A stretch of 42,638 nucleotides of DNA from Candidatus Woesearchaeota archaeon. GTDB lineage: Archaea > Nanobdellota > Nanobdellia > Pacearchaeales > GW2011-AR1. Each line of letters begins with the position of its first letter. Position 1 is the stretch's first letter. Below, one piece after another: positions 1 through 42,638 of the stretch. The position numbers were made by a program, and so were the translations under genes. The notes below the pieces were generated by a model. It saw nothing but the letters and a program-made list of their open reading frames with translations, was not told the DNA's origin and did not search any database. The stretch spans positions 1-42,638 of the forward strand of contig CAYYLH010000001.1 of the NCBI GenBank assembly GCA_964472575.1, written 5' to 3'.

Positions 1-107
1 CATTAACAAAGTTGCAAATAGATCCAAAAGTAATAGTAGGAGCTATCATTGCATTTGTTTTAATAGAAATCGCATTTCATGCTAATATTTTTTAAGAGGT
101 TTTTACA

Positions 108-434
108 ATGTTTCCAGGAATGAATAGTAGGCAAGCAAAACAAATGATGAGGAGAATGGGTATCAAACAAGAAGAATTAGATGCTACTCAAGTCATAATA
201 AAATTACAAGATAAAGAATTAGTAATAAATGAACCTTCAGTGTCTAAAGTTAATATGCAAGGACAAGAAACATTTCAAATCACAGGAGAATCAAGAGAAG
301 AATCAAGACAAGCTTATTCTGAAGACGATGTTAAAATGGTTATAGAAAAAACAAACAAACCAGCAGATGCAGTAAGAGAAGCATTAGAAAAATCTAATGG
401 AGATATTGCAGAAGCAATTCTTGAATTACAATAG
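108..434 (+). CDS. nac: Nascent polypeptide-associated complex protein (archaeal NAC)
   Basis: ATG ORF. Basic N-terminus MMRRMGI, NAC barrel segment VIIKLQDKELVINEPSVSKVNMQGQETFQITGE, and C-terminal UBA-like helices DDVKMVIEKTNKPADAVREALEKSNGDIAEAILEL. Confidence 0.85.
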   Translation: MFPGMNSRQAKQMMRRMGIKQEELDATQVIIKLQDKELVINEPSVSKVNMQGQETFQITGESREESRQAYSEDDVKMVIEKTNKPADAVREALEKSNGDIAEAILELQ

Positions 435-465
435 TTCTATTACAAATTACAATAGTTCTATTACA
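425..465 (+). repeat. 21-bp tandem duplication (attacaatagttctattaca at 425-444 and 446-465) spanning the NAC stop codon
   Basis: Two identical 20-nt copies read directly from the sequence; TAG at 432-434 lies inside copy 1. Confidence 0.9.
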
Positions 466-500
466 ATAATCTATTTAAACTAATTAACCTAAATTATTTT

Positions 501-860
501 ATGACAAGTTTAGATTGGACAAAATGTATTAATGTGGACTTTTCAAGAATTAATCCAACAAAAGCAGATGCTGCTTATATGTTAAAATATAAACATAAAA
601 TAAGAGATATTCGTGCTCAAAGAGGAATTGTAACTCAAGATAAGGTTGACGAAAAAAGAATAAAAATTAATAGAGAATTCGCACAAAGATGTATTCATTC
701 ACTAGGTGATAGCTTTCTAGAGAAAACAGAATCACTAATGAAAAGAACATATCAATCAGCAATGTTCTGGTTACAAGATAAGCATCCAGAAGCATACAAC
801 CCATTTGTACAAAGAGGGCTAGCACCAGACCCTTACAATTTAACATTAAAAAGCTCTTAA
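501..860 (+). CDS. Hypothetical protein
   Basis: ATG ORF of 119 aa with A-rich coding-strand composition like its neighbours. No motif recognised. Confidence 0.5.
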   Translation: MTSLDWTKCINVDFSRINPTKADAAYMLKYKHKIRDIRAQRGIVTQDKVDEKRIKINREFAQRCIHSLGDSFLEKTESLMKRTYQSAMFWLQDKHPEAYNPFVQRGLAPDPYNLTLKSS

Positions 861-919
861 ATATAATATAACTATTCAACAATATAAATCATTAAAAACA
901 TCTAAAGAATTCTAATTAT

Positions 920-1249
920 ATGAAAGATAACCCTATAGATAAATACCTAATCGCATATCAATCAGGACTAGACACTAATGAAGTAGAAATACCTTATAAA
1001 GAAGTACATAATAAAAGACCAAATGCAAAAACACTAGAACAACTAGGCCTTGAAAATGTAACACTAGATGAATTTATAGTAGCACAAAAAGTATTTCAAC
1101 AAGCAGAACAAGATGACTATCCAAAACAAAAAGGATATGAAAGATATGTCGGAACAACTCCTGGTTCAATCAAATATGTTTTAATTGATAAAGACCCAAA
1201 AACAGGAAAAATACAAAAAACAAAAGGAAGAGCTAATCTTAACCAATAA
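920..1249 (+). CDS. Hypothetical protein
   Basis: ATG ORF of 109 aa. No motif recognised. Confidence 0.5.
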   Translation: MKDNPIDKYLIAYQSGLDTNEVEIPYKEVHNKRPNAKTLEQLGLENVTLDEFIVAQKVFQQAEQDDYPKQKGYERYVGTTPGSIKYVLIDKDPKTGKIQKTKGRANLNQ

Positions 1250-1279
1250 CTAAAAATACTTCTTTCACTTTATAAAATT

Positions 1280-1729
1280 ATGACCTACTTAAAAATGCAT
1301 CAACTAGAACTTGAAAAAGCACAATCACACCTAAAAATAGCAGACCACATGACTTATGTTACATTTCCCTTACTAAACAATAATAGACTGCTAATAAAAA
1401 TACTAATAGAAATATCAAAAGCAGTAGAATCAACAATTAAATCACTACTCTACTACCTAGCATATCAAAAACAAATAAAACTCTATAAAACCCCAGAAAA
1501 AAACCTAGAAACATTCAAATCAATCTCACCACTAACAACAGAACAAACACTACAAATTCTTCACATCCTACATTTAGAAAAAAAACACAAAGAATCAAAA
1601 CTAGAATTTGTAAAAAATAACAAATTTGTAATAATGATAAATGATAAATATGAAACACTAACTCTTGACTTAATAAAAAAATACCTTAATACAACAAAAA
1701 TACTAATAAATCAAATAAAAACAAACTAA
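1280..1729 (+). CDS. Hypothetical helical protein, paralog of the 1796..2239 product
   Basis: ATG ORF. N-terminal segment KIADHMTYVTFPLL resembles SADHLMYVSLKYTK in the next ORF. Confidence 0.5.
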   Translation: MTYLKMHQLELEKAQSHLKIADHMTYVTFPLLNNNRLLIKILIEISKAVESTIKSLLYYLAYQKQIKLYKTPEKNLETFKSISPLTTEQTLQILHILHLEKKHKESKLEFVKNNKFVIMINDKYETLTLDLIKKYLNTTKILINQIKTN

Positions 1730-1795
1730 GAAAAAGTATAAAAACCCTAATTTCCTTAGAATAGTTCCCCTCATAAATTATATTATAGGACTTTT

Positions 1796-2239
1796 ATGAT
1801 ACAAGAAATTATTAAGGAAAAAACCAGTGCAGACCATCTAATGTATGTAAGTTTAAAATATACAAAAACGTGTGATGTAATTTTAAATCTCATAGAAAGA
1901 TGGAGAAGTATGATTGATATTAGTTTTGACGCTTTAATAGAAAAAGCAGTAAAAGAAAAAAAACTACCCCATCTTCCAGAAAGCCCAAAACAAAAAATAG
2001 AATTTATGAAAAAGATTTCTAAAAAAATGCCTGCTACTGAGGAAACAATTCCAGTATACATCTTCTTTAGAAGAATTCCAGGACTAGAAAAAGAACGAGA
2101 AGGAGAGTTTAGAAAAAACGTATGCCTAAGAATCATAGAACCTAATAAATCTACAGACATAAACATGGATAAGCTTAAAGAATACACAGATCTACTCGAA
2201 AGATTTATAAGTGAAGTTAAGCATTCTCTTTCTAAGTGA
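1796..2239 (+). CDS. Hypothetical helical protein, paralog of the 1280..1729 product
   Basis: ATG ORF. Shares the ADH(L/M)xYV N-terminal motif with the previous ORF. Its stop overlaps the GTG preceding the MinD-like gene. Confidence 0.55.
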   Translation: MIQEIIKEKTSADHLMYVSLKYTKTCDVILNLIERWRSMIDISFDALIEKAVKEKKLPHLPESPKQKIEFMKKISKKMPATEETIPVYIFFRRIPGLEKEREGEFRKNVCLRIIEPNKSTDINMDKLKEYTDLLERFISEVKHSLSK

Positions 2240-2241
2240 AA

Positions 2242-3006
2242 ATGGCAAGAAGCATTGTAATTATATCTGGTAAAGGTGGTGTTGGTAAAACAACAACAGC
2301 AATCAACCTAGGAGCTACACTAAACAAACTAAAAAAAGAAGTGATTATTGTAGACGCTAATCTTAATACACCTAATATAGGAGTACATCTAGGAGCTCCA
2401 ATTGTTCCAATAACACTAAATCATGTTTTAAAAGGTAAAGCAGATGTAGAAGAAGCAATCTATGAACACTCATCTGGAACAAAAATAGTACCTTCATCTT
2501 TATCAGTAAAAGAACTTACTAAATTCAACTCTAAAAAACTACCAGAACTAGCTAAACAACTAAAAACAATGGCAGATTTTGTAATATTTGATTCTGCAGC
2601 AGGTTTTGGAGAAGAAGCAATAGAAGTAATTAATGCAGCAGATGAAATAATCATAATCACAAATCCTGAAATGCCAGCAGTTACAGATGCTTTAAAAGCA
2701 GTTAAAGTAGCTAAAAATATGGGCAAAGAAGTAAAAGGAGTAATTGTAACAAGACATAAAGGAGCTAAGTATGAAATGCCCTTATCTTCTATAAAATCAA
2801 TGCTAGAAGCTCCTATAATCGGTGTAATACCTGAGGATGATAAAGTAAAAAAAGCACTTACAAAAAGAGATGCTTTAGTACATACCTATCCAAATTCAAA
2901 ATCTTCAAGAAAATATCATGAAATAGCAGGAAAAGTAATAGGACTATCTGACAAAGAAATCAGAGCACTTAACAAAGGATTTTTCTCGAGATTATTTAGA
3001 TTTTAA
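2242..3006 (+). CDS. MinD/ParA-family P-loop ATPase
   Basis: Deviant Walker A GKGGVGKTT close to the N-terminus and a MinD-like layout (IIVDANL, FDSAAG). The track start at 2236 is GTG; the ATG at 2242 gives MARSIVIISGKGGVGKTT. Confidence 0.9.
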   Translation: MARSIVIISGKGGVGKTTTAINLGATLNKLKKEVIIVDANLNTPNIGVHLGAPIVPITLNHVLKGKADVEEAIYEHSSGTKIVPSSLSVKELTKFNSKKLPELAKQLKTMADFVIFDSAAGFGEEAIEVINAADEIIIITNPEMPAVTDALKAVKVAKNMGKEVKGVIVTRHKGAKYEMPLSSIKSMLEAPIIGVIPEDDKVKKALTKRDALVHTYPNSKSSRKYHEIAGKVIGLSDKEIRALNKGFFSRLFRF

Positions 3007-3030
3007 TTTTTTCTAATTTCAATTAATCAA

Positions 3031-3267
3031 CTAACCAACAACACTACCACTATCAATATCAGAATCAACACTAAGAAAACTATCTCTTGCAAAAGGAATA
3101 ACAATTCCATCTCCTAATAACCCTACAACAATCTTATCTCCATCACTAATCTCCAAATCAATATCTAATTCAAACTTCTTTCCATCAATATCAATATTCC
3201 CATTTTTCATCTCACCAACTACTAAATTTAACTTAGCAAAATCATCAAATTCTATTTCATTCTTCAT
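3031..3267 (-). CDS. Small tRNA-binding-domain-like (Trbp111/CsaA-like) protein, truncated or diverged
   Basis: N-terminus IEFDDFAKLNLVVGEMKN parallels FSDWEKLDLRVAEIVKV in the C-terminal tRNA-binding domain of the MetRS two genes upstream. ATGA start/stop overlap with the preceding gene. Confidence 0.4.
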   Translation of the reverse strand: MKNEIEFDDFAKLNLVVGEMKNGNIDIDGKKFELDIDLEISDGDKIVVGLLGDGIVIPFARDSFLSVDSDIDSGSVVG

Positions 3268-3854
3268 TTTTTATAAATTCCTTTAATCATCATTCTAATT
3301 TCATCAGCAACCATTGAAATAATATCTTCTAACTTCAATATTGCTATAGGATTTATACTAATTTTATTATTTATTAATCTTTGTTTTATTTTAATTCCCT
3401 TACTAAACAAGATAGCTTTAATCTTAGAATTCAAATCATACTTCTCCAAATACCTAGCATCCTTACAAATAATTAATCCTAACTGCAATTCAGAATTTCT
3501 TAAAGCAGAACTAAATAAATCAATATCTTCAGAACCAAGAAGTTTATACTTAATCTGTAATCCTAAATCCACACTACCTACTAAATCTAAATTAATCTTT
3601 ATAATTCCATCAATTCCAAAATCTCTTGTATTTTTTGTTTTAATAAATTCAAATCCTTTATACTCTAAAAAATCAAAAATAATTTTTTCAAAATAAAAAC
3701 CTCTTTTCATAACAAGTTGATTATTAATCAGTTTAAAAATAAAATCTCCTACAAACTCTTTAATCCTAATTAAATCAAACATAATGCTCTCTTTATCTAA
3801 AACTTCGTCTTCAATTTGATAAAAAATATTATCTTTTAAATTCAATTTCAACAC
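3264..3854 (-). CDS. Mrr-cat-type restriction endonuclease-like protein
   Basis: FDFLEYKGFEFIKTKNTRDFGIDGIIK...LGLQIKYK fits the Mrr catalytic-core pattern (D-G-I-D ... Q-x-K). The track start at 3854 is GTG and overlaps metG; an ATG alternative lies at 3782. Confidence 0.6.
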   Translation of the reverse strand: MLKLNLKDNIFYQIEDEVLDKESIMFDLIRIKEFVGDFIFKLINNQLVMKRGFYFEKIIFDFLEYKGFEFIKTKNTRDFGIDGIIKINLDLVGSVDLGLQIKYKLLGSEDIDLFSSALRNSELQLGLIICKDARYLEKYDLNSKIKAILFSKGIKIKQRLINNKISINPIAILKLEDIISMVADEIRMMIKGIYKK

Positions 3855-5691
3855 CTGAATTCACATCTTTAAAAGGGCAAAGCAACACAACCTTTTTTCT
3901 ATCCTCACTAGAAGCAGCTAATAACATTCCTTCACTTAAAATTCCTTTTAACTTTCTAGGTTTAAGATTAGCAATAATAATTATCTTTTTACCTTCTAAT
4001 TTATCCTTAGAATAAAACTCCTTAATACCAGCACAAATAACTCTTTTACCTAACTCACCAACATCTAAACTAAGCTTATACAACTTATCAGCTCCTTTAA
4101 TCTCATCTACCTTCACAATCTCAGCTACTCTTAAATCTAACTTTTCCCAATCTGAAAAATCAACACTTGCTACTCCATCCATAATCTCCTTAACCTCTGG
4201 TTGTTTATTAATATTATTCTTCTTCTTACCATCATTCATATCATTACAATTACTACCTACACTATCATTCATCTCAACCTTTTTAAAAAACACTCCTGAC
4301 TTCTTAACACTTCCTTTTATCTGCTTTCCAAGAATATCTAAATCAATCTTCCATTTAAAATGCTTACAAATCTTTTCAATACTCTTAGGAATAAAAGGAT
4401 AAAGTAAAATACTAACAGCTCGTAGATTATATAATAATTCATATAATACTTTTTTATCTCCTGTCTCCCATGGCTTTTTATCTTGTACAAACTCATTCAA
4501 TCTATCAATAAATAAAAATATCTCATTCAAAGCCTTATCAATTTCAAAATTTTTAAAATACTTTTCAACATCTTTAATCAGTTTAACAGGAGTAATACCT
4601 AACTTAGATTTTTCAATTCCATTCTTTTCAGCTAAAGCACTAACCCTTGAAATCAAATTCCCATACTTATTAGCTAGCTCATTATTATATCTATCAACTA
4701 AAATAGATTCAGAATAATCAGAATCATCAAATACAGAACATCTTAGTAATGAATATCTAACAGCATCACTTCCATAACTATCAATCAATTCAACAGGGTC
4801 AATAACATTACCTATTGATTTAGAAATCTTTCCACCATCTAAAGTTAAATAACCATGAACCAATAACTTCTTAGGAAGTTCAATTCCAGCAGACATTAAA
4901 ATAGCAGGCCAAATAACAGAATGAAACCAATTAATACCCTTACCAATAACATGAACATCAGCAGGCCAGTAATCTTTCTTTTCTTGTTTACTTCCTGTTA
5001 AATAATTTACAAGAGCATCAAACCAAACATAAATCTTAAACTTCTTATCAATAGGACAATCAATACCCCAATCTAAATTAGAACGAGCAACACATAAATC
5101 CCTTAACCCTTGTTCTTTTAATCTAGATAAAATCTCATTCTTCTTACTACTAGGCACAACATACTTCTCAATATACTTTACTAATTTATCTTTATACTTA
5201 CTTAACTTAAAAAAATAAGAATCTTCTGAAATCTTTTTAGGTTCTTTATTATGCTCAGGACACTTTCCATCTTTTAAATCCTTTTCAGTTAAAAATGCTT
5301 CACAACCCTGACAATACAAACCCTCATACTTTCCTTTGTAAATATCTCCTTTATCATAAACTAACTTAAAAATTTCTTGTGCTTTTTTAACATGTCTTTT
5401 CTCACTAGTCTTAATAAAATCATCATAACTAATATCTAACTTATCACATAATTTAATAAATAATTTAGAATTAGTATCTACAAACTTCTGAACATCTATA
5501 CCTTTTTCACTAGCTACTTGTGCATTCTTCTGTGCATTCTCATCCGTTCCTGTTAAATACAAAACATCTTCTTTCTTTAGCCTATGCCATCTAGCTAAAG
5601 CATCAGCTAAAACCTTTTCAAATGCATGACCTATATGAGGCTTTGCATTTACATAATCTATTGCAGTTGTAATATAAAATTTATTTGCCAT
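3829..5691 (-). CDS. metG: Methionyl-tRNA synthetase with C-terminal tRNA-binding domain
   Basis: HIGH motif (AKPHIGHAF), KMSKS-like KISKSIGN, Zn knuckle CQGCEAF...CPEH, and a C-terminal EMAP/Trbp111-like domain (LDLRVAEIVKVDEIKGADKLYKLSLDVG). Confidence 0.95.
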   Translation of the reverse strand: MANKFYITTAIDYVNAKPHIGHAFEKVLADALARWHRLKKEDVLYLTGTDENAQKNAQVASEKGIDVQKFVDTNSKLFIKLCDKLDISYDDFIKTSEKRHVKKAQEIFKLVYDKGDIYKGKYEGLYCQGCEAFLTEKDLKDGKCPEHNKEPKKISEDSYFFKLSKYKDKLVKYIEKYVVPSSKKNEILSRLKEQGLRDLCVARSNLDWGIDCPIDKKFKIYVWFDALVNYLTGSKQEKKDYWPADVHVIGKGINWFHSVIWPAILMSAGIELPKKLLVHGYLTLDGGKISKSIGNVIDPVELIDSYGSDAVRYSLLRCSVFDDSDYSESILVDRYNNELANKYGNLISRVSALAEKNGIEKSKLGITPVKLIKDVEKYFKNFEIDKALNEIFLFIDRLNEFVQDKKPWETGDKKVLYELLYNLRAVSILLYPFIPKSIEKICKHFKWKIDLDILGKQIKGSVKKSGVFFKKVEMNDSVGSNCNDMNDGKKKNNINKQPEVKEIMDGVASVDFSDWEKLDLRVAEIVKVDEIKGADKLYKLSLDVGELGKRVICAGIKEFYSKDKLEGKKIIIIANLKPRKLKGILSEGMLLAASSEDRKKVVLLCPFKDVNSGVEIEFKR

Positions 5692-5720
5692 AAAAGTTTA
5701 AAGAAAATAACTATAAAAAA

Positions 5721-6065
5721 CTAATCATTACCCAACTTCTTCTCAACATAAGCCACCAGCCCATCTTTTCCAGTTCTCTCTCTTGGGTATAATCTTGAAT
5801 CTCTCTTTATCTTCCCATCATAACAATTTCTTAATCTTTCTTCACTAACCATTTCATAAGTATCAAACATGACCAATCTATAATCCAACCCTTTTTCTTT
5901 TTTATCAACAGAATCAAAATTATCACTAGGTGCAAACTCTTCTAAGATAGATTGTTGAAGTTTATTAATCATTCTTCTATCAGGATTATCAATTACAACA
6001 AAAACCTGAGATACTTGCTCTATTGGGTCTGAAACAACATTCCATAATAATTTAGGCTTTCCCAT
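5721..6065 (-). CDS. Hypothetical protein
   Basis: The track start at 6134 is TTG and leaves no promoter space before the divergent gene at 6147. The first ATG, at 6065 (MGKPKLLWNVV), is preferred. Confidence 0.4.
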   Translation of the reverse strand: MGKPKLLWNVVSDPIEQVSQVFVVIDNPDRRMINKLQQSILEEFAPSDNFDSVDKKEKGLDYRLVMFDTYEMVSEERLRNCYDGKIKRDSRLYPRERTGKDGLVAYVEKKLGND

Positions 6066-6146
6066 AAACAACAAACACAAAAAACATTTAAAAAGATTTA
6101 CACAAAAAAACACTACCTTTTTATAATAACACAACTATAAAAAACC

Positions 6147-7592
6147 ATGAAAAAAGAGGGTAAGAAAAACCTAGATAACTCTCCACTAGGTAAGATAGTT
6201 CCAGAAACACATCCAGGAATTCAAAAGAAAATAGATAAATCTCTAAATCTAAGTATCAAAGAAGCAGGAACCTCGTCTCTGATGACTGGTTTTGGAATAA
6301 ACTATCTAAATCCTTATGCGCTTGCTTTAAATGCAACCTCTTCTCAAATAGGAATTCTTTATGCTATAATGTCTTTAGTTCCAGCACTAGTTCAACTAAA
6401 AGCTTCAAGACTAATAGAAAAATTCTCAAGAAAAAAAACAGTAATCTATGGTGTACTCCTCCAAACACTAATGCTTATACCCATCATCCTAACATCTTAT
6501 CTATTCATAATAGGTTATGAATACACTATCTGGATACTAATAACATTCATAGGTTTATTTTATGCATTTGGTGCTTTATCAGGTCCTGCCTGGTTTTCAT
6601 GGATGGGCTCTTTAGTTCCAGAAGATAAAAGAGGAATATATTTTTCTAAAAGAAATAAAATAGCAGGAACAGTAACTCTAATAGCAACAATCTCAGCAGC
6701 ACTAATAATTGAATATTTTAGAGGTTTACAACAACTAACAATCTTTGGAATAACCCTAGAAGCCTTTATAATTGGTTTTGGAATACTATTTTTAATAGCT
6801 TTCTTAGGAAGATTTACCTCTTTCTTTTTATTTACAAAAAAATACGAACCAAGAATAAAAATAAGAAAAAAAGACTATTTTTCATTCTTCCAATTCCTAA
6901 AAAAAGCACCTGAAACCCCTTTTGGAAGATTCACAATCTATTCATTTTTTATGAGATTCTCAATAAGCATAGCAGCTCCTTTCTTTGTAGTCTATATGTT
7001 AAGAGACTTACAACTATCTTATATATGGTATATGATTATAACAGTATCAGGAATAATATTCCAACTAGTATTCTTATCACTTCTAGGAAAAGTATCAGAT
7101 AAATATGGAAATATAAAACTATTACAACTCTGTTCATTTACACTAATACTAACCCCTTTACTATGGCTTGTCTCTTCTAATACATACTATCTAGCACTAG
7201 TTCCAGCACTAACAGGAGGATTCTCATGGGCAGGATTCTTACTAGCTTCTAACAACTATATATATGACTCTGTAAGACAAGAAAAAAGAACCTATGGGAT
7301 AGCATACTACAACCTGCTAATAGGTATTGGATTATTCTTAGGAGCAAGCCTAGGTTCAATTCTAGTTACACTAAATATTTCCTTTATGAATAGCATCTTA
7401 TTTATCTTTGTAGCCTCTGCATTCTTAAGAATATTAGTATATGCAATTGGTTCACATAGATTAAGAGAAGTAAGACATGTAAAAAGATTTAGAACACAAT
7501 ATCTAATTAAAGAATTTCAACCAGCAAGAGGCCTTGTTAATGAAGTTCACAGACTAAACAGTTTTAAACAAAAAGTATTCCATTATATCTAG
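6147..7592 (+). CDS. MFS-type transporter
   Basis: 481 aa with about 12 hydrophobic segments in a 6+6 layout around a central basic loop (KKYEPRIKIRKKD). Confidence 0.75.
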   Translation: MKKEGKKNLDNSPLGKIVPETHPGIQKKIDKSLNLSIKEAGTSSLMTGFGINYLNPYALALNATSSQIGILYAIMSLVPALVQLKASRLIEKFSRKKTVIYGVLLQTLMLIPIILTSYLFIIGYEYTIWILITFIGLFYAFGALSGPAWFSWMGSLVPEDKRGIYFSKRNKIAGTVTLIATISAALIIEYFRGLQQLTIFGITLEAFIIGFGILFLIAFLGRFTSFFLFTKKYEPRIKIRKKDYFSFFQFLKKAPETPFGRFTIYSFFMRFSISIAAPFFVVYMLRDLQLSYIWYMIITVSGIIFQLVFLSLLGKVSDKYGNIKLLQLCSFTLILTPLLWLVSSNTYYLALVPALTGGFSWAGFLLASNNYIYDSVRQEKRTYGIAYYNLLIGIGLFLGASLGSILVTLNISFMNSILFIFVASAFLRILVYAIGSHRLREVRHVKRFRTQYLIKEFQPARGLVNEVHRLNSFKQKVFHYI

Positions 7593-7633
7593 TAACCACA
7601 AAACTTTAAAACCCTTATCAACATTTTAATACT

Positions 7634-8233
7634 ATGTTTAAAAAGAAGTGTCCTTCATGTGCAAAGAAGATAGAAAAAAAATATAATTTTTGTCCTTTTT
7701 GTGGACACTCATTTAAAGAGCAAAAGCAACAAGAAGATTATGGAATGCTTGGAACAGATGATTCTATAGAAAATGTAAAACAAGAAATTAAACTTCCTTT
7801 AGGACTTAATTCAATAATGAACTCTCTAATGAAACAAATACAAAAAGACCTAGGAGATATGTCTGGAAAAGGATTTAAAATAAAAATCTCAAGAGGAAAC
7901 CCTCAAATGAAAAAAATGCCTATTCAAACTAAAAAACCAAAACAAACAAAACAATACATTCCAAAAGAAGAACAAGAAAGAAGAAGCTCACTTCCTAGAA
8001 AAGAAGCAGAATCAAAAGTTAAAAGAATAGGAGATAGTATTATCTATGAAATCTCTACACCAGGAGTAAAATCAAAATCAGATGTAGCAATTAATAAACT
8101 AGAGGAAAGTATTGAGATAAGAGCATACTCAAAAGACAAATGCTATATAAAAACAATTCCTATGAAACTAGAAATAATTGAATACTTTGTTAAAGATAAT
8201 CAAGTAATTCTAGAACTTAAACAGGATTCATAA
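7634..8233 (+). CDS. Zinc-ribbon protein with Hsp20/alpha-crystallin-like C-terminal domain
   Basis: N-terminal CPSC...CPFCG ribbon. C-terminal beta-rich segment IYEISTPGVKSKSDVAINKLEESIEIRAY...VILELK resembles an ACD fold. Confidence 0.5.
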   Translation: MFKKKCPSCAKKIEKKYNFCPFCGHSFKEQKQQEDYGMLGTDDSIENVKQEIKLPLGLNSIMNSLMKQIQKDLGDMSGKGFKIKISRGNPQMKKMPIQTKKPKQTKQYIPKEEQERRSSLPRKEAESKVKRIGDSIIYEISTPGVKSKSDVAINKLEESIEIRAYSKDKCYIKTIPMKLEIIEYFVKDNQVILELKQDS

Positions 8234-8267
8234 ACCTTATAAACAAACTTTTTCTATACAATTCTAT

Positions 8268-8341
8268 GAGCCTGTAACGCAGTCAGGTAGCGTGCCACTC
8301 TGATAAGGTGGAAGTCCCAGGTTCAAATCCTGGCAGGCTCA
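8268..8341 (+). tRNA. tRNA-Ile (anticodon GAU)
   Basis: Manual cloverleaf: acceptor GAGCCTG/CAGGCTC, D stem ACGC/GCGT, anticodon stem CCACT/GGTGG with loop CTGATAA, T arm CCAGG-TTCAAAT-CCTGG, discriminator A. 74 nt, no encoded CCA. Confidence 0.9.
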
Positions 8342-8435
8342 CTCATAACATTTAAAAAGCAATTTTTATACAGATTATTATGGAAAAAATAAACAAAGGG
8401 AAGTTGAACTTCAAGAAACCGCAGGTGTCTTAAGA

Positions 8436-9008
8436 ATGGTAAAAGGAATATTTCACTATTTAAGGCAAGCATGGAAGAAACCAGATAGCAAGACCTTAAA
8501 ACAAAGAATGATTGAATGGAGAAAAGGAAACACACTAATTAAAGTAGATAAACCTCTAAGACTAGACAAAGCAAGAGCTCTAGGTTATAAAGCAAAAAAA
8601 GGAGTAATAACTGTAAGAGTAAGAATAAAAAGAGGAGGACACAAAAAGTCTAGACCTAACAAAGGAAGAAGGTCAAAAAGAATTACAATAAGAAAAAATC
8701 TAAGAATGAATTATAAAGAAATAGCAGAACAAAGAGTTGCTAGAAAATTCAAAAACTTAGAAGTATTAAATTCATACTGGATTGGTAAAGATGGTGTAAA
8801 TTATTTCGATGAAGTTATTTTAATCGACCAATCTAAAAAAGAAATTCAATCAGATAAAGAGTATTCAAAACTAATCAAGTCTCCTAAGAAAAGAGTATTT
8901 AGAGGACTAACATCTTCTGGTAAAAAAGCAAGAGGACATAGACATAGAAAGTCAAAAGTTCCTAAAGTATATCCAAGTCTAAGAGCTAATAAAAGAAAAG
9001 GAAACTAA
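8436..9008 (+). CDS. rpl15e: 50S ribosomal protein L15e
   Basis: YLRQAWKKP...EWRK...RLDKARALGYKAKKGVITVRVRIKRGGHKKSRPNKGRRSKR is the typical L15e signature. Confidence 0.95.
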   Translation: MVKGIFHYLRQAWKKPDSKTLKQRMIEWRKGNTLIKVDKPLRLDKARALGYKAKKGVITVRVRIKRGGHKKSRPNKGRRSKRITIRKNLRMNYKEIAEQRVARKFKNLEVLNSYWIGKDGVNYFDEVILIDQSKKEIQSDKEYSKLIKSPKKRVFRGLTSSGKKARGHRHRKSKVPKVYPSLRANKRKGN

Positions 9009-9009
9009 G

Positions 9010-9228
9010 ATGAAAAAGAGACTGTATAGAGCTCCTGAATCAGAATCAATGATTGGAGGAGTGTGTGCTGGTATTGCAAATTATTTTGATATAGACCCTA
9101 CTTTAATAAGATTATTATGGGTTTTAGTTACATTCTTTAGTTTTATAGGAACAGGAATAATTGTTTATATAATTGCATGGATTATAATTCCAAGAAAAAA
9201 TAATAAAAAAATTAAAAAGAAAAATTAA
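9010..9228 (+). CDS. PspC-domain membrane protein
   Basis: LYRAPESESMIGGVCAGIANYFDIDPTLIRLLWVL followed by a TM helix. Confidence 0.8.
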   Translation: MKKRLYRAPESESMIGGVCAGIANYFDIDPTLIRLLWVLVTFFSFIGTGIIVYIIAWIIIPRKNNKKIKKKN

Positions 9229-9235
9229 ATTCTAA

Positions 9236-9565
9236 TTACAAGTGTTGGCTAATCCATTGCTTAACATCTTCTTCTGTCTTAACACCAATAAACTCATCTA
9301 CTACCTTACCATCCTTAAATAACTTAACAGCAGGTATAGACATAATTCCATATTCACTTGCTTTTTCTTGGTTTTGCTCAACATTCAGTTTAGCAATTAC
9401 AACCTTGTCTTTCAATTCATCACTATTACCTACTTTTTCCATAATAGGCTTTAGCATTTGACACGGTCCACACCAAGAAGCCCAGAAATCTACTACTACA
9501 GGCATTTCTTTGCTTTTTTCTATAACTTCTTTTTCAAAGCCAGAGTCAGTTGTATCTATTTCCAT
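9236..9565 (-). CDS. trxA: Thioredoxin
   Basis: WCGPC active site in a thioredoxin-fold context (VVVDFWASWCGPCQMLKP). The track start at 9574 is TTG; the ATG at 9565 sits about 27 nt from the TTTATAAA box. Confidence 0.9.
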   Translation of the reverse strand: MEIDTTDSGFEKEVIEKSKEMPVVVDFWASWCGPCQMLKPIMEKVGNSDELKDKVVIAKLNVEQNQEKASEYGIMSIPAVKLFKDGKVVDEFIGVKTEEDVKQWISQHL

Positions 9566-9587
9566 AGTTAACAATAGTAAACAACTA

Positions 9588-9595
9588 TTTATAAA
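9588..9595. promoter_or_regulatory. Palindromic TATA box TTTATAAA, likely promoter of leaderless trx; could also fire rightward
   Basis: Its centre is about 27 nt upstream of the trx ATG at 9565. Confidence 0.45.
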
Positions 9596-9606
9596 AGTTG
9601 CGGAAT

Positions 9607-9655
9607 CAGTGATAACTATCTCATTCTAATCATCAACAGTGATAACTATCTCATT
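9607..9655 (+). repeat. 19-nt direct repeat cagtgataactatctcatt, 2 copies, 30-bp period
   Basis: Identical copies at 9607-9625 and 9637-9655. Confidence 0.9.
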
Positions 9656-9849
9656 TCTTTGATGCATGTCAAGTGTAGAACTTTGTTCTACTAGCGTCTT
9701 TCTTTTTCTTTTTAACTGCTATAGTTCTTTTGTCTGTACATCTTTTCCTATTTTATTTCTTTGATGCGTGTCAAGTGTAGAACTTTGTTCTACTAGCGTC
9801 TCTCTCTTTCTTTTTAACTGCTATAGTTCTTTTGTCCGTACATCTTTTC
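9654..9849 (+). repeat. ~102-bp tandem repeat, 2 copies (9654-9747 and 9756-9849), each with a 7-bp-stem hairpin plus T-tract
   Basis: The unit tttctttgatgcRtgtcaagtgtagaactttgttctactagcgtc...aactgctatagttcttttgtcYgtacatcttttc was read twice. Hairpins GTAGAAC-ttt-GTTCTAC lie at 9675-9691 and 9777-9793. Confidence 0.9.
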
Positions 9850-9868
9850 TTTCTAAGAAAAGACGTAC
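9838..9868. promoter_or_regulatory. Imperfect 14-bp-arm palindrome GTACATCTTTTCTT-tct-AAGAAAAGACGTAC upstream of DNA ligase
   Basis: 13 of 14 arm positions are complementary. It ends 36 nt before the lig ATG, just upstream of an A/T-rich TATA-like stretch. A homologous element lies upstream of mcm. Confidence 0.6.
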
Positions 9869-9903
9869 CTAACAATTAAAAACTCAAAAAACCTGTAAAA
9901 TAT

Positions 9904-11577
9904 ATGAAGTACAAAGAACTATGTGACCTATATGAAGAGCTAGAACAAACCTCTTCAAGCCTAGAAAAAACAACACAAATAGCTGAATTTCTAAAAAAAA
10001 TAAAATCCTCTCCAGACATAATCTACCTAATACAAGGAAGAATCTCTCCAGACTATAATAAAAATGAACTAGGAATATCAACCCAACTAGTAATAAAAGC
10101 AATTCAAAAAGCAGCAGGGATAAAAAAAGAACAAGTAATCAAATCATTCAAACAAACAGGAGACCTTGGAACAACAGCTGAAAATCTTTTAGAAAAAAAA
10201 CAACAATCATCACTATTTACACAAAAACTAACAGCTGAAAAAGTAATACAAAATCTTCAAAAACTTCCTACATTAGAAGGAAAAGGAACAATAGACAATA
10301 AAATCTCACTAATCTTAGAACTTCTAAACTCAACACCAAGACAGGCTAAATACATAATAAGAACAATTCTTTCAGATTTAAAAATAGGTGTAGGTTCTGG
10401 AATACTAAGAGATGCAATAGTAAAATACTGCTTTCCAGATAAAGATAAAAAAGAATATCAAGATAAAGTTCAACAAGCCTATGACAAGCTTCCAGACTTC
10501 TCACTGGTATTTGAAAAAGCTTGTAAAAACAAACTAAATGAAATAACACTATCACCTGGAAATCCAATAAAAGTAATGCTCTTTCCAAAAGCAAAAGATG
10601 TAGAAGATGCATTTAGAATTGTAGGAAAACCAGCTGCTTTTGAATATAAATACGATGGATTTAGACTAATGATAAATAAAGATAAATCAGGAAAGGTAAA
10701 ACTATTCACAAGAAGACTAGATAATGTAACTAATCAGTTTCCAGATGTAGTAAAAGCAGTTGAACATATAAAAGCAGACACATTTGTAATAGATTCAGAA
10801 GTAGTAGGTTATGACTCTAAAACAAAAAAATACAAACCCTTTCAATACATCTCTCAAAGAATTAAAAGAAAATATGACATAGATAAACTAGTTGAAAATC
10901 TTCCAGTAGAACTAATGGTTTTTGATATAATATACTATAATGGAAAATCACTAATACAAGAACCATTTGAAAAAAGAAGAAAACTTCTTGAAAAAATTAC
11001 AAAAGAAAAACCAATGACAATCAGACTAGCAGACCAAATAATCACAGATAATGAAAAAGAAGTAGAGAAATTCTATAAAAAAGCTTTAGATGAAGGACAA
11101 GAAGGATTAATGGGTAAAAACCTTCAAGCTAACTATAAACCAGGTTCAAGAATTGGACATGCAGTAAAACTAAAACCAGAAGATAATGATTTTGATTTAG
11201 TTATAACAGGTGCAGAATATGGAACAGGAAAAAGAGCAGGCTGGTTAACAAGTTTTGATGTCTCGTGTAAAGATGAAAATGAAGAACTCTTAGAAATAGG
11301 AAAAGTATCAACAGGATTAAAAGAAAAACAAGAACAAGGACTTTCATTTGAAGAGCTAACAAAAAAACTAAAACCACTAATCAATGAAGAACACGGAAAA
11401 CATATTCAAGTAAAACCAGAAATAATAGTTACTGTTCAGTATCAAAACATACAAACATCTCCTACTTATTCATCTGGCTATGCTTTAAGATTTCCAAGAA
11501 TTAAACAACTACGTCCTGACAGAGGTGTAGATGATATTGCTACTCTAAATGAAATTAAAAAAGAGGCAGAAAAATGA
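9904..11577 (+). CDS. lig: ATP-dependent DNA ligase
   Basis: Adenylation motif I AAFEYKYDGFR (KxDG), later ligase motifs (EGLMGK, AVKLKP), and C-terminal OB domain ending YALRFPRIKQLRPDR. Confidence 0.95.
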   Translation: MKYKELCDLYEELEQTSSSLEKTTQIAEFLKKIKSSPDIIYLIQGRISPDYNKNELGISTQLVIKAIQKAAGIKKEQVIKSFKQTGDLGTTAENLLEKKQQSSLFTQKLTAEKVIQNLQKLPTLEGKGTIDNKISLILELLNSTPRQAKYIIRTILSDLKIGVGSGILRDAIVKYCFPDKDKKEYQDKVQQAYDKLPDFSLVFEKACKNKLNEITLSPGNPIKVMLFPKAKDVEDAFRIVGKPAAFEYKYDGFRLMINKDKSGKVKLFTRRLDNVTNQFPDVVKAVEHIKADTFVIDSEVVGYDSKTKKYKPFQYISQRIKRKYDIDKLVENLPVELMVFDIIYYNGKSLIQEPFEKRRKLLEKITKEKPMTIRLADQIITDNEKEVEKFYKKALDEGQEGLMGKNLQANYKPGSRIGHAVKLKPEDNDFDLVITGAEYGTGKRAGWLTSFDVSCKDENEELLEIGKVSTGLKEKQEQGLSFEELTKKLKPLINEEHGKHIQVKPEIIVTVQYQNIQTSPTYSSGYALRFPRIKQLRPDRGVDDIATLNEIKKEAEK

Positions 11578-11762
11578 GTTTAGAACAATCACTAAAAAAT
11601 TTACCAGAAATAAAAAAAGATACAATACCAAATCAAGAAAGAGAAATTCCAAAATGGTTAGATTACACATTATGGGGAATTACCTATACACTAGCAGCAG
11701 CTGCAGCTGCAAGCCTAATTGGTCCTGCAATATATGACATATATACCAAGATTACTAATTAA
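11574..11762 (+). CDS. Small hypothetical membrane protein
   Basis: ATGA overlap with the lig stop. One hydrophobic helix, WGITYTLAAAAAASLIGPAIY. Preferred over the alternative-frame ORF 11549..11737. Confidence 0.35.
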   Translation: MSLEQSLKNLPEIKKDTIPNQEREIPKWLDYTLWGITYTLAAAAAASLIGPAIYDIYTKITN

Positions 11763-11840
11763 TCCTTTAAAAACCTAAAAATCAATCGAGGAGAAAAATC
11801 CAAAGCTTTAAAAAGCCAAATCCTTTATAAATGATACAAC

Positions 11841-12401
11841 ATGGCAAAAAAAAGTTCTTTAAAAGTACAAAATATTGTAGCTACTACTTCTCTTGGAAAG
11901 GAAGTATCTCTAACTAAGTTAGCAAGAACTCAACCAAATACAGAGTATAATCCAGATACATTTCCAGGACTAGTTTTAAGAATTGAAAAACCTAAATCAG
12001 CTGTTTTAGTATTCTCTTCAGGAAATCTTGTATGTACAGGAACTAAATCTGTAAAACAAGTAAAAGAAGTAATACAGCAAGTAATCAAACAACTAAGAAA
12101 AATCAAAGTTAATGTAACAGAAAAGCCAAAAATAGAAGTTCAAAACATAGTAGCTTCTGGTTCTATTAATCTAGATTTAAATCTTAATACACTATCACTA
12201 GAACTAGAAAACACAGAATACGAACCAGAACAATTTCCAGGTTTAGTATACAAACTAGATGAACCAACAGCAACATTCTTATTATTCTCTAATGGAAAAC
12301 TAGTATGTACAGGAACAAAGAACAAAAAACAACTAGATGAATCAATAGTGCAATTGAACAAGAATGTTAAAGATGCACTAAAAAGACTAAAAAATATGTA
12401 A
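11841..12401 (+). CDS. tbp: TATA-box binding protein
   Basis: Two TBP repeats: VQNIVATTSLGKEV...FPGLVLRIEKPKSAVLVFSSGNLVCTG and VQNIVASGSINLDL...FPGLVYKLDEPTATFLLFSNGKLVCTG. Confidence 0.95.
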   Translation: MAKKSSLKVQNIVATTSLGKEVSLTKLARTQPNTEYNPDTFPGLVLRIEKPKSAVLVFSSGNLVCTGTKSVKQVKEVIQQVIKQLRKIKVNVTEKPKIEVQNIVASGSINLDLNLNTLSLELENTEYEPEQFPGLVYKLDEPTATFLLFSNGKLVCTGTKNKKQLDESIVQLNKNVKDALKRLKNM

Positions 12402-12469
12402 GTATCTTTTACTAATTCTACACTAATTACAAATTTCAATTATCAATTAATATAACTAATCTCAATAAA

Positions 12470-12907
12470 ATGGTAAGAATAAACCTACTAAATCCAAACT
12501 CACTATCAGACCAACATCTAATAGCAGAATATAATGAAATACTTATGCTAATTGGGTTTATACAAAAGTTTCCATTACTAGAACTAACCATCATTCCAAA
12601 AAATTACACACTAGGAAAAGGACATATTAACTTCTTTAAAAACAAACTAACCTACATCAAAAATAGACATGAGCAAATAAAAAAAGAAATGCTAAAAAGA
12701 AAATTCAAACCAACTAAAACACTAAAACTAAATCATAAATCACTAACAAACAAACATAAAAACAATTACAAACCAACACAAGAAGCAAAACAACTAATCA
12801 AACAAAGAATAAAACAAAAAATAAAATCAAAACCTAATTTCTATAGATACTATAAACACTACAAACCTGTAAACTTCTTTCTAAATTTAATAGATAATTC
12901 AGATTAA
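12470..12907 (+). CDS. Pyrimidine-dimer DNA glycosylase-like protein (T4 endoV / Pyr_excise family) with K-rich tail
   Basis: N-terminus MVRINLLNPNSLSDQHLIAEYNEI matches the family's conserved start (RINL...L.DQHL.AE..E). Confidence 0.65.
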   Translation: MVRINLLNPNSLSDQHLIAEYNEILMLIGFIQKFPLLELTIIPKNYTLGKGHINFFKNKLTYIKNRHEQIKKEMLKRKFKPTKTLKLNHKSLTNKHKNNYKPTQEAKQLIKQRIKQKIKSKPNFYRYYKHYKPVNFFLNLIDNSD

Positions 12908-12939
12908 AAACTTATAAACACCCTAAACCTAGTATAAAT

Positions 12940-13350
12940 ATGAACTTTAGACAATACACAACATCATCAGGAAAACAAATACTAGCAGGAAAATCAGCTG
13001 AAAATAATGAACAACTAGTAGCACAAGCACAAGAAAATGAACTACTACTCCACACAACAGAGCCAGGAAGCCCATTTGTAAATATAAAAGCTCCAGAAGA
13101 AAAAACAACAAAGAAAGACATACAAGAATCAGCTTGCTTCTGTGCACTACACTCTCAAGACTTTAGAGATAATCCAAATAAAAAAACATACTCAATAGAT
13201 ACATTCAAAAAATCAGACACCTATAAAAATAAATCAATGAAAACAGGAACATTTGGAGTAAATAAAAAACAAACAATACAAATAAAAAAACAAGATGTCT
13301 TAAACCTAAAACAAGAACTAAATAAAAAACAAGAAAATGAAGCAAACTAG
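12940..13350 (+). CDS. NFACT-R (DUF814)-like RNA-binding protein
   Basis: ILAGKSAENNEQLVAQAQENELLLHTTEPGSPFVNIK fits the DUF814 pattern (GKna.qNe.L...d.w.H...pGS.v.i). Confidence 0.55.
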   Translation: MNFRQYTTSSGKQILAGKSAENNEQLVAQAQENELLLHTTEPGSPFVNIKAPEEKTTKKDIQESACFCALHSQDFRDNPNKKTYSIDTFKKSDTYKNKSMKTGTFGVNKKQTIQIKKQDVLNLKQELNKKQENEAN

Positions 13351-13582
13351 AAAAGTACAAATAGGAAAAAAAGGTCTAACACCAGGAACACTAGATATAA
13401 TCAAAAGCACATTTACTAATGCTAATTCTGTTCGTGTCTCATTACTACAATCAGCAACACGAGATAAAGAACAAGCAAGAGAAATCGCAGATAAAATAGT
13501 AGATGAACTCGGTAGAAACTACAAATACAGACTAATTGGGTATACCATTGTAATCAATAAATTCAAAAAACCAGTTAGATAA
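13337..13582 (+). CDS. YhbY/CRS1-like RNA-binding protein
   Basis: VQIGKKGLTPGTLDIIKSTF...RVSLLQS...AREIADKIVDELG is the typical YhbY layout. 14-nt overlap with the previous gene. Confidence 0.7.
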   Translation: MKQTRKVQIGKKGLTPGTLDIIKSTFTNANSVRVSLLQSATRDKEQAREIADKIVDELGRNYKYRLIGYTIVINKFKKPVR

Positions 13583-13598
13583 TCAACTAATACAGATA

Positions 13599-13633
13599 TA
13601 ATTAATCAAAATCAAATCCTAGCTAAGTAATCT
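13599..13633 (+). repeat. Dispersed intergenic repeat, A module (taattaatc-N-aatcaaatcctagctaagtaat)
   Basis: Shares the core AAATCYTRGCTAAGT preceded by TTAATTAAT with copies at 15.3, 27.6, 31.8 and 42.2 kb. Confidence 0.7.
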
Positions 13634-13821
13634 AATAAAATAACCAGTCTTACTAATTAATTCAAAAAAATAATCATATTGCTTGTAACAACTATCAGAA
13701 TGACTTCCAAATCACAGCAAAACAAACCTTTATAAACCCAAAACCAAACATACTAACAGGTTAAAGGCTTGAAAAAGCTAATCTATCTCTGAAAAGAGAG
13801 CCTAAATCATAACAATATAAA

Positions 13822-14358
13822 ATGGAAACAAAAGTATATTTCAAAGACCCAGAAGCATACAACCTAGCTCTAGCTGAAGAACTAAAAAAACTACCAGAAT
13901 TCAAAGCACCAGAATGGAGTTTATATGTAAAATCATCTGTATCAAAAACAAGACCACCTACAGACCCAGACTTCTGGTATAAAAGAGCAGCTTCAATTCT
14001 AAGACAATTAGCAATAAAAGGAGTAGTAGGTGTAAACAGACTAAAAACAAGATATGGTTCTAAAAAAAATAGAGGAGGAAAACCATCTAGATTTAAAAAA
14101 GCATCAGGTAAAATGATAAGAACAATTCTACAACAAGCAGAACAAGCTAATATGATAGAAAAAGTATCTAATATACAACACGGAAGAAGACTAACTGAAA
14201 ACGGAAGAAAATTCCTAACATCAATCACACTAAAACAAAAACCAAAACAACAACCAATAGAAAAAGAACAACCTAAAGAACCACAACCAAAAACTAAAAA
14301 GCAAGAAGATAAACAAGAAACTAAAGAAGTAAAACAAGGAGAAGAAAATGCCAATTAA
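13822..14358 (+). CDS. rps19e: 30S ribosomal protein S19e with K/E/Q-rich C-terminal extension
   Basis: PEWSLYVKSSVSKTRPPTDPDFWYKRAASILRQLAIKGVVGVNRLKTRYGSKKNRGGKP is the S19e signature. Confidence 0.9.
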   Translation: METKVYFKDPEAYNLALAEELKKLPEFKAPEWSLYVKSSVSKTRPPTDPDFWYKRAASILRQLAIKGVVGVNRLKTRYGSKKNRGGKPSRFKKASGKMIRTILQQAEQANMIEKVSNIQHGRRLTENGRKFLTSITLKQKPKQQPIEKEQPKEPQPKTKKQEDKQETKEVKQGEENAN

Positions 14359-14551
14359 ACACACTGGAAAAAAAGTAAAACTAAGTAAAGCAAAAAAGCA
14401 AACTAAGTGGGCTCCTTTTTGGACAGTTTTAAAAAAATACGGACAAGGCAAAAAAGTACACCCTTCTAGACACACTCATGTAAAAAGAAGCTGGAGAAGA
14501 AACAAACTAAAAATTAAACCAAGAAAACTAAGAAAAGACTTCTTAGGATAA
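14348..14551 (+). CDS. rpl39e: 50S ribosomal protein L39e
   Basis: KLSKAKKQTKWAPFWTVLK...HPSRHTHVKRSWRRNKLKI fits L39e. Conserved archaeal L39e-L31e gene order. Confidence 0.85.
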   Translation: MPIKHTGKKVKLSKAKKQTKWAPFWTVLKKYGQGKKVHPSRHTHVKRSWRRNKLKIKPRKLRKDFLG

Positions 14552-14555
14552 AAAT

Positions 14556-15293
14556 ATGGCAGATAAAAAAACTAAAAAAACTACTAAGAAAGCTAAAACT
14601 AGTGATAAATCTAAAGAAGATAAAAAAGAAACAGCAAAGCAAATAGCTAAAGAAGTACAAGCTAAAGCAAATGAAAAACTACAAGAAAAAACAAATCAAA
14701 CAAAAGATAAAAAACAAGAAGAAGTAAAACCAGAACTAGAAAGAGAATACACAATTCCATTAAGAAAAGAAATTCTAAAAGTTCCAAAATATAGAAGAGC
14801 AAGCAAAGCAATCAAAACAATTAAAATCTTCTTAGCAAAACACATGAAAGTAGAAGATAGAAATCTACAAAACATTAAAATCAATTTACATCTAAATAAT
14901 GAAGTATGGAAAAGAGGAATAAGAAAACCTCCAGTAAAAATAAAAGTAATAGCTAAAAAAATAAAAGGAATAGTTTATGTAGAACTTCCAGAATTATCAG
15001 AACACACTAAATATCAAATAGCAAAACAAGAAAAACTAAAACAAGTAGATGAAAAAGCAATGAAGCAAGTACAAAAACAAGAGAAACAAGAACAAGATAC
15101 AAAAGAACAAAGAGGACACAAAGAAACAGAAAAAGAAAAAGAGAATGAAAAAGAAAAAGAAAAATCAGCAGAACAGCAAAAACTAGCTAAGCAAGAAAAT
15201 CAAGCTAAAGCACAAAAACACACAACACAACCAAAAACTCAGAACCAAATCAAACAAACAGAAACAACACATAGAAAAGCATTAAAGAAATAA
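14556..15293 (+). CDS. rpl31e: 50S ribosomal protein L31e with long N- and C-terminal K/E/Q-rich extensions
   Basis: The L31e core REYTIPLRKEILKVPKYRRASKAIKTIKIFLAKHMKV...NNEVWKRGIRKPPVKIKV is flanked by about 65 aa and about 95 aa of low-complexity sequence. Confidence 0.85.
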   Translation: MADKKTKKTTKKAKTSDKSKEDKKETAKQIAKEVQAKANEKLQEKTNQTKDKKQEEVKPELEREYTIPLRKEILKVPKYRRASKAIKTIKIFLAKHMKVEDRNLQNIKINLHLNNEVWKRGIRKPPVKIKVIAKKIKGIVYVELPELSEHTKYQIAKQEKLKQVDEKAMKQVQKQEKQEQDTKEQRGHKETEKEKENEKEKEKSAEQQKLAKQENQAKAQKHTTQPKTQNQIKQTETTHRKALKK

Positions 15294-15320
15294 TTCTAAA
15301 TTAATTAAATTAGCACCCTA

Positions 15321-15466
15321 TTAATTAATCACAATTCAAATCCTAATTAAGTAATTTAATCCCTATTTAACTAATTAAATAATATAATCATACCTTCCAA
15401 GAGATAATAATAAATAAACAGCATACACCCATTACCTAACAATCTAAAGATTTTGGACTTCTTTTT
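15321..15466 (+). repeat. Dispersed intergenic repeat, A module (15321-15360) plus B module (15381-15466)
   Basis: The B core catacacccattacctaacaatctaaagatt matches 42127-42157 with 1 mismatch in 31 nt. The A module is a variant (caaatcctaattaagtaat). Confidence 0.8.
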
Positions 15467-15603
15467 ATTTAAAATCTTGGTTGCATTTATAAAAATAATT
15501 TTCAATATAAACATTAGCCAATTAGCACACATTACTTAACTCTATTTTCCATTCTATTTATCCACACCCCCAAACTTAAAAACCAATTAAAACTAACATA
15601 ACT

Positions 15604-16458
15604 ATGAAACCAAATCAAACAAACATACAAAAACTACTAGAATTCGGAATACTAAACATAGACAAATCAGCAGGTCCAACCTCTTTCTCTGTATCTCACT
15701 ATATAAAAAATCAACTAAAACTAAGAAAAACATCCCACTTTGGAACACTAGACCCTAATGTCTCTGGAGTCTTACCAATAGCTCTAAACAGAGCATGTAA
15801 ACTAACAGGCTTCTTTCTAGGCTCTGATAAAACATACATAGGAATAATGCACACTCATAAAGAACAAGATATAAAAGAACTTCAAGAACTAATAAACAAA
15901 GAATTCATAGGAAAAATCACACAACTACCTCCAAAAAAATCAGCAGTAAAAAGACAAGAAAGACAAAGAGAAATACAAACATTCGAACTTCTAGAACAAG
16001 ATGAAAAAGACATCTTATTCATAACAAAAGTCCAAGGAGGAACCTATATAAGAAAACTTATACACGACCTAGGAGAACAAATCCAAGGAGCACACATGAC
16101 AGAACTAAGAAGAATACAAGCAGGACTATTTAATGAAGAAACATCAATAAATCTCTATGACCTAAAACAAGCAATCCATGAATATAAACTAGGTGACTCA
16201 AAACCACTAGAAAGCCTAATAACTCCTGCACAAGAACTCATAAAAAAAGCATTCCAAATAATACAAGTCAAATCAAGTGCAATAAGAACACTAAAAACCG
16301 GAAAACCACTCTATAAAAAAGACCTAAAAAATCCAGAAGACTGGGAAAGACTAGAACAAGACACCTTTGCAATCTTCTCAGGAGAACAATTCATAGAAAT
16401 AGCTAAAAAGTCAAATGAAAAATCAATTCTAGCTCGTTCTTTATTTGTATTTAATTAA
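15604..16458 (+). CDS. cbf5: tRNA/rRNA pseudouridine synthase Cbf5 (TruB family) with PUA-like C-terminus
   Basis: Catalytic motif HFGTLDPNVSGVLPI, KTYIGIM, and GTYIRKLIHDLG. Confidence 0.9.
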   Translation: MKPNQTNIQKLLEFGILNIDKSAGPTSFSVSHYIKNQLKLRKTSHFGTLDPNVSGVLPIALNRACKLTGFFLGSDKTYIGIMHTHKEQDIKELQELINKEFIGKITQLPPKKSAVKRQERQREIQTFELLEQDEKDILFITKVQGGTYIRKLIHDLGEQIQGAHMTELRRIQAGLFNEETSINLYDLKQAIHEYKLGDSKPLESLITPAQELIKKAFQIIQVKSSAIRTLKTGKPLYKKDLKNPEDWERLEQDTFAIFSGEQFIEIAKKSNEKSILARSLFVFN

Positions 16459-16964
16459 TCTTCAATTCTAAAATATAAAATACCAGCTAATTTTCCATCA
16501 TAACCAACACCAAATGAAAAATCCCCTTCACCATATCTTCTAATGAAATCATCAGCACTAAATCTCTTAAAACAAGCCTCACCTGCTATTTCATTCTTTT
16601 TTGCTAATACTTGTTTTTTAGAATTCATTAATGCAAGATTTAACCTGCTTCCTTGCAAATTTTGAGGTACTCCAATAGCTAATACAAACTCTTCTCCAGG
16701 ATAATAAATCCATCTTTCATCATCAAAATCAATCTCACCATCTTTATAACCAAATAAATTAAAATAATGACTTCTTAAACTAAAAAACCTTGGATCATTA
16801 TCCCTTACAATCACCTTAGGATTAGTACATCTATCTTCAAGATAATACCTCTCTCTTTGATTAGGCTGTGGTTGATAATCTCTACCAGAACATCCTAAAC
16901 ATCCAACACCTATCAATCCTGATAAAGCTATTTCAAGCCCTTTTCTCATAATTAATATACTCAT
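16455..16964 (-). CDS. Hypothetical secreted protein or lipoprotein
   Basis: N-terminal hydrophobic segment ending GVGCLGCSG (lipobox-like). Convergent 4-nt overlap with cbf5. Confidence 0.5.
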   Translation of the reverse strand: MSILIMRKGLEIALSGLIGVGCLGCSGRDYQPQPNQRERYYLEDRCTNPKVIVRDNDPRFFSLRSHYFNLFGYKDGEIDFDDERWIYYPGEEFVLAIGVPQNLQGSRLNLALMNSKKQVLAKKNEIAGEACFKRFSADDFIRRYGEGDFSFGVGYDGKLAGILYFRIED

Positions 16965-17013
16965 CTAAAATATATAAACCTTTTTCTAAAGCTATTATAG
17001 TTTCTTTTGATGC

Positions 17014-17046
17014 GTACAACTTTTCTTCTCTAAAGAAAAGTCGTAC
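17014..17046. promoter_or_regulatory. Imperfect 14-bp-arm palindrome GTACAACTTTTCTT-ctcta-AAGAAAAGTCGTAC upstream of mcm
   Basis: 13 of 14 arm positions are complementary. It ends about 24 nt upstream of the TATA box at 17070-17077. Homologous to 9838-9868, and the conserved 5' flank extends to 16991. Confidence 0.6.
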
Positions 17047-17069
17047 ATATATTCTCAACCCCACAAAAC

Positions 17070-17077
17070 TATAAAAA
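17070..17077 (+). promoter_or_regulatory. TATA box (TATAAAAA) for a leaderless mcm transcript
   Basis: Its centre is about 25 nt upstream of the ATG at 17099. No SD motif intervenes. Confidence 0.5.
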
Positions 17078-17098
17078 GCAAATCACACATCTATACTC

Positions 17099-19126
17099 AT
17101 GGCACCAAAAGAGGAGCAAGATACAATAAATCATGAAGAACTACTTATAGAAGCTAAAAACTTCTTTAACACCCATAAAAAAGAAATAGGTAAAACAGCT
17201 AAATCAGGTAAAAATGTAGTTCAAATAGATTTTGAAAAACTATCAGAATTCTCACCAGAAATCTCAGAAAAACTAATAACAAATCCAGAAGATATCTTAC
17301 AAGTTCTAGAACTAGCACTAGAAGAGTCAGGACTAGTAAAAGGACCAAGAATAAGACTCTCATCAATAGCAAGGTCTCAAATAATAAAAATAAGAAATAT
17401 TAGAGCAAAACACCTATCAAACCTAATAGAAATAGAAGGAATAGTAAGACAAGCATCAGAAGTAAGACCCCAAGTAACCTCTGCTAAATTTGAATGTCCT
17501 TCATGTGGAACAATAATCTCAGTACTACAATTTGATAAAAAATTCAGAGAACCAACTCGTTGCTCTTGTGGAAGAAGAGGAGGATTTAAAGAAATTTCAA
17601 AAGAAATGGTAGATGCACAAAGACTTGTAATAGAAGAATCTCCAGACTCTTTAGACGGAGGAGAACAACCAAAAAGAATGAATGTATTTCTAAAAGAAGA
17701 CCTAGTAGAACCAAAAATGGAAGAAAAAACAACACCAGGTGCAAGAGTAAAAATCATAGGTGTATTAAAAGAAATCTCAATCCCTTTAGCAGCAGGAGGT
17801 GTATCAACAAGATATGATTTAGCAGTAGAAGCAAATAATATAATTCCAACAGAAGAATCATTTGAAGACCTAGAAATATCAGAAGAAGATGAACTAGAAA
17901 TAAAAGAACTAGCAGCAGACCCTAAAATATTTGAAAGACTAACAAAATCCATAGCACCTTCTATTTGGGGATATCCAGAAATAAAACAATCACTAGCACT
18001 ACAATTATTTGGAGGTGTAAAAAAACAAAGAAGTGATACAACAAAAACAAGAGGAGATATTCACATTTTAATGGTAGGAGACCCTGGTGTAGCTAAATCT
18101 GTACTATTAAAATTTATATCAGGAATAGCTCCAAAAGGAAGATATGTATCTGGTAAATCTACTTCAGGAGCAGGTCTAACAGCATCAGTAGTAAAAGATG
18201 AATTCTTAAAAGGCTGGTCTTTAGAAGCAGGTGCAATGGTTCTATCTAATAAAGGATTAATATGTATAGATGAATTAGAAAAAATGGATGAAAATGATAG
18301 AAGTACAATGCATGAAGCAATGGAGCAACAAACAGTAACAATATCTAAAGCAAATATCCAAGCAACACTTAGAGCACAAACAGCAGTTCTAGCAGCTGCA
18401 AATCCAAAATACGGAAGATTTGACCCTACTCAGATGATAGCAAAACAAGTAAACCTAGCACCACCATTACTATCTAGATTTGACATTATATTCATTCTAA
18501 GAGACCTTCCTGATAAAGAAAGAGATGAATCAATAGCTACACACGTACTAAGAGAACATCAACAAGAAGTAGTTCATGAAATCATAGATAAAAAACTACT
18601 AAGAAAATACATAGCATACTCAAGACAAAAAATAAATCCAAAACTAACAGACGAAGCAGTAGCAACAATAAAAGAATTCTATGTAAGACTAAGAAACCAA
18701 CCTTCTTATTCAGATTCAGGTGTAAAACCAATTCCAATAACAGCAAGACAACTAGAAGCACTAGTAAGAATAGCAGAAGCAACAGCTAGAGCAAGACTAA
18801 AAAAGAAAGTAACAAAAGAAGATGCAGATGAAGCAATCAAACTAATGAACTACTATCTAATGCAAGTAGGTTATGATGAAGAAACAAAAACATTTGACAT
18901 AGATAAAATAGCAGGAAACCCTGCTTCACAAAGAGGTAAAATCAATCTAGTCCAAGAAACACTAGAAAAACTAGAAGCAAGACTAGGAAAAAGAATTCCA
19001 ATAGAAGAAATAGAAAAAGAACTAAAACCAAGTATGAAACAAGACGAACTAGATGATATACTAAACAAACTAGTAAGAAACGGAGACCTATTCAGACCTA
19101 AAAAAGGATTTATACAAAGGATGTAA
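17099..19126 (+). CDS. mcm: Replicative helicase MCM
   Basis: Zn finger CPSCG...CSCG, Walker A GDPGVAKS, Walker B CIDELEKM, arginine-finger region SRFD, and a C-terminal wH domain. Confidence 0.95.
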   Translation: MAPKEEQDTINHEELLIEAKNFFNTHKKEIGKTAKSGKNVVQIDFEKLSEFSPEISEKLITNPEDILQVLELALEESGLVKGPRIRLSSIARSQIIKIRNIRAKHLSNLIEIEGIVRQASEVRPQVTSAKFECPSCGTIISVLQFDKKFREPTRCSCGRRGGFKEISKEMVDAQRLVIEESPDSLDGGEQPKRMNVFLKEDLVEPKMEEKTTPGARVKIIGVLKEISIPLAAGGVSTRYDLAVEANNIIPTEESFEDLEISEEDELEIKELAADPKIFERLTKSIAPSIWGYPEIKQSLALQLFGGVKKQRSDTTKTRGDIHILMVGDPGVAKSVLLKFISGIAPKGRYVSGKSTSGAGLTASVVKDEFLKGWSLEAGAMVLSNKGLICIDELEKMDENDRSTMHEAMEQQTVTISKANIQATLRAQTAVLAAANPKYGRFDPTQMIAKQVNLAPPLLSRFDIIFILRDLPDKERDESIATHVLREHQQEVVHEIIDKKLLRKYIAYSRQKINPKLTDEAVATIKEFYVRLRNQPSYSDSGVKPIPITARQLEALVRIAEATARARLKKKVTKEDADEAIKLMNYYLMQVGYDEETKTFDIDKIAGNPASQRGKINLVQETLEKLEARLGKRIPIEEIEKELKPSMKQDELDDILNKLVRNGDLFRPKKGFIQRM

Positions 19127-19181
19127 CTAACTATCATTATATCTCATAAATCTTTAAAAAACAAAATCAACATACATAATA

Positions 19182-19787
19182 ATGGAAGAAATAAAAAAGA
19201 GAAACACAGCATACAAACTAAGAATTGGTGATATTTTAAAATCAAAACCTATTAAAGACCAAGACAAACTAATCTGTGTAGAACTAGGTGATAAAAAAAT
19301 AAATAGAGTAAATCTTATAGCAAATGCAATAGAAAAATACATACAAGATGGAGAAAAGAAATACGCTTCTGTAACACTTGATGATGCTTCAGGACAAATC
19401 AGAATAAAATCCTTTGCAGATGATATAGAAATGCTAAAAAAAGTATCACAAGGAGACACACTTCAAATAATCGGAACAGTAAGAGAGTATAATGATGAAC
19501 TATACATTCTACCAGAAGTAGTAAAACCAATAGACCCTAAATGGTTATTAGTAAGAAAACTAGAAATACAAAACTCAAAAAAAGACCTTCCACAAGCAAA
19601 TAACTCAGCAAGAGACCAAATACTTAACAAGATAAAACAAGCAGAAGAAGACAATGGAATCGACACAGACCAACTACTAATGGATATAGAAGCTTCTCCA
19701 GATATAATTAATCAAGAGATAAAAAAACTTCTAGAAGAAGGCCTTGTCTATGAACCTAGACCAGGTAGATTAAGATATTTGGGATAG
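19182..19787 (+). CDS. OB-fold plus winged-helix protein, RPA32-like single-stranded DNA-binding subunit
   Basis: Central OB-like segment (NRVNLIANAIEKY...ASVTLDDASGQIRIKSF...LQIIGTVREYNDELYILPEV) and C-terminal wH (IDTDQLLMDI...EIKKLLEEGLVYEPRPGRLRYL). Lies immediately after mcm. Confidence 0.55.
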   Translation: MEEIKKRNTAYKLRIGDILKSKPIKDQDKLICVELGDKKINRVNLIANAIEKYIQDGEKKYASVTLDDASGQIRIKSFADDIEMLKKVSQGDTLQIIGTVREYNDELYILPEVVKPIDPKWLLVRKLEIQNSKKDLPQANNSARDQILNKIKQAEEDNGIDTDQLLMDIEASPDIINQEIKKLLEEGLVYEPRPGRLRYLG

Positions 19788-19833
19788 ATCACACACCAAA
19801 AACCCTTAAAAACCCTTAAATCCACACATATAT

Positions 19834-20229
19834 ATGAATTACGAAGAATTACTAGAACAAGCTTATGAAAAAGTAACTCCTTGCAAAGCTTGTGAAAGAT
19901 ATGAAATAAAAAAACCAGAAACACTAATTCAAGGAACAAAAACAATAATTTCTAACTTTATGCAAGTAGCTAATTCTATTGGTAGAAAACCAGAACACAT
20001 ACAAAAATTTCTATTAAAAGAACTAGCATCAAAAGGAAACATACAAGGAGATAGATTAATTCTAACAAGAAAAATACCAGAAAAAACAATATGTGATAAA
20101 ATCCAAAAATATATGGATAAATTTGTAATCTGTGTAGCATGTAAAAAACCAGACACAGAACTAATAGAAGAATCAGGTCATAAATATATACGATGTATGG
20201 CTTGTGGACATAAACAAAGAATAGCATAA
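19834..20229 (+). CDS. eif2b: Translation initiation factor aIF2 beta subunit
   Basis: YEELLEQAYEK..., ISNFMQVANSIGRKPEHIQKFLLKELA, and C-terminal Zn ribbon CVACKKPDT...CMACG. Confidence 0.9.
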   Translation: MNYEELLEQAYEKVTPCKACERYEIKKPETLIQGTKTIISNFMQVANSIGRKPEHIQKFLLKELASKGNIQGDRLILTRKIPEKTICDKIQKYMDKFVICVACKKPDTELIEESGHKYIRCMACGHKQRIA

Positions 20230-20234
20230 TCAAA

Positions 20235-20240
20235 AGGAGG
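20235..20240 (+). promoter_or_regulatory. Shine-Dalgarno motif AGGAGG, 6 nt before the ATG at 20247
   Basis: Read directly from the sequence. Same motif and spacing as the pilin gene at 31259. Confidence 0.6.
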
Positions 20241-20246
20241 TAAAAA

Positions 20247-20393
20247 ATGACAGAAGGATATTGTGTAAAATGCAAAAAAAAGGTTGAAATGAAAGACCCT
20301 GTTGAAAGCACAACAAAAAAAGGTACTAAGATAGCTAAAGGTAAGTGCCCTAATTGTAATACAACAGTTTGCAGAATGGGCGGAATAAAATAA
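20247..20393 (+). CDS. Small zinc-ribbon protein (48 aa; not in the ORF track)
   Basis: ATG preceded by AGGAGG. Translation MTEGYCVKCKKKVEMKDPVESTTKKGTKIAKGKCPNCNTTVCRMGGIK carries a CxxC...CxxC ribbon. Confidence 0.6.
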   Translation: MTEGYCVKCKKKVEMKDPVESTTKKGTKIAKGKCPNCNTTVCRMGGIK

Positions 20394-20443
20394 AACCCAT
20401 TATAAATTTAAATAAGAATTAAATTACTAATTAGAATTTTAAA

Positions 20444-20752
20444 ATGCTGATTAAAATACATAATGCATACAGACTAGTTGTAGCTGTGTGTGATAAAGAG
20501 CTTATAGGAAAGAAATTCCAACAAGAGATAAATGGAAAACCAATGCAACTAGACCTAACAGGTGGTTTCTTTAAAGGAGAACAACTAGAAGAAAAAGAAA
20601 TCATAACTAAACTTAAAGATGCAAAAAGAGAAGATGCCACTTTCAATTTTGTAGGTGATAAGTCTTGTAATCTTGCTTTAAAACTTAATCTAATCAAACC
20701 AGAAGCAATCTCTAAAATCCAAAATATTCCATGTGCTTTAGTTTTAGTTTAA
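20444..20752 (+). CDS. DUF424-like archaeal protein
   Basis: MLIKIHNAYRLVVAVCDKELIGKKF is the typical DUF424 start, and the length of about 100 aa fits the family. Confidence 0.6.
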   Translation: MLIKIHNAYRLVVAVCDKELIGKKFQQEINGKPMQLDLTGGFFKGEQLEEKEIITKLKDAKREDATFNFVGDKSCNLALKLNLIKPEAISKIQNIPCALVLV

Positions 20753-20760
20753 TCCCCAGA

Positions 20761-20768
20761 TTTATAAA
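20761..20768 (+). promoter_or_regulatory. TATA box (TTTATAAA) for leaderless aIF1A
   Basis: Its centre is about 26 nt upstream of the ATG at 20790. Confidence 0.5.
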
Positions 20769-20789
20769 CCCTAAATCATAATTCTTAGT

Positions 20790-21113
20790 ATGTACAAAAA
20801 AGATAATAACATAAATGAAGAAAACAAACCTGTAAGAGTAAAACTTCCAAAAAGTAATGAAGTAATTGGAATTATAACTCAAAGACTAGGAGCAGGTAGA
20901 ATGTTTGTCTCTTGTATGGATGGAAAAACAAGAAACTGCAGAGTTCCAGGAAGAAAAAGAAGAGAACTCTGGTTAAGAGAAGGAGATGCAGTTATAGTAG
21001 AACCCTGGGAATTTGATAATGAAAAAGCAGATGTTCTATACAAATACACAAAAGCACAAGCTCAAAGACTAAAACAACAAGGTCATCTAAAAGCAGTTGA
21101 TTCTGAATTCTAA
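20790..21113 (+). CDS. eif1a: Translation initiation factor aIF1A
   Basis: S1-like OB segment EVIGIITQRLGAGRMFVSCMDGKTRNCRVPGRKRRELWLREGDAVIVEPWEF. Confidence 0.9.
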   Translation: MYKKDNNINEENKPVRVKLPKSNEVIGIITQRLGAGRMFVSCMDGKTRNCRVPGRKRRELWLREGDAVIVEPWEFDNEKADVLYKYTKAQAQRLKQQGHLKAVDSEF

Positions 21114-21114
21114 A

Positions 21115-21651
21115 ATGCACTCTCTAGCTATAAACAGCCCTAGAAAGATAAAACAAGCAACCCCAAAAATAGAAGCTAAACTAAAAATTAACATCCAAGT
21201 CAAAGGGAAAAAAGCAATAGTAAAAGGTAATGAATTAAATGAATATATTGCTATCCAAATTCTATCAGCTATTGATTATGGTTTTAATGTAGAAGACGCA
21301 CTTTTATTACTAGACCAAGAATACTCATTTAAGGTAATTAATATAAAAGACCATACAAAAAGAAAAAAACTTGCAGATGTAAGAGCAAGAGTAATAGGAA
21401 CACAAGGAAAAGCAAAACAAACACTAGCTAATCTAACTAATTCTAAAATAACAATAAAAAATAATGAAGTAGCTATAATCTCACATGCAGAAAATGTAGA
21501 AGCTCTAACCCAAGCAGTAATCTCTCTTGCACAAGGTGCTAAACACGGAAATGTTTTTGCTTATCTAGAAAAACAAAACAGAAATCTTAGATATCTTGAT
21601 AAAGATGATTTAGGTTTAAAAGGTAAATTCAAAAAGATTGAAGTGGAATAA
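21115..21651 (+). CDS. KH-domain RNA-binding protein (aDim2p/Pno1-like)
   Basis: Two KH-like modules (GxxG-type VIGTQGKAKQTLANLT). Conserved archaeal placement after aIF1A. The ATG at 21115 follows the aIF1A stop. Confidence 0.7.
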   Translation: MHSLAINSPRKIKQATPKIEAKLKINIQVKGKKAIVKGNELNEYIAIQILSAIDYGFNVEDALLLLDQEYSFKVINIKDHTKRKKLADVRARVIGTQGKAKQTLANLTNSKITIKNNEVAIISHAENVEALTQAVISLAQGAKHGNVFAYLEKQNRNLRYLDKDDLGLKGKFKKIEVE

Positions 21652-21712
21652 ATCGCCTTATTAGCTAATTAGGGAAGGAAAGATTTATATAATTTCAAAG
21701 ATTATTAATTGA

Positions 21713-22492
21713 ATGTATCTTCTACTAAAAAATCAAAGAGCCATTTTAAAAAAAGCAATCAAAGAAGAAGGTTCATATAGAAAATTAGCAAGAGAAATTA
21801 ATATTCCTTCTTCGTCATTGCTAAGATACTCTTATGGCTCTCCAATCCCAATACAAAGAGCGAAAATTATAATGAATTTTCTTAATCTTTCAGAGAATAG
21901 AATCAAAAAAAGATTACCAAATAACTTCAAGCAAAAACTTGGAGGGAAAAATTGTGTTTTAGCTAAAAAGAAGAAAGGAACCTTTGAAAAAGATATGAGA
22001 AATATCCAAAAAAGACAATCTGATAAATTAAAGAAATGGCACAGAAAAATGAAAGATCAAAATCCAAAAGAATATTATAAACTACAATATTCTAGATTTA
22101 AAAAAATTTCAGGATACAAATATAAAACAAAAAGGGGTGAAAAAGTAAGAAATTTATTTGAAAAACAAGTAGCAGATATTTTATATGACCTTGGAGTTGA
22201 CTATCAATATGAAACCCTAATAAAATCTAATAATAAATATTTCTTTCCAGATTTTATTATTAATAATGAGATAATTTTAGAATGTACAGCCTGGAAAGGA
22301 GAAACAAAAGCATATAAACTAAAAGAAAAAATAGCTCATTTGAGTAAAAATTATCAAATCTATGTAGTCATTCCAAAAGCTTTATATAGATACTATGGAA
22401 TACTTGAATATTGTCTAATCCTTGGATTAGATGAACTTGCTTCGGTAGCTCAGACTTATCTTTCAGCTAAAACTGGAAGACAGGAGCAATAG
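21713..22492 (+). CDS. HTH plus PD-(D/E)XK-like nuclease-domain protein; 3' end runs 54 nt into the tRNA-Asn gene
   Basis: N-terminal HTH-like GSYRKLAREINIPSSSLLRYSYG. C-terminal VADILYDLGVDYQYE...YFFPDFIINNEIILECTAWKG fits a D...E-x-K nuclease core. Confidence 0.5.
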   Translation: MYLLLKNQRAILKKAIKEEGSYRKLAREINIPSSSLLRYSYGSPIPIQRAKIIMNFLNLSENRIKKRLPNNFKQKLGGKNCVLAKKKKGTFEKDMRNIQKRQSDKLKKWHRKMKDQNPKEYYKLQYSRFKKISGYKYKTKRGEKVRNLFEKQVADILYDLGVDYQYETLIKSNNKYFFPDFIINNEIILECTAWKGETKAYKLKEKIAHLSKNYQIYVVIPKALYRYYGILEYCLILGLDELASVAQTYLSAKTGRQEQ

Positions 22493-22581
22493 GTAGAGCG
22501 CGCGGCTGTTACAAGTCGTGTCTTGCCAAGGTAGGCAATGCAGAAACCGCGTTGTCAGAGGTTCGAGTCCTCTCCGAAGCG
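22439..22581 (+). tRNA. tRNA-Asn (anticodon GUU) with two putative introns (D-loop ~22454-22490; canonical 37/38 ~22512-22545)
   Basis: Manual fold: acceptor GCTTCGG/CCGAAGC plus discriminator G, and D stem GCTC(22448-51)/GAGC(22496-99). Anticodon stem CGCGG(22501-05)/CCGCG(22547-51) with loop C-T-GTT-A. Variable loop TTGTC and T arm AGAGG-TTCGAGT-CCTCT. Both inserts contain internal hairpins: CTTTCAG/CTGGAAG and TTGCC/GGCAA. Confidence 0.7.
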
Positions 22582-22752
22582 TTTTCCTTTTTCTCGAACC
22601 GATGACTTGTCAGAGGCGAGCATCTTTGCTTTTGACAATATAGTTTAATTAAACAAAAGTGAAGTGTGAGTAGAGTCCTCTCCGAAGCGTTTTTCCTTTC
22701 CTATTTAATTCTCAAACCAATGACTTGTCAGGATTAAAAAAAGACAATATAT
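22565..22752 (+). repeat. ~85-bp direct duplication (period 108 bp) of the tRNA-Asn 3' end plus downstream sequence
   Basis: gagtcctctccgaagcgtttt...c(g/a)aacc(g/a)atgacttgtcag...gacaatata occurs at 22565-22645 and again at 22673-22752. Confidence 0.85.
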
Positions 22753-22756
22753 AAAA
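22748..22756 (+). promoter_or_regulatory. TATA box (TATATAAAA) for a leaderless nitroreductase transcript
   Basis: Its centre is about 27 nt upstream of the ATG at 22779. Confidence 0.45.
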
Positions 22757-22778
22757 ACCCAAAAAACATAATAAACAT

Positions 22779-23348
22779 ATGGACATAGAAAAAGCCATAA
22801 AAACAAGAAAGAGTGTGAAAAGATATTCAACTACAAAGAAACCAGACTGGAGAAAAATTCTAAGAGCAATTGACCTAGCACGATACGCACCAATGGCTGG
22901 AAACTTATTCAATCTTCAATTCATCTTAGTATCTGACCAAGAAAAAATAAAAAAAATAGCAAATGCAGCTTCTCAACCATTTATCAAAGACGCACCTTAC
23001 TTAATTGTAATTACTTCTGATTCTAAAAAACAAAAACAAATGTATGAAGAAAGAGGAATAAAATACACAAAACAACAAGCAGGAGCAGCAATACAAAACA
23101 TCTTACTCGGACTAAACAAATACAAATACGTAACCTGTTGGATAGGACATTTTGAAGATAACCTAGTAAAAAGAACTCTAAAGATTCCAAGCAAAATAGA
23201 TATAGAAGCAATCCTTCCAATAGCAAGAGCAACAAAAATTAGACAAGAAGAAAAACACAAACCAGAACTAGATTCTAGAATGTTCTTTGATGAATATAAA
23301 AATAAAAAAATGCAACCTCTAACAAGATTAAAGCATGAAAATGCTTAA
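22779..23348 (+). CDS. Nitroreductase-family protein
   Basis: IEKAIKTRKSVKRYSTTKKPDW..ILRAIDLARYAPMAGNLFNLQFILV is the classic nitroreductase N-terminus. Confidence 0.8.
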   Translation: MDIEKAIKTRKSVKRYSTTKKPDWRKILRAIDLARYAPMAGNLFNLQFILVSDQEKIKKIANAASQPFIKDAPYLIVITSDSKKQKQMYEERGIKYTKQQAGAAIQNILLGLNKYKYVTCWIGHFEDNLVKRTLKIPSKIDIEAILPIARATKIRQEEKHKPELDSRMFFDEYKNKKMQPLTRLKHENA

Positions 23349-23397
23349 GATTTAAAAAATTTATAATTCTAGTAATCTAAACTTTCAAAACCAACAA

Positions 23398-23477
23398 GAT
23401 TAATTAATCTAAGTCAAATCTTAGCAACCTATTATTAAAATTAATAATATAAATAATCTCCCAGACACACTAACTAA
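23398..23477 (+). repeat. Dispersed intergenic repeat, short-spacer A+B variant
   Basis: gattaattaatctaagtcaaatcttagcaacct ... aataatctcccagacacactaac. Same subfamily as the copy at 26835-26878. Confidence 0.6.
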
Positions 23478-23524
23478 AAAACCAAAATAAAAAAATAAAA
23501 AAACCAGCAAAGCTGGTATAAAAT

Positions 23525-24601
23525 TTAAGATAAATCTTCTATGCCTAAGTCATTAATCTCAGGTGCAGCGTGTTGTTCAAAACTAGATTCCTTACCTAAA
23601 ATATAAGGACTCTTAACACCAGTCATAATAGTAATCACTCTTATTCTACCTTGCATCTCTTTATTAATCCTAGCACCAATAATAACTTGCGCATCAGGTG
23701 AGATATTCTCTGTAACTAATCTACCAATATTATCAAACTCTTCTAACTTCATATCAGGTCCACATGTAATGTGCACTAAAGCACCAGTAGCCCCTCTATA
23801 ATCCACATCTAATAATGGATGTGTTAGAGCTTGTTGAACAGCAGTATCTACTCTTGCAGTTGAATTATCCTCTCCAATACCTATAACAGCTACATCTCCA
23901 TTCTTCATAATAGAAGATACATCAGCATAGTCTAAATTAATCAGAGAAGGCAGTGTAATAGTCTCAACAATACCTTTTATCATTGTACTAACTAATTCAT
24001 TAGCAACAGCAAATGCTTGTTCCATTGGCAATTGTCCAGCAATATCTACTAACCTATTGTTATCTAAAACAATAGCAGTATCAGTAACTTCTCTTAACTC
24101 TTGTAATCCAAACTCTGCTTTATCAATTCTAGCTTTCTCAGCTTCGAATGGCATTGTAGTAACAGAAATTACTACAGCTCCTGCTTCTTTAGCTAATTGA
24201 GCAACAACTGGAATTGCTCCAGTTCCTGTTCCTCCACCCATACCAGCTAGAACAAAGACCATATCTGAACCCGAAACAGCCTTCTTCAAGTCAGTAAGAG
24301 CTTCTTTAGCAGCTTCTCTACCTTTTGCAGGATAACCACCAGCACCTAGACCTCTAGTCAATTCCTTACCAATAAGAATCTTCTCATCAGCTTTTGTAAT
24401 TGATAAATGCAAAGCATCTGTATTAACAGCATAAATATTTGCTCCATTAATACCTTTGTTAAAAAGCCATGTAGCCATATTACATCCACATCCACCAACA
24501 CCGAAAACCTTGATGTTAGCTTTCCCAGCCTTTAACTCGTCAAAGTTAATACTATTCTTTTCTACGTTTTCTATTGCCTCTTTTGCAAAATCTAAAGCCA
24601 T
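23525..24601 (-). CDS. ftsZ: Cell division GTPase FtsZ
   Basis: IKVFGVGGCGCN, tubulin signature GMGGGTGTGAIPVVA, and NLDYADV. Confidence 0.95.
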   Translation of the reverse strand: MALDFAKEAIENVEKNSINFDELKAGKANIKVFGVGGCGCNMATWLFNKGINGANIYAVNTDALHLSITKADEKILIGKELTRGLGAGGYPAKGREAAKEALTDLKKAVSGSDMVFVLAGMGGGTGTGAIPVVAQLAKEAGAVVISVTTMPFEAEKARIDKAEFGLQELREVTDTAIVLDNNRLVDIAGQLPMEQAFAVANELVSTMIKGIVETITLPSLINLDYADVSSIMKNGDVAVIGIGEDNSTARVDTAVQQALTHPLLDVDYRGATGALVHITCGPDMKLEEFDNIGRLVTENISPDAQVIIGARINKEMQGRIRVITIMTGVKSPYILGKESSFEQHAAPEINDLGIEDLS

Positions 24602-24679
24602 GTATTTTAACCTCCTTTTGGTTGTTAGTATTTACAAAGAATTCCTATTTAAAAATACTATTGTTTTTTTCCACAACAA

Positions 24680-25750
24680 TCATGCAACTTCTTTTCCTTG
24701 ATTTTCACCAAGAGGAACTAGTAATGAACATAACTCACTCATACTCACAACCTCTAAAGTAATATTTCTATCACCAGAACCAGAATAAACAACCAACTTA
24801 TCACTATCACATCCCATCTTCAATCCAGCAGTAGGAAAAGCTATTCTTTTTTTAATCTCTCCTTCATCTAAAACATCCTGCTCACTAGGAATAAATAAAG
24901 GTTGTTTAGATTTACTAATTAGTTTAAATGTTTTAGGACATAACTCACAAAAGCTTCCTTGATAAAGAAAATCATTCCCTTTTCTTGAAACTCCATGATA
25001 TAATCCTAAAAACCTATTATCTACAAAAATAGGAATTCCTAATCCAACTTTCTCTTGTTCCCACTCTTCTGAAGGATTCATCACAACTCTCTCATCTAAT
25101 CTTTCTAAATAATCTCTCCAATAACCTTCATCTTTAAAATCATTTAAATTATCAGCAATAGCTACCTGAATTCCAGGCTCTAACCTATGCCACATCACCC
25201 ACTTACCACCCCGCCTCTCTACTACTGCATCCTTATCATGTAAATAACTCTTTTTCCCAGACATTTCATCTTCTTTCAAAATTCTCTCCCATCTCTCTTT
25301 ATAATACTCACTTCCAACAATCTCAACAGCCTGCTCTAGTGTAAACTGAGGCCCAATAACCCCTTTCTTTTCAACTCCTTTAAAATCCCTATCACTAACA
25401 GCTAAACACACTCTTGCTTTTTCACCATCATAACCAGCATAAGTAATATAAACCTCATCATCAACACCAGAAACACGAGCATCTTCACACCCCCTTGAAT
25501 CATACTCTTTATCAGGATATAATAAGTTATTTACAGTATTAACTAATTCAAAAGGATTTCTTAAAAAGCCATAATCAGTAATAGAATACTCTTTTCCTTG
25601 AAAAACTCTTCTAGACCTATATAAAAATACATTTTCTTCATCATCTCCTTTAGAATAAATTGTAGGATTTAAAACAGCTATTTCACCCTTACTTATATTT
25701 GGTTCTAACAACACCCTTCGCATTCGCGAATCAGGTTCATCTTCTTCCAT
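24680..25750 (-). CDS. GH130-like glycosidase/phosphorylase (DUF377-type beta-propeller)
   Basis: CEDARV, YITYAGYDG, HDKDAVV, WVMWHRL, LGLYHGV and LVVYSGSGD follow the order of GH130 conserved blocks. Confidence 0.65.
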   Translation of the reverse strand: MEEDEPDSRMRRVLLEPNISKGEIAVLNPTIYSKGDDEENVFLYRSRRVFQGKEYSITDYGFLRNPFELVNTVNNLLYPDKEYDSRGCEDARVSGVDDEVYITYAGYDGEKARVCLAVSDRDFKGVEKKGVIGPQFTLEQAVEIVGSEYYKERWERILKEDEMSGKKSYLHDKDAVVERRGGKWVMWHRLEPGIQVAIADNLNDFKDEGYWRDYLERLDERVVMNPSEEWEQEKVGLGIPIFVDNRFLGLYHGVSRKGNDFLYQGSFCELCPKTFKLISKSKQPLFIPSEQDVLDEGEIKKRIAFPTAGLKMGCDSDKLVVYSGSGDRNITLEVVSMSELCSLLVPLGENQGKEVA

Positions 25751-25797
25751 TTTATAATAAACAACTATTCAACCCTACTTATAAACATTATGAATAA

Positions 25798-26676
25798 TCA
25801 CATCCTTTCTAATCTTGCAATCCTCTTATCAATATCAGGATGTGTTTGAAATATCTCTTTAGAATTAAATGGTTTAGATAAAAACAAAGGAGACACAGCA
25901 CCAGATACTTTTAATTCATAATTCTTATTCTCCTGTTTTATCTTTTTCAATGCTCCAACCAAACCAGTAGGAGAACGAATAAACCTAACAGCAGAAGCAT
26001 CAGCACCATACTCTCTCTTTCTAGATATAGCTAACTGAACCAAGGCAACTAAAATCGGAGCAAGAATAGCTAATGCAATTCCAATAATTAAAAATATAGC
26101 ATTATTCTCATCATTCCTTCCTCCTCTAAAAAATAAACTCCTTAAAAAAATCTGAGAGATAATTGCAATCATTCCAACCAACACAGCAGTAAGAGTCATA
26201 AATCTAATATCATAACTAGCAATATGACTTAACTCATGAGACAACACTCCTTCTAATTCTTGTTTATTTAATTTTTTTAAAGCACCTGTAGTAATACAAA
26301 TTACAGAATTCTCAGGATTCCTTCCAGAAGCAAAAGCATTAATCTGTTCTGATTCAATCACATATAATTTTGGTTTAGGCATTCCAGAAGCTAAACACAA
26401 ACCCTCAACTAAATGATGATACTGCCTATAATCATCTTGTCTAGCCTTCTTAGCATTCACACTAGAAAGAGCAATCTTATCAGCATTATAATAACTAACT
26501 AAAACATAAATCAAAGTAATCATAACAGCAAGAATAGAAATAACAATTACATCAGCACCAATAGCTAATCCAATAGCATAAATCAATGCAACTAGAATCA
26601 CAACAACTAATAAAATTAAAAATACAGAATTCCTTTTATTATTAGATATCTCTGTATAAAATGATAATCTCTCCAT
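25798..26676 (-). CDS. htpX: HtpX-like M48 zinc metalloprotease
   Basis: HELSHI zinc motif, four TM segments, and a downstream E (REYGADA). The track start at 26691 is TTG; the ATG is at 26676. Confidence 0.9.
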   Translation of the reverse strand: MERLSFYTEISNNKRNSVFLILLVVVILVALIYAIGLAIGADVIVISILAVMITLIYVLVSYYNADKIALSSVNAKKARQDDYRQYHHLVEGLCLASGMPKPKLYVIESEQINAFASGRNPENSVICITTGALKKLNKQELEGVLSHELSHIASYDIRFMTLTAVLVGMIAIISQIFLRSLFFRGGRNDENNAIFLIIGIALAILAPILVALVQLAISRKREYGADASAVRFIRSPTGLVGALKKIKQENKNYELKVSGAVSPLFLSKPFNSKEIFQTHPDIDKRIARLERM

Positions 26677-26790
26677 AGAATATAAAATCAATTAAGAGTT
26701 TTAAATCTAACTCTCATATATATTAGCATCATCTTTAAATTTTAAATTATAATTTAAATGATATTATACTCAAATCAAACCTACAATTTA

Positions 26791-26878
26791 CTTAATTAAT
26801 ACCAATGCAAATCATTAAATTTATTTTATATATTCCAGATCTTAGCAACCTAAATAATCTTCGCACACATTAATTAAC
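26791..26878 (+). repeat. Dispersed intergenic repeat, short-spacer A+B variant
   Basis: cttaattaat...ccagatcttagcaacctaaataatcttcgcacacattaattaac. Confidence 0.55.
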
Positions 26879-26897
26879 TGCCTTCTTTCTAAAGAAA

Positions 26898-27449
26898 CTA
26901 AAATTCAACCTTAGGAACAGCTCTCTTCTCAACAGGAATCTTCAAATAATCTTCCTTACCAAAGCCATACATAGAAGCAAACCACTTTCCAGGTATAGTA
27001 GTCAAAGATAAATTATACTGCATAATTCCATCATTATAATACTGTCTTGCATAAGCAATCTTATCTTCAATAGCACTCAACTCTTGTTGTAAGTGTAAAA
27101 AGTTTTCATTAGCTTTTAGATTAGGATAATTCTCAGCAATAGCAAATAAACTACCTAAAGCAGACTGCAACTTATTTCCAGCTTGTGCTCTTTTTTGTAA
27201 ATCCTTAGCACCTACTAATGCCTTTCTAGCATTAGTTACCTCTGAAATAATCTTTTTCTCATGCTTCATATAACCCTTAACAGAATTCAATAAATTAGGA
27301 ACAAGCTCTGCTCTTTTTCTTAACTGAACATCAATCTGTGCAAGAGAATTCTCTATTTGATTTTTCAATCTTACAAACCTATTATAATACACAAAGAAAA
27401 CTATAGCAATGAATGCTACTACTGCAATTAATATCCATAACCATAACAT
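26898..27449 (-). CDS. lemA: LemA-family membrane protein
   Basis: N-terminal TM helix, then YNRFVRLKNQIENSLAQIDVQLRKRAELVPNL...ENYPNLKANENF...YARQYYND, the LemA signature. Confidence 0.9.
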   Translation of the reverse strand: MLWLWILIAVVAFIAIVFFVYYNRFVRLKNQIENSLAQIDVQLRKRAELVPNLLNSVKGYMKHEKKIISEVTNARKALVGAKDLQKRAQAGNKLQSALGSLFAIAENYPNLKANENFLHLQQELSAIEDKIAYARQYYNDGIMQYNLSLTTIPGKWFASMYGFGKEDYLKIPVEKRAVPKVEF

Positions 27450-27560
27450 ATTTTATTAAGTTGAATCTGATTTATAAATCTTGTTAAAGATTTATTATGG
27501 AAGAATTTCCTGTTCTATCTTAAATCTTATTAATATCCTTTCAATATAATAATCAAAAAT

Positions 27561-27659
27561 TTAATTAATCCAAAATCAAATCTTCGCTAAGTGATTAAAA
27601 TATTTCAATCATTCAAAAATAAATAATCCCAGCATACACACATTACCTAACTACAATCT
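27561..27659 (+). repeat. Dispersed intergenic repeat, A module (27561-27610) plus B module (27617-27659)
   Basis: ttaattaatccaaaatcaaatcttcgctaagtgattaaaatatttcaatc ... aaataatcccagcatacacacattacctaac. The B module reaches the stop codon of the DHH gene. Confidence 0.8.
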
Positions 27660-28673
27660 CTCTCCAATAACTTTCAAATTATCTTTAAACTTTTCTAGGT
27701 CTTTCTTTTGAATATAACCTCCACACGCCCTTTTATGCCCTCCAGCACTTGCATTTTCTAATCCTTGTATTGCTTGTTTTAAAATCTCAGGAACATCATA
27801 CTCTCCTGACTGACACCTTCCACTAATCCTTACTCCCTCCTCATCATCAAAAACTCCAAAAATAAAAATCTCTTTAGGATTTTTAAAAGAAATAATTGTA
27901 GTAACACTAGACTTAATCATAAACTTAGGCTTAAAACAATAAAAATTAATCTTTCCAAAACTCTCATGATTTTTTTCATAATTATTAACCCAAAACTCTA
28001 CCTCTTTTCTAACAACCTCAGAATATTCTTTAATCTTATAAAAATCATCAAAACTATTAATCCCCTTCATAATCCCAAATGCTTTTTTTAAATCATTTGA
28101 AAAATAAATTAAAAAATCTCCAATCTCATAAGCTCTCTCTCTAAATTCTTCTAAATTTAGATTATTTTTTTTAAGATAATTATTAATTAAATTAAGATTA
28201 TCACTAAACTTCCAACCAATATCAGCCATTAAACCTAAATTAACTAACCATTCTTTTTCATTACTAACATCCTTTCCAACTAAATCATAAACACTTCTAG
28301 CTACATGAACCTCTGACTCTGTTCTATACTCTAAAATAAAATCAGGTAAATTACTACTTGGCTGATGATGGTCAATATAAAGAATATCTTTATCTTTTAA
28401 ATCATTAACATCCTCATTAAAAGTATCTGGTCCTAAATCAAAAATTAAAATCTTATCTTTCTGTTTTAATTTATCTAATAACTTCTTCATCCAATTCTTT
28501 TCAATAGATTGTGGAAAAACCTCTAAATCCTTAACACCTTTCTGTCTTAAAAAATCATAAATCAACATTCCAGAAGCAAAACCATCTAAATCATCATGGA
28601 AAATAATTCCTACTTTATCACTCTCAGAAATTCCATCCAAAAACCCCCTCGCCTTAGACTTATCAATCTCCAT
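27651..28673 (-). CDS. DHH/DHHA1 phosphoesterase (NrnA-like nanoRNase/pAp phosphatase or RecJ-like)
   Basis: IFHDDLDGFASG, IDHHQP and DHHA1 motif GGHKRACGG. The ATG at 28673 avoids the 71-nt overlap with gatA implied by the track start. Confidence 0.8.
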   Translation of the reverse strand: MEIDKSKARGFLDGISESDKVGIIFHDDLDGFASGMLIYDFLRQKGVKDLEVFPQSIEKNWMKKLLDKLKQKDKILIFDLGPDTFNEDVNDLKDKDILYIDHHQPSSNLPDFILEYRTESEVHVARSVYDLVGKDVSNEKEWLVNLGLMADIGWKFSDNLNLINNYLKKNNLNLEEFRERAYEIGDFLIYFSNDLKKAFGIMKGINSFDDFYKIKEYSEVVRKEVEFWVNNYEKNHESFGKINFYCFKPKFMIKSSVTTIISFKNPKEIFIFGVFDDEEGVRISGRCQSGEYDVPEILKQAIQGLENASAGGHKRACGGYIQKKDLEKFKDNLKVIGERL

Positions 28674-30057
28674 CCCCAACCCCTTCATCACCCTCAAAAC
28701 CCCCAACCTCATCTTCAAACTCCTTAGCAACATCTAAAACAGAAAAATCATCAAACTTCTTTCCAAAAACCTGCAAACCAACCTTCTTACTAATTCCATC
28801 TTCTTCTAACTCACCAATAGGAATAGAAATCCCAGGAATACCAGCAAGATTAGCAGGAATAGTTGTAATATCATAAGCATACATATCTTTAATAGAAATA
28901 TCCTCTCCAATTTTATGAGCTAACTTAGGAACAGTAGGCAATACAATAAAATCAACTCCTTGGAAAACCTTATCAAACTGCTCTTTAACATAATTCCTAG
29001 CCCTTAGTGCATTTCTATAATACCTTCCTTTATACTCTGCCTTACTAGTCTCTTGTCCACCTAAAATTCTTCTTAATACTTCTGGTCCTGCTTTATCTTC
29101 AATTTTAAAACCAAATCTTCTTCCATCAAACTTTCTAGTTCCTGAAAAAAACTCAGTATAAACTAAAACATAATAAGTCTGAATAGCAACATCTAAAGGC
29201 AATTCAATACTCTTTACCTTCCATCCCTTCTTTTTAGCTAACTCTTTAGTCTTACTATTAATCATATCAACTATTCTATCATCACAATACTCACCAGAAT
29301 TAACCAATCCAATTACTATTTCTTTTTTATTTTGTTTCTTACTAATATTATTAGAAGTAGTACAATCTAAACTATCTTCTCCATAGATAATATCAAATAC
29401 TAATTCAGCATCTTCAACACTTTTGGTTAAAGGTCCAATCTGGTCTAAAGACATAGACAAATCAATTAAACCATATCTAGAAACAGCACCATAACTCGGT
29501 TTAAATCCAACAACACCACAATGAGCAGCAGGATTTCTAATACTCCCACCAGTATCACTACCAATCGAAAAATCACACATCTCAGCAGCAACACTAGCAG
29601 CACTACCAGAAGAAGAACCTCCTGGGATTAATTTATTATTAACAGGATTTTTACAAACACCATAAGCAGAAGTCTCACCACTAGCACCTGAAGCAAATTC
29701 ATCCATATTAACCATACCTAAAACAATAGCATCTTCTGCTTTTAATCTTTCAATAACACTAGCATCATATGGAGAAATAAAATTCTCTAAAACCCTAGAA
29801 GCACAATTAGCAACCATATGCCTTACTAAAATATTAGACTTAACAGCAAAACAAATTCCAGCTAATTTTCCAACTCTTTTTCCAGACTTAATCTTTTTAT
29901 CAATCTCCTTAGCTTCATCAATTGCATTCTCATTTAAATGAAAAAAAACATTCAACTTTTTATTCAACTTTTTAATCCTCTCTCCAAAATTCATAACATT
30001 CTCAACAGCACTCATTCTCTGTTTTTTAATTGCTTTTACTTTTTCTTTTATCTTCAT
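28663..30057 (-). CDS. gatA: Asp/Glu-tRNA amidotransferase subunit A (amidase signature family)
   Basis: Amidase signature GGSSSGSAASVAAEMCDFSIGSDTGGSIRNPAAHCGVVGFKPSYG. Confidence 0.9.
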   Translation of the reverse strand: MKIKEKVKAIKKQRMSAVENVMNFGERIKKLNKKLNVFFHLNENAIDEAKEIDKKIKSGKRVGKLAGICFAVKSNILVRHMVANCASRVLENFISPYDASVIERLKAEDAIVLGMVNMDEFASGASGETSAYGVCKNPVNNKLIPGGSSSGSAASVAAEMCDFSIGSDTGGSIRNPAAHCGVVGFKPSYGAVSRYGLIDLSMSLDQIGPLTKSVEDAELVFDIIYGEDSLDCTTSNNISKKQNKKEIVIGLVNSGEYCDDRIVDMINSKTKELAKKKGWKVKSIELPLDVAIQTYYVLVYTEFFSGTRKFDGRRFGFKIEDKAGPEVLRRILGGQETSKAEYKGRYYRNALRARNYVKEQFDKVFQGVDFIVLPTVPKLAHKIGEDISIKDMYAYDITTIPANLAGIPGISIPIGELEEDGISKKVGLQVFGKKFDDFSVLDVAKEFEDEVGGFEGDEGVGDGD

Positions 30058-30899
30058 TTTATATCCTCCATAAATCTATTCACACTTTCAAAACTTCCAT
30101 CATCTAAAATAACAATATCAAATTTATCTTCATAATCATCTATAGTTGCTTTTTCTCCAGGATTATAAAATCCAAAACTAACCAAATTATCATAATCAAA
30201 ACCACTAACCATTGCTAAATCATCTAATGAATCTCCAAGCAAAATAACATTCTTTCTATTTTTAACAACATTATAAACAGGGTGATTATTAATACTTGTT
30301 TCATCTTTATTTAAAGAATGAATAACTGGTTCTTTCATCTCAATGACCTTTCCTTCAGAATCAAATTCAAAACAATTAGTTAAATAATAAACATTATCAT
30401 AATCTATTCTTTCTTTTTTCATTATCATTTGAATACTATCCCCAATACCAGAAGCTGAAAAAATAATTAAGGGGATATTATTTTCTTTTAAAAATTCTAC
30501 AAACTCTTTTACTCCCTTTCTTAATTCAATTCCAGAACTAGAAACTAATCTTTCTAAGTCACCCTTATTCAAACCACACCTAATCAATAAATCAAAATGT
30601 TCTCTCCACCACTTCTCCATTGCCTTTTTTCTTTCTTCTAAAGATAAATCATGATTTTCCTCAATAGGATGATATTTATTAAATAAGGCCTGTGCTTTTT
30701 CAGCATAATCACTTGTTAAATATTCTCCAGCTTGCTTTCTTAATAATGAAATTACACTTGCAACCTTTTCTCCATTTACAAATGCTTTTGTTAGGGTTTT
30801 ATCAAAATCAGCAACAACATGCACTTTATACAATCCTTGTTGTTTAAAAGTTTCTTTCTTTTTTTCAAATCCATCTATACTCCTAACAACAATGTTCAT
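30054..30899 (-). CDS. HAD-superfamily pyrimidine 5'-nucleotidase, UMPH-1/NT5C3-like
   Basis: HAD motif I VVADFDKTLT, IIFSASGIGDSI and ILLGDSLDDLAM parallel the DFDxT, SAGIGD and LGDSxGDLxM blocks of cytosolic 5'-nucleotidase III. ATGA overlaps with gatC (ATG at 30899) and gatA. Confidence 0.7.
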   Translation of the reverse strand: MNIVVRSIDGFEKKKETFKQQGLYKVHVVADFDKTLTKAFVNGEKVASVISLLRKQAGEYLTSDYAEKAQALFNKYHPIEENHDLSLEERKKAMEKWWREHFDLLIRCGLNKGDLERLVSSSGIELRKGVKEFVEFLKENNIPLIIFSASGIGDSIQMIMKKERIDYDNVYYLTNCFEFDSEGKVIEMKEPVIHSLNKDETSINNHPVYNVVKNRKNVILLGDSLDDLAMVSGFDYDNLVSFGFYNPGEKATIDDYEDKFDIVILDDGSFESVNRFMEDIK

Positions 30900-31153
30900 T
30901 TCCACCCTCCTTTCTCAGCTACAAAAAACTCATCATCAACTAAAGGTGCATTAGCAAAAGCAGTATCTCTAAACTCTTCATCTAAATTCCAACCATCACC
31001 CTCTTGTCTAGTCCCATCTTTATTTTCAAAATGAGCTTCACTAGTCTTAATCTTATCTAAAGCAGAAGAAAACTCATCTAAAATCTTTTTAGCTTGCTTT
31101 TTAATATCTTCTCTTTCTTTCTCTGTAACTTCATGATACTGGAAATTCTTCAT
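30896..31153 (-). CDS. gatC: Asp/Glu-tRNA amidotransferase subunit C-like
   Basis: 85 aa. The C-terminal FRDTAFANAPLVDDEFFVAEK resembles the GatC ending (R.D..l.NAP....g.F.VP). Same operon as gatA. Confidence 0.65.
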   Translation of the reverse strand: MKNFQYHEVTEKEREDIKKQAKKILDEFSSALDKIKTSEAHFENKDGTRQEGDGWNLDEEFRDTAFANAPLVDDEFFVAEKGGWK

Positions 31154-31246
31154 AAGATACTAACAAATTCTAATTTTATAAAACTTCACATTAACAGATA
31201 TATTTATAAACAACATCATCCTCGATTAACTAATACTAAAATTAAA

Positions 31247-31252
31247 AGGAGG
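31247..31252 (+). promoter_or_regulatory. Shine-Dalgarno motif AGGAGG, 6 nt before the pilin ATG
   Basis: Read directly from the sequence. Confidence 0.65.
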
Positions 31253-31258
31253 TTAATA

Positions 31259-31693
31259 ATGTCAAACAAAAAAGGACAAGCAGCTATGGAATTCCTAATG
31301 ACTTATGGTTGGGCCATTCTTGCTGCTGTTATTGCTGTTGGTGCACTTTGGTGGTTAATGTCTAGCTCAGGTGGAACAGTAAGCTTTTGTAGTTTAAGTG
31401 CTCCACTATCTTGTGAAGAACAAACAGCTAATACTACATCAGTTATTGTAGTATTTAGAAATGGAGTTGGAGATTCAATTAATGTTACAAGTGTTAATAT
31501 GACTGGAGGATGTACTGCTATAACACCTAATGAAAATGTAGCAAATGGTGAAACATACACTGCTGTAGTAAGTTGTAGTGGATTAACTGTTGGAGATTCT
31601 GTACAAGAAGATCTAAGTGTTAAGTACATCAAATCAGGTGGAAGTTTACCACAAACATCAACAGGTACTGTATCTACAGAAGTAGTTGCTTAA
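31259..31693 (+). CDS. Archaeal type IV pilin (class III signal peptide, Q at +1; DUF361/Epd-like), likely major pilin
   Basis: MSNKKG|QAAMEFLMTYGWAILAAVIAVGALWW. The track start at 31094 is TTG in the promoter region; the ATG at 31259 has an SD. 4 Cys and 3 N-x-T sequons. Confidence 0.8.
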   Translation: MSNKKGQAAMEFLMTYGWAILAAVIAVGALWWLMSSSGGTVSFCSLSAPLSCEEQTANTTSVIVVFRNGVGDSINVTSVNMTGGCTAITPNENVANGETYTAVVSCSGLTVGDSVQEDLSVKYIKSGGSLPQTSTGTVSTEVVA

Positions 31694-31712
31694 TTTTTTA
31701 TTTTTGTCAAAT

Positions 31713-31752
31713 GCAGAACTCTTGTTCTGCTGGCATTTTCCTTTTATTTTTA
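31713..31752 (+). terminator. Hairpin GCAGAAC-tctt-GTTCTGC followed by a T-rich tract; pilin terminator
   Basis: 7-bp stem at 31713-31730, then ttttccttttattttt. Begins 20 nt after the pilin stop. Confidence 0.65.
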
Positions 31753-31818
31753 ATTAATTTTTTATTAATTAGTGTTAACTCTATATTTAAATAAAAATAA
31801 AACAGCTTTCTCCACAAA

Positions 31819-31860
31819 CTTAATTAATTAATCGCAATTCAAATCTTGGCTAAGTATATC
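31819..31860 (+). repeat. Dispersed intergenic repeat, A module
   Basis: cttaattaattaatcgcaattcaaatcttggctaagtatatc. Includes TTAATTAATTAA, which places stop codons in all six frames. Confidence 0.75.
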
Positions 31861-31929
31861 AAGGTTATAATGTTAAACTTATACTATTTAAGTTTTCTTT
31901 TGAAACACCAATTTTCTTTTTCTAAAAAT

Positions 31930-32754
31930 CTAAATATCCAACTCACCAGAATAAGCCTTAGTAGAAATCTCAACACCAGACTTACCAATCTTAAAAGGAA
32001 ATATCTCTCTTGAATGCTCTGTTCCCCTCATCTTAATAATCTCTAAAAATCTCTCTCTTTCCTTTCCAGTTCTAACAAAATATAACACAATAATACTATC
32101 AGATTCAAACTCTAATGCCTTAGAACTAGCCTTACCATCCTTAGTAGGGTCTTCTTCATAAGTTAGTAAAGAAGTAGTATTCCACTTTCTCAACATTCCA
32201 AATAACTCTAAACCAGCCTCTCTCTTCTTCAAATCATCATCAAATAACAATTCAAAAGAAGTAATAGAATCAATAACAATTCTAGAAATCTTTTCTTTTA
32301 ATACAATACTCTCAATAATACCCCCACCCTCTTCAAGCATAGTCTTAACCTTCTCAGGTGTATACTCTAAAAACACAAAATTACCTTTTTTCTCTTCTTT
32401 TTCCAAATCAAAACCAAACTGCTTCATATTAGTATAAAAAACCTCTTTCTTTTCTTCAAAAGTAATATACAAACACTTTTCATTTTTCTTTAATCCATCA
32501 ACTAAAAACTCAATAGCAAAAATACTCTTACCACTTCCAGAACTACCTACAATCAAATTAATAGAATCCTTTTCAAATCCTCCTTGAATCAACTTATCAA
32601 AATTCTTAACACCAGTAGCAACCCTTTCAACCTTTCCAATCTTAGTCTTCTTCTTAGTTAAAATTTCTTCTAACTTATCTTCTTTCTTTCCAATCTTCTT
32701 AATAGCTTTTTTAGAATTCTTTTTAACACTCTTTTTAACCTTCTTTTTTACCAT
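31930..32754 (-). CDS. KaiC/RecA-superfamily ATPase (FlaH/ArlH-like) with K-rich N-terminus
   Basis: GVKNFDKLIQGGFEKDSINLIVGSSGSGKSIFAIEFL (Walker A), Walker B-like RIVIDSI, and KMRGTEHS. Confidence 0.8.
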   Translation of the reverse strand: MVKKKVKKSVKKNSKKAIKKIGKKEDKLEEILTKKKTKIGKVERVATGVKNFDKLIQGGFEKDSINLIVGSSGSGKSIFAIEFLVDGLKKNEKCLYITFEEKKEVFYTNMKQFGFDLEKEEKKGNFVFLEYTPEKVKTMLEEGGGIIESIVLKEKISRIVIDSITSFELLFDDDLKKREAGLELFGMLRKWNTTSLLTYEEDPTKDGKASSKALEFESDSIIVLYFVRTGKERERFLEIIKMRGTEHSREIFPFKIGKSGVEISTKAYSGELDI

Positions 32755-32792
32755 TACTAAATATAAAATAAAGAGCTATAAAAACCTTGCTA

Positions 32793-33707
32793 CTAAAAAA
32801 ATCCAGACATAAAATTCTGCAACACAACCCTGGTTAAAAAATAAACAATCATACTAATCACAACTAAGAAAGGCAAATACTTCAACCCTTGCTTCTCCTC
32901 ACCCTTAGCAACAAGACCTAAAACCAAAGAAGCAAGAACATCAATAGCCAAGATAAATACAACACTAAACCAAACTACAAAACTAACACTAATTCCAACA
33001 CCAGTCATAGAAAAAGGTAAATTAATAGCAGCATTAGACATATCAGGAACACCAACTAACAAGTCAGTCATAACACCAACTAAAACACCTGATAAAGAAA
33101 ATAACAAAGGAGCACCAGCAGCAACAGCTACAAAAATAAATATAACATACATTAAAACACTAGAAGCAGCCTTCTTCTCAACAAATCCTCTCTCCCTCAT
33201 ACCAGAAGCAGTCTGTTCAATTAAAACAGCAAGATTACCTCCAGCCTCAATACCAGAAATAATTAATAAAATAGTCTTTTCAATCTTATTACTTCCAATT
33301 CTATCAGCCATATCTAATAATGCCTCTTTAATCTTTCTACCAGTAGCAATATCCTTTCCAGTCTCTGTAATCTCTTTATCTAATGGGTCAAACTCCTTTC
33401 TAGCACTCAACAACATAGCTCTATCAATAGTCATACCAGCTCTAAGATTACTAGCCATTAATTGTAAAAAATCAGGAAAAACCTCTTCCATCTTACTAAT
33501 CCTAGCACTCTCTTTCAAAGCAGCACTAAAATACAAATACAACCAAGTCAAAACTATCAAACCTATAAAAATAACTAAACCTAAAATCCAATTACCACTA
33601 AAAAATATCAAAACACTACTAATCACAATACCAATTAAACCTGCAAGAATCAACCACTTCTTATACTTACCTTTCTCTTCTCTCTTTCTTCTTGATTTCA
33701 ACTTCAT
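32793..33707 (-). CDS. Type IV filament platform protein, single T2SSF domain (TadC/FlaJ C-half-like)
   Basis: FPDFLQLMASNLRAGMTIDRAMLLSA...ALLDMADRIGSNKIEKTILLIISGIEAGGNLAVLIEQTA flanked by TM helices. ATGA overlap with the upstream gene. Confidence 0.75.
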   Translation of the reverse strand: MKLKSRRKREEKGKYKKWLILAGLIGIVISSVLIFFSGNWILGLVIFIGLIVLTWLYLYFSAALKESARISKMEEVFPDFLQLMASNLRAGMTIDRAMLLSARKEFDPLDKEITETGKDIATGRKIKEALLDMADRIGSNKIEKTILLIISGIEAGGNLAVLIEQTASGMRERGFVEKKAASSVLMYVIFIFVAVAAGAPLLFSLSGVLVGVMTDLLVGVPDMSNAAINLPFSMTGVGISVSFVVWFSVVFILAIDVLASLVLGLVAKGEEKQGLKYLPFLVVISMIVYFLTRVVLQNFMSGFF

Positions 33708-34585
33708 AATAGTGATGGTCTCCTTGATTTAATTAAACCTAAGAACATAACCTGCATAAGCATAACCATAATAAACAAACCAATAAATACAAACTGAATC
33801 ATCCTACCTTCTAATCCTAATATAGAAGATAAAATAGTAATAAATGTAATAGCTAAAGCAGGAAGAATAACAGATATAAGCATATAAAACATAATCAAAG
33901 GATTCAATTTATTTCCATAATTCTGAATCTGAATCAACTGCTCTTCATGTAAAGCATGAATACTATCACTAATAACAATAGCCATATCACTACCTGCATT
34001 CATACCATTACTAATCTGCCACAAAGTCCTTCTAAAAAATACAGAAGGATTATTCTCACCTAAATCCTCTAATACCTCTTTCTCAGACTCACCAGCATTA
34101 ATTCTTTTAACAGCTTTTTTAAACTCAACACTTAACTGACCATAATCAGAAGATGAAATATTAACCATAACACTAAACAAAGGCACACCTGAATTAACCT
34201 GAATTAACATATCTTCTAAAGCAGGTAATAAATTCCTCTCAATATCTTTCTGTCTTCTAGAAACATAAATCCTAGGATAAACCAACTGAGAAAAAACAAT
34301 AAATCCAGAAAATAAAATAGCAATTACTAATCCAAATAAATAAAAAAATCCAACCCTTAAAAAAGCAAGAACAGTAGTAGAAAAAACTAATAATCCTAAA
34401 AAACTAATAAAAAAACTCCTCATTACAATAGAAAGATACTCCTCTCTTGTCAAAGAGATATTACTATTCTTCAGATTCTCTCCTAACTTGGTCTTAGACT
34501 TATGTTTAATTCTTTTTAAAAAATAATCACTCTTTCTTCTAAGCTTTTTATAATCTGAAAAAGTAAACGGAATCTTAAATTTCAT
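33704..34585 (-). CDS. Type IV filament platform protein, single T2SSF domain (TadB/FlaJ N-half-like)
   Basis: LPALEDMLIQVNSGVPLFSVMVNISSS...EVLEDLGENNPSVFFRRTLWQISNGMNAGSD with TM helices. TAATG overlap with the ATPase stop. Confidence 0.75.
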   Translation of the reverse strand: MKFKIPFTFSDYKKLRRKSDYFLKRIKHKSKTKLGENLKNSNISLTREEYLSIVMRSFFISFLGLLVFSTTVLAFLRVGFFYLFGLVIAILFSGFIVFSQLVYPRIYVSRRQKDIERNLLPALEDMLIQVNSGVPLFSVMVNISSSDYGQLSVEFKKAVKRINAGESEKEVLEDLGENNPSVFFRRTLWQISNGMNAGSDMAIVISDSIHALHEEQLIQIQNYGNKLNPLIMFYMLISVILPALAITFITILSSILGLEGRMIQFVFIGLFIMVMLMQVMFLGLIKSRRPSLL

Positions 34586-36336
34586 TATTCCCTCCCTAAT
34601 AACTCTTTTATATTATTTCCTTTCATCAACTTTCTTAATCTTTCAATACCAGTATAATAAACATTCATAATCTTTCCAAAATCATTAAAATCTCGAATCT
34701 TATTCTTAATCATCCACTCTAAAACAGATTTCTTTTCTTCTAAATTCTTTTTTAACTCTATTTCAGCTAAACCAGTATGTCTTTGTAAATCTTCAAAAAA
34801 TCTAGATGATTCAGCATGTCTTGCAATTCTATCTTCCTCAGGAACCCACCTATATAAAATATTAGCACTAGCACTATCATCTCCTGCTTCAAATTCTGCA
34901 ATCTGAAATACCCTTCTTATACCTCTTCTTCTATCTCTAAACATTACAACATTCAAATTAACAGCTCTTAACAAATTAGCAGGAATATTCAAAGGAGGAT
35001 TTGTCAACCTAGAAATAGTCTCAGCAGCAGAGTCAGCATGAAGAGTAGCATAAACACTATGACCAGTATGCATAGCTTCAAACAAAACCATTGCTTCTTG
35101 TTGTCTTCTCATCTCACCTAAGATAATTCTATCAGGCCTCATTCTTAAAGAATTAACTAATAAATCTAACATTGAAACCTCTCCTTTTCCTTCTGGATTA
35201 GGACTTCTAGTAACTAAAGGAGTCCAATATAAAAAATCAGGTAACATTAATTCTCTTGTATCTTCAACACTAACAATCCTATGATTAGGAGGAATAAAAG
35301 GCATACATGCATTTAACAATACAGTCTTTCCAGAAGCAGTTCCACCAGAAATAATAACATTCATCTCATACTCAATAGCTAACCATAATAAAACAGCTGA
35401 ATCAATATCACAAGTCTTATTTCCAATCAAATCAATAATAGTATATGGATCTCTTGCAAACTTTCTAATTGTAATTGTATTTCCTTTAGTAGAAACAGGA
35501 TATAAAATAGCATTAACCCTATCACCTGTAACTAAATGAGCATCTAACAAAGGAGTTAAAACAGTAATCTGTCTTCCTACTCTTCTAGCAACAATATTAG
35601 AATAATTAACAATCTCTTCTTCTTTTTTAATCCTTAGATTAGTTCTAATCCATCCAAACTTTTTATGATAAACTCTTATTGGTTCTTTAGAAGATGGAAT
35701 AACTACTTCTTCTAGTTCAGGGTCATTAACTAAAAACTCTATCTCTCCTAATCCTAACATATCTTGCATTAACTTTCCAACAAGATATTTCTTCATTTTT
35801 TCATCTAAATGAGGAAGCTTTTTATTCAAAAGTTTATTTGTCTCGCTCATAAACCTCTTTTTAATATCATTAAAAGCATGAGGGTCTAAAATCTCTTTCA
35901 TACTAACAGTAGTCATACTAACTAACTCAGCCCTAATATCTGATAATAAACACGCAGTTGCAATACCTATTTCAGGAACTAATAAATTATAACTAATCCC
36001 TGATTTATCCTTAACAACCTCTACTTTAATCACAGCACCATCTCTTTCCAAAGTACAAGTAGATAAAACTCCGTGAGGCAGATGTTTATGTTTCTTTTTA
36101 TTCTCTTTAATAGCCTTAGCATTAACAGCCTTATTAATATCAGATTTCATATCCTTACTAACTACAAAAGGCTTAGGCTTTGCTTTAACTATTCTAATCT
36201 CACTTCTTTGATTTTTTCTTTTTTCCTTTTTTCTTGTCTGTTTTTTGTCTCTTGCTCTTTTGTTTGTTGCCTTTCTTTTCTTTGTCTTCTTGCTTGTTGT
36301 TTTGTGTTTTTTGTTTTGTTTTATTTTCTTTTTCAT
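34585..36336 (-). CDS. Type IV filament assembly ATPase (FlaI/VirB11/TadA-type, T2SSE family); start uncertain
   Basis: Walker A ISGGTASGKT, DRIILGEMRRQQEA, and His box HTGHSVYATLHA. The first ~62 aa are polybasic and overlap the upstream ORF; an alternative ATG lies at 36150 (MKSDINKAV). Confidence 0.9.
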   Translation of the reverse strand: MKKKIKQNKKHKTTSKKTKKRKATNKRARDKKQTRKKEKRKNQRSEIRIVKAKPKPFVVSKDMKSDINKAVNAKAIKENKKKHKHLPHGVLSTCTLERDGAVIKVEVVKDKSGISYNLLVPEIGIATACLLSDIRAELVSMTTVSMKEILDPHAFNDIKKRFMSETNKLLNKKLPHLDEKMKKYLVGKLMQDMLGLGEIEFLVNDPELEEVVIPSSKEPIRVYHKKFGWIRTNLRIKKEEEIVNYSNIVARRVGRQITVLTPLLDAHLVTGDRVNAILYPVSTKGNTITIRKFARDPYTIIDLIGNKTCDIDSAVLLWLAIEYEMNVIISGGTASGKTVLLNACMPFIPPNHRIVSVEDTRELMLPDFLYWTPLVTRSPNPEGKGEVSMLDLLVNSLRMRPDRIILGEMRRQQEAMVLFEAMHTGHSVYATLHADSAAETISRLTNPPLNIPANLLRAVNLNVVMFRDRRRGIRRVFQIAEFEAGDDSASANILYRWVPEEDRIARHAESSRFFEDLQRHTGLAEIELKKNLEEKKSVLEWMIKNKIRDFNDFGKIMNVYYTGIERLRKLMKGNNIKELLGRE

Positions 36337-36931
36337 CTACCTCTTTTTTACCTCCTTTTTTATTTAAACTATCTCCTTCATCACAACTCTTTTCATTTTT
36401 ATCTTCTTCACCTTTCTCATTTTTATGTTTTTCTTTTAAAGTTAAAACAGGTTCTCCAAATCCAGGATAATCAATCATAGCAAGATTACTAGACTCTAAA
36501 ATTCCTGCCCACTCCATAGCTAAATCTTTAGAGATTTTAAATTTCTTTTCAATTGTACTAATCTTTATCTTTTTAGTTTGTTTTAAAATCTCATACAAAG
36601 TATCTATATCAGTAGTTGCATGTTTTTGAATCTTTTCAAAATCAATCCCAACCAATTCATTTTTTTTATTTTTAACACCCTTATCTTTAAAATACACAAT
36701 AAATAAAGCTAGTAATAATAAAATCCACTCAGCAATAATCAATCCCTTAGATAAAGGAGAAAGACTATTCTTAGCATTAATAATTACATCTTTAATAGAA
36801 TTTCCAGTCAAACCATTACTAAAACTAAATCTCACACCAAACCTATAAGCATACAATCCAGTACTAACTAAAAATAAAAAGAATACAATTAAGAAAACTC
36901 TAAAAAAAACTGGTTTTTCCTCTTTTACCAT
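36200..36931 (-). CDS. Membrane-anchored winged-helix-like protein with K/E-rich tail
   Basis: Two TM helices (FFRVFLIVFFLFLVSTGLYAY; IIAEWILLLLALFIVYF), then a wHTH-like TLYEILKQTKKIKISTIEKKFKISKDLAMEWAGILESSNLAMIDY. First gene of the minus-strand pilus operon. Confidence 0.55.
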   Translation of the reverse strand: MVKEEKPVFFRVFLIVFFLFLVSTGLYAYRFGVRFSFSNGLTGNSIKDVIINAKNSLSPLSKGLIIAEWILLLLALFIVYFKDKGVKNKKNELVGIDFEKIQKHATTDIDTLYEILKQTKKIKISTIEKKFKISKDLAMEWAGILESSNLAMIDYPGFGEPVLTLKEKHKNEKGEEDKNEKSCDEGDSLNKKGGKKEVDEKENKTKQKTQNNKQEDKEKKGNKQKSKRQKTDKKKGKKKKSKK

Positions 36932-36981
36932 ATTATATAAAAATGTTTATATACATTCCTAAATAACTATATATTGAGGAT

Positions 36982-36989
36982 TTTATAAA
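36982..36989 (+). promoter_or_regulatory. TATA box (TTTATAAA) for the plus-strand pilin-like operon, in the 74-bp divergent intergenic region
   Basis: Its centre is about 20 nt upstream of the ATG at 37006. Confidence 0.4.
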
Positions 36990-37005
36990 CCTTATTAAAA
37001 AAGAG

Positions 37006-37428
37006 ATGAAACAGAAAAACAAAGCACAAATTGGAATGGAATATCTTATTGTAGTTGGTTTTGTAACCTTTATTATAATAGGAATAATGGGGCTTGCAAT
37101 GGTCTATACAGGAGTAATAAAAGATAGAATTAGAAGCAACAAAATCAACTCATTTGCAGACAAAATAATCTCTACATCAGAATCAGTCTACTATAAAGGA
37201 AGTCCATCAAAAGCAACAATAGAAACCTATCTACCTGAAAATGTAAACCAAATAACAATACAAGATAATAGTTTAGTAATTAATAGTTCTACTAGTTCTG
37301 GAGATAACCTAGTTGCATTTGAAAGTAATGTTCCTATTCAATTACAAGGAGAAATAAATCCAAATCCAGGGGTAAAGAATATTCTTATAACAGCAAATGA
37401 AAACACTATCACACTCTCACAAACATAA
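37006..37428 (+). CDS. Pilin-like protein (class III signal peptide, Q at +1)
   Basis: MKQKNKA|QIGMEYLIVVGFVTFIIIGIMGLAMV. Confidence 0.75.
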   Translation: MKQKNKAQIGMEYLIVVGFVTFIIIGIMGLAMVYTGVIKDRIRSNKINSFADKIISTSESVYYKGSPSKATIETYLPENVNQITIQDNSLVINSSTSSGDNLVAFESNVPIQLQGEINPNPGVKNILITANENTITLSQT

Positions 37429-37822
37429 AAAAGCACAAGCAGCTATTGAATTTTTAATTATAACAGGTTTTGCTTTATTCTTTTTTGCCACATTCCTAAT
37501 TACTATTCAAGCTTCAAACTCTGAAAAAACACAAGAAAAACAAGCACTACTAGTAAAGAATCTAGCTAAATCAATACAAGACGAACTAACACTAGCACAA
37601 GAAGCAAGTAATGGATATCAAAGAACATTTACACTGCCTGAAAAATTAGGAAGTTTAGAATATACAGCACAAGTAATAGAACAATCAGTCTATATAACTG
37701 CTCAAGATGAAAAATACGCAATCTCACTTCCAGCTCCTAGAATACAAGGACAACTAAACAAACCAGGAGACAATACAATCAAAAAAATAAATTCAACAAT
37801 CTATCTAAATGAAAACCCATAA
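37397..37822 (+). CDS. Pilin-like protein (class III signal peptide, Q at +1)
   Basis: ...HKHKKA|QAAIEFLIITGFALFFFATFLI. 32-nt overlap with the previous gene. Confidence 0.7.
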   Translation: MKTLSHSHKHKKAQAAIEFLIITGFALFFFATFLITIQASNSEKTQEKQALLVKNLAKSIQDELTLAQEASNGYQRTFTLPEKLGSLEYTAQVIEQSVYITAQDEKYAISLPAPRIQGQLNKPGDNTIKKINSTIYLNENP

Positions 37823-38312
37823 TAAATCAAACAAAGCACAAACATGGGGGATAGACCTTGTAATAGCAATGACAATATTCTCAATAGCAATTATTATCTT
37901 TTTTTTATATTCAATTAATTTTGCAGGTTATGAAACAACAGAATTCAAATCACTAGACTATGATGCAGAAATAATAGCAGACTCTATACTATCTCCAGGA
38001 AGCCCTGAAAACTGGACAACAGATAGTGTAGTAATTCCAGGAATTCTAACAAACAATCAAATCAATCAAACAAAACTAGATAATCTTAAAACACTAACAT
38101 CTACACAAGAAAACTATCAAACAACTAGATTAAAATTCTCTACTAAGTATGATTTTTACTTTTTTTTAAAAGACTCTCCTAATAATGGAATAGGAAAACC
38201 AAATACAGACCCAGAAACAATAGCAGATGAAAAAGAAAATCTAGTTAAGATTACAAGATTTACAATCTATGAAAATAAACCTAAAACAGTCTACCTATAC
38301 CTATGGGATTAG
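37809..38312 (+). CDS. Pilin-like protein (class III signal peptide, Q at +1)
   Basis: MKTHNKSNKA|QTWGIDLVIAMTIFSIAIIIFFL. 14-nt overlap with the previous gene. Confidence 0.65.
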   Translation: MKTHNKSNKAQTWGIDLVIAMTIFSIAIIIFFLYSINFAGYETTEFKSLDYDAEIIADSILSPGSPENWTTDSVVIPGILTNNQINQTKLDNLKTLTSTQENYQTTRLKFSTKYDFYFFLKDSPNNGIGKPNTDPETIADEKENLVKITRFTIYENKPKTVYLYLWD

Positions 38313-38331
38313 ATTAAAAATTATAACTAAA

Positions 38332-40959
38332 ATGAAAATATTAAAAAATAAAAAAGCAATATTCTTTTCAACAGATGCACTAGTAGCACTCTTTATAATC
38401 ATGATGACACTACTAGTTGTATATATCTCTATAAATGCAGGACAAAAAAATACTCAACTAGAATCAGATACACTAAAAGTAATGTCAGAACTAAAAATAA
38501 ATAATATTGATAATTCTTATGTCCAATCACTAATTAGTCAAGGAGAAATAACAAACCCAAATAACTCAATACTAGAACAAATAGGAGAGTTTTATATTAA
38601 TGAATCAATAGAATCTCAAACAATGGCTAGTGCATTAGCAGAACAAATACTAGATGAACTAGACACAAATGAAAATATAGGAATATGGTATGGAACTGAT
38701 TTAATTGCTTCTAAAAACTCAACACCAATAGATAATGCACAAGAAATAATTCTATCATCACAAACAATTACAGGACTGCAAAAAGGAGAAAGTGCTAAAG
38801 GATACTCATCAAGAGCATATCTATCAAAAGCAGATAATGTACAATACTACTATTTTGGAGGTTATATTGGTGATGGAAATATCTCAATGCAAATACAAGC
38901 ACCAGGAGAAGTTATAGATATGGAATTTGAAATCGCAATAAATAATGACTATGATTTATATATTAATAATCAATTCTCAGGACACTATGAAAAATCACAA
39001 GATGAATACACACCTCAAACCTATTTACCAGAATATGAATCTAACTTTCAAACAGGAACTAATCTAATTGAATTTAAATCTTCTAATAACCTATACATAG
39101 CAGGAGGATATCTAAAACTAACATTTAATTCTTCATCAGATATAAGTTCAAATAAAAAATACAATTTTATGGGAATAGATGGCTTAATAAATATCTATGA
39201 TGGAATTTATATTCCAGAAGAACTAACATCTATGAATGTCTTTCTAAACTACACCTCTAATGTAAATATGTTTCTAAATATTGCAAATAAAACAATATTT
39301 AATGAATCATCAGAAACACAAACACAAGAAACAATTACTAATTCAGAAATCCAATCAAAACTAAACTATGAAGATTTAACAGGAAAAACAGTTCCAATTA
39401 GATTAGGTTTAGAACAAGTTCAACAACAAGGAACAGGAGGAGGTATTGCAGATATTGTATTTGTAATTGACTCAACAGGAAGTATGGGTGATGAAATTCA
39501 AGATGTATATACAATTGCAGAAGACTTTGCAGACGAACTAGTAACACAAGATATTGATTATAGGTTAGGAATTATTGAATTTAAAGACTATCCTAAGAGT
39601 AGCTGTGGTAATACAGGATGTGATTATGGTTGGGGTGGTTGGTCTTGTTGTTTATCTAATGATTGTTCAATCCCTTCTGTATGTGAATCTTGTGGAGGAA
39701 CCTATAATGAAGATAATGCAGATTTTCCTTCTAAAATTCATTTATTTAATTCAAACGAATTTACAACCTCTTCTATTGATTTTAAAACTAAAATAAATAC
39801 TCTTACAGCATCTGGTGGAGCAGACTGGCCAGAGTCACATCTAACAGCTATTAATGATTCTATATATCTAAATTGGAGAGAGAATTCTAAAAAAGTAATA
39901 ATTGTTTTAACAGATGCACAGCCTCATGCAAAAGATTGTTATATTTATGATTCAGATACTTATGAATCTTGTTATGAAGGCCCAGAATATATCCAAGATG
40001 TAATTGAAGATTTAGTAACTAATGATATAACTTCTTATTATGTTTCAAAAGACACAACAGGAAGTTCAGGAGGCCTTTGTGATAACAGACCTATGGCAGA
40101 CAATATGACAAATGAAACAGGAGGAAAATTCTATGCTTATACAGAATCTCAAGGTGTTCAAGATATAATAATAGACATAGGAAGAGAAATAGTAGAAGTA
40201 ACCTATGCAGAACAAACAGCAACATCAATAGGAGATATCTATTCTTATCTATCACCAACATCTTATATAGAACTAAACTATAATAATCCAACAAACCCCT
40301 ATGGATTAGTAATAACCCTAGAAAGTGAAAACTTCAATTCTTCTGGAAGTCTAAATCTAACACTTCCAGAAAATGCAACATTTTTAGAAGCAACAACTAC
40401 TTCTTATTCAGGCCCAAGATGGACAAAAACCCTTACAATTAATAATCAAGAAGAATTTAATATAGAAGCTTATGGAAATGATTACATAGAACTAGGAGAC
40501 CCTTTTAATATACAAATACCTAACTCAACAGCGATACAAAAATCAAGTATAATTCAATTACTAACAGGAACCTCTCCTGCTGACAGCTATCCAATCTCAA
40601 CAGCTAGTAAGATAATATATAAAATAATAAAATCATTCCAAGCTTACTCACCTGTTGTATCAAAAGCACAAGGATGTGAATGGAACATCTCATTAGAAAA
40701 TAATGAAATAATACAAATTAACACACCTTCAACATATACAGGAAATAATAAATGTTCTTTCACTCCTGAAAATATAATCTATGATGTTAATGATGCAATA
40801 CAAACATCTGTATATAACTTACTAGAAAAATTAGATTTTAATAACAATAATAAAATTGACTTTTCAATCTCATCTCAAAACCTTCAGTTTGACTCAACAG
40901 AACTTTCAGGCATTCCTTATACTTATGAAACAGAAATACAAGTAAGAATATGGAGATGA
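38332..40959 (+). CDS. Large pilin-like protein with vWA/MIDAS domain carrying a Cys-rich insert; putative tip adhesin
   Basis: The ATG at 38332 gives MKILKNKKAIFFSTDALVALFIIMMTLLVVYI. MIDAS DSTGS (39469-39483), ASGGADWPES and IIVLTDAQPH. Insert SSCGNTGCDYGWGGWSCCLSNDCSIPSVCESCGG (~39598-39700). Many N-x-S/T sequons. Confidence 0.8.
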   Translation: MKILKNKKAIFFSTDALVALFIIMMTLLVVYISINAGQKNTQLESDTLKVMSELKINNIDNSYVQSLISQGEITNPNNSILEQIGEFYINESIESQTMASALAEQILDELDTNENIGIWYGTDLIASKNSTPIDNAQEIILSSQTITGLQKGESAKGYSSRAYLSKADNVQYYYFGGYIGDGNISMQIQAPGEVIDMEFEIAINNDYDLYINNQFSGHYEKSQDEYTPQTYLPEYESNFQTGTNLIEFKSSNNLYIAGGYLKLTFNSSSDISSNKKYNFMGIDGLINIYDGIYIPEELTSMNVFLNYTSNVNMFLNIANKTIFNESSETQTQETITNSEIQSKLNYEDLTGKTVPIRLGLEQVQQQGTGGGIADIVFVIDSTGSMGDEIQDVYTIAEDFADELVTQDIDYRLGIIEFKDYPKSSCGNTGCDYGWGGWSCCLSNDCSIPSVCESCGGTYNEDNADFPSKIHLFNSNEFTTSSIDFKTKINTLTASGGADWPESHLTAINDSIYLNWRENSKKVIIVLTDAQPHAKDCYIYDSDTYESCYEGPEYIQDVIEDLVTNDITSYYVSKDTTGSSGGLCDNRPMADNMTNETGGKFYAYTESQGVQDIIIDIGREIVEVTYAEQTATSIGDIYSYLSPTSYIELNYNNPTNPYGLVITLESENFNSSGSLNLTLPENATFLEATTTSYSGPRWTKTLTINNQEEFNIEAYGNDYIELGDPFNIQIPNSTAIQKSSIIQLLTGTSPADSYPISTASKIIYKIIKSFQAYSPVVSKAQGCEWNISLENNEIIQINTPSTYTGNNKCSFTPENIIYDVNDAIQTSVYNLLEKLDFNNNNKIDFSISSQNLQFDSTELSGIPYTYETEIQVRIWR

Positions 40960-41099
40960 TTAAAATAATAAAACTAAACAAAAAAGGATAAAAAAGAGAT
41001 AAAAATAACAATATAAAAAATAAATAATAAGACTGCTAAGAAATAAGTAATACCCTTGCACAAGTCAACGCAATCCAGGCGAAGCATTAATTAAATAAA

Positions 41100-42011
41100 A
41101 TGAAAATAAATAAAAAATCAAAAAAAGCACAAATATTCACTGTCCTGACTATAGCAATCATAGCCTTATTCTTTATCTCATATGAAGTCTACTCAATACT
41201 ACAAACACAATCAAATCTAAAAGACAGGGTGCTCTCAATAGATAGTTTTGTATTCTCCTTAGAACAAGACCTAAATAGAAAACTCTATGCATTTGGATTT
41301 AGAACAATATTTTTAGCAGAAGACTATCTAACCCAAACAGGAGGTTATATTCAAAACTTCTCTGAACTAACACAAGAGGCCTTTTTTAATGGAACAATTA
41401 ATAATCAAGAATCACAAATCCTAGCAGGAGTGTATTATGATGATTTAATACAAACAATAAATCAAAAATCAGAAAAGATAAATGCTAATGTAAATATAAC
41501 TAATACAGAAATTAAAGTCTATCAAACAAATCCTTGGCAAATTACATTTGAATTCTCATTCAACCTATTAGTAGAAGATAAATCCCAACTAGCTAAATGG
41601 GATAAACAAGAACTCATTATAACTAACATTCCCATCACAGGATTTGAAGACCCTTTATACACAATTAATACAAACTCTTTAGTAACCAATACAATCAATC
41701 AAACAATCTACACACTTCCTACTTCAAATACAGACACACTACTAAATCACACAGAACAAGGATTATACATAGCATCTACATCAGCTCCTAACTTTATACA
41801 AAGACTAGAAGGAAATTTAACACCAAATTCAAATGGAATAACCTCCTTAGTTTACATTCCAAGTCTAACACAACAAGGAATAACATCACAAGATAAATCT
41901 ATTCAGGACTATATTTACTTCTCAGATGAAAATCCAACATCTTCACAAGTATCAGGCATGCCTTCTTGGTTCTATTTAGATGATGATAGTGTTAGTAATT
42001 ATGTTAGTTAA
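41100..42011 (+). CDS. Pilin-like protein (class III signal peptide, Q at +1), 303 aa
   Basis: MKINKKSKKA|QIFTVLTIAIIALFFISYEV. Sequon-rich (NFS, NGT, NIT, NQT, NHT, NLT). Confidence 0.65.
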   Translation: MKINKKSKKAQIFTVLTIAIIALFFISYEVYSILQTQSNLKDRVLSIDSFVFSLEQDLNRKLYAFGFRTIFLAEDYLTQTGGYIQNFSELTQEAFFNGTINNQESQILAGVYYDDLIQTINQKSEKINANVNITNTEIKVYQTNPWQITFEFSFNLLVEDKSQLAKWDKQELIITNIPITGFEDPLYTINTNSLVTNTINQTIYTLPTSNTDTLLNHTEQGLYIASTSAPNFIQRLEGNLTPNSNGITSLVYIPSLTQQGITSQDKSIQDYIYFSDENPTSSQVSGMPSWFYLDDDSVSNYVS

Positions 42012-42082
42012 ATAATCAGATTTAGATAACCTCTTCTATAAACCAAAACCCACAGGTTCATTAATTAACCCTCTAAAAATAA

Positions 42083-42220
42083 AATAATTATACCTTACAA
42101 GATAATAAAATAATAATTCTAAAATCATACACACATTACCTAACAATCTAAAGATTATGAATTTCTTTCTAATTAATTAACACTAATCAAATCTTAGCTA
42201 AGTAATTAAAATATTTCAAC
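42083..42220 (+). repeat. Dispersed intergenic repeat, B module (42083-42170) followed by A module (42171-42220)
   Basis: ...catacacacattacctaacaatctaaagatt... then aattaattaacactaatcaaatcttagctaagtaattaaaatatttcaac. Confidence 0.8.
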
Positions 42221-42278
42221 AATATAAATATGAAAATTATCAGCAGAAAAAATTACCCATTTCTCATACTAACTAAGA

Positions 42279-42638
42279 TTACTTCTTCCTTCTCCTTCCA
42301 CTCCTCTTCCTCTTATAAAATAAATAAACTAAAAATCCAAGAATTACTAAAACTAAAATAATTATAATTATAATAAGGATATTAAAAACAAAACAAGAAA
42401 TCCTAAGATATGCAAAATCTCCACCAAAAAACCAAAAAGAAAAATTAAAGATTCTTGCTAAATAACCTATTAAAGAAATTAAAATAAGAGAACATCCAAC
42501 AACTAGTAATAAATTCCACCAATCAATTCTATCTAAAAAGTCTTTTCTAATTCTTTTTATAATCTTCTTAAGTTTAATCTTACTTATAATCTTCTTAAGT
42601 TTAATCTTACTTATAATCTTCTTAAGTTTAATCTTACT
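42279..42638 (-). CDS. Partial hypothetical membrane protein (5' end outside the window) with 9-aa tandem repeats
   Basis: Open minus-strand frame from the window edge to the stop at 42279-42281 (...YKRKRSGRRRKK*). Hydrophobic segments. The N-terminal visible part is SKIKLKKII x3. Confidence 0.4.
   Translation of the reverse strand, partial: SKIKLKKIISKIKLKKIISKIKLKKIIKRIRKDFLDRIDWWNLLLVVGCSLILISLIGYLARIFNFSFWFFGGDFAYLRISCFVFNILIIIIIILVLVILGFLVYLFYKRKRSGRRRKK
42561..42638. repeat. 27-bp tandem repeat aatcttcttaagtttaatcttacttat, 2 full copies plus 1 truncated by the window end
   Basis: Identical units at 42561-42587, 42588-42614 and 42615-42638. The period is a multiple of 3. Confidence 0.9.

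Follow-up and report, generated by a model that had tools for sequence, protein, structure and literature searches.

What kind of machine is encoded by the genes at positions 31259-42011 of this window (the whole stretch of 42,638 nucleotides that was analyzed), and what use might a DPANN archaeon make of it? In general terms the first question has a firm answer: the eleven genes (Table 1) make up a real type IV filament assembly locus. Five on the minus strand encode a 2-TM winged-helix protein, a GspE/VirB11-type ATPase, two single-domain T2SSF platform halves (F1 and F2), and a single-domain KaiC ATPase; six on the plus strand encode five class-III-signal proteins (p1-p5) and a stand-alone pilin (PilA). 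Beyond that, sequences and modeled structures point to the machinery of an archaeal type IV pilus, in a form peculiar to one large DPANN lineage (Pacearchaeota, Woesearchaeota, and 'Nanoarchaeota'), a reading to which we assign a probability of roughly 0.7. Its product is most likely an adhesive filament with a large exchangeable binding protein at the tip, and its function would be attachment to a host or to a surface. The type of machine is known, but the DPANN lineage-specific version is uncharacterized, including a conserved 2-TM winged-helix accessory protein that has not been described.

Table 1. Features of the filament locus (a slash marks the predicted cleavage site)
Feature	Positions	Strand	Size	Signal or supporting evidence
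PilA-like candidate major pilin	31259..31693	+	144 aa	MSNKKG/QAAMEF
Single-domain KaiC-family ATPase	31930..32754	-	274 aa	PF06745, E 1e-54
Platform half 2 (F2)	32793..33707	-	304 aa	one PF00482 T2SSF domain, E 7e-16
Platform half 1 (F1)	33704..34585	-	293 aa	one PF00482 T2SSF domain, E 3e-14
GspE/VirB11-family assembly ATPase	34585..36336	-		PF00437, E 5e-35; GGTASGKT
2-TM winged-helix accessory protein	36200..36931	-		structure model and synteny
Divergent intergenic region	36932..37005		74 bp	A/T-rich TATA-like boxes facing both operons
p1 minor pilin	37006..37428	+	140 aa	MKQKNKA/QIGMEYL
p2 minor pilin	37397..37822	+	141 aa	...KHKKA/QAAIEF
p3 minor pilin	37809..38312	+	167 aa	...KSNKA/QTWGID, acidic residue at +6
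p4 modular pilin, candidate tip adhesin	38332..40959	+	875 aa	class III signal MKILKNKKA/IFFSTD
p5 pilin-like protein	41100..42011	+	303 aa	MKINKKSKKA/QIFTVL, helix without acidic residue

The original prediction had placed all of these genes where they were found, in a setting it took to be archaeal, and the host is indeed a DPANN archaeon. The overlaps it described, TAATG between ATPase and F1 and ATGA between F1 and F2, are both real, and Pfam profile matches bear out its ATPase, its two single T2SSF proteins, and its KaiC. The stand-alone pilin gene has the predicted AGGAGG Shine-Dalgarno sequence, 6 nt upstream, and downstream the predicted terminator, seen as T-runs and a hairpin (-14.4 kcal/mol, z -4.3); it also has a TATA-like box of its own. 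In the divergent intergenic region, which may act as a promoter region for both operons, TTTTATAAA lies 17-25 nt 5' of the p1 ATG, and TATATAA-type boxes precede the accessory gene. To call the locus 'complete-looking' was an overstatement, because a prepilin peptidase is missing from the window. That absence had itself been predicted, along with the absence of archaellum accessory genes: a profile scan of the window's ORFs of at least 90 aa (a few overlapped ORFs excluded) detected neither Peptidase_A24 nor archaellum accessory families. Scanning some 80 related loci for a motif likewise revealed no prepilin peptidase, a weak negative.

Synteny of the gene set extends to about 80 other species, far beyond what chance would give. 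Among 34 fully sampled (fully flanked) loci from other species of Pacearchaeota, Woesearchaeota, and 'Nanoarchaeota', all eleven families occur together in 28, in two arrangements, which indicates a lineage-wide apparatus. The core order accessory-ATPase-F1-F2-kaiC is preserved wherever the flanks allow; F2 is present in all 34 loci, KaiC in 33, and PilA lies adjacent in 30. The p1 gene always adjoins the accessory gene, divergently oriented, p5 always follows p4, and the class III signals of the six proteins are conserved. The locus is thus shared by many DPANN archaea that are tiny and probably depend on a host, although a 2020 preprint (10.1101/2020.05.14.094862) considered type IV pilus components missing in DPANN, which counts against our reading.

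The accessory protein has no match in Pfam or NCBIfam, yet 777 clusters (50% identity) match it at E <= 1e-3. It consists of a first TM segment, an external loop with G(I/L)(S/T)G, a second TM segment, a cytoplasmic winged helix, and a variable K/E-rich tail, with invariant residues T107, D110, W141, and L145. The predicted winged helix in this membrane protein was recovered by AF2 at residues 108-165 (pLDDT 83-88, topology H-b-H-H-b-b), and the Foldseek matches are all wHTH proteins, although the alignment behind the model was shallow, with 8 sequences, the mean pLDDT is 62, and the Foldseek E-values are weak (at least 4e-3). Perhaps the protein is no structural or adaptor part but regulates transcription of the divergent pilin operon while tethered to the membrane, like ArnR or ToxR. 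MarR and ArsR regulators top the Foldseek list, the gene is located at the divergent promoter region, and the archaellin genes of Sulfolobus are controlled by membrane-bound HTH regulators (PMC4858521). This alternative deserves a hearing but is doubtful. Over 47 relatives, the mean net charge is -2.0 for helix 3, which is acidic, and -0.5 for the domain, which is close to neutral; none of the invariant residues is basic, and protein-binding winged helices, e.g., ESCRT-II, are among the good structural matches. Moreover, the gene consistently stands immediately 5' of the ATPase gene (in 78/81 loci) and in the same orientation, like an operon partner.

The start of the ATPase is ambiguous: an ATG at 36150, as in the public call, gives a protein of 521 aa, and a start at 36336 gives one of 583 aa, with a K-rich extension and a 137-nt overlap with the upstream gene. 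K-rich disordered N-termini are frequent among its relatives, and identity to those in DPANN is 62-87%. Of PDB proteins, afGspE (2OAP) scores 231 bits over residues 113-504, FlaI 196, and CpaF 172; the match to afGspE, whose clade-2 label is taken from the supplement of PMC4858521, is end-to-end and better than the other two. The C-terminus is PilB3_C-like (22 bits). As predicted, the platform is divided between two genes, F1 and F2, which map to the N- and C-terminal halves of a full-length, FlaJ/TadC-type platform (positions 6-248 and 258-555, respectively, of the 555 in the ArlJ model); a BLASTP comparison of the halves found no significant similarity (E 0.88). The predicted second ATPase, of RecA/KaiC type, is encoded by the last gene of the core operon and has a K-rich N-terminal tail. 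Walker A GSSGSGKS and TFEE can be read directly in its sequence, TIGR03880 (KaiC_arch_3) gives 156 bits as against 63 for the ArlH model (cut-off 215), and its best PDB matches are KaiC proteins, so it is closer to KaiC proper than to ArlH/FlaH. KaiC has been associated with archaeal type IV pili (PMC4858521).

The AF2 model of PilA (pLDDT 91) has a helix (residues 5-36) followed by a 9-strand beta-sandwich, and its top full-length Foldseek matches are the archaeal type IV pilins 8TIB, 8Q30, 6W8U, and 8FK7. As modeled, therefore, PilA has the archaeal type IV pilin fold, in keeping with the earlier reading of the N-terminal helix as pilin alpha-1. Its N-terminus, QAAMEFLMTYGWAIL, is invariant among 51 aligned relatives. 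Context and conservation make PilA the candidate major pilin and the other signal-bearing proteins candidate minor pilins. In each of p1-p5, a K-rich N-terminal stretch does lead through A into a hydrophobic helix, with Q after the site in four of the five (p1, p2, p3, and p5). The predicted class III signal with Q at +1 holds family-wide in p1 (78/80 members with a detected site combine Q at +1 with E at +5), p2 (the same residues in 47/48), and p3 (Q at +1 in 49/53 and D at +6 in 49/53). The Q does not hold in the p5 family, where -1 is G in 44/47, +1 is mostly I or M, and neither +5 nor +6 is E or D; the Q of the window's p5 is therefore atypical. PF04021 (Class_IIIsignal/DUF361) matches 25/81 members of the p1 family (best E 3e-5), DUF7266 matches 27 of the pooled p2 and p3 set (best E 2e-8; E 0.003 for the window's p2 itself), and DUF7287 matches 3 (p3; best E 1.5e-6). 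No match to p5 was found in Pfam or NCBIfam.

Do these features place the locus strictly within the Epd-like clade (System 1, the sister group of bacterial Tad)? In that case PilA would be a minor subunit or belong to another filament, and a short Flp/EpdE-like protein from some other locus would be the true major pilin. The label 'Epd/Tad-like' in the original prediction is borne out by the division of the platform, by Q at +1, and by the presence of a second ATPase. Separate genes for the FlaJ N- and C-halves are a hallmark of Epd and Tad, for which the split (fission) state was described (Denise et al. 2019, PMC6668835). As in the Epd pilus of Methanococcus maripaludis (System 1/clade 1), the two platform genes adjoin the ATPase gene, an extra RecA-type ATPase is present, and there are several Q-at-+1 pilins with DUF361-type signals; alike too are the proposed role in adhesion and the multi-gene locus with adhesin-like members. 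Furthermore, System 1 has been reported in DPANN (10.64898/2026.04.22.720090). The label is not supported by the major pilin, the assembly ATPase, or the missing peptidase. The major pilins of Epd and Tad are short proteins with no globular domain (PMC6668835; 10.64898/2026.04.22.720090), EpdE having no head, whereas PilA, adjacent in most of the sampled loci, has a beta-sandwich head and no short pilin ORF was found in the window. The assembly ATPase is nearest to clade-2 afGspE, with a PilB3_C-type end, the second ATPase resembles KaiC, not FlaH, the minor pilins match DUF7266 and DUF7287, EppA is absent from the locus, and Epd has no described counterpart of the 2-TM winged-helix gene. Since two tadC genes also occur in many clade-2 loci (Makarova 2016), the split is not diagnostic. 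We consider strict membership unlikely.

Euryarchaeal clade 2/System 2 (Haloferax PilB3/PilC3 with PilA1-6, the PilB4 locus, and A. fulgidus afGspE) resembles the locus in its ATPase over the full length, in the PilB3_C-type end, in stand-alone PilA-type major pilin genes, in minor pilins related to DUF7266/DUF7287, in association with KaiC, and in a large adhesin within the locus. Archaeal MinD, another clade-2 trait, is encoded elsewhere in the window. The DPANN locus differs in its host, in its fixed set of eleven genes with the winged-helix protein, and in its split platform; the platform is single in System 2 according to the 2026 preprint but spread over two genes in many clade-2 loci according to Makarova 2016. 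The bacterial Tad/Flp pilus shares the TadB/TadC-like split platform, a CpaF/TadA-related ATPase, a second P-loop ATPase, and pseudopilins including a vWA protein (TadG), but the locus lacks a secretin, TadZ/CpaE, a Flp-type short pilin, and TadV, and its filament subunit is globular.

The case for adhesion turns on p4, which most likely starts at 38332, not 38269, and whose family has D at +6 in 52/54 members. The original prediction overlooked its vWA module (about 370-625; VWA_4 E 1e-10, VWA E 8e-8), which carries a Cys-rich insert at 424-470 and lies between conserved N- and C-domains (about 31-365 and 626-875). VWA is matched by 30/50 relatives, and a minority match Laminin_G_3, sialidase-like CBM, or BNR families. 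The metal-binding MIDAS D-x-S/T-x-S is retained in 38-39 of the 42 family members with a vWA domain; 8 members, of about 625 aa, have none. A modular pilin with a conserved metal site and modules that vary among relatives fits a tip adhesin. There are precedents in the modular vWA pilin PilB of S. sanguinis (PMC8179133) and in the vWA-bearing TadG and PilY1 (PMC4858521). As in PilB and PilY1/PilC, a pilin N-terminus is joined to a vWA/MIDAS module, and just as PilY1 is encoded with FimU-PilVWX, p4 has four small minor pilins in its operon. Outside the vWA fold, however, p4 has no sequence relation to these proteins, it has conserved N- and C-terminal scaffolds in addition, and its relatives may lack vWA or also match lectin, CBM, or BNR families. 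It also counts against an adhesin that vWA proteins may instead be regulatory or anchoring (ArnB, TadG).

How might the parts work together? A prepilin peptidase from elsewhere in the genome would cleave each precursor after G/A, and the hexameric ATPase, docked on the F1+F2 heterodimer, would drive PilA out of the membrane into the filament. The small proteins p1, p2, p3, and p5 may form an initiation or tip complex; in bacteria, the tip-most minor pilins lack the acidic helix residue, as does p5. This complex would display p4, whose metal-dependent vWA module would bind a ligand on a host cell or surface. By analogy, KaiC may modulate the motor, as ArlH does ArlI, and the winged-helix protein may tether or regulate cytoplasmic parts at the membrane. 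The 'cell-cell attachment' proposed earlier is plausible, and pilus-driven episymbiosis in CPR bacteria provides a precedent (PMC9894109).

Alternatively, the filament may not be mainly an adhesin but an uptake or secretion device of a metabolically reduced cell, either a pilus that takes up DNA or nutrients or a short structure like a pseudopilus or bindosome. DPANN archaea rely on external building blocks, the machinery is generic, and the functions of type IV pili overlap. The 2026 preprint proposes functionalized TFF in substrate scavenging, and the BasE model does match, but its 139 bits are far under the cut-off of 1000 and also under the FlaI and TadA scores. Given that neither DNA-uptake genes nor substrate-binding proteins bearing a class III signal turned up in the window, and that the conserved large pilin bears adhesin-typical vWA, lectin, CBM, or BNR modules, uptake or secretion seems improbable. 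An archaellum, the swimming motor, is scarcely credible, as predicted: the FlaI, FlaJ, and ArlH models are the best NCBIfam matches, JGI calls relatives 'FlaI', and the three superfamilies of the ArlH-ArlI-ArlJ core (KaiC/RecA ATPase, secretion ATPase, and platform) are encoded together, but scores are far under the curated equivalog cut-offs (291 vs 550, 40 vs 400-550, 63 vs 215), the genes are arranged in another order, the platform is divided, afGspE outscores FlaI, the six signal-bearing proteins have no archaellin domain, and neither ArlF/G/X/C/D/E nor stator genes were found among the window's scanned ORFs. Some relatives of PilA go by the JGI name 'UPF0333 family'.

The genes at 31259-42011 (see the table) constitute, with a probability of roughly nine in ten, a type IV pilus assembly locus. 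An assembly ATPase, a T2SSF platform, and class III signals in combination with a pilin fold, all of them criteria for archaeal type IV pili, are present. The ORF map of the region agrees with the genes, coordinates and overlaps described in the original prediction: the TAATG and ATGA overlaps lie in the minus-strand core operon, the five divergent plus-strand proteins (p1 to p5) begin with a K-rich stretch followed by A and a hydrophobic helix, and the stand-alone gene of the candidate major pilin, pilA, has both its AGGAGG Shine-Dalgarno sequence and a hairpin terminator (-14.4 kcal/mol, z -4.3) that lies with T-runs 3' of the stop codon. The G+C content of the window is about 30%.

Genes of the pilus locus, with coordinates in the window
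Gene or product	Coordinates	Strand	Features
accessory, 243-aa membrane protein	36200-36931	-	no Pfam or NCBIfam match
secretion ATPase	34585-36150/36336	-	Walker A GGTASGKT; PF00437, E 5e-35
T2SSF protein (F1)	33704-34585	-	PF00482, E 3e-14, one domain
T2SSF protein (F2)	32793-33707	-	PF00482, E 7e-16, one domain
single-domain KaiC ATPase	31930-32754	-	GSSGSGKS and TFEE motif; PF06745, E 1e-54
p1	37006-37428	+	K-rich N-terminus, A, ~20 hydrophobic residues
p2	37397-37822	+	K-rich N-terminus, A, ~20 hydrophobic residues
p3	37809-38312	+	K-rich N-terminus, A, ~20 hydrophobic residues
p4	38332-40959 (second ATG as start)	+	K-rich N-terminus, A, ~20 hydrophobic residues
p5	41100-42011	+	K-rich N-terminus, A, ~20 hydrophobic residues
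pilA (stand-alone)	31259-31693	+	TATA-like box ~50 nt upstream, AGGAGG 6 nt upstream

An A-rich stretch of 137 nt at 36200-36336 is read in two frames: one encodes the accessory protein's K/E-rich tail, the other what may be a K-rich extension at the N-terminus of the ATPase. The longer ATPase start may be real, since long, disordered, K-rich N-termini (up to ~250 aa) are frequent among ATPase relatives. The N-terminus of KaiC is also a K-rich tail, of about 40 aa.

The locus is widely conserved. Relatives of the ATPase number in the thousands at 62-87% identity, and every named one comes from a Pacearchaeota, Woesearchaeota or 'Nanoarchaeota' metagenome-assembled genome. An iterated HMM was built for each window protein (n=11) and applied to 80 loci from distinct GTDB species, all from metagenome-assembled genomes and none cultured. 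The core order accessory-ATPase-F1-F2-kaiC is preserved in all loci where the flanks permit a judgment, and p1 and p2 invariably adjoin the accessory gene in divergent orientation. p3, p4 and p5 change position together, extending the p1-p2 operon in 8 loci (as in the window) and following kaiC in 22. Among the 34 fully flanked loci, pilA is adjacent in 30 and all eleven families are present in 28; when the other ORFs of the loci were all clustered, no twelfth linked pilus gene emerged. The ATPase has a median identity of 68% to the window, the pilins and the accessory protein 35-45%, the pattern expected of a conserved motor with fast-evolving surface parts.

Several related loci have an extra small protein beside p5 or pilA (L018:4696-5265, L030:4582-5178, L070:918-1544, L032:10446-11135, L037:11719-12354, L041:17455-18051 and L067:17454-18068), no copy of which is seen in the window. 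It is built from an N-terminal anchor and, after a linker of acidic low-complexity sequence, a C-terminal domain with the motif C-x-L-x-R-P-G-N-L-P-D-I-x-C, the domain being detected by the PilA profile. In the GCA_028718805.1 locus (L002/L004), the accessory protein is split into 2-TM and winged-helix ORFs (8401-8928 and 9107-9562), and three unrelated metabolic and regulatory genes intervene between p3 and p4.

According to motif statistics across the related loci, the class III signal motif is conserved in six families. Of the PilA, p1 and p2 members in which a site was detected, at least 89% have the form [K/R][G/A/S]↓Q-x-x-x-E-[F/Y] (51/57 for PilA, 78/80 for p1 and 47/48 for p2). The p3 family has Q at +1 with D at +6 (49/53), and the p4 family likewise has D at +6 (52/54). 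The p5 family has no acidic residue, and its +1 position is usually I or M, so that the Q of the window's p5 is atypical. The pilin proteins of the window themselves fall below Pfam thresholds, and the signal is seen at the level of families: Class_IIIsignal (PF04021, the DUF361 motif) is matched by 25 of 81 p1 members (best E 3e-5), and in the pooled p2 and p3 set DUF7266 is matched by 27 members (best E 2e-8) and DUF7287 by three (best E 1.5e-6). The last two families are presumably of haloarchaeal origin; a literature search found no mention of either. Several PilA relatives carry the JGI label 'UPF0333 family'. When the whole window was scanned for class-III-like N-termini, the annotated genes found to begin in this way were PilA and p1-p4 alone (the filter missed p5, whose signal was read directly). 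The remaining hits fell on internal starts within both platform genes, on a gene for an M48 peptidase and on short ORFs without annotation; none was a short Flp-like pilin.

The N-terminus of PilA, QAAMEFLMTYGWAIL, is without variation in 51 aligned relatives. In the AlphaFold2 model built on that alignment (pLDDT 91, pTM 0.72), a helix of 32 residues leads into a beta-sandwich of nine strands. Over its full length, Foldseek matches the model to type IV pilins of archaea: the tri-pilus of S. islandicus (8TIB, E 3e-4), Aap of S. acidocaldarius (8Q30) and the pili of Pyrobaculum (6W8U, 8FK7). The high rmsd of these matches is due to the angle between helix and head; the head alone is similar to many Ig-like domains. 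Given the fold of the PilA model and its full-length matches to archaeal pilins, what the N-terminal helices represent is the alpha-1 helix of pilins and not an ordinary TM anchor. The original prediction had named ordinary TM anchors as a finding that would refute it, and on this point it is not refuted.

Some 20 prepilins of the PilA type have a leader of 60-90 aa before the RKRKG↓QAAMEF site (related proteins P0135-P0137, P0141, P0145, P0170, P0176, P0180, P0189, P0191, P0197, P0199-P0201, P0204, P0214, P0224 and P0225; L071:19795-20907(+)). This leader, composed of TM1, an S-G-I-T-G-F-V-V motif and TM2, is similar in layout to the N-terminal half of the accessory protein, the 2-TM winged-helix protein of the window. 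Many of these prepilins also have long C-terminal modules (Laminin_G_3, TSP3-like, PD40).

Processing of such signals calls for a prepilin peptidase. As the original prediction held, none is visible in the window, nor are archaellum accessory genes: the scan of window ORFs with a length of 90 aa or more (a few overlapped ORFs being left out) yielded neither a class III signal peptidase of the Peptidase_A24 type nor any archaellum accessory family, and no polytopic membrane protein was found among the Pfam-less window ORFs read directly. A rough two-motif scan of 80 loci, a weak test, found none either. The peptidase must act in trans, or else the system cannot work.

The secretion machinery was predicted to have a split platform, and it does: two genes, each with one PF00482 domain, make up the N- and C-halves of the full-length model. 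F1 aligns to positions 6-248 and F2 to 258-555 of the 555-position ArlJ model, and together they cover the FlaJ model end to end. Compared by BLASTP, the two give E 0.88; they are evidently not recent duplicates. Fission of the platform into two genes has been described for Epd and Tad (Denise et al., PMC6668835). PDB sequence searches with the two halves returned nothing useful. Against PDB, the ATPase has its best match, an end-to-end one, in afGspE (2OAP, over residues 113-504) at 231 bits, with 196 for FlaI and 172 for CpaF, no clade-1 protein being among the comparators; afGspE has been labelled a typical clade-2/arCOG01817 protein (Makarova et al., PMC4858521). The C-terminus of the ATPase matches PilB3_C at 22.1 bits, against a cut-off of 27, and this domain is precomputed in many close relatives. 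For placement of the ATPase and platform, these indirect signs point to clade 2.

The locus mixes traits of two kinds of system. Some are Epd-like (split platform, Q at +1) and others clade-2-like (ATPase, globular PilA, pilins related to DUF7266/7287, KaiC). The interpretation of the original prediction, with its Epd/Tad label, is partly supported. As in Epd/Tad (System 1), the platform is divided between two single-T2SSF genes, and Q is found at +1. However, the major pilin of System 1 is short and lacks a globular domain, whereas mature PilA has 138 aa and the nine-strand sandwich, though a short pilin may yet be encoded outside the window; and the Epd-like clade has a dedicated EppA in the cluster, whereas none was found here (window ORF scan and weak motif scan of ~80 loci). 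For the secondary ATPase, which in System 1 is of the FlaH (arCOG04148) or TadZ type, the locus has a KaiC-family protein that scores 156 bits with KaiC_arch_3, 215 with the best PDB KaiC and 63 with ArlH (cut-off 215), and by these scores is apparently nearer to true KaiC than to ArlH. Clade 2 (System 2) shares with the locus a stand-alone PilA-type major pilin, encoded here by pilA with its own signals, and minor pilin families, matched here by DUF7266 and DUF7287 in relatives of p2 and p3. An archaellum is contradicted by the scanned window ORFs, among which no archaellin, ArlF/G, ArlX, ArlCDE or stator genes were found, and by the FlaI, FlaJ and ArlH models, which score far below their cut-offs. 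A bacterial Tad pilus would have Flp pilin, TadV, TadZ/CpaE and RcpA secretin, none of which was found in the window; Flp_Fap gives a marginal match (E 0.004) in one p2 relative. A bindosome is unsupported by NCBIfam model scores and by the window scan for class-III-like N-termini.

The kind of system is already known. Archaeal type IV pilus diversity, including two tadC genes in clades 1 and 2, association with KaiC and vWA partners, was catalogued by Makarova et al. 2016 (PMC4858521), with DPANN represented by N. equitans and Nst1 only; divergent DPANN islands were shown by Makarova et al. 2019 (PMC6393860); and a 2026 preprint (10.64898/2026.04.22.720090) reports in DPANN both System 1 (Epd-type, split platform) and a subsystem 4A with two platform genes. 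Our literature search found no description of the lineage's fixed 11-gene architecture, the 2-TM winged-helix family, the module variation of p4, or the mixture of Epd-like and clade-2-like traits.

The accessory protein has two membrane helices, TM1 and TM2, and between them an external loop in which a G(I/L)(S/T)G motif is conserved; then follow a conserved cytoplasmic domain of about 60 residues and an unconserved K/E-rich tail. Four residues, T107, D110, W141 and L145, do not vary among 47 relatives. An exhaustive phmmer search returned 777 clusters at 50% identity (E ≤ 1e-3), and among the matches listed 150/150 align over most of the query; a PDB sequence search with its profile gave nothing useful. 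Homologues for modeling came from a search with a fused accessory and PilA alignment, and since most of the matches were pilins, the model (mean pLDDT 62) rests on only 8 sequences. Residues 108-165, at pLDDT 83-88, show the H-b-H-H-b-b order of a winged helix, and each of the Foldseek matches listed is a winged-helix protein or domain, at weak E values of 4e-3 to 5e-2 (MarR, ArsR, Z-alpha, ESCRT-II, TFE and ribosomal proteins). Such a fold might belong to a DNA-binding regulator. This is the less favoured reading, because helix 3 is net acidic (mean -2.0), which speaks more for a protein-binding adaptor. No accessory-ATPase Rosetta-stone fusion was found among long ATPases, whose long N-termini are K-rich and disordered. 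The adaptor candidate may be related to the 2-TM leader of some PilA-type prepilins, which would make for an unusual prepilin leader. As a common module, however, the two did not pass: all that hhalign could align was the G-I-T/S-G-F motif, 7 residues long (probability 66%), which does not establish homology.

The 875-aa p4 contains a vWA domain (VWA_4, E 1e-10; VWA, E 8e-8) that the original prediction overlooked. By profile against 50 relatives, it has two conserved domains, the N-domain (~31-365) and the C-domain (626-875), and between them the vWA module (~370-625), whose Cys-rich insert at 424-470 is specific to the window. Of the 42 members possessing the module, 38-39 retain the MIDAS motif D-x-S/T-x-S; 8 members of ~625 aa lack the module, and members of 1000-1170 aa have additional sequence. 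Pfam finds VWA in 30/50 members and elsewhere Laminin_G_3 (3), a sialidase-like CBM (6) and BNR repeats (5). Since long C-terminal modules are also found on one p2 relative (L039) and several PilA relatives, modular pilins are a theme of the lineage. The S. sanguinis adhesin-pilin PilB has the same design, in which a binding module that can be exchanged is attached to the N-terminus of a pilin (PMC8179133), and p4 is reminiscent of TadG and PilY1, which also bear vWA (PMC4858521). A PDB sequence search with p4 gave nothing useful.

The full model, an adhesive pilus with p4 as tip adhesin, is likely. It is conceivable, if rather doubtful, that DPANN of the Pacearchaeota/Woesearchaeota type have one dedicated 11-gene pilus in which p4, through vWA, lectin, CBM or BNR modules, determines host specificity at the tip and the 2-TM winged-helix protein is an unrecognised core component. 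A type IV pilus role is proven in CPR episymbionts; the DPANN locus is a parallel. One preprint (10.1101/2020.05.14.094862) used pili to exclude DPANN cells in cryo-TEM, stating that DPANN genomes are without type IV pilus parts. The locus is not a new category of system but a solid, testable lead on DPANN host attachment: its conserved synteny, tip-adhesin candidate and identifiable major pilin (predicted mature N-terminus pyroGlu-AAMEFLMTYGWAIL) give cryo-ET, immunolabelling, metaproteomics and host-range prediction something concrete to aim at. The locus is also relevant to how split platforms (Epd, Tad) evolved; here such a platform occurs together with a PilA-type pilin that is globular and an ATPase that resembles clade 2.

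The rest of the window contains archaeal informational genes, including those for TBP, MCM, eIF-1A, eIF-2 beta, L15e and S19e, as well as FtsZ. An archaeal MinD ATPase (TIGR01969, 233.6 bits, cut-off 201.75) is encoded at 2236-3006 (+), preceded by four small soluble ORFs without Pfam match (501-2239); at least six related loci have a MinD-like gene no more than 10 kb away from the pilus genes. Use of stand-alone MinD/FleN has been predicted for clade 1 and 2 pili (Makarova 2016, PMC4858521). The otherwise housekeeping flank also contains a protein with an Mrr-type restriction endonuclease domain (3264-3854, -), a GH130 mannoside phosphorylase-like protein (24680-25750, -) and a single tRNA-Ile(GAT) (8268-8342, +). 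A perfect 27-nt tandem repeat (42557-42638, 3.0 copies) continues past the right end of the window and codes for KIKLKKIIS repeats; these belong to a partial ORF for a membrane protein on the minus strand and lie near its N-terminal (upstream) part.

Follow-up and report, generated by a model that had tools for sequence, protein, structure and literature searches.

An 875-residue protein encoded in a window of 42,638 nucleotides, the whole stretch of Candidatus Woesearchaeota DNA analysed here, probably serves a DPANN archaeon (Woesearchaeota/Pacearchaeota group) as the large, modular subunit through which its type IV pilus adheres. The product is best read as a modular pilus adhesin whose specificity loops can be exchanged, analogous to PilB of Streptococcus sanguinis, TadG and PilY1. 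The Woesearchaeota and Pacearchaeota are uncultivated, and the family described here is a concrete and widely conserved candidate for the means by which ultra-small, host-dependent DPANN archaea locate their hosts and stay attached to them: a relative is encoded in at least 273 GTDB species genomes, almost all of which bear the title Woesearchaeota, Pacearchaeota or Nanoarchaeia, and the gene always lies in the pilus locus. No paper describing the family was found in the literature searched, and the cluster names of its relatives were uninformative.

The open reading frame as mechanically delimited (38269-40959, plus strand) would give 896 residues, a product for which exact look-up returned no identical protein on record, and context is therefore drawn from homologs. 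We prefer the ATG at 38332, which yields 875 residues beginning MKILKNKKA/IFFSTDALVALFIIMM, because it sits 20 nt past the stop of the upstream frame and supplies the same short basic leader that opens all homologs. The pilin-like N-terminus which an earlier note on this DNA had proposed for the frame 38332-40959 is borne out: the class III pattern MKILKNKKA/IFFSTDALVALFIIMMTLLVVYISI, comprising a basic leader, a cleavage-type site and a helix modelled at about residues 14-36, recurs in 91 homologs and in five neighbouring proteins, and F12, S13, D15 and A16 of the hydrophobic helix are invariant or nearly so across those 91 homologs. The roughly 370 residues of beta-type sequence said to follow are indeed beta at about 115-360, but residues 43-108 are helical in the AlphaFold model, and sequons are not enriched (16 in number, where composition predicts 13.8 +/- 3.3). 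Modelled separately, residues 1-365 reach a pLDDT of 72.8, below the 83.2 of the full-length model, and with this model Foldseek gave weak matches to CBM/GH2 sugar-binding-like jelly rolls (E 4e-5 or weaker) and no pilin or archaellin among its top 50, which counts against the pilus-adhesin reading. AlphaFold renders the C-terminal part as beta-sandwich-like domains. There are 12 cysteines (425, 430, 439, 440, 445, 451, 454, 536, 547, 583, 782 and 808): six within an insert in the vWA domain, four invariant in the vWA domain and two invariant in the C-terminal domain. Seven of them fall inside 30 residues, a clustering matched by none of 200,000 random placements.

Table 1. Coordinates of the genes and protein elements discussed (residue numbers refer to the 875-residue product; a slash marks the cleavage-type site).
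Feature	Position	Strand	Basis
Candidate major pilin (MSNKKG/QAAMEFLMTYGW), 144 aa	31259..31693	+	ORF list, ortholog comparison
KaiC-family ATPase	31930..32754	-	Pfam; PMC4858521
T2SSF/TadC-like platform protein 2	32793..33707	-	Pfam, ortholog comparison
T2SSF/TadC-like platform protein 1	33704..34585	-	Pfam, ortholog comparison
T2SSE-family pilus assembly ATPase; true start probably downstream of 36336	34585..36336	-	Pfam, ortholog comparison
Minor-pilin-like gene 1 (KA/QIGMEY, Glu at +5)	37006..37428	+	ORF list, ortholog comparison
Minor-pilin-like gene 2 (KA/QAAIEF; weak DUF7266 match)	37397..37822	+	ORF list, Pfam, ortholog comparison
Minor-pilin-like gene 3 (KA/QTWGIDL)	37809..38312	+	ORF list, ortholog comparison
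Class-III-signal / beta-sandwich / integrin-beta-like vWA / C-terminal beta-domain protein, 875 aa	38332..40959	+	ORF, Pfam, AlphaFold, Foldseek, profiles
Basic leader (M1-A9, putative prepilin-peptidase site K-K-A/I) and hydrophobic helix (aa 10-36)	38332..38439	+	Homologs, AlphaFold; cleavage inferred
N-terminal beta-sandwich (aa ~115-360), after small helical subdomain (aa 43-108)	38674..39411	+	AlphaFold, Foldseek
vWA domain (aa 372-624), integrin-beta (betaI)-like	39445..40203	+	Pfam, AlphaFold, Foldseek, profile search
MIDAS loop 1, D380-S-T382-G-S384, then M-G-D387-E388 (ADMIDAS-like position)	39469..39483	+	Alignments
Six-Cys insert, 34 aa (aa 429-462: GCDYGWGGWSCCLSNDCSIPSVCESCGGTYNEDN), betaB-betaC, integrin specificity-determining-loop position ('site 1')	39616..39717	+	Indel, alignments
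D498-W-P500-E501, integrin-beta-type D-x-P-E; E501 at MIDAS Thr position	39823..39834	+	Alignments
MIDAS Asp D528, end of strand betaD (LTDA)	39913..39915	+	Alignments
'Site 2' loop C536-C547, minimal here (12 aa)	39937..39972	+	Alignments
C-terminal beta domains, conserved (aa ~638-875; invariant SYSG-x-x-WT, GD, C782, C808)	40243..40956	+	Homologs, AlphaFold
303-aa class-III-signal protein (KKA/QIFTVL)	41100..42011	+	ORF list, ortholog comparison

At the centre of the protein lies a vWA domain, matched by Pfam VWA_4 (1e-10), VWA (8e-8) and Integrin_beta (4.8e-7), all above their cut-offs; the last reaches 30.2 bits (cut-off 24.8), in a match limited to profile positions 88-149 of 248. The Pfam vWA match falls in two parts, residues 374-422 and 476-535, so the insertion within the domain is genuine, and AlphaFold models a full beta-alpha fold (betaA 372-380, betaB 409-417, betaD 520-527, betaE 566-573 and betaF 600-603, with helices between), so that both an intact vWA fold and a Cys-rich stretch inside it, as had been claimed, are upheld. 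The MIDAS elements named beforehand fared unevenly. A DxSxS motif was placed correctly at 39469-39483 but reads D-x-T-x-S, its D, T, G and S being invariant among 14 subfamily members; the segment ASGGADWPES (39808-39837) is located as described but holds no MIDAS threonine, E501 aligning instead with the Thr of classical relatives, a position that is Thr in 95 of 120 sequences; and LTDA (39907-39918) is confirmed as a MIDAS element by D528, conserved in 115 of the 120 and invariant in the subfamily. The residues D380, T382, S384, D419, D498, P500 and E501 are likewise invariant there, and of the putative ADMIDAS pair E388 is at least 90% conserved in the subfamily alignment while D387 varies. 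Judged from these alignments, the MIDAS residue set is complete and of the integrin-beta type, with D-S-T-G-S, Glu501 in place of Thr, and Asp528.

The likeness to integrin beta extends to structure: every one of the top 50 Foldseek matches in the PDB was an integrin beta chain (E 6e-11 to 4e-9), and a profile of the vWA subfamily matched integrins beta8, beta6 and beta3 there at 6e-9 to 1e-5. Shared with the integrin betaI (betaA) domain are D-x-[ST]-x-S-M, followed by a conserved acidic residue at what would be the ADMIDAS position, D-x-P-E, whose Glu stands in the place of a MIDAS ligand, a Cys-bearing insertion at the specificity-determining loop, where the profile alignment places the insert, and a second long loop past betaD. 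In integrins the specificity-determining loop is a recognised element of ligand specificity and carries a disulfide. By the same profile alignment, D419 and Gly496 occupy what we take, in beta3 numbering, to be the positions of D158 (SyMBS) and N215; the latter Asn is not kept, which counts against the pilus-adhesin reading. Unlike an integrin beta subunit, the archaeal protein has no C-terminal transmembrane helix or tail, its anchoring helix being N-terminal and pilin-like; no Pfam PSI, EGF or FG-GAP match was obtained in the protein or its scanned neighbours, and the beta-propeller partner of the integrin alpha subunit is absent from the locus. The domain is betaI-like and the protein is no integrin.

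Within this domain, the earlier note had drawn attention to seven cysteines in 34 residues (~39598-39700), and while the cluster is real, the insert proper spans 39616-39717 and holds six, with the invariant C425 immediately preceding it. These bounds come from a 102-nt in-frame indel relative to an ortholog of 84% identity. AlphaFold and the alignments describe the insert as a loop excursion on the MIDAS side. The insert itself is modelled at low confidence (pLDDT about 44-53), which speaks neither for nor against a folded knot but was counted against the pilus-adhesin reading. Pfam found nothing in the insert apart from a weak adenylate kinase lid match at its CxxC (E 0.027), PDB sequences gave no match, and a scan of JGI metagenomes with 8-mer insert peptides returned no other copies. 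The earlier note did not recognise the insert from characterised vWA proteins; it is not unique, being a six-Cys module of the family that also occupies another MIDAS-side loop in relatives: an HMM of the knot built from 26 classical-vWA relatives scored 19.3 bits on the insert against 16.0 for the best of 2000 shuffles of the same composition. In those relatives the knot stands right after the MIDAS motif, in the betaA-alpha1 loop, in at least 26 of about 105 by a strict count of knot-bearing loops. Among the aligned proteins with the integrin-beta-like vWA, a single relative shares the knot at site 1, as a tandem pair.

Across 57 aligned domains, site 1 is the sole internal site with large insertions, which range from 0 to 349 residues and in certain relatives amount to whole domains of 280-350 residues in place. 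Site 2 is minimal in all seven proteins with a site-1 insert, and in the 12 long-family members without one it measures 17-40 residues with 3-6 cysteines. The 84%-identical ortholog lacks the site-1 knot and has a Cys-rich loop at site 2 instead, exactly two in-frame indels separating the pair; because so close an ortholog does without it, the insert is not essential to the basic role of the protein. Among relatives, the insert loop is the main large-indel hotspot of the vWA domain, which fits a specificity element. The suggestion that it is the ligand-recognition element is thus favoured by its MIDAS-side location, its indel behaviour and its position at the specificity-determining loop, but must accommodate its dispensability in a close ortholog.

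Variation in the family also involves the vWA domain as a whole. Relative to proteins with a classical vWA, identity is 47% in the N-terminal flank and 41% in the C-terminal flank but only 20% in the vWA domain, and relatedness of the flanks is decoupled from that of the vWA both in pairwise identities and in a neighbour-joining tree of the flanking domains, a crude tree without support values, to which we give less weight than to the identity contrasts. In the long variants the differences are confined to the central part, where extra modules match the Laminin_G_3, BNR and sialidase families. By these comparisons the vWA core behaves like a swappable cassette amid conserved N- and C-terminal scaffolds. 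In comparison with the 84%-identical ortholog, Nei-Gojobori estimates of dN/dS come to 0.15 for the N-terminal region, 0.23 for the vWA and 0.12 for the C-terminal region, so the vWA evolves faster than its flanks, with purifying selection in all regions. Since dN/dS lies below 1 everywhere (0.12-0.23), there is no domain-wide positive selection, which counts against the pilus-adhesin reading.

The genomic setting ties the gene to pilus assembly. It stands fourth in a tight operon of five genes, each with a class III signal, that adjoins pilus assembly genes, among them a KaiC-family ATPase of a kind typical of archaeal type IV pilus loci (PMC4858521), and six class-III-type N-termini occur in the locus. 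All five operon genes have orthologs in four compared loci (35-88% identity), and the arrangement is kept in five other loci, distant ones included. The 303-residue protein always lies downstream of the vWA gene in the loci compared, either immediately or, in one locus, after one small gene; its profile found no match in the PDB. Two null results count against the pilus-adhesin reading: the six class-III-signal proteins hit no pilin model in Pfam or NCBIfam, and no prepilin peptidase gene was found among the scanned ORFs of the window. The proposal that a minor-pilin/vWA tip complex is encoded here draws support from a conserved five-gene operon beside T2SSE, two T2SSF/TadC and KaiC-like genes, but the region after the helix does not look pilin-like by fold search.

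Among the closest known systems is PilB of S. sanguinis, a proven adhesin in which a pilin is fused to a vWA domain with two arms around the MIDAS (PMC8179133). In both proteins a vWA module, its MIDAS flanked by loops or "arms", comes after the class III signal and hydrophobic helix; both are encoded alongside other type IV pilins, and both have a proposed tip location and adhesin role. PilB, however, is a bimodular bacterial protein whose pilin fold is canonical and whose MIDAS is of the classical Thr type, whereas the archaeal protein combines a helical subdomain and a jelly-roll beta-sandwich with about 240 residues of C-terminal beta domains and an integrin-beta-type vWA. The PDB sequence searches returned neither PilB nor any other pilin chain, so the likeness is an analogy and not a demonstrated homology. 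TadG of Tad/Flp pili and PilY1/PilC of type IVa pili are similarly large vWA proteins whose genes accompany those of minor (pseudo)pilins and which have been linked to adhesion or anchoring, but these are bacterial families, PilY1 itself is no pilin, and Pfam gave neither a TadE/TadG-like domain, with no match of any kind in the N-terminal region at E <= 0.1, nor a PilY1 C-terminal beta-propeller, the C-terminal part being modelled as beta-sandwich-like. The sole NCBIfam model with any match was CglD (E 2e-4, far below cut-off). CglD of Myxococcus xanthus (bioRxiv 10.1101/2023.10.19.562135) is likewise found on the surface of a prokaryote and combines an integrin-beta-like vWA and numerous disulfide cysteines with a role in adhesion. 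It belongs to the gliding machinery, however, as a lipoprotein of the outer membrane with COMP-/EGF-like repeats and no pilus link, and its assigned MIDAS uses Thr. Finally, the sortase or type V pilus proteins RrgA, GBS104 and Mfa5 share a tip-protein vWA with arms inserted around the MIDAS; a profile dominated by classical-vWA relatives matched Mfa5 (2e-8) and RrgA (2.5e-4) in the PDB, but their assembly chemistry is unrelated and the profile of the gene's own vWA type does not match them.

From these observations we infer cleavage, assembly, tip position, metal binding, a ligand and host targeting, which may be combined as follows. A prepilin peptidase would cut off the short basic leader after K-K-A, and the remaining hydrophobic helix would join the protein to the four other class-III-signal proteins of the operon in a priming or tip complex, which the ATPase and TadC platform would extrude on a filament of a separate major pilin. 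A place at the tip, and not in the shaft, would then be expected for the protein, because the helix is followed by globular domains of about 840 residues. Its integrin-beta-like vWA may hold a divalent cation at a MIDAS of D380, T382, S384, E501 and D528, with an acidic group of the ligand completing the coordination, and specificity would be set by the loops of the MIDAS face, namely site 1 (betaB-betaC), which in this strain carries the 34-residue six-Cys knot, and site 2 (after betaD). The family may diversify by exchanging the knot, larger domains or even the whole vWA core between conserved scaffolds, an exchange that could be read as retargeting to different host surfaces. The fullest version of this scheme, a host-recognition cassette system at the tip in which classical vWA or betaI modules are exchangeable and a mobile six-Cys knot grafted into MIDAS-side loops retunes specificity, we regard as speculative and, on balance, unlikely to be right in its entirety.

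Other roles deserve consideration. The protein might be a cell-surface adhesin or a pilus-base component, held in the membrane by its N-terminal helix and not carried on the tip, as proposed for TadG anchoring or as for non-pilus archaeal class-III-signal proteins. Such a role would suit the failure of the fold search to find anything pilin-like past the helix, and some 840 residues would be very large for a filament subunit; pilus tips, however, accommodate large modular pilins such as PilB (PMC8179133), the gene stands among four small pilin-like genes with the same cleavage-site pattern in an arrangement kept in distant genomes, and the invariant F12, S13, D15 and A16 suggest specific helix packing and not a generic anchor, so we consider it improbable, if worth keeping in mind. 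We think it more improbable still that the vWA serves pilus assembly or regulation (priming, calcium control or as a machine partner, as for PilY1) and no external ligand, its variable loops reflecting co-evolution with partner pilins. Strict linkage to the minor-pilin set and the downstream protein of about 300 residues, together with purifying selection on all domains, speaks for a role of this kind, but site-1 domains of 280-350 residues, Laminin_G_3, BNR and sialidase modules and exchange of vWA type are typical of outward-facing binders, and such variation would hardly be expected if the vWA bound an internal partner, given that the partner genes have themselves been conserved (35-88% identity). 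Makarova et al. (2016) describe vWA proteins of archaeal pili and archaella as cytoplasmic regulators of the ArnB type (PMC4858521); an identity of this sort is effectively ruled out by the architecture, with its N-terminal signal/anchor helix, twelve cysteines, beta-sandwich domains and extracellular-type integrin-like vWA, and the locus contains no FHA, kinase or MoxR partner gene.

A separate alternative concerns the chemistry of the insert, whose six cysteines (plus C425) might bind metal, as a Zn knuckle or Fe-S-like site, in place of forming three disulfides. The insert contains a CxxC (C451-E-S-C454), on which the match to the zinc-binding adenylate kinase lid lands, and an adjacent CC pair, and metal would fit an inhabitant of anoxic water or sediment; Woesearchaeota and Pacearchaeota lineages are common in anoxic habitats. 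Yet an even total of cysteines (12, as 6 in the insert, 4 in the vWA and 2 in the C-terminal domain) suits paired disulfides in an extracellular protein, and in integrins the loop at this position carries a disulfide bond, so we hold metal binding to be the less likely of the two, though a serious possibility.

If the preferred reading as a modular pilus adhesin is sound, the concept of a "modular pilin", demonstrated with PilB in bacteria, is extended to archaea, and archaeal pilus proteins join the few prokaryotic carriers of integrin-beta-like domains (Trichodesmium and the myxobacterial CglD). The specificity region can be traced in metagenomes, with cassette type set against co-occurring hosts; were the cassette reading also true, cassette type should track host identity, and integrin-beta-type metal-dependent ligand binding would already have served cell-cell adhesion in archaea. 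As a side observation, a word search with the vWA domain alone, from which the full-length family was oddly absent, returned 9 proteins, and short class-III-signal proteins (~340-420 residues) were found in this way to share the vWA type at 37-44% identity.

Judged from profile searches and a predicted structure, the vWA domain of the 875-aa protein is integrin-β-like. Pfam matches the protein to VWA_4 (1e-10), VWA (8e-8) and Integrin_beta (4.8e-7; 30.2 bits, cut-off 24.8). The earlier note had proposed structural comparison with PilY1, TadG and integrin I-domains; when the full-length AlphaFold model (91-sequence alignment, pLDDT 83.2, pTM 0.64) was searched against the PDB with Foldseek, each of the top 50 matches was an integrin β chain (E 6e-11 to 4e-9). 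Profile A1, built from the 14 closest homologs, matches integrins β8, β6 and β3 at 6e-9 to 1e-5, and at E ≤ 0.1 the only other protein types it finds are one short stretch of collagen VI (1.3e-7, no stretch individually significant) and two weak lectin matches outside the vWA core. A profile dominated by the majority, classical subfamily (A2) matches BatA-like 4rck (1.7e-13), Mfa5 (2e-8) and RrgA; Mfa5 and RrgA are not matched by A1, the profile of the window's own vWA type. Approximately 105 of 120 aligned homologs have the classical MIDAS Thr ('GGTCICCGI', 'MSDG'), while about 15, including the window protein, read S-G-G-x-D-x-P-E-S-H-L, which aligns E501 with the Thr. As such, the description of the MIDAS as intact holds for D380, T382, S384 and D528 but not for the Thr, since Glu fills its column. 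Combining the A1 alignment with the β3 numbering, we take D380, T382, S384, E501 and D528 to be integrin β3 D119, S121, S123, E220 and D251, D387/E388 to be D126/D127, and D419, D498 and P500 to be D158, D217 and P219; G496 presumably occupies the position of N215, where the Asn is not conserved. The protein is not an integrin, as the PSI, EGF and FG-GAP domains (by Pfam) and the C-terminal TM helix (in the AlphaFold model) of integrins are all missing from it. Prokaryotic integrin-β-like domains are known in Trichodesmium (PMC3192720) and in myxobacterial CglD (bioRxiv 10.1101/2023.10.19.562135), and CglD is the sole, very weak, NCBIfam match of the protein. In an exhaustive profile search 13,590 cluster representatives had E ≤ 1e-3, of which 80 had E ≤ 1e-30.

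As all homologs share a short basic leader at the N-terminus and, directly after it, [KR]-[AG]-[VIM]-[FY]-F-S-x-D-A-[LI]-I-A, the ATG at 38332 is the correct start, just where it had been placed before; it lies 20 nt 3' of the stop codon of the preceding ORF. D15 is invariant in 91 homologs. Low-confidence segments of the full-length model are 1-9, 365-369, 422-442 (pLDDT ~50 on to ~465) and 537-546, within which both variable loops of the vWA fall (site 1, between βB and βC, and site 2, after βD). Modelled alone, aa 1-365 gave a pLDDT of 72.8, weaker than in the full-length model, and Foldseek matched this model to jelly-roll sugar-binding domains of GH2 enzymes and to CBM36 (E 4e-5 to 1e-3), with no pilin or archaellin in the top 50. 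The N-terminus previously called pilin-like would therefore deserve the name in its signal and hydrophobic helix only, and not in the region after the helix. Nor is the protein sequon-rich, as had been claimed: there are 16 sequons versus 13.8 ± 3.3 expected from composition. Relative to the 84%-identical ortholog, dN/dS is below 1 in all regions.

The Pfam vWA match is broken into two pieces (aa 374-422 and 476-535), so the insertion inside the domain is genuine, as the earlier note had it, and the vWA is complete in the model. The insert lies between βB (YRLGIIEFK) and βC (KIHLF), and in the HMMER alignment its position is exactly that of the Cys-containing specificity-determining loop of integrin β8. 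Relative to the gene of P0002 (locus L003; 84% nt and 78% aa identity), the window gene has one 102-nt in-frame insertion, and P0002 has 57 + 21 nt more at site 2 (the loop after H-A-K-D-C), giving a Cys-rich 34-aa loop versus only 12 residues in the window protein. The protein has 12 Cys (425, 430, 439, 440, 445, 451, 454, 536, 547, 583, 782, 808), and the Cys-rich stretch noticed earlier is real: seven fall inside 30 residues, a clustering reproduced in 0 of 200,000 random placements. Among 57 full vWA units aligned to a profile of the integrin-type vWA, large insertions occur at one internal site only, after profile state 62 (site 1), measuring 34 aa in the window protein, 82 aa in P0005, 283 and 287 aa in P0086 and P0137 (both belonging to the same long family and locus type) and 328-349 aa in three short pilin-like proteins. 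P0005 (46% identical) has at this site two tandem copies of the motif of the window insert, C-D-Y-x-CC-x-C-x-C-E-[SI]-C; the large inserts are β domains poor in Cys, which match DUF4082 weakly at best. Site 2 is minimal (9-15 aa, one Cys) in each of the seven proteins that have a site-1 insert, whereas it measures 17-40 aa with 3-6 Cys in all 12 long-family members without one. In P0141 (aa ~225-556), which is related to the integrin-type vWA, an entire second, classical vWA (LDTSRSM ... LLTDGQDS) is nested at site 2.

A six-Cys knot like that of the window (GCDYGWGGWSCCLSNDCSIPSVCESCGGTY) recurs elsewhere in the family. Many classical relatives carry C-x5-8-CC-x4-7-C-x5-6-C-x2-C-[GS]-G-[TV]-[WY] in the βA-α1 loop, directly following D-x-S-G-S-M (for example ECTGGGFFCCWFQQDCSTQAGCSACGGTY in P0088 and DCSGSSPFYCCWFNDCSSASGCSSCGGTL in P0020), and at least 26 of the ~105 fit a strict pattern. 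An HMM of these 26 knots scores the window insert at 19.3 bits, versus 16.0 for the best of 2000 shuffles with its composition, and in a whole-protein search at 13.5 bits versus ≤4.2 for 400 shuffled proteins, so that the same small module is found in two different loops of two vWA types. General vWA topology and the integrin precedent suggest a location on the MIDAS face for the two loops. The insert had not been recognised from characterised vWA proteins, and no counterpart of the knot was found in Pfam or PDB sequences. A JGI metagenome scan with the insert's own 8-mers gave no further copies. The loop after D-x-S-G-S-M (aa ~380-415) is hypervariable in classical members (e.g. P0016, P0020, P0088), having no insert, a six-Cys knot, a ~30-aa two-Cys loop (MNSD..G..R.C.DP.L...TKR.S.AKC) or a longer multi-Cys form.

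Pairwise identities and a crude tree indicate that the vWA core behaves as an exchangeable cassette. The window protein is 52% identical to integrin-type and 47% to classical relatives over its N-terminal part (1-365) and 46% and 41% over its C-terminal part (630-875), versus 54% and 20% over the vWA. P0009, P0010, P0012 and P0013 are 67-68% identical to classical P0088 over the flanks but only 17-19% over the vWA core, and P0086, whose flanks reach no more than 39% identity with any sequence, has a core 61% identical to that of P0005. In a flank tree (crude NJ, no support values) the integrin-type proteins are spread over eight separate groups. Variants of 1000-1500 aa retain aa 1-~385 and ~595-875, their differences being confined to the part between; some contain Laminin_G_3, BNR or sialidase Pfam families. 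Short proteins (~340-420 aa) that have archaeal pilin-like leaders (KRG/LSNIIVVV, KKG/VSNIIT) share 37-44% identity with the integrin-type vWA in their own vWA and are a plausible source of the module. P0121-P0125, P0148 and P0151 form a separate short family (~340-420 aa, or as much as 834 aa where inserts are present), with archaeal pilin-like leaders, the same integrin-β-like vWA and a conserved ~70-aa C-terminal domain; the P0125 gene adjoins a KaiC-like gene.

Genes for TBP, MCM, ribosomal proteins L15e and L31e, an ATP-dependent DNA ligase and FtsZ identify the window (G+C ~30%) as archaeal. Homologs come from sources named Pacearchaeota, Woesearchaeota or Nanoarchaeota, and when one genome was scanned for each GTDB species, at least 273 genomes had a relative. 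Two short contigs in bins titled Methanosarcinales and Elusimicrobia (L058, L077) also carry family members, most likely through binning errors rather than true presence outside DPANN. All five operon genes have orthologs in four of four compared loci (L001, L003, L004, L005; 35-88% identity), a further locus (L087) has the same gene order, and the ATPase and TadC genes are adjacent in four of these five. No prepilin peptidase gene was seen among the window ORFs scanned.

Genes of the pilus locus and predicted parts of the vWA protein
Feature	Position	Strand	Basis or remark
KaiC-family ATPase	31930-32754	-	Pfam
Candidate major pilin, stand-alone	31259-31693	+	Leader pattern, KKG/QAAMEFLMTYGW
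T2SSF/TadC-like gene, second	32793-33707	-	Pfam
T2SSF/TadC-like gene	33704-34585	-	Pfam
T2SSE ATPase	34585-36336	-	Pfam; upstream of vWA gene
Three small genes	starts 37006, 37397, 37809	+	K-A/Q leaders; mutually overlapping or abutting; 5' of vWA gene
Mechanical ORF, 896 aa	38269-40959	+	
vWA gene from ATG, 875 aa	38332-40959	+	N-terminus MKILKNKKA-IFFSTDALVALFIIMM
Insertion relative to P0002	39616-39717 (aa 429-462)		
303-aa protein	from 41100	+	KKA/QIF leader; 3' of vWA gene
Helix	aa 14-36		AlphaFold
Helical subdomain	aa 43-108		AlphaFold
β-sandwich	aa 115-360		AlphaFold
vWA, complete	aa 372-624		AlphaFold
β domains	aa 638-875		AlphaFold

The closest experimentally characterised analogue is PilB of S. 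sanguinis, a pilin-vWA fusion in which two arms flank the metal-binding MIDAS; PilB has been shown to bind host proteins, and modelling places it at the tip of the pilus (PMC8179133). In the survey of archaeal type IV pili by Makarova et al. (2016), vWA coverage comprises cytoplasmic ArnB-type regulators and bacterial TadG only, and our literature search found no paper on the present family. Elevated non-synonymous variation has been described in Nanoarchaeota for surface proteins and a pilus platform gene (PMC6142677).

The putative mature N-termini (38359-38379 and neighbours) vary in where their acidic residue lies, with Glu at +5 in the candidate major pilin and the first two minor-pilin-like genes, Asp at +6 in the third and in the vWA protein, and none in the 303-aa protein. 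The ATPase ORF and a TM/Lys-rich ORF upstream (36200-36931, minus strand) overlap by 137 nt (36200-36336), Lys-rich coding in both frames, and the true ATPase start probably lies further downstream; the TM/Lys-rich ORF has a partial homolog (38% identity) in L005. In L004 (Pacearchaeota), at 124-5264 and 5' of the pilin operon, four paralogous genes whose N-termini are almost the same (MTILNQIGDRGDWKRIHYDKDLIARINREAEE...) surround a 578-aa gene and look like a repeated gene family. A tandem repeat (102 bp x 2, 94% matches) at 9646-9849 sits in the gap between an ORF at 9236-9574 (minus strand) and the DNA ligase gene (9904-11577, plus strand). A perfect one (27 bp x 3) at 42557-42638 continues past the 3' end of the window inside a minus-strand ORF that likewise runs off the end, its product reading SKIKLKKII three times and then a hydrophobic, membrane-like stretch.
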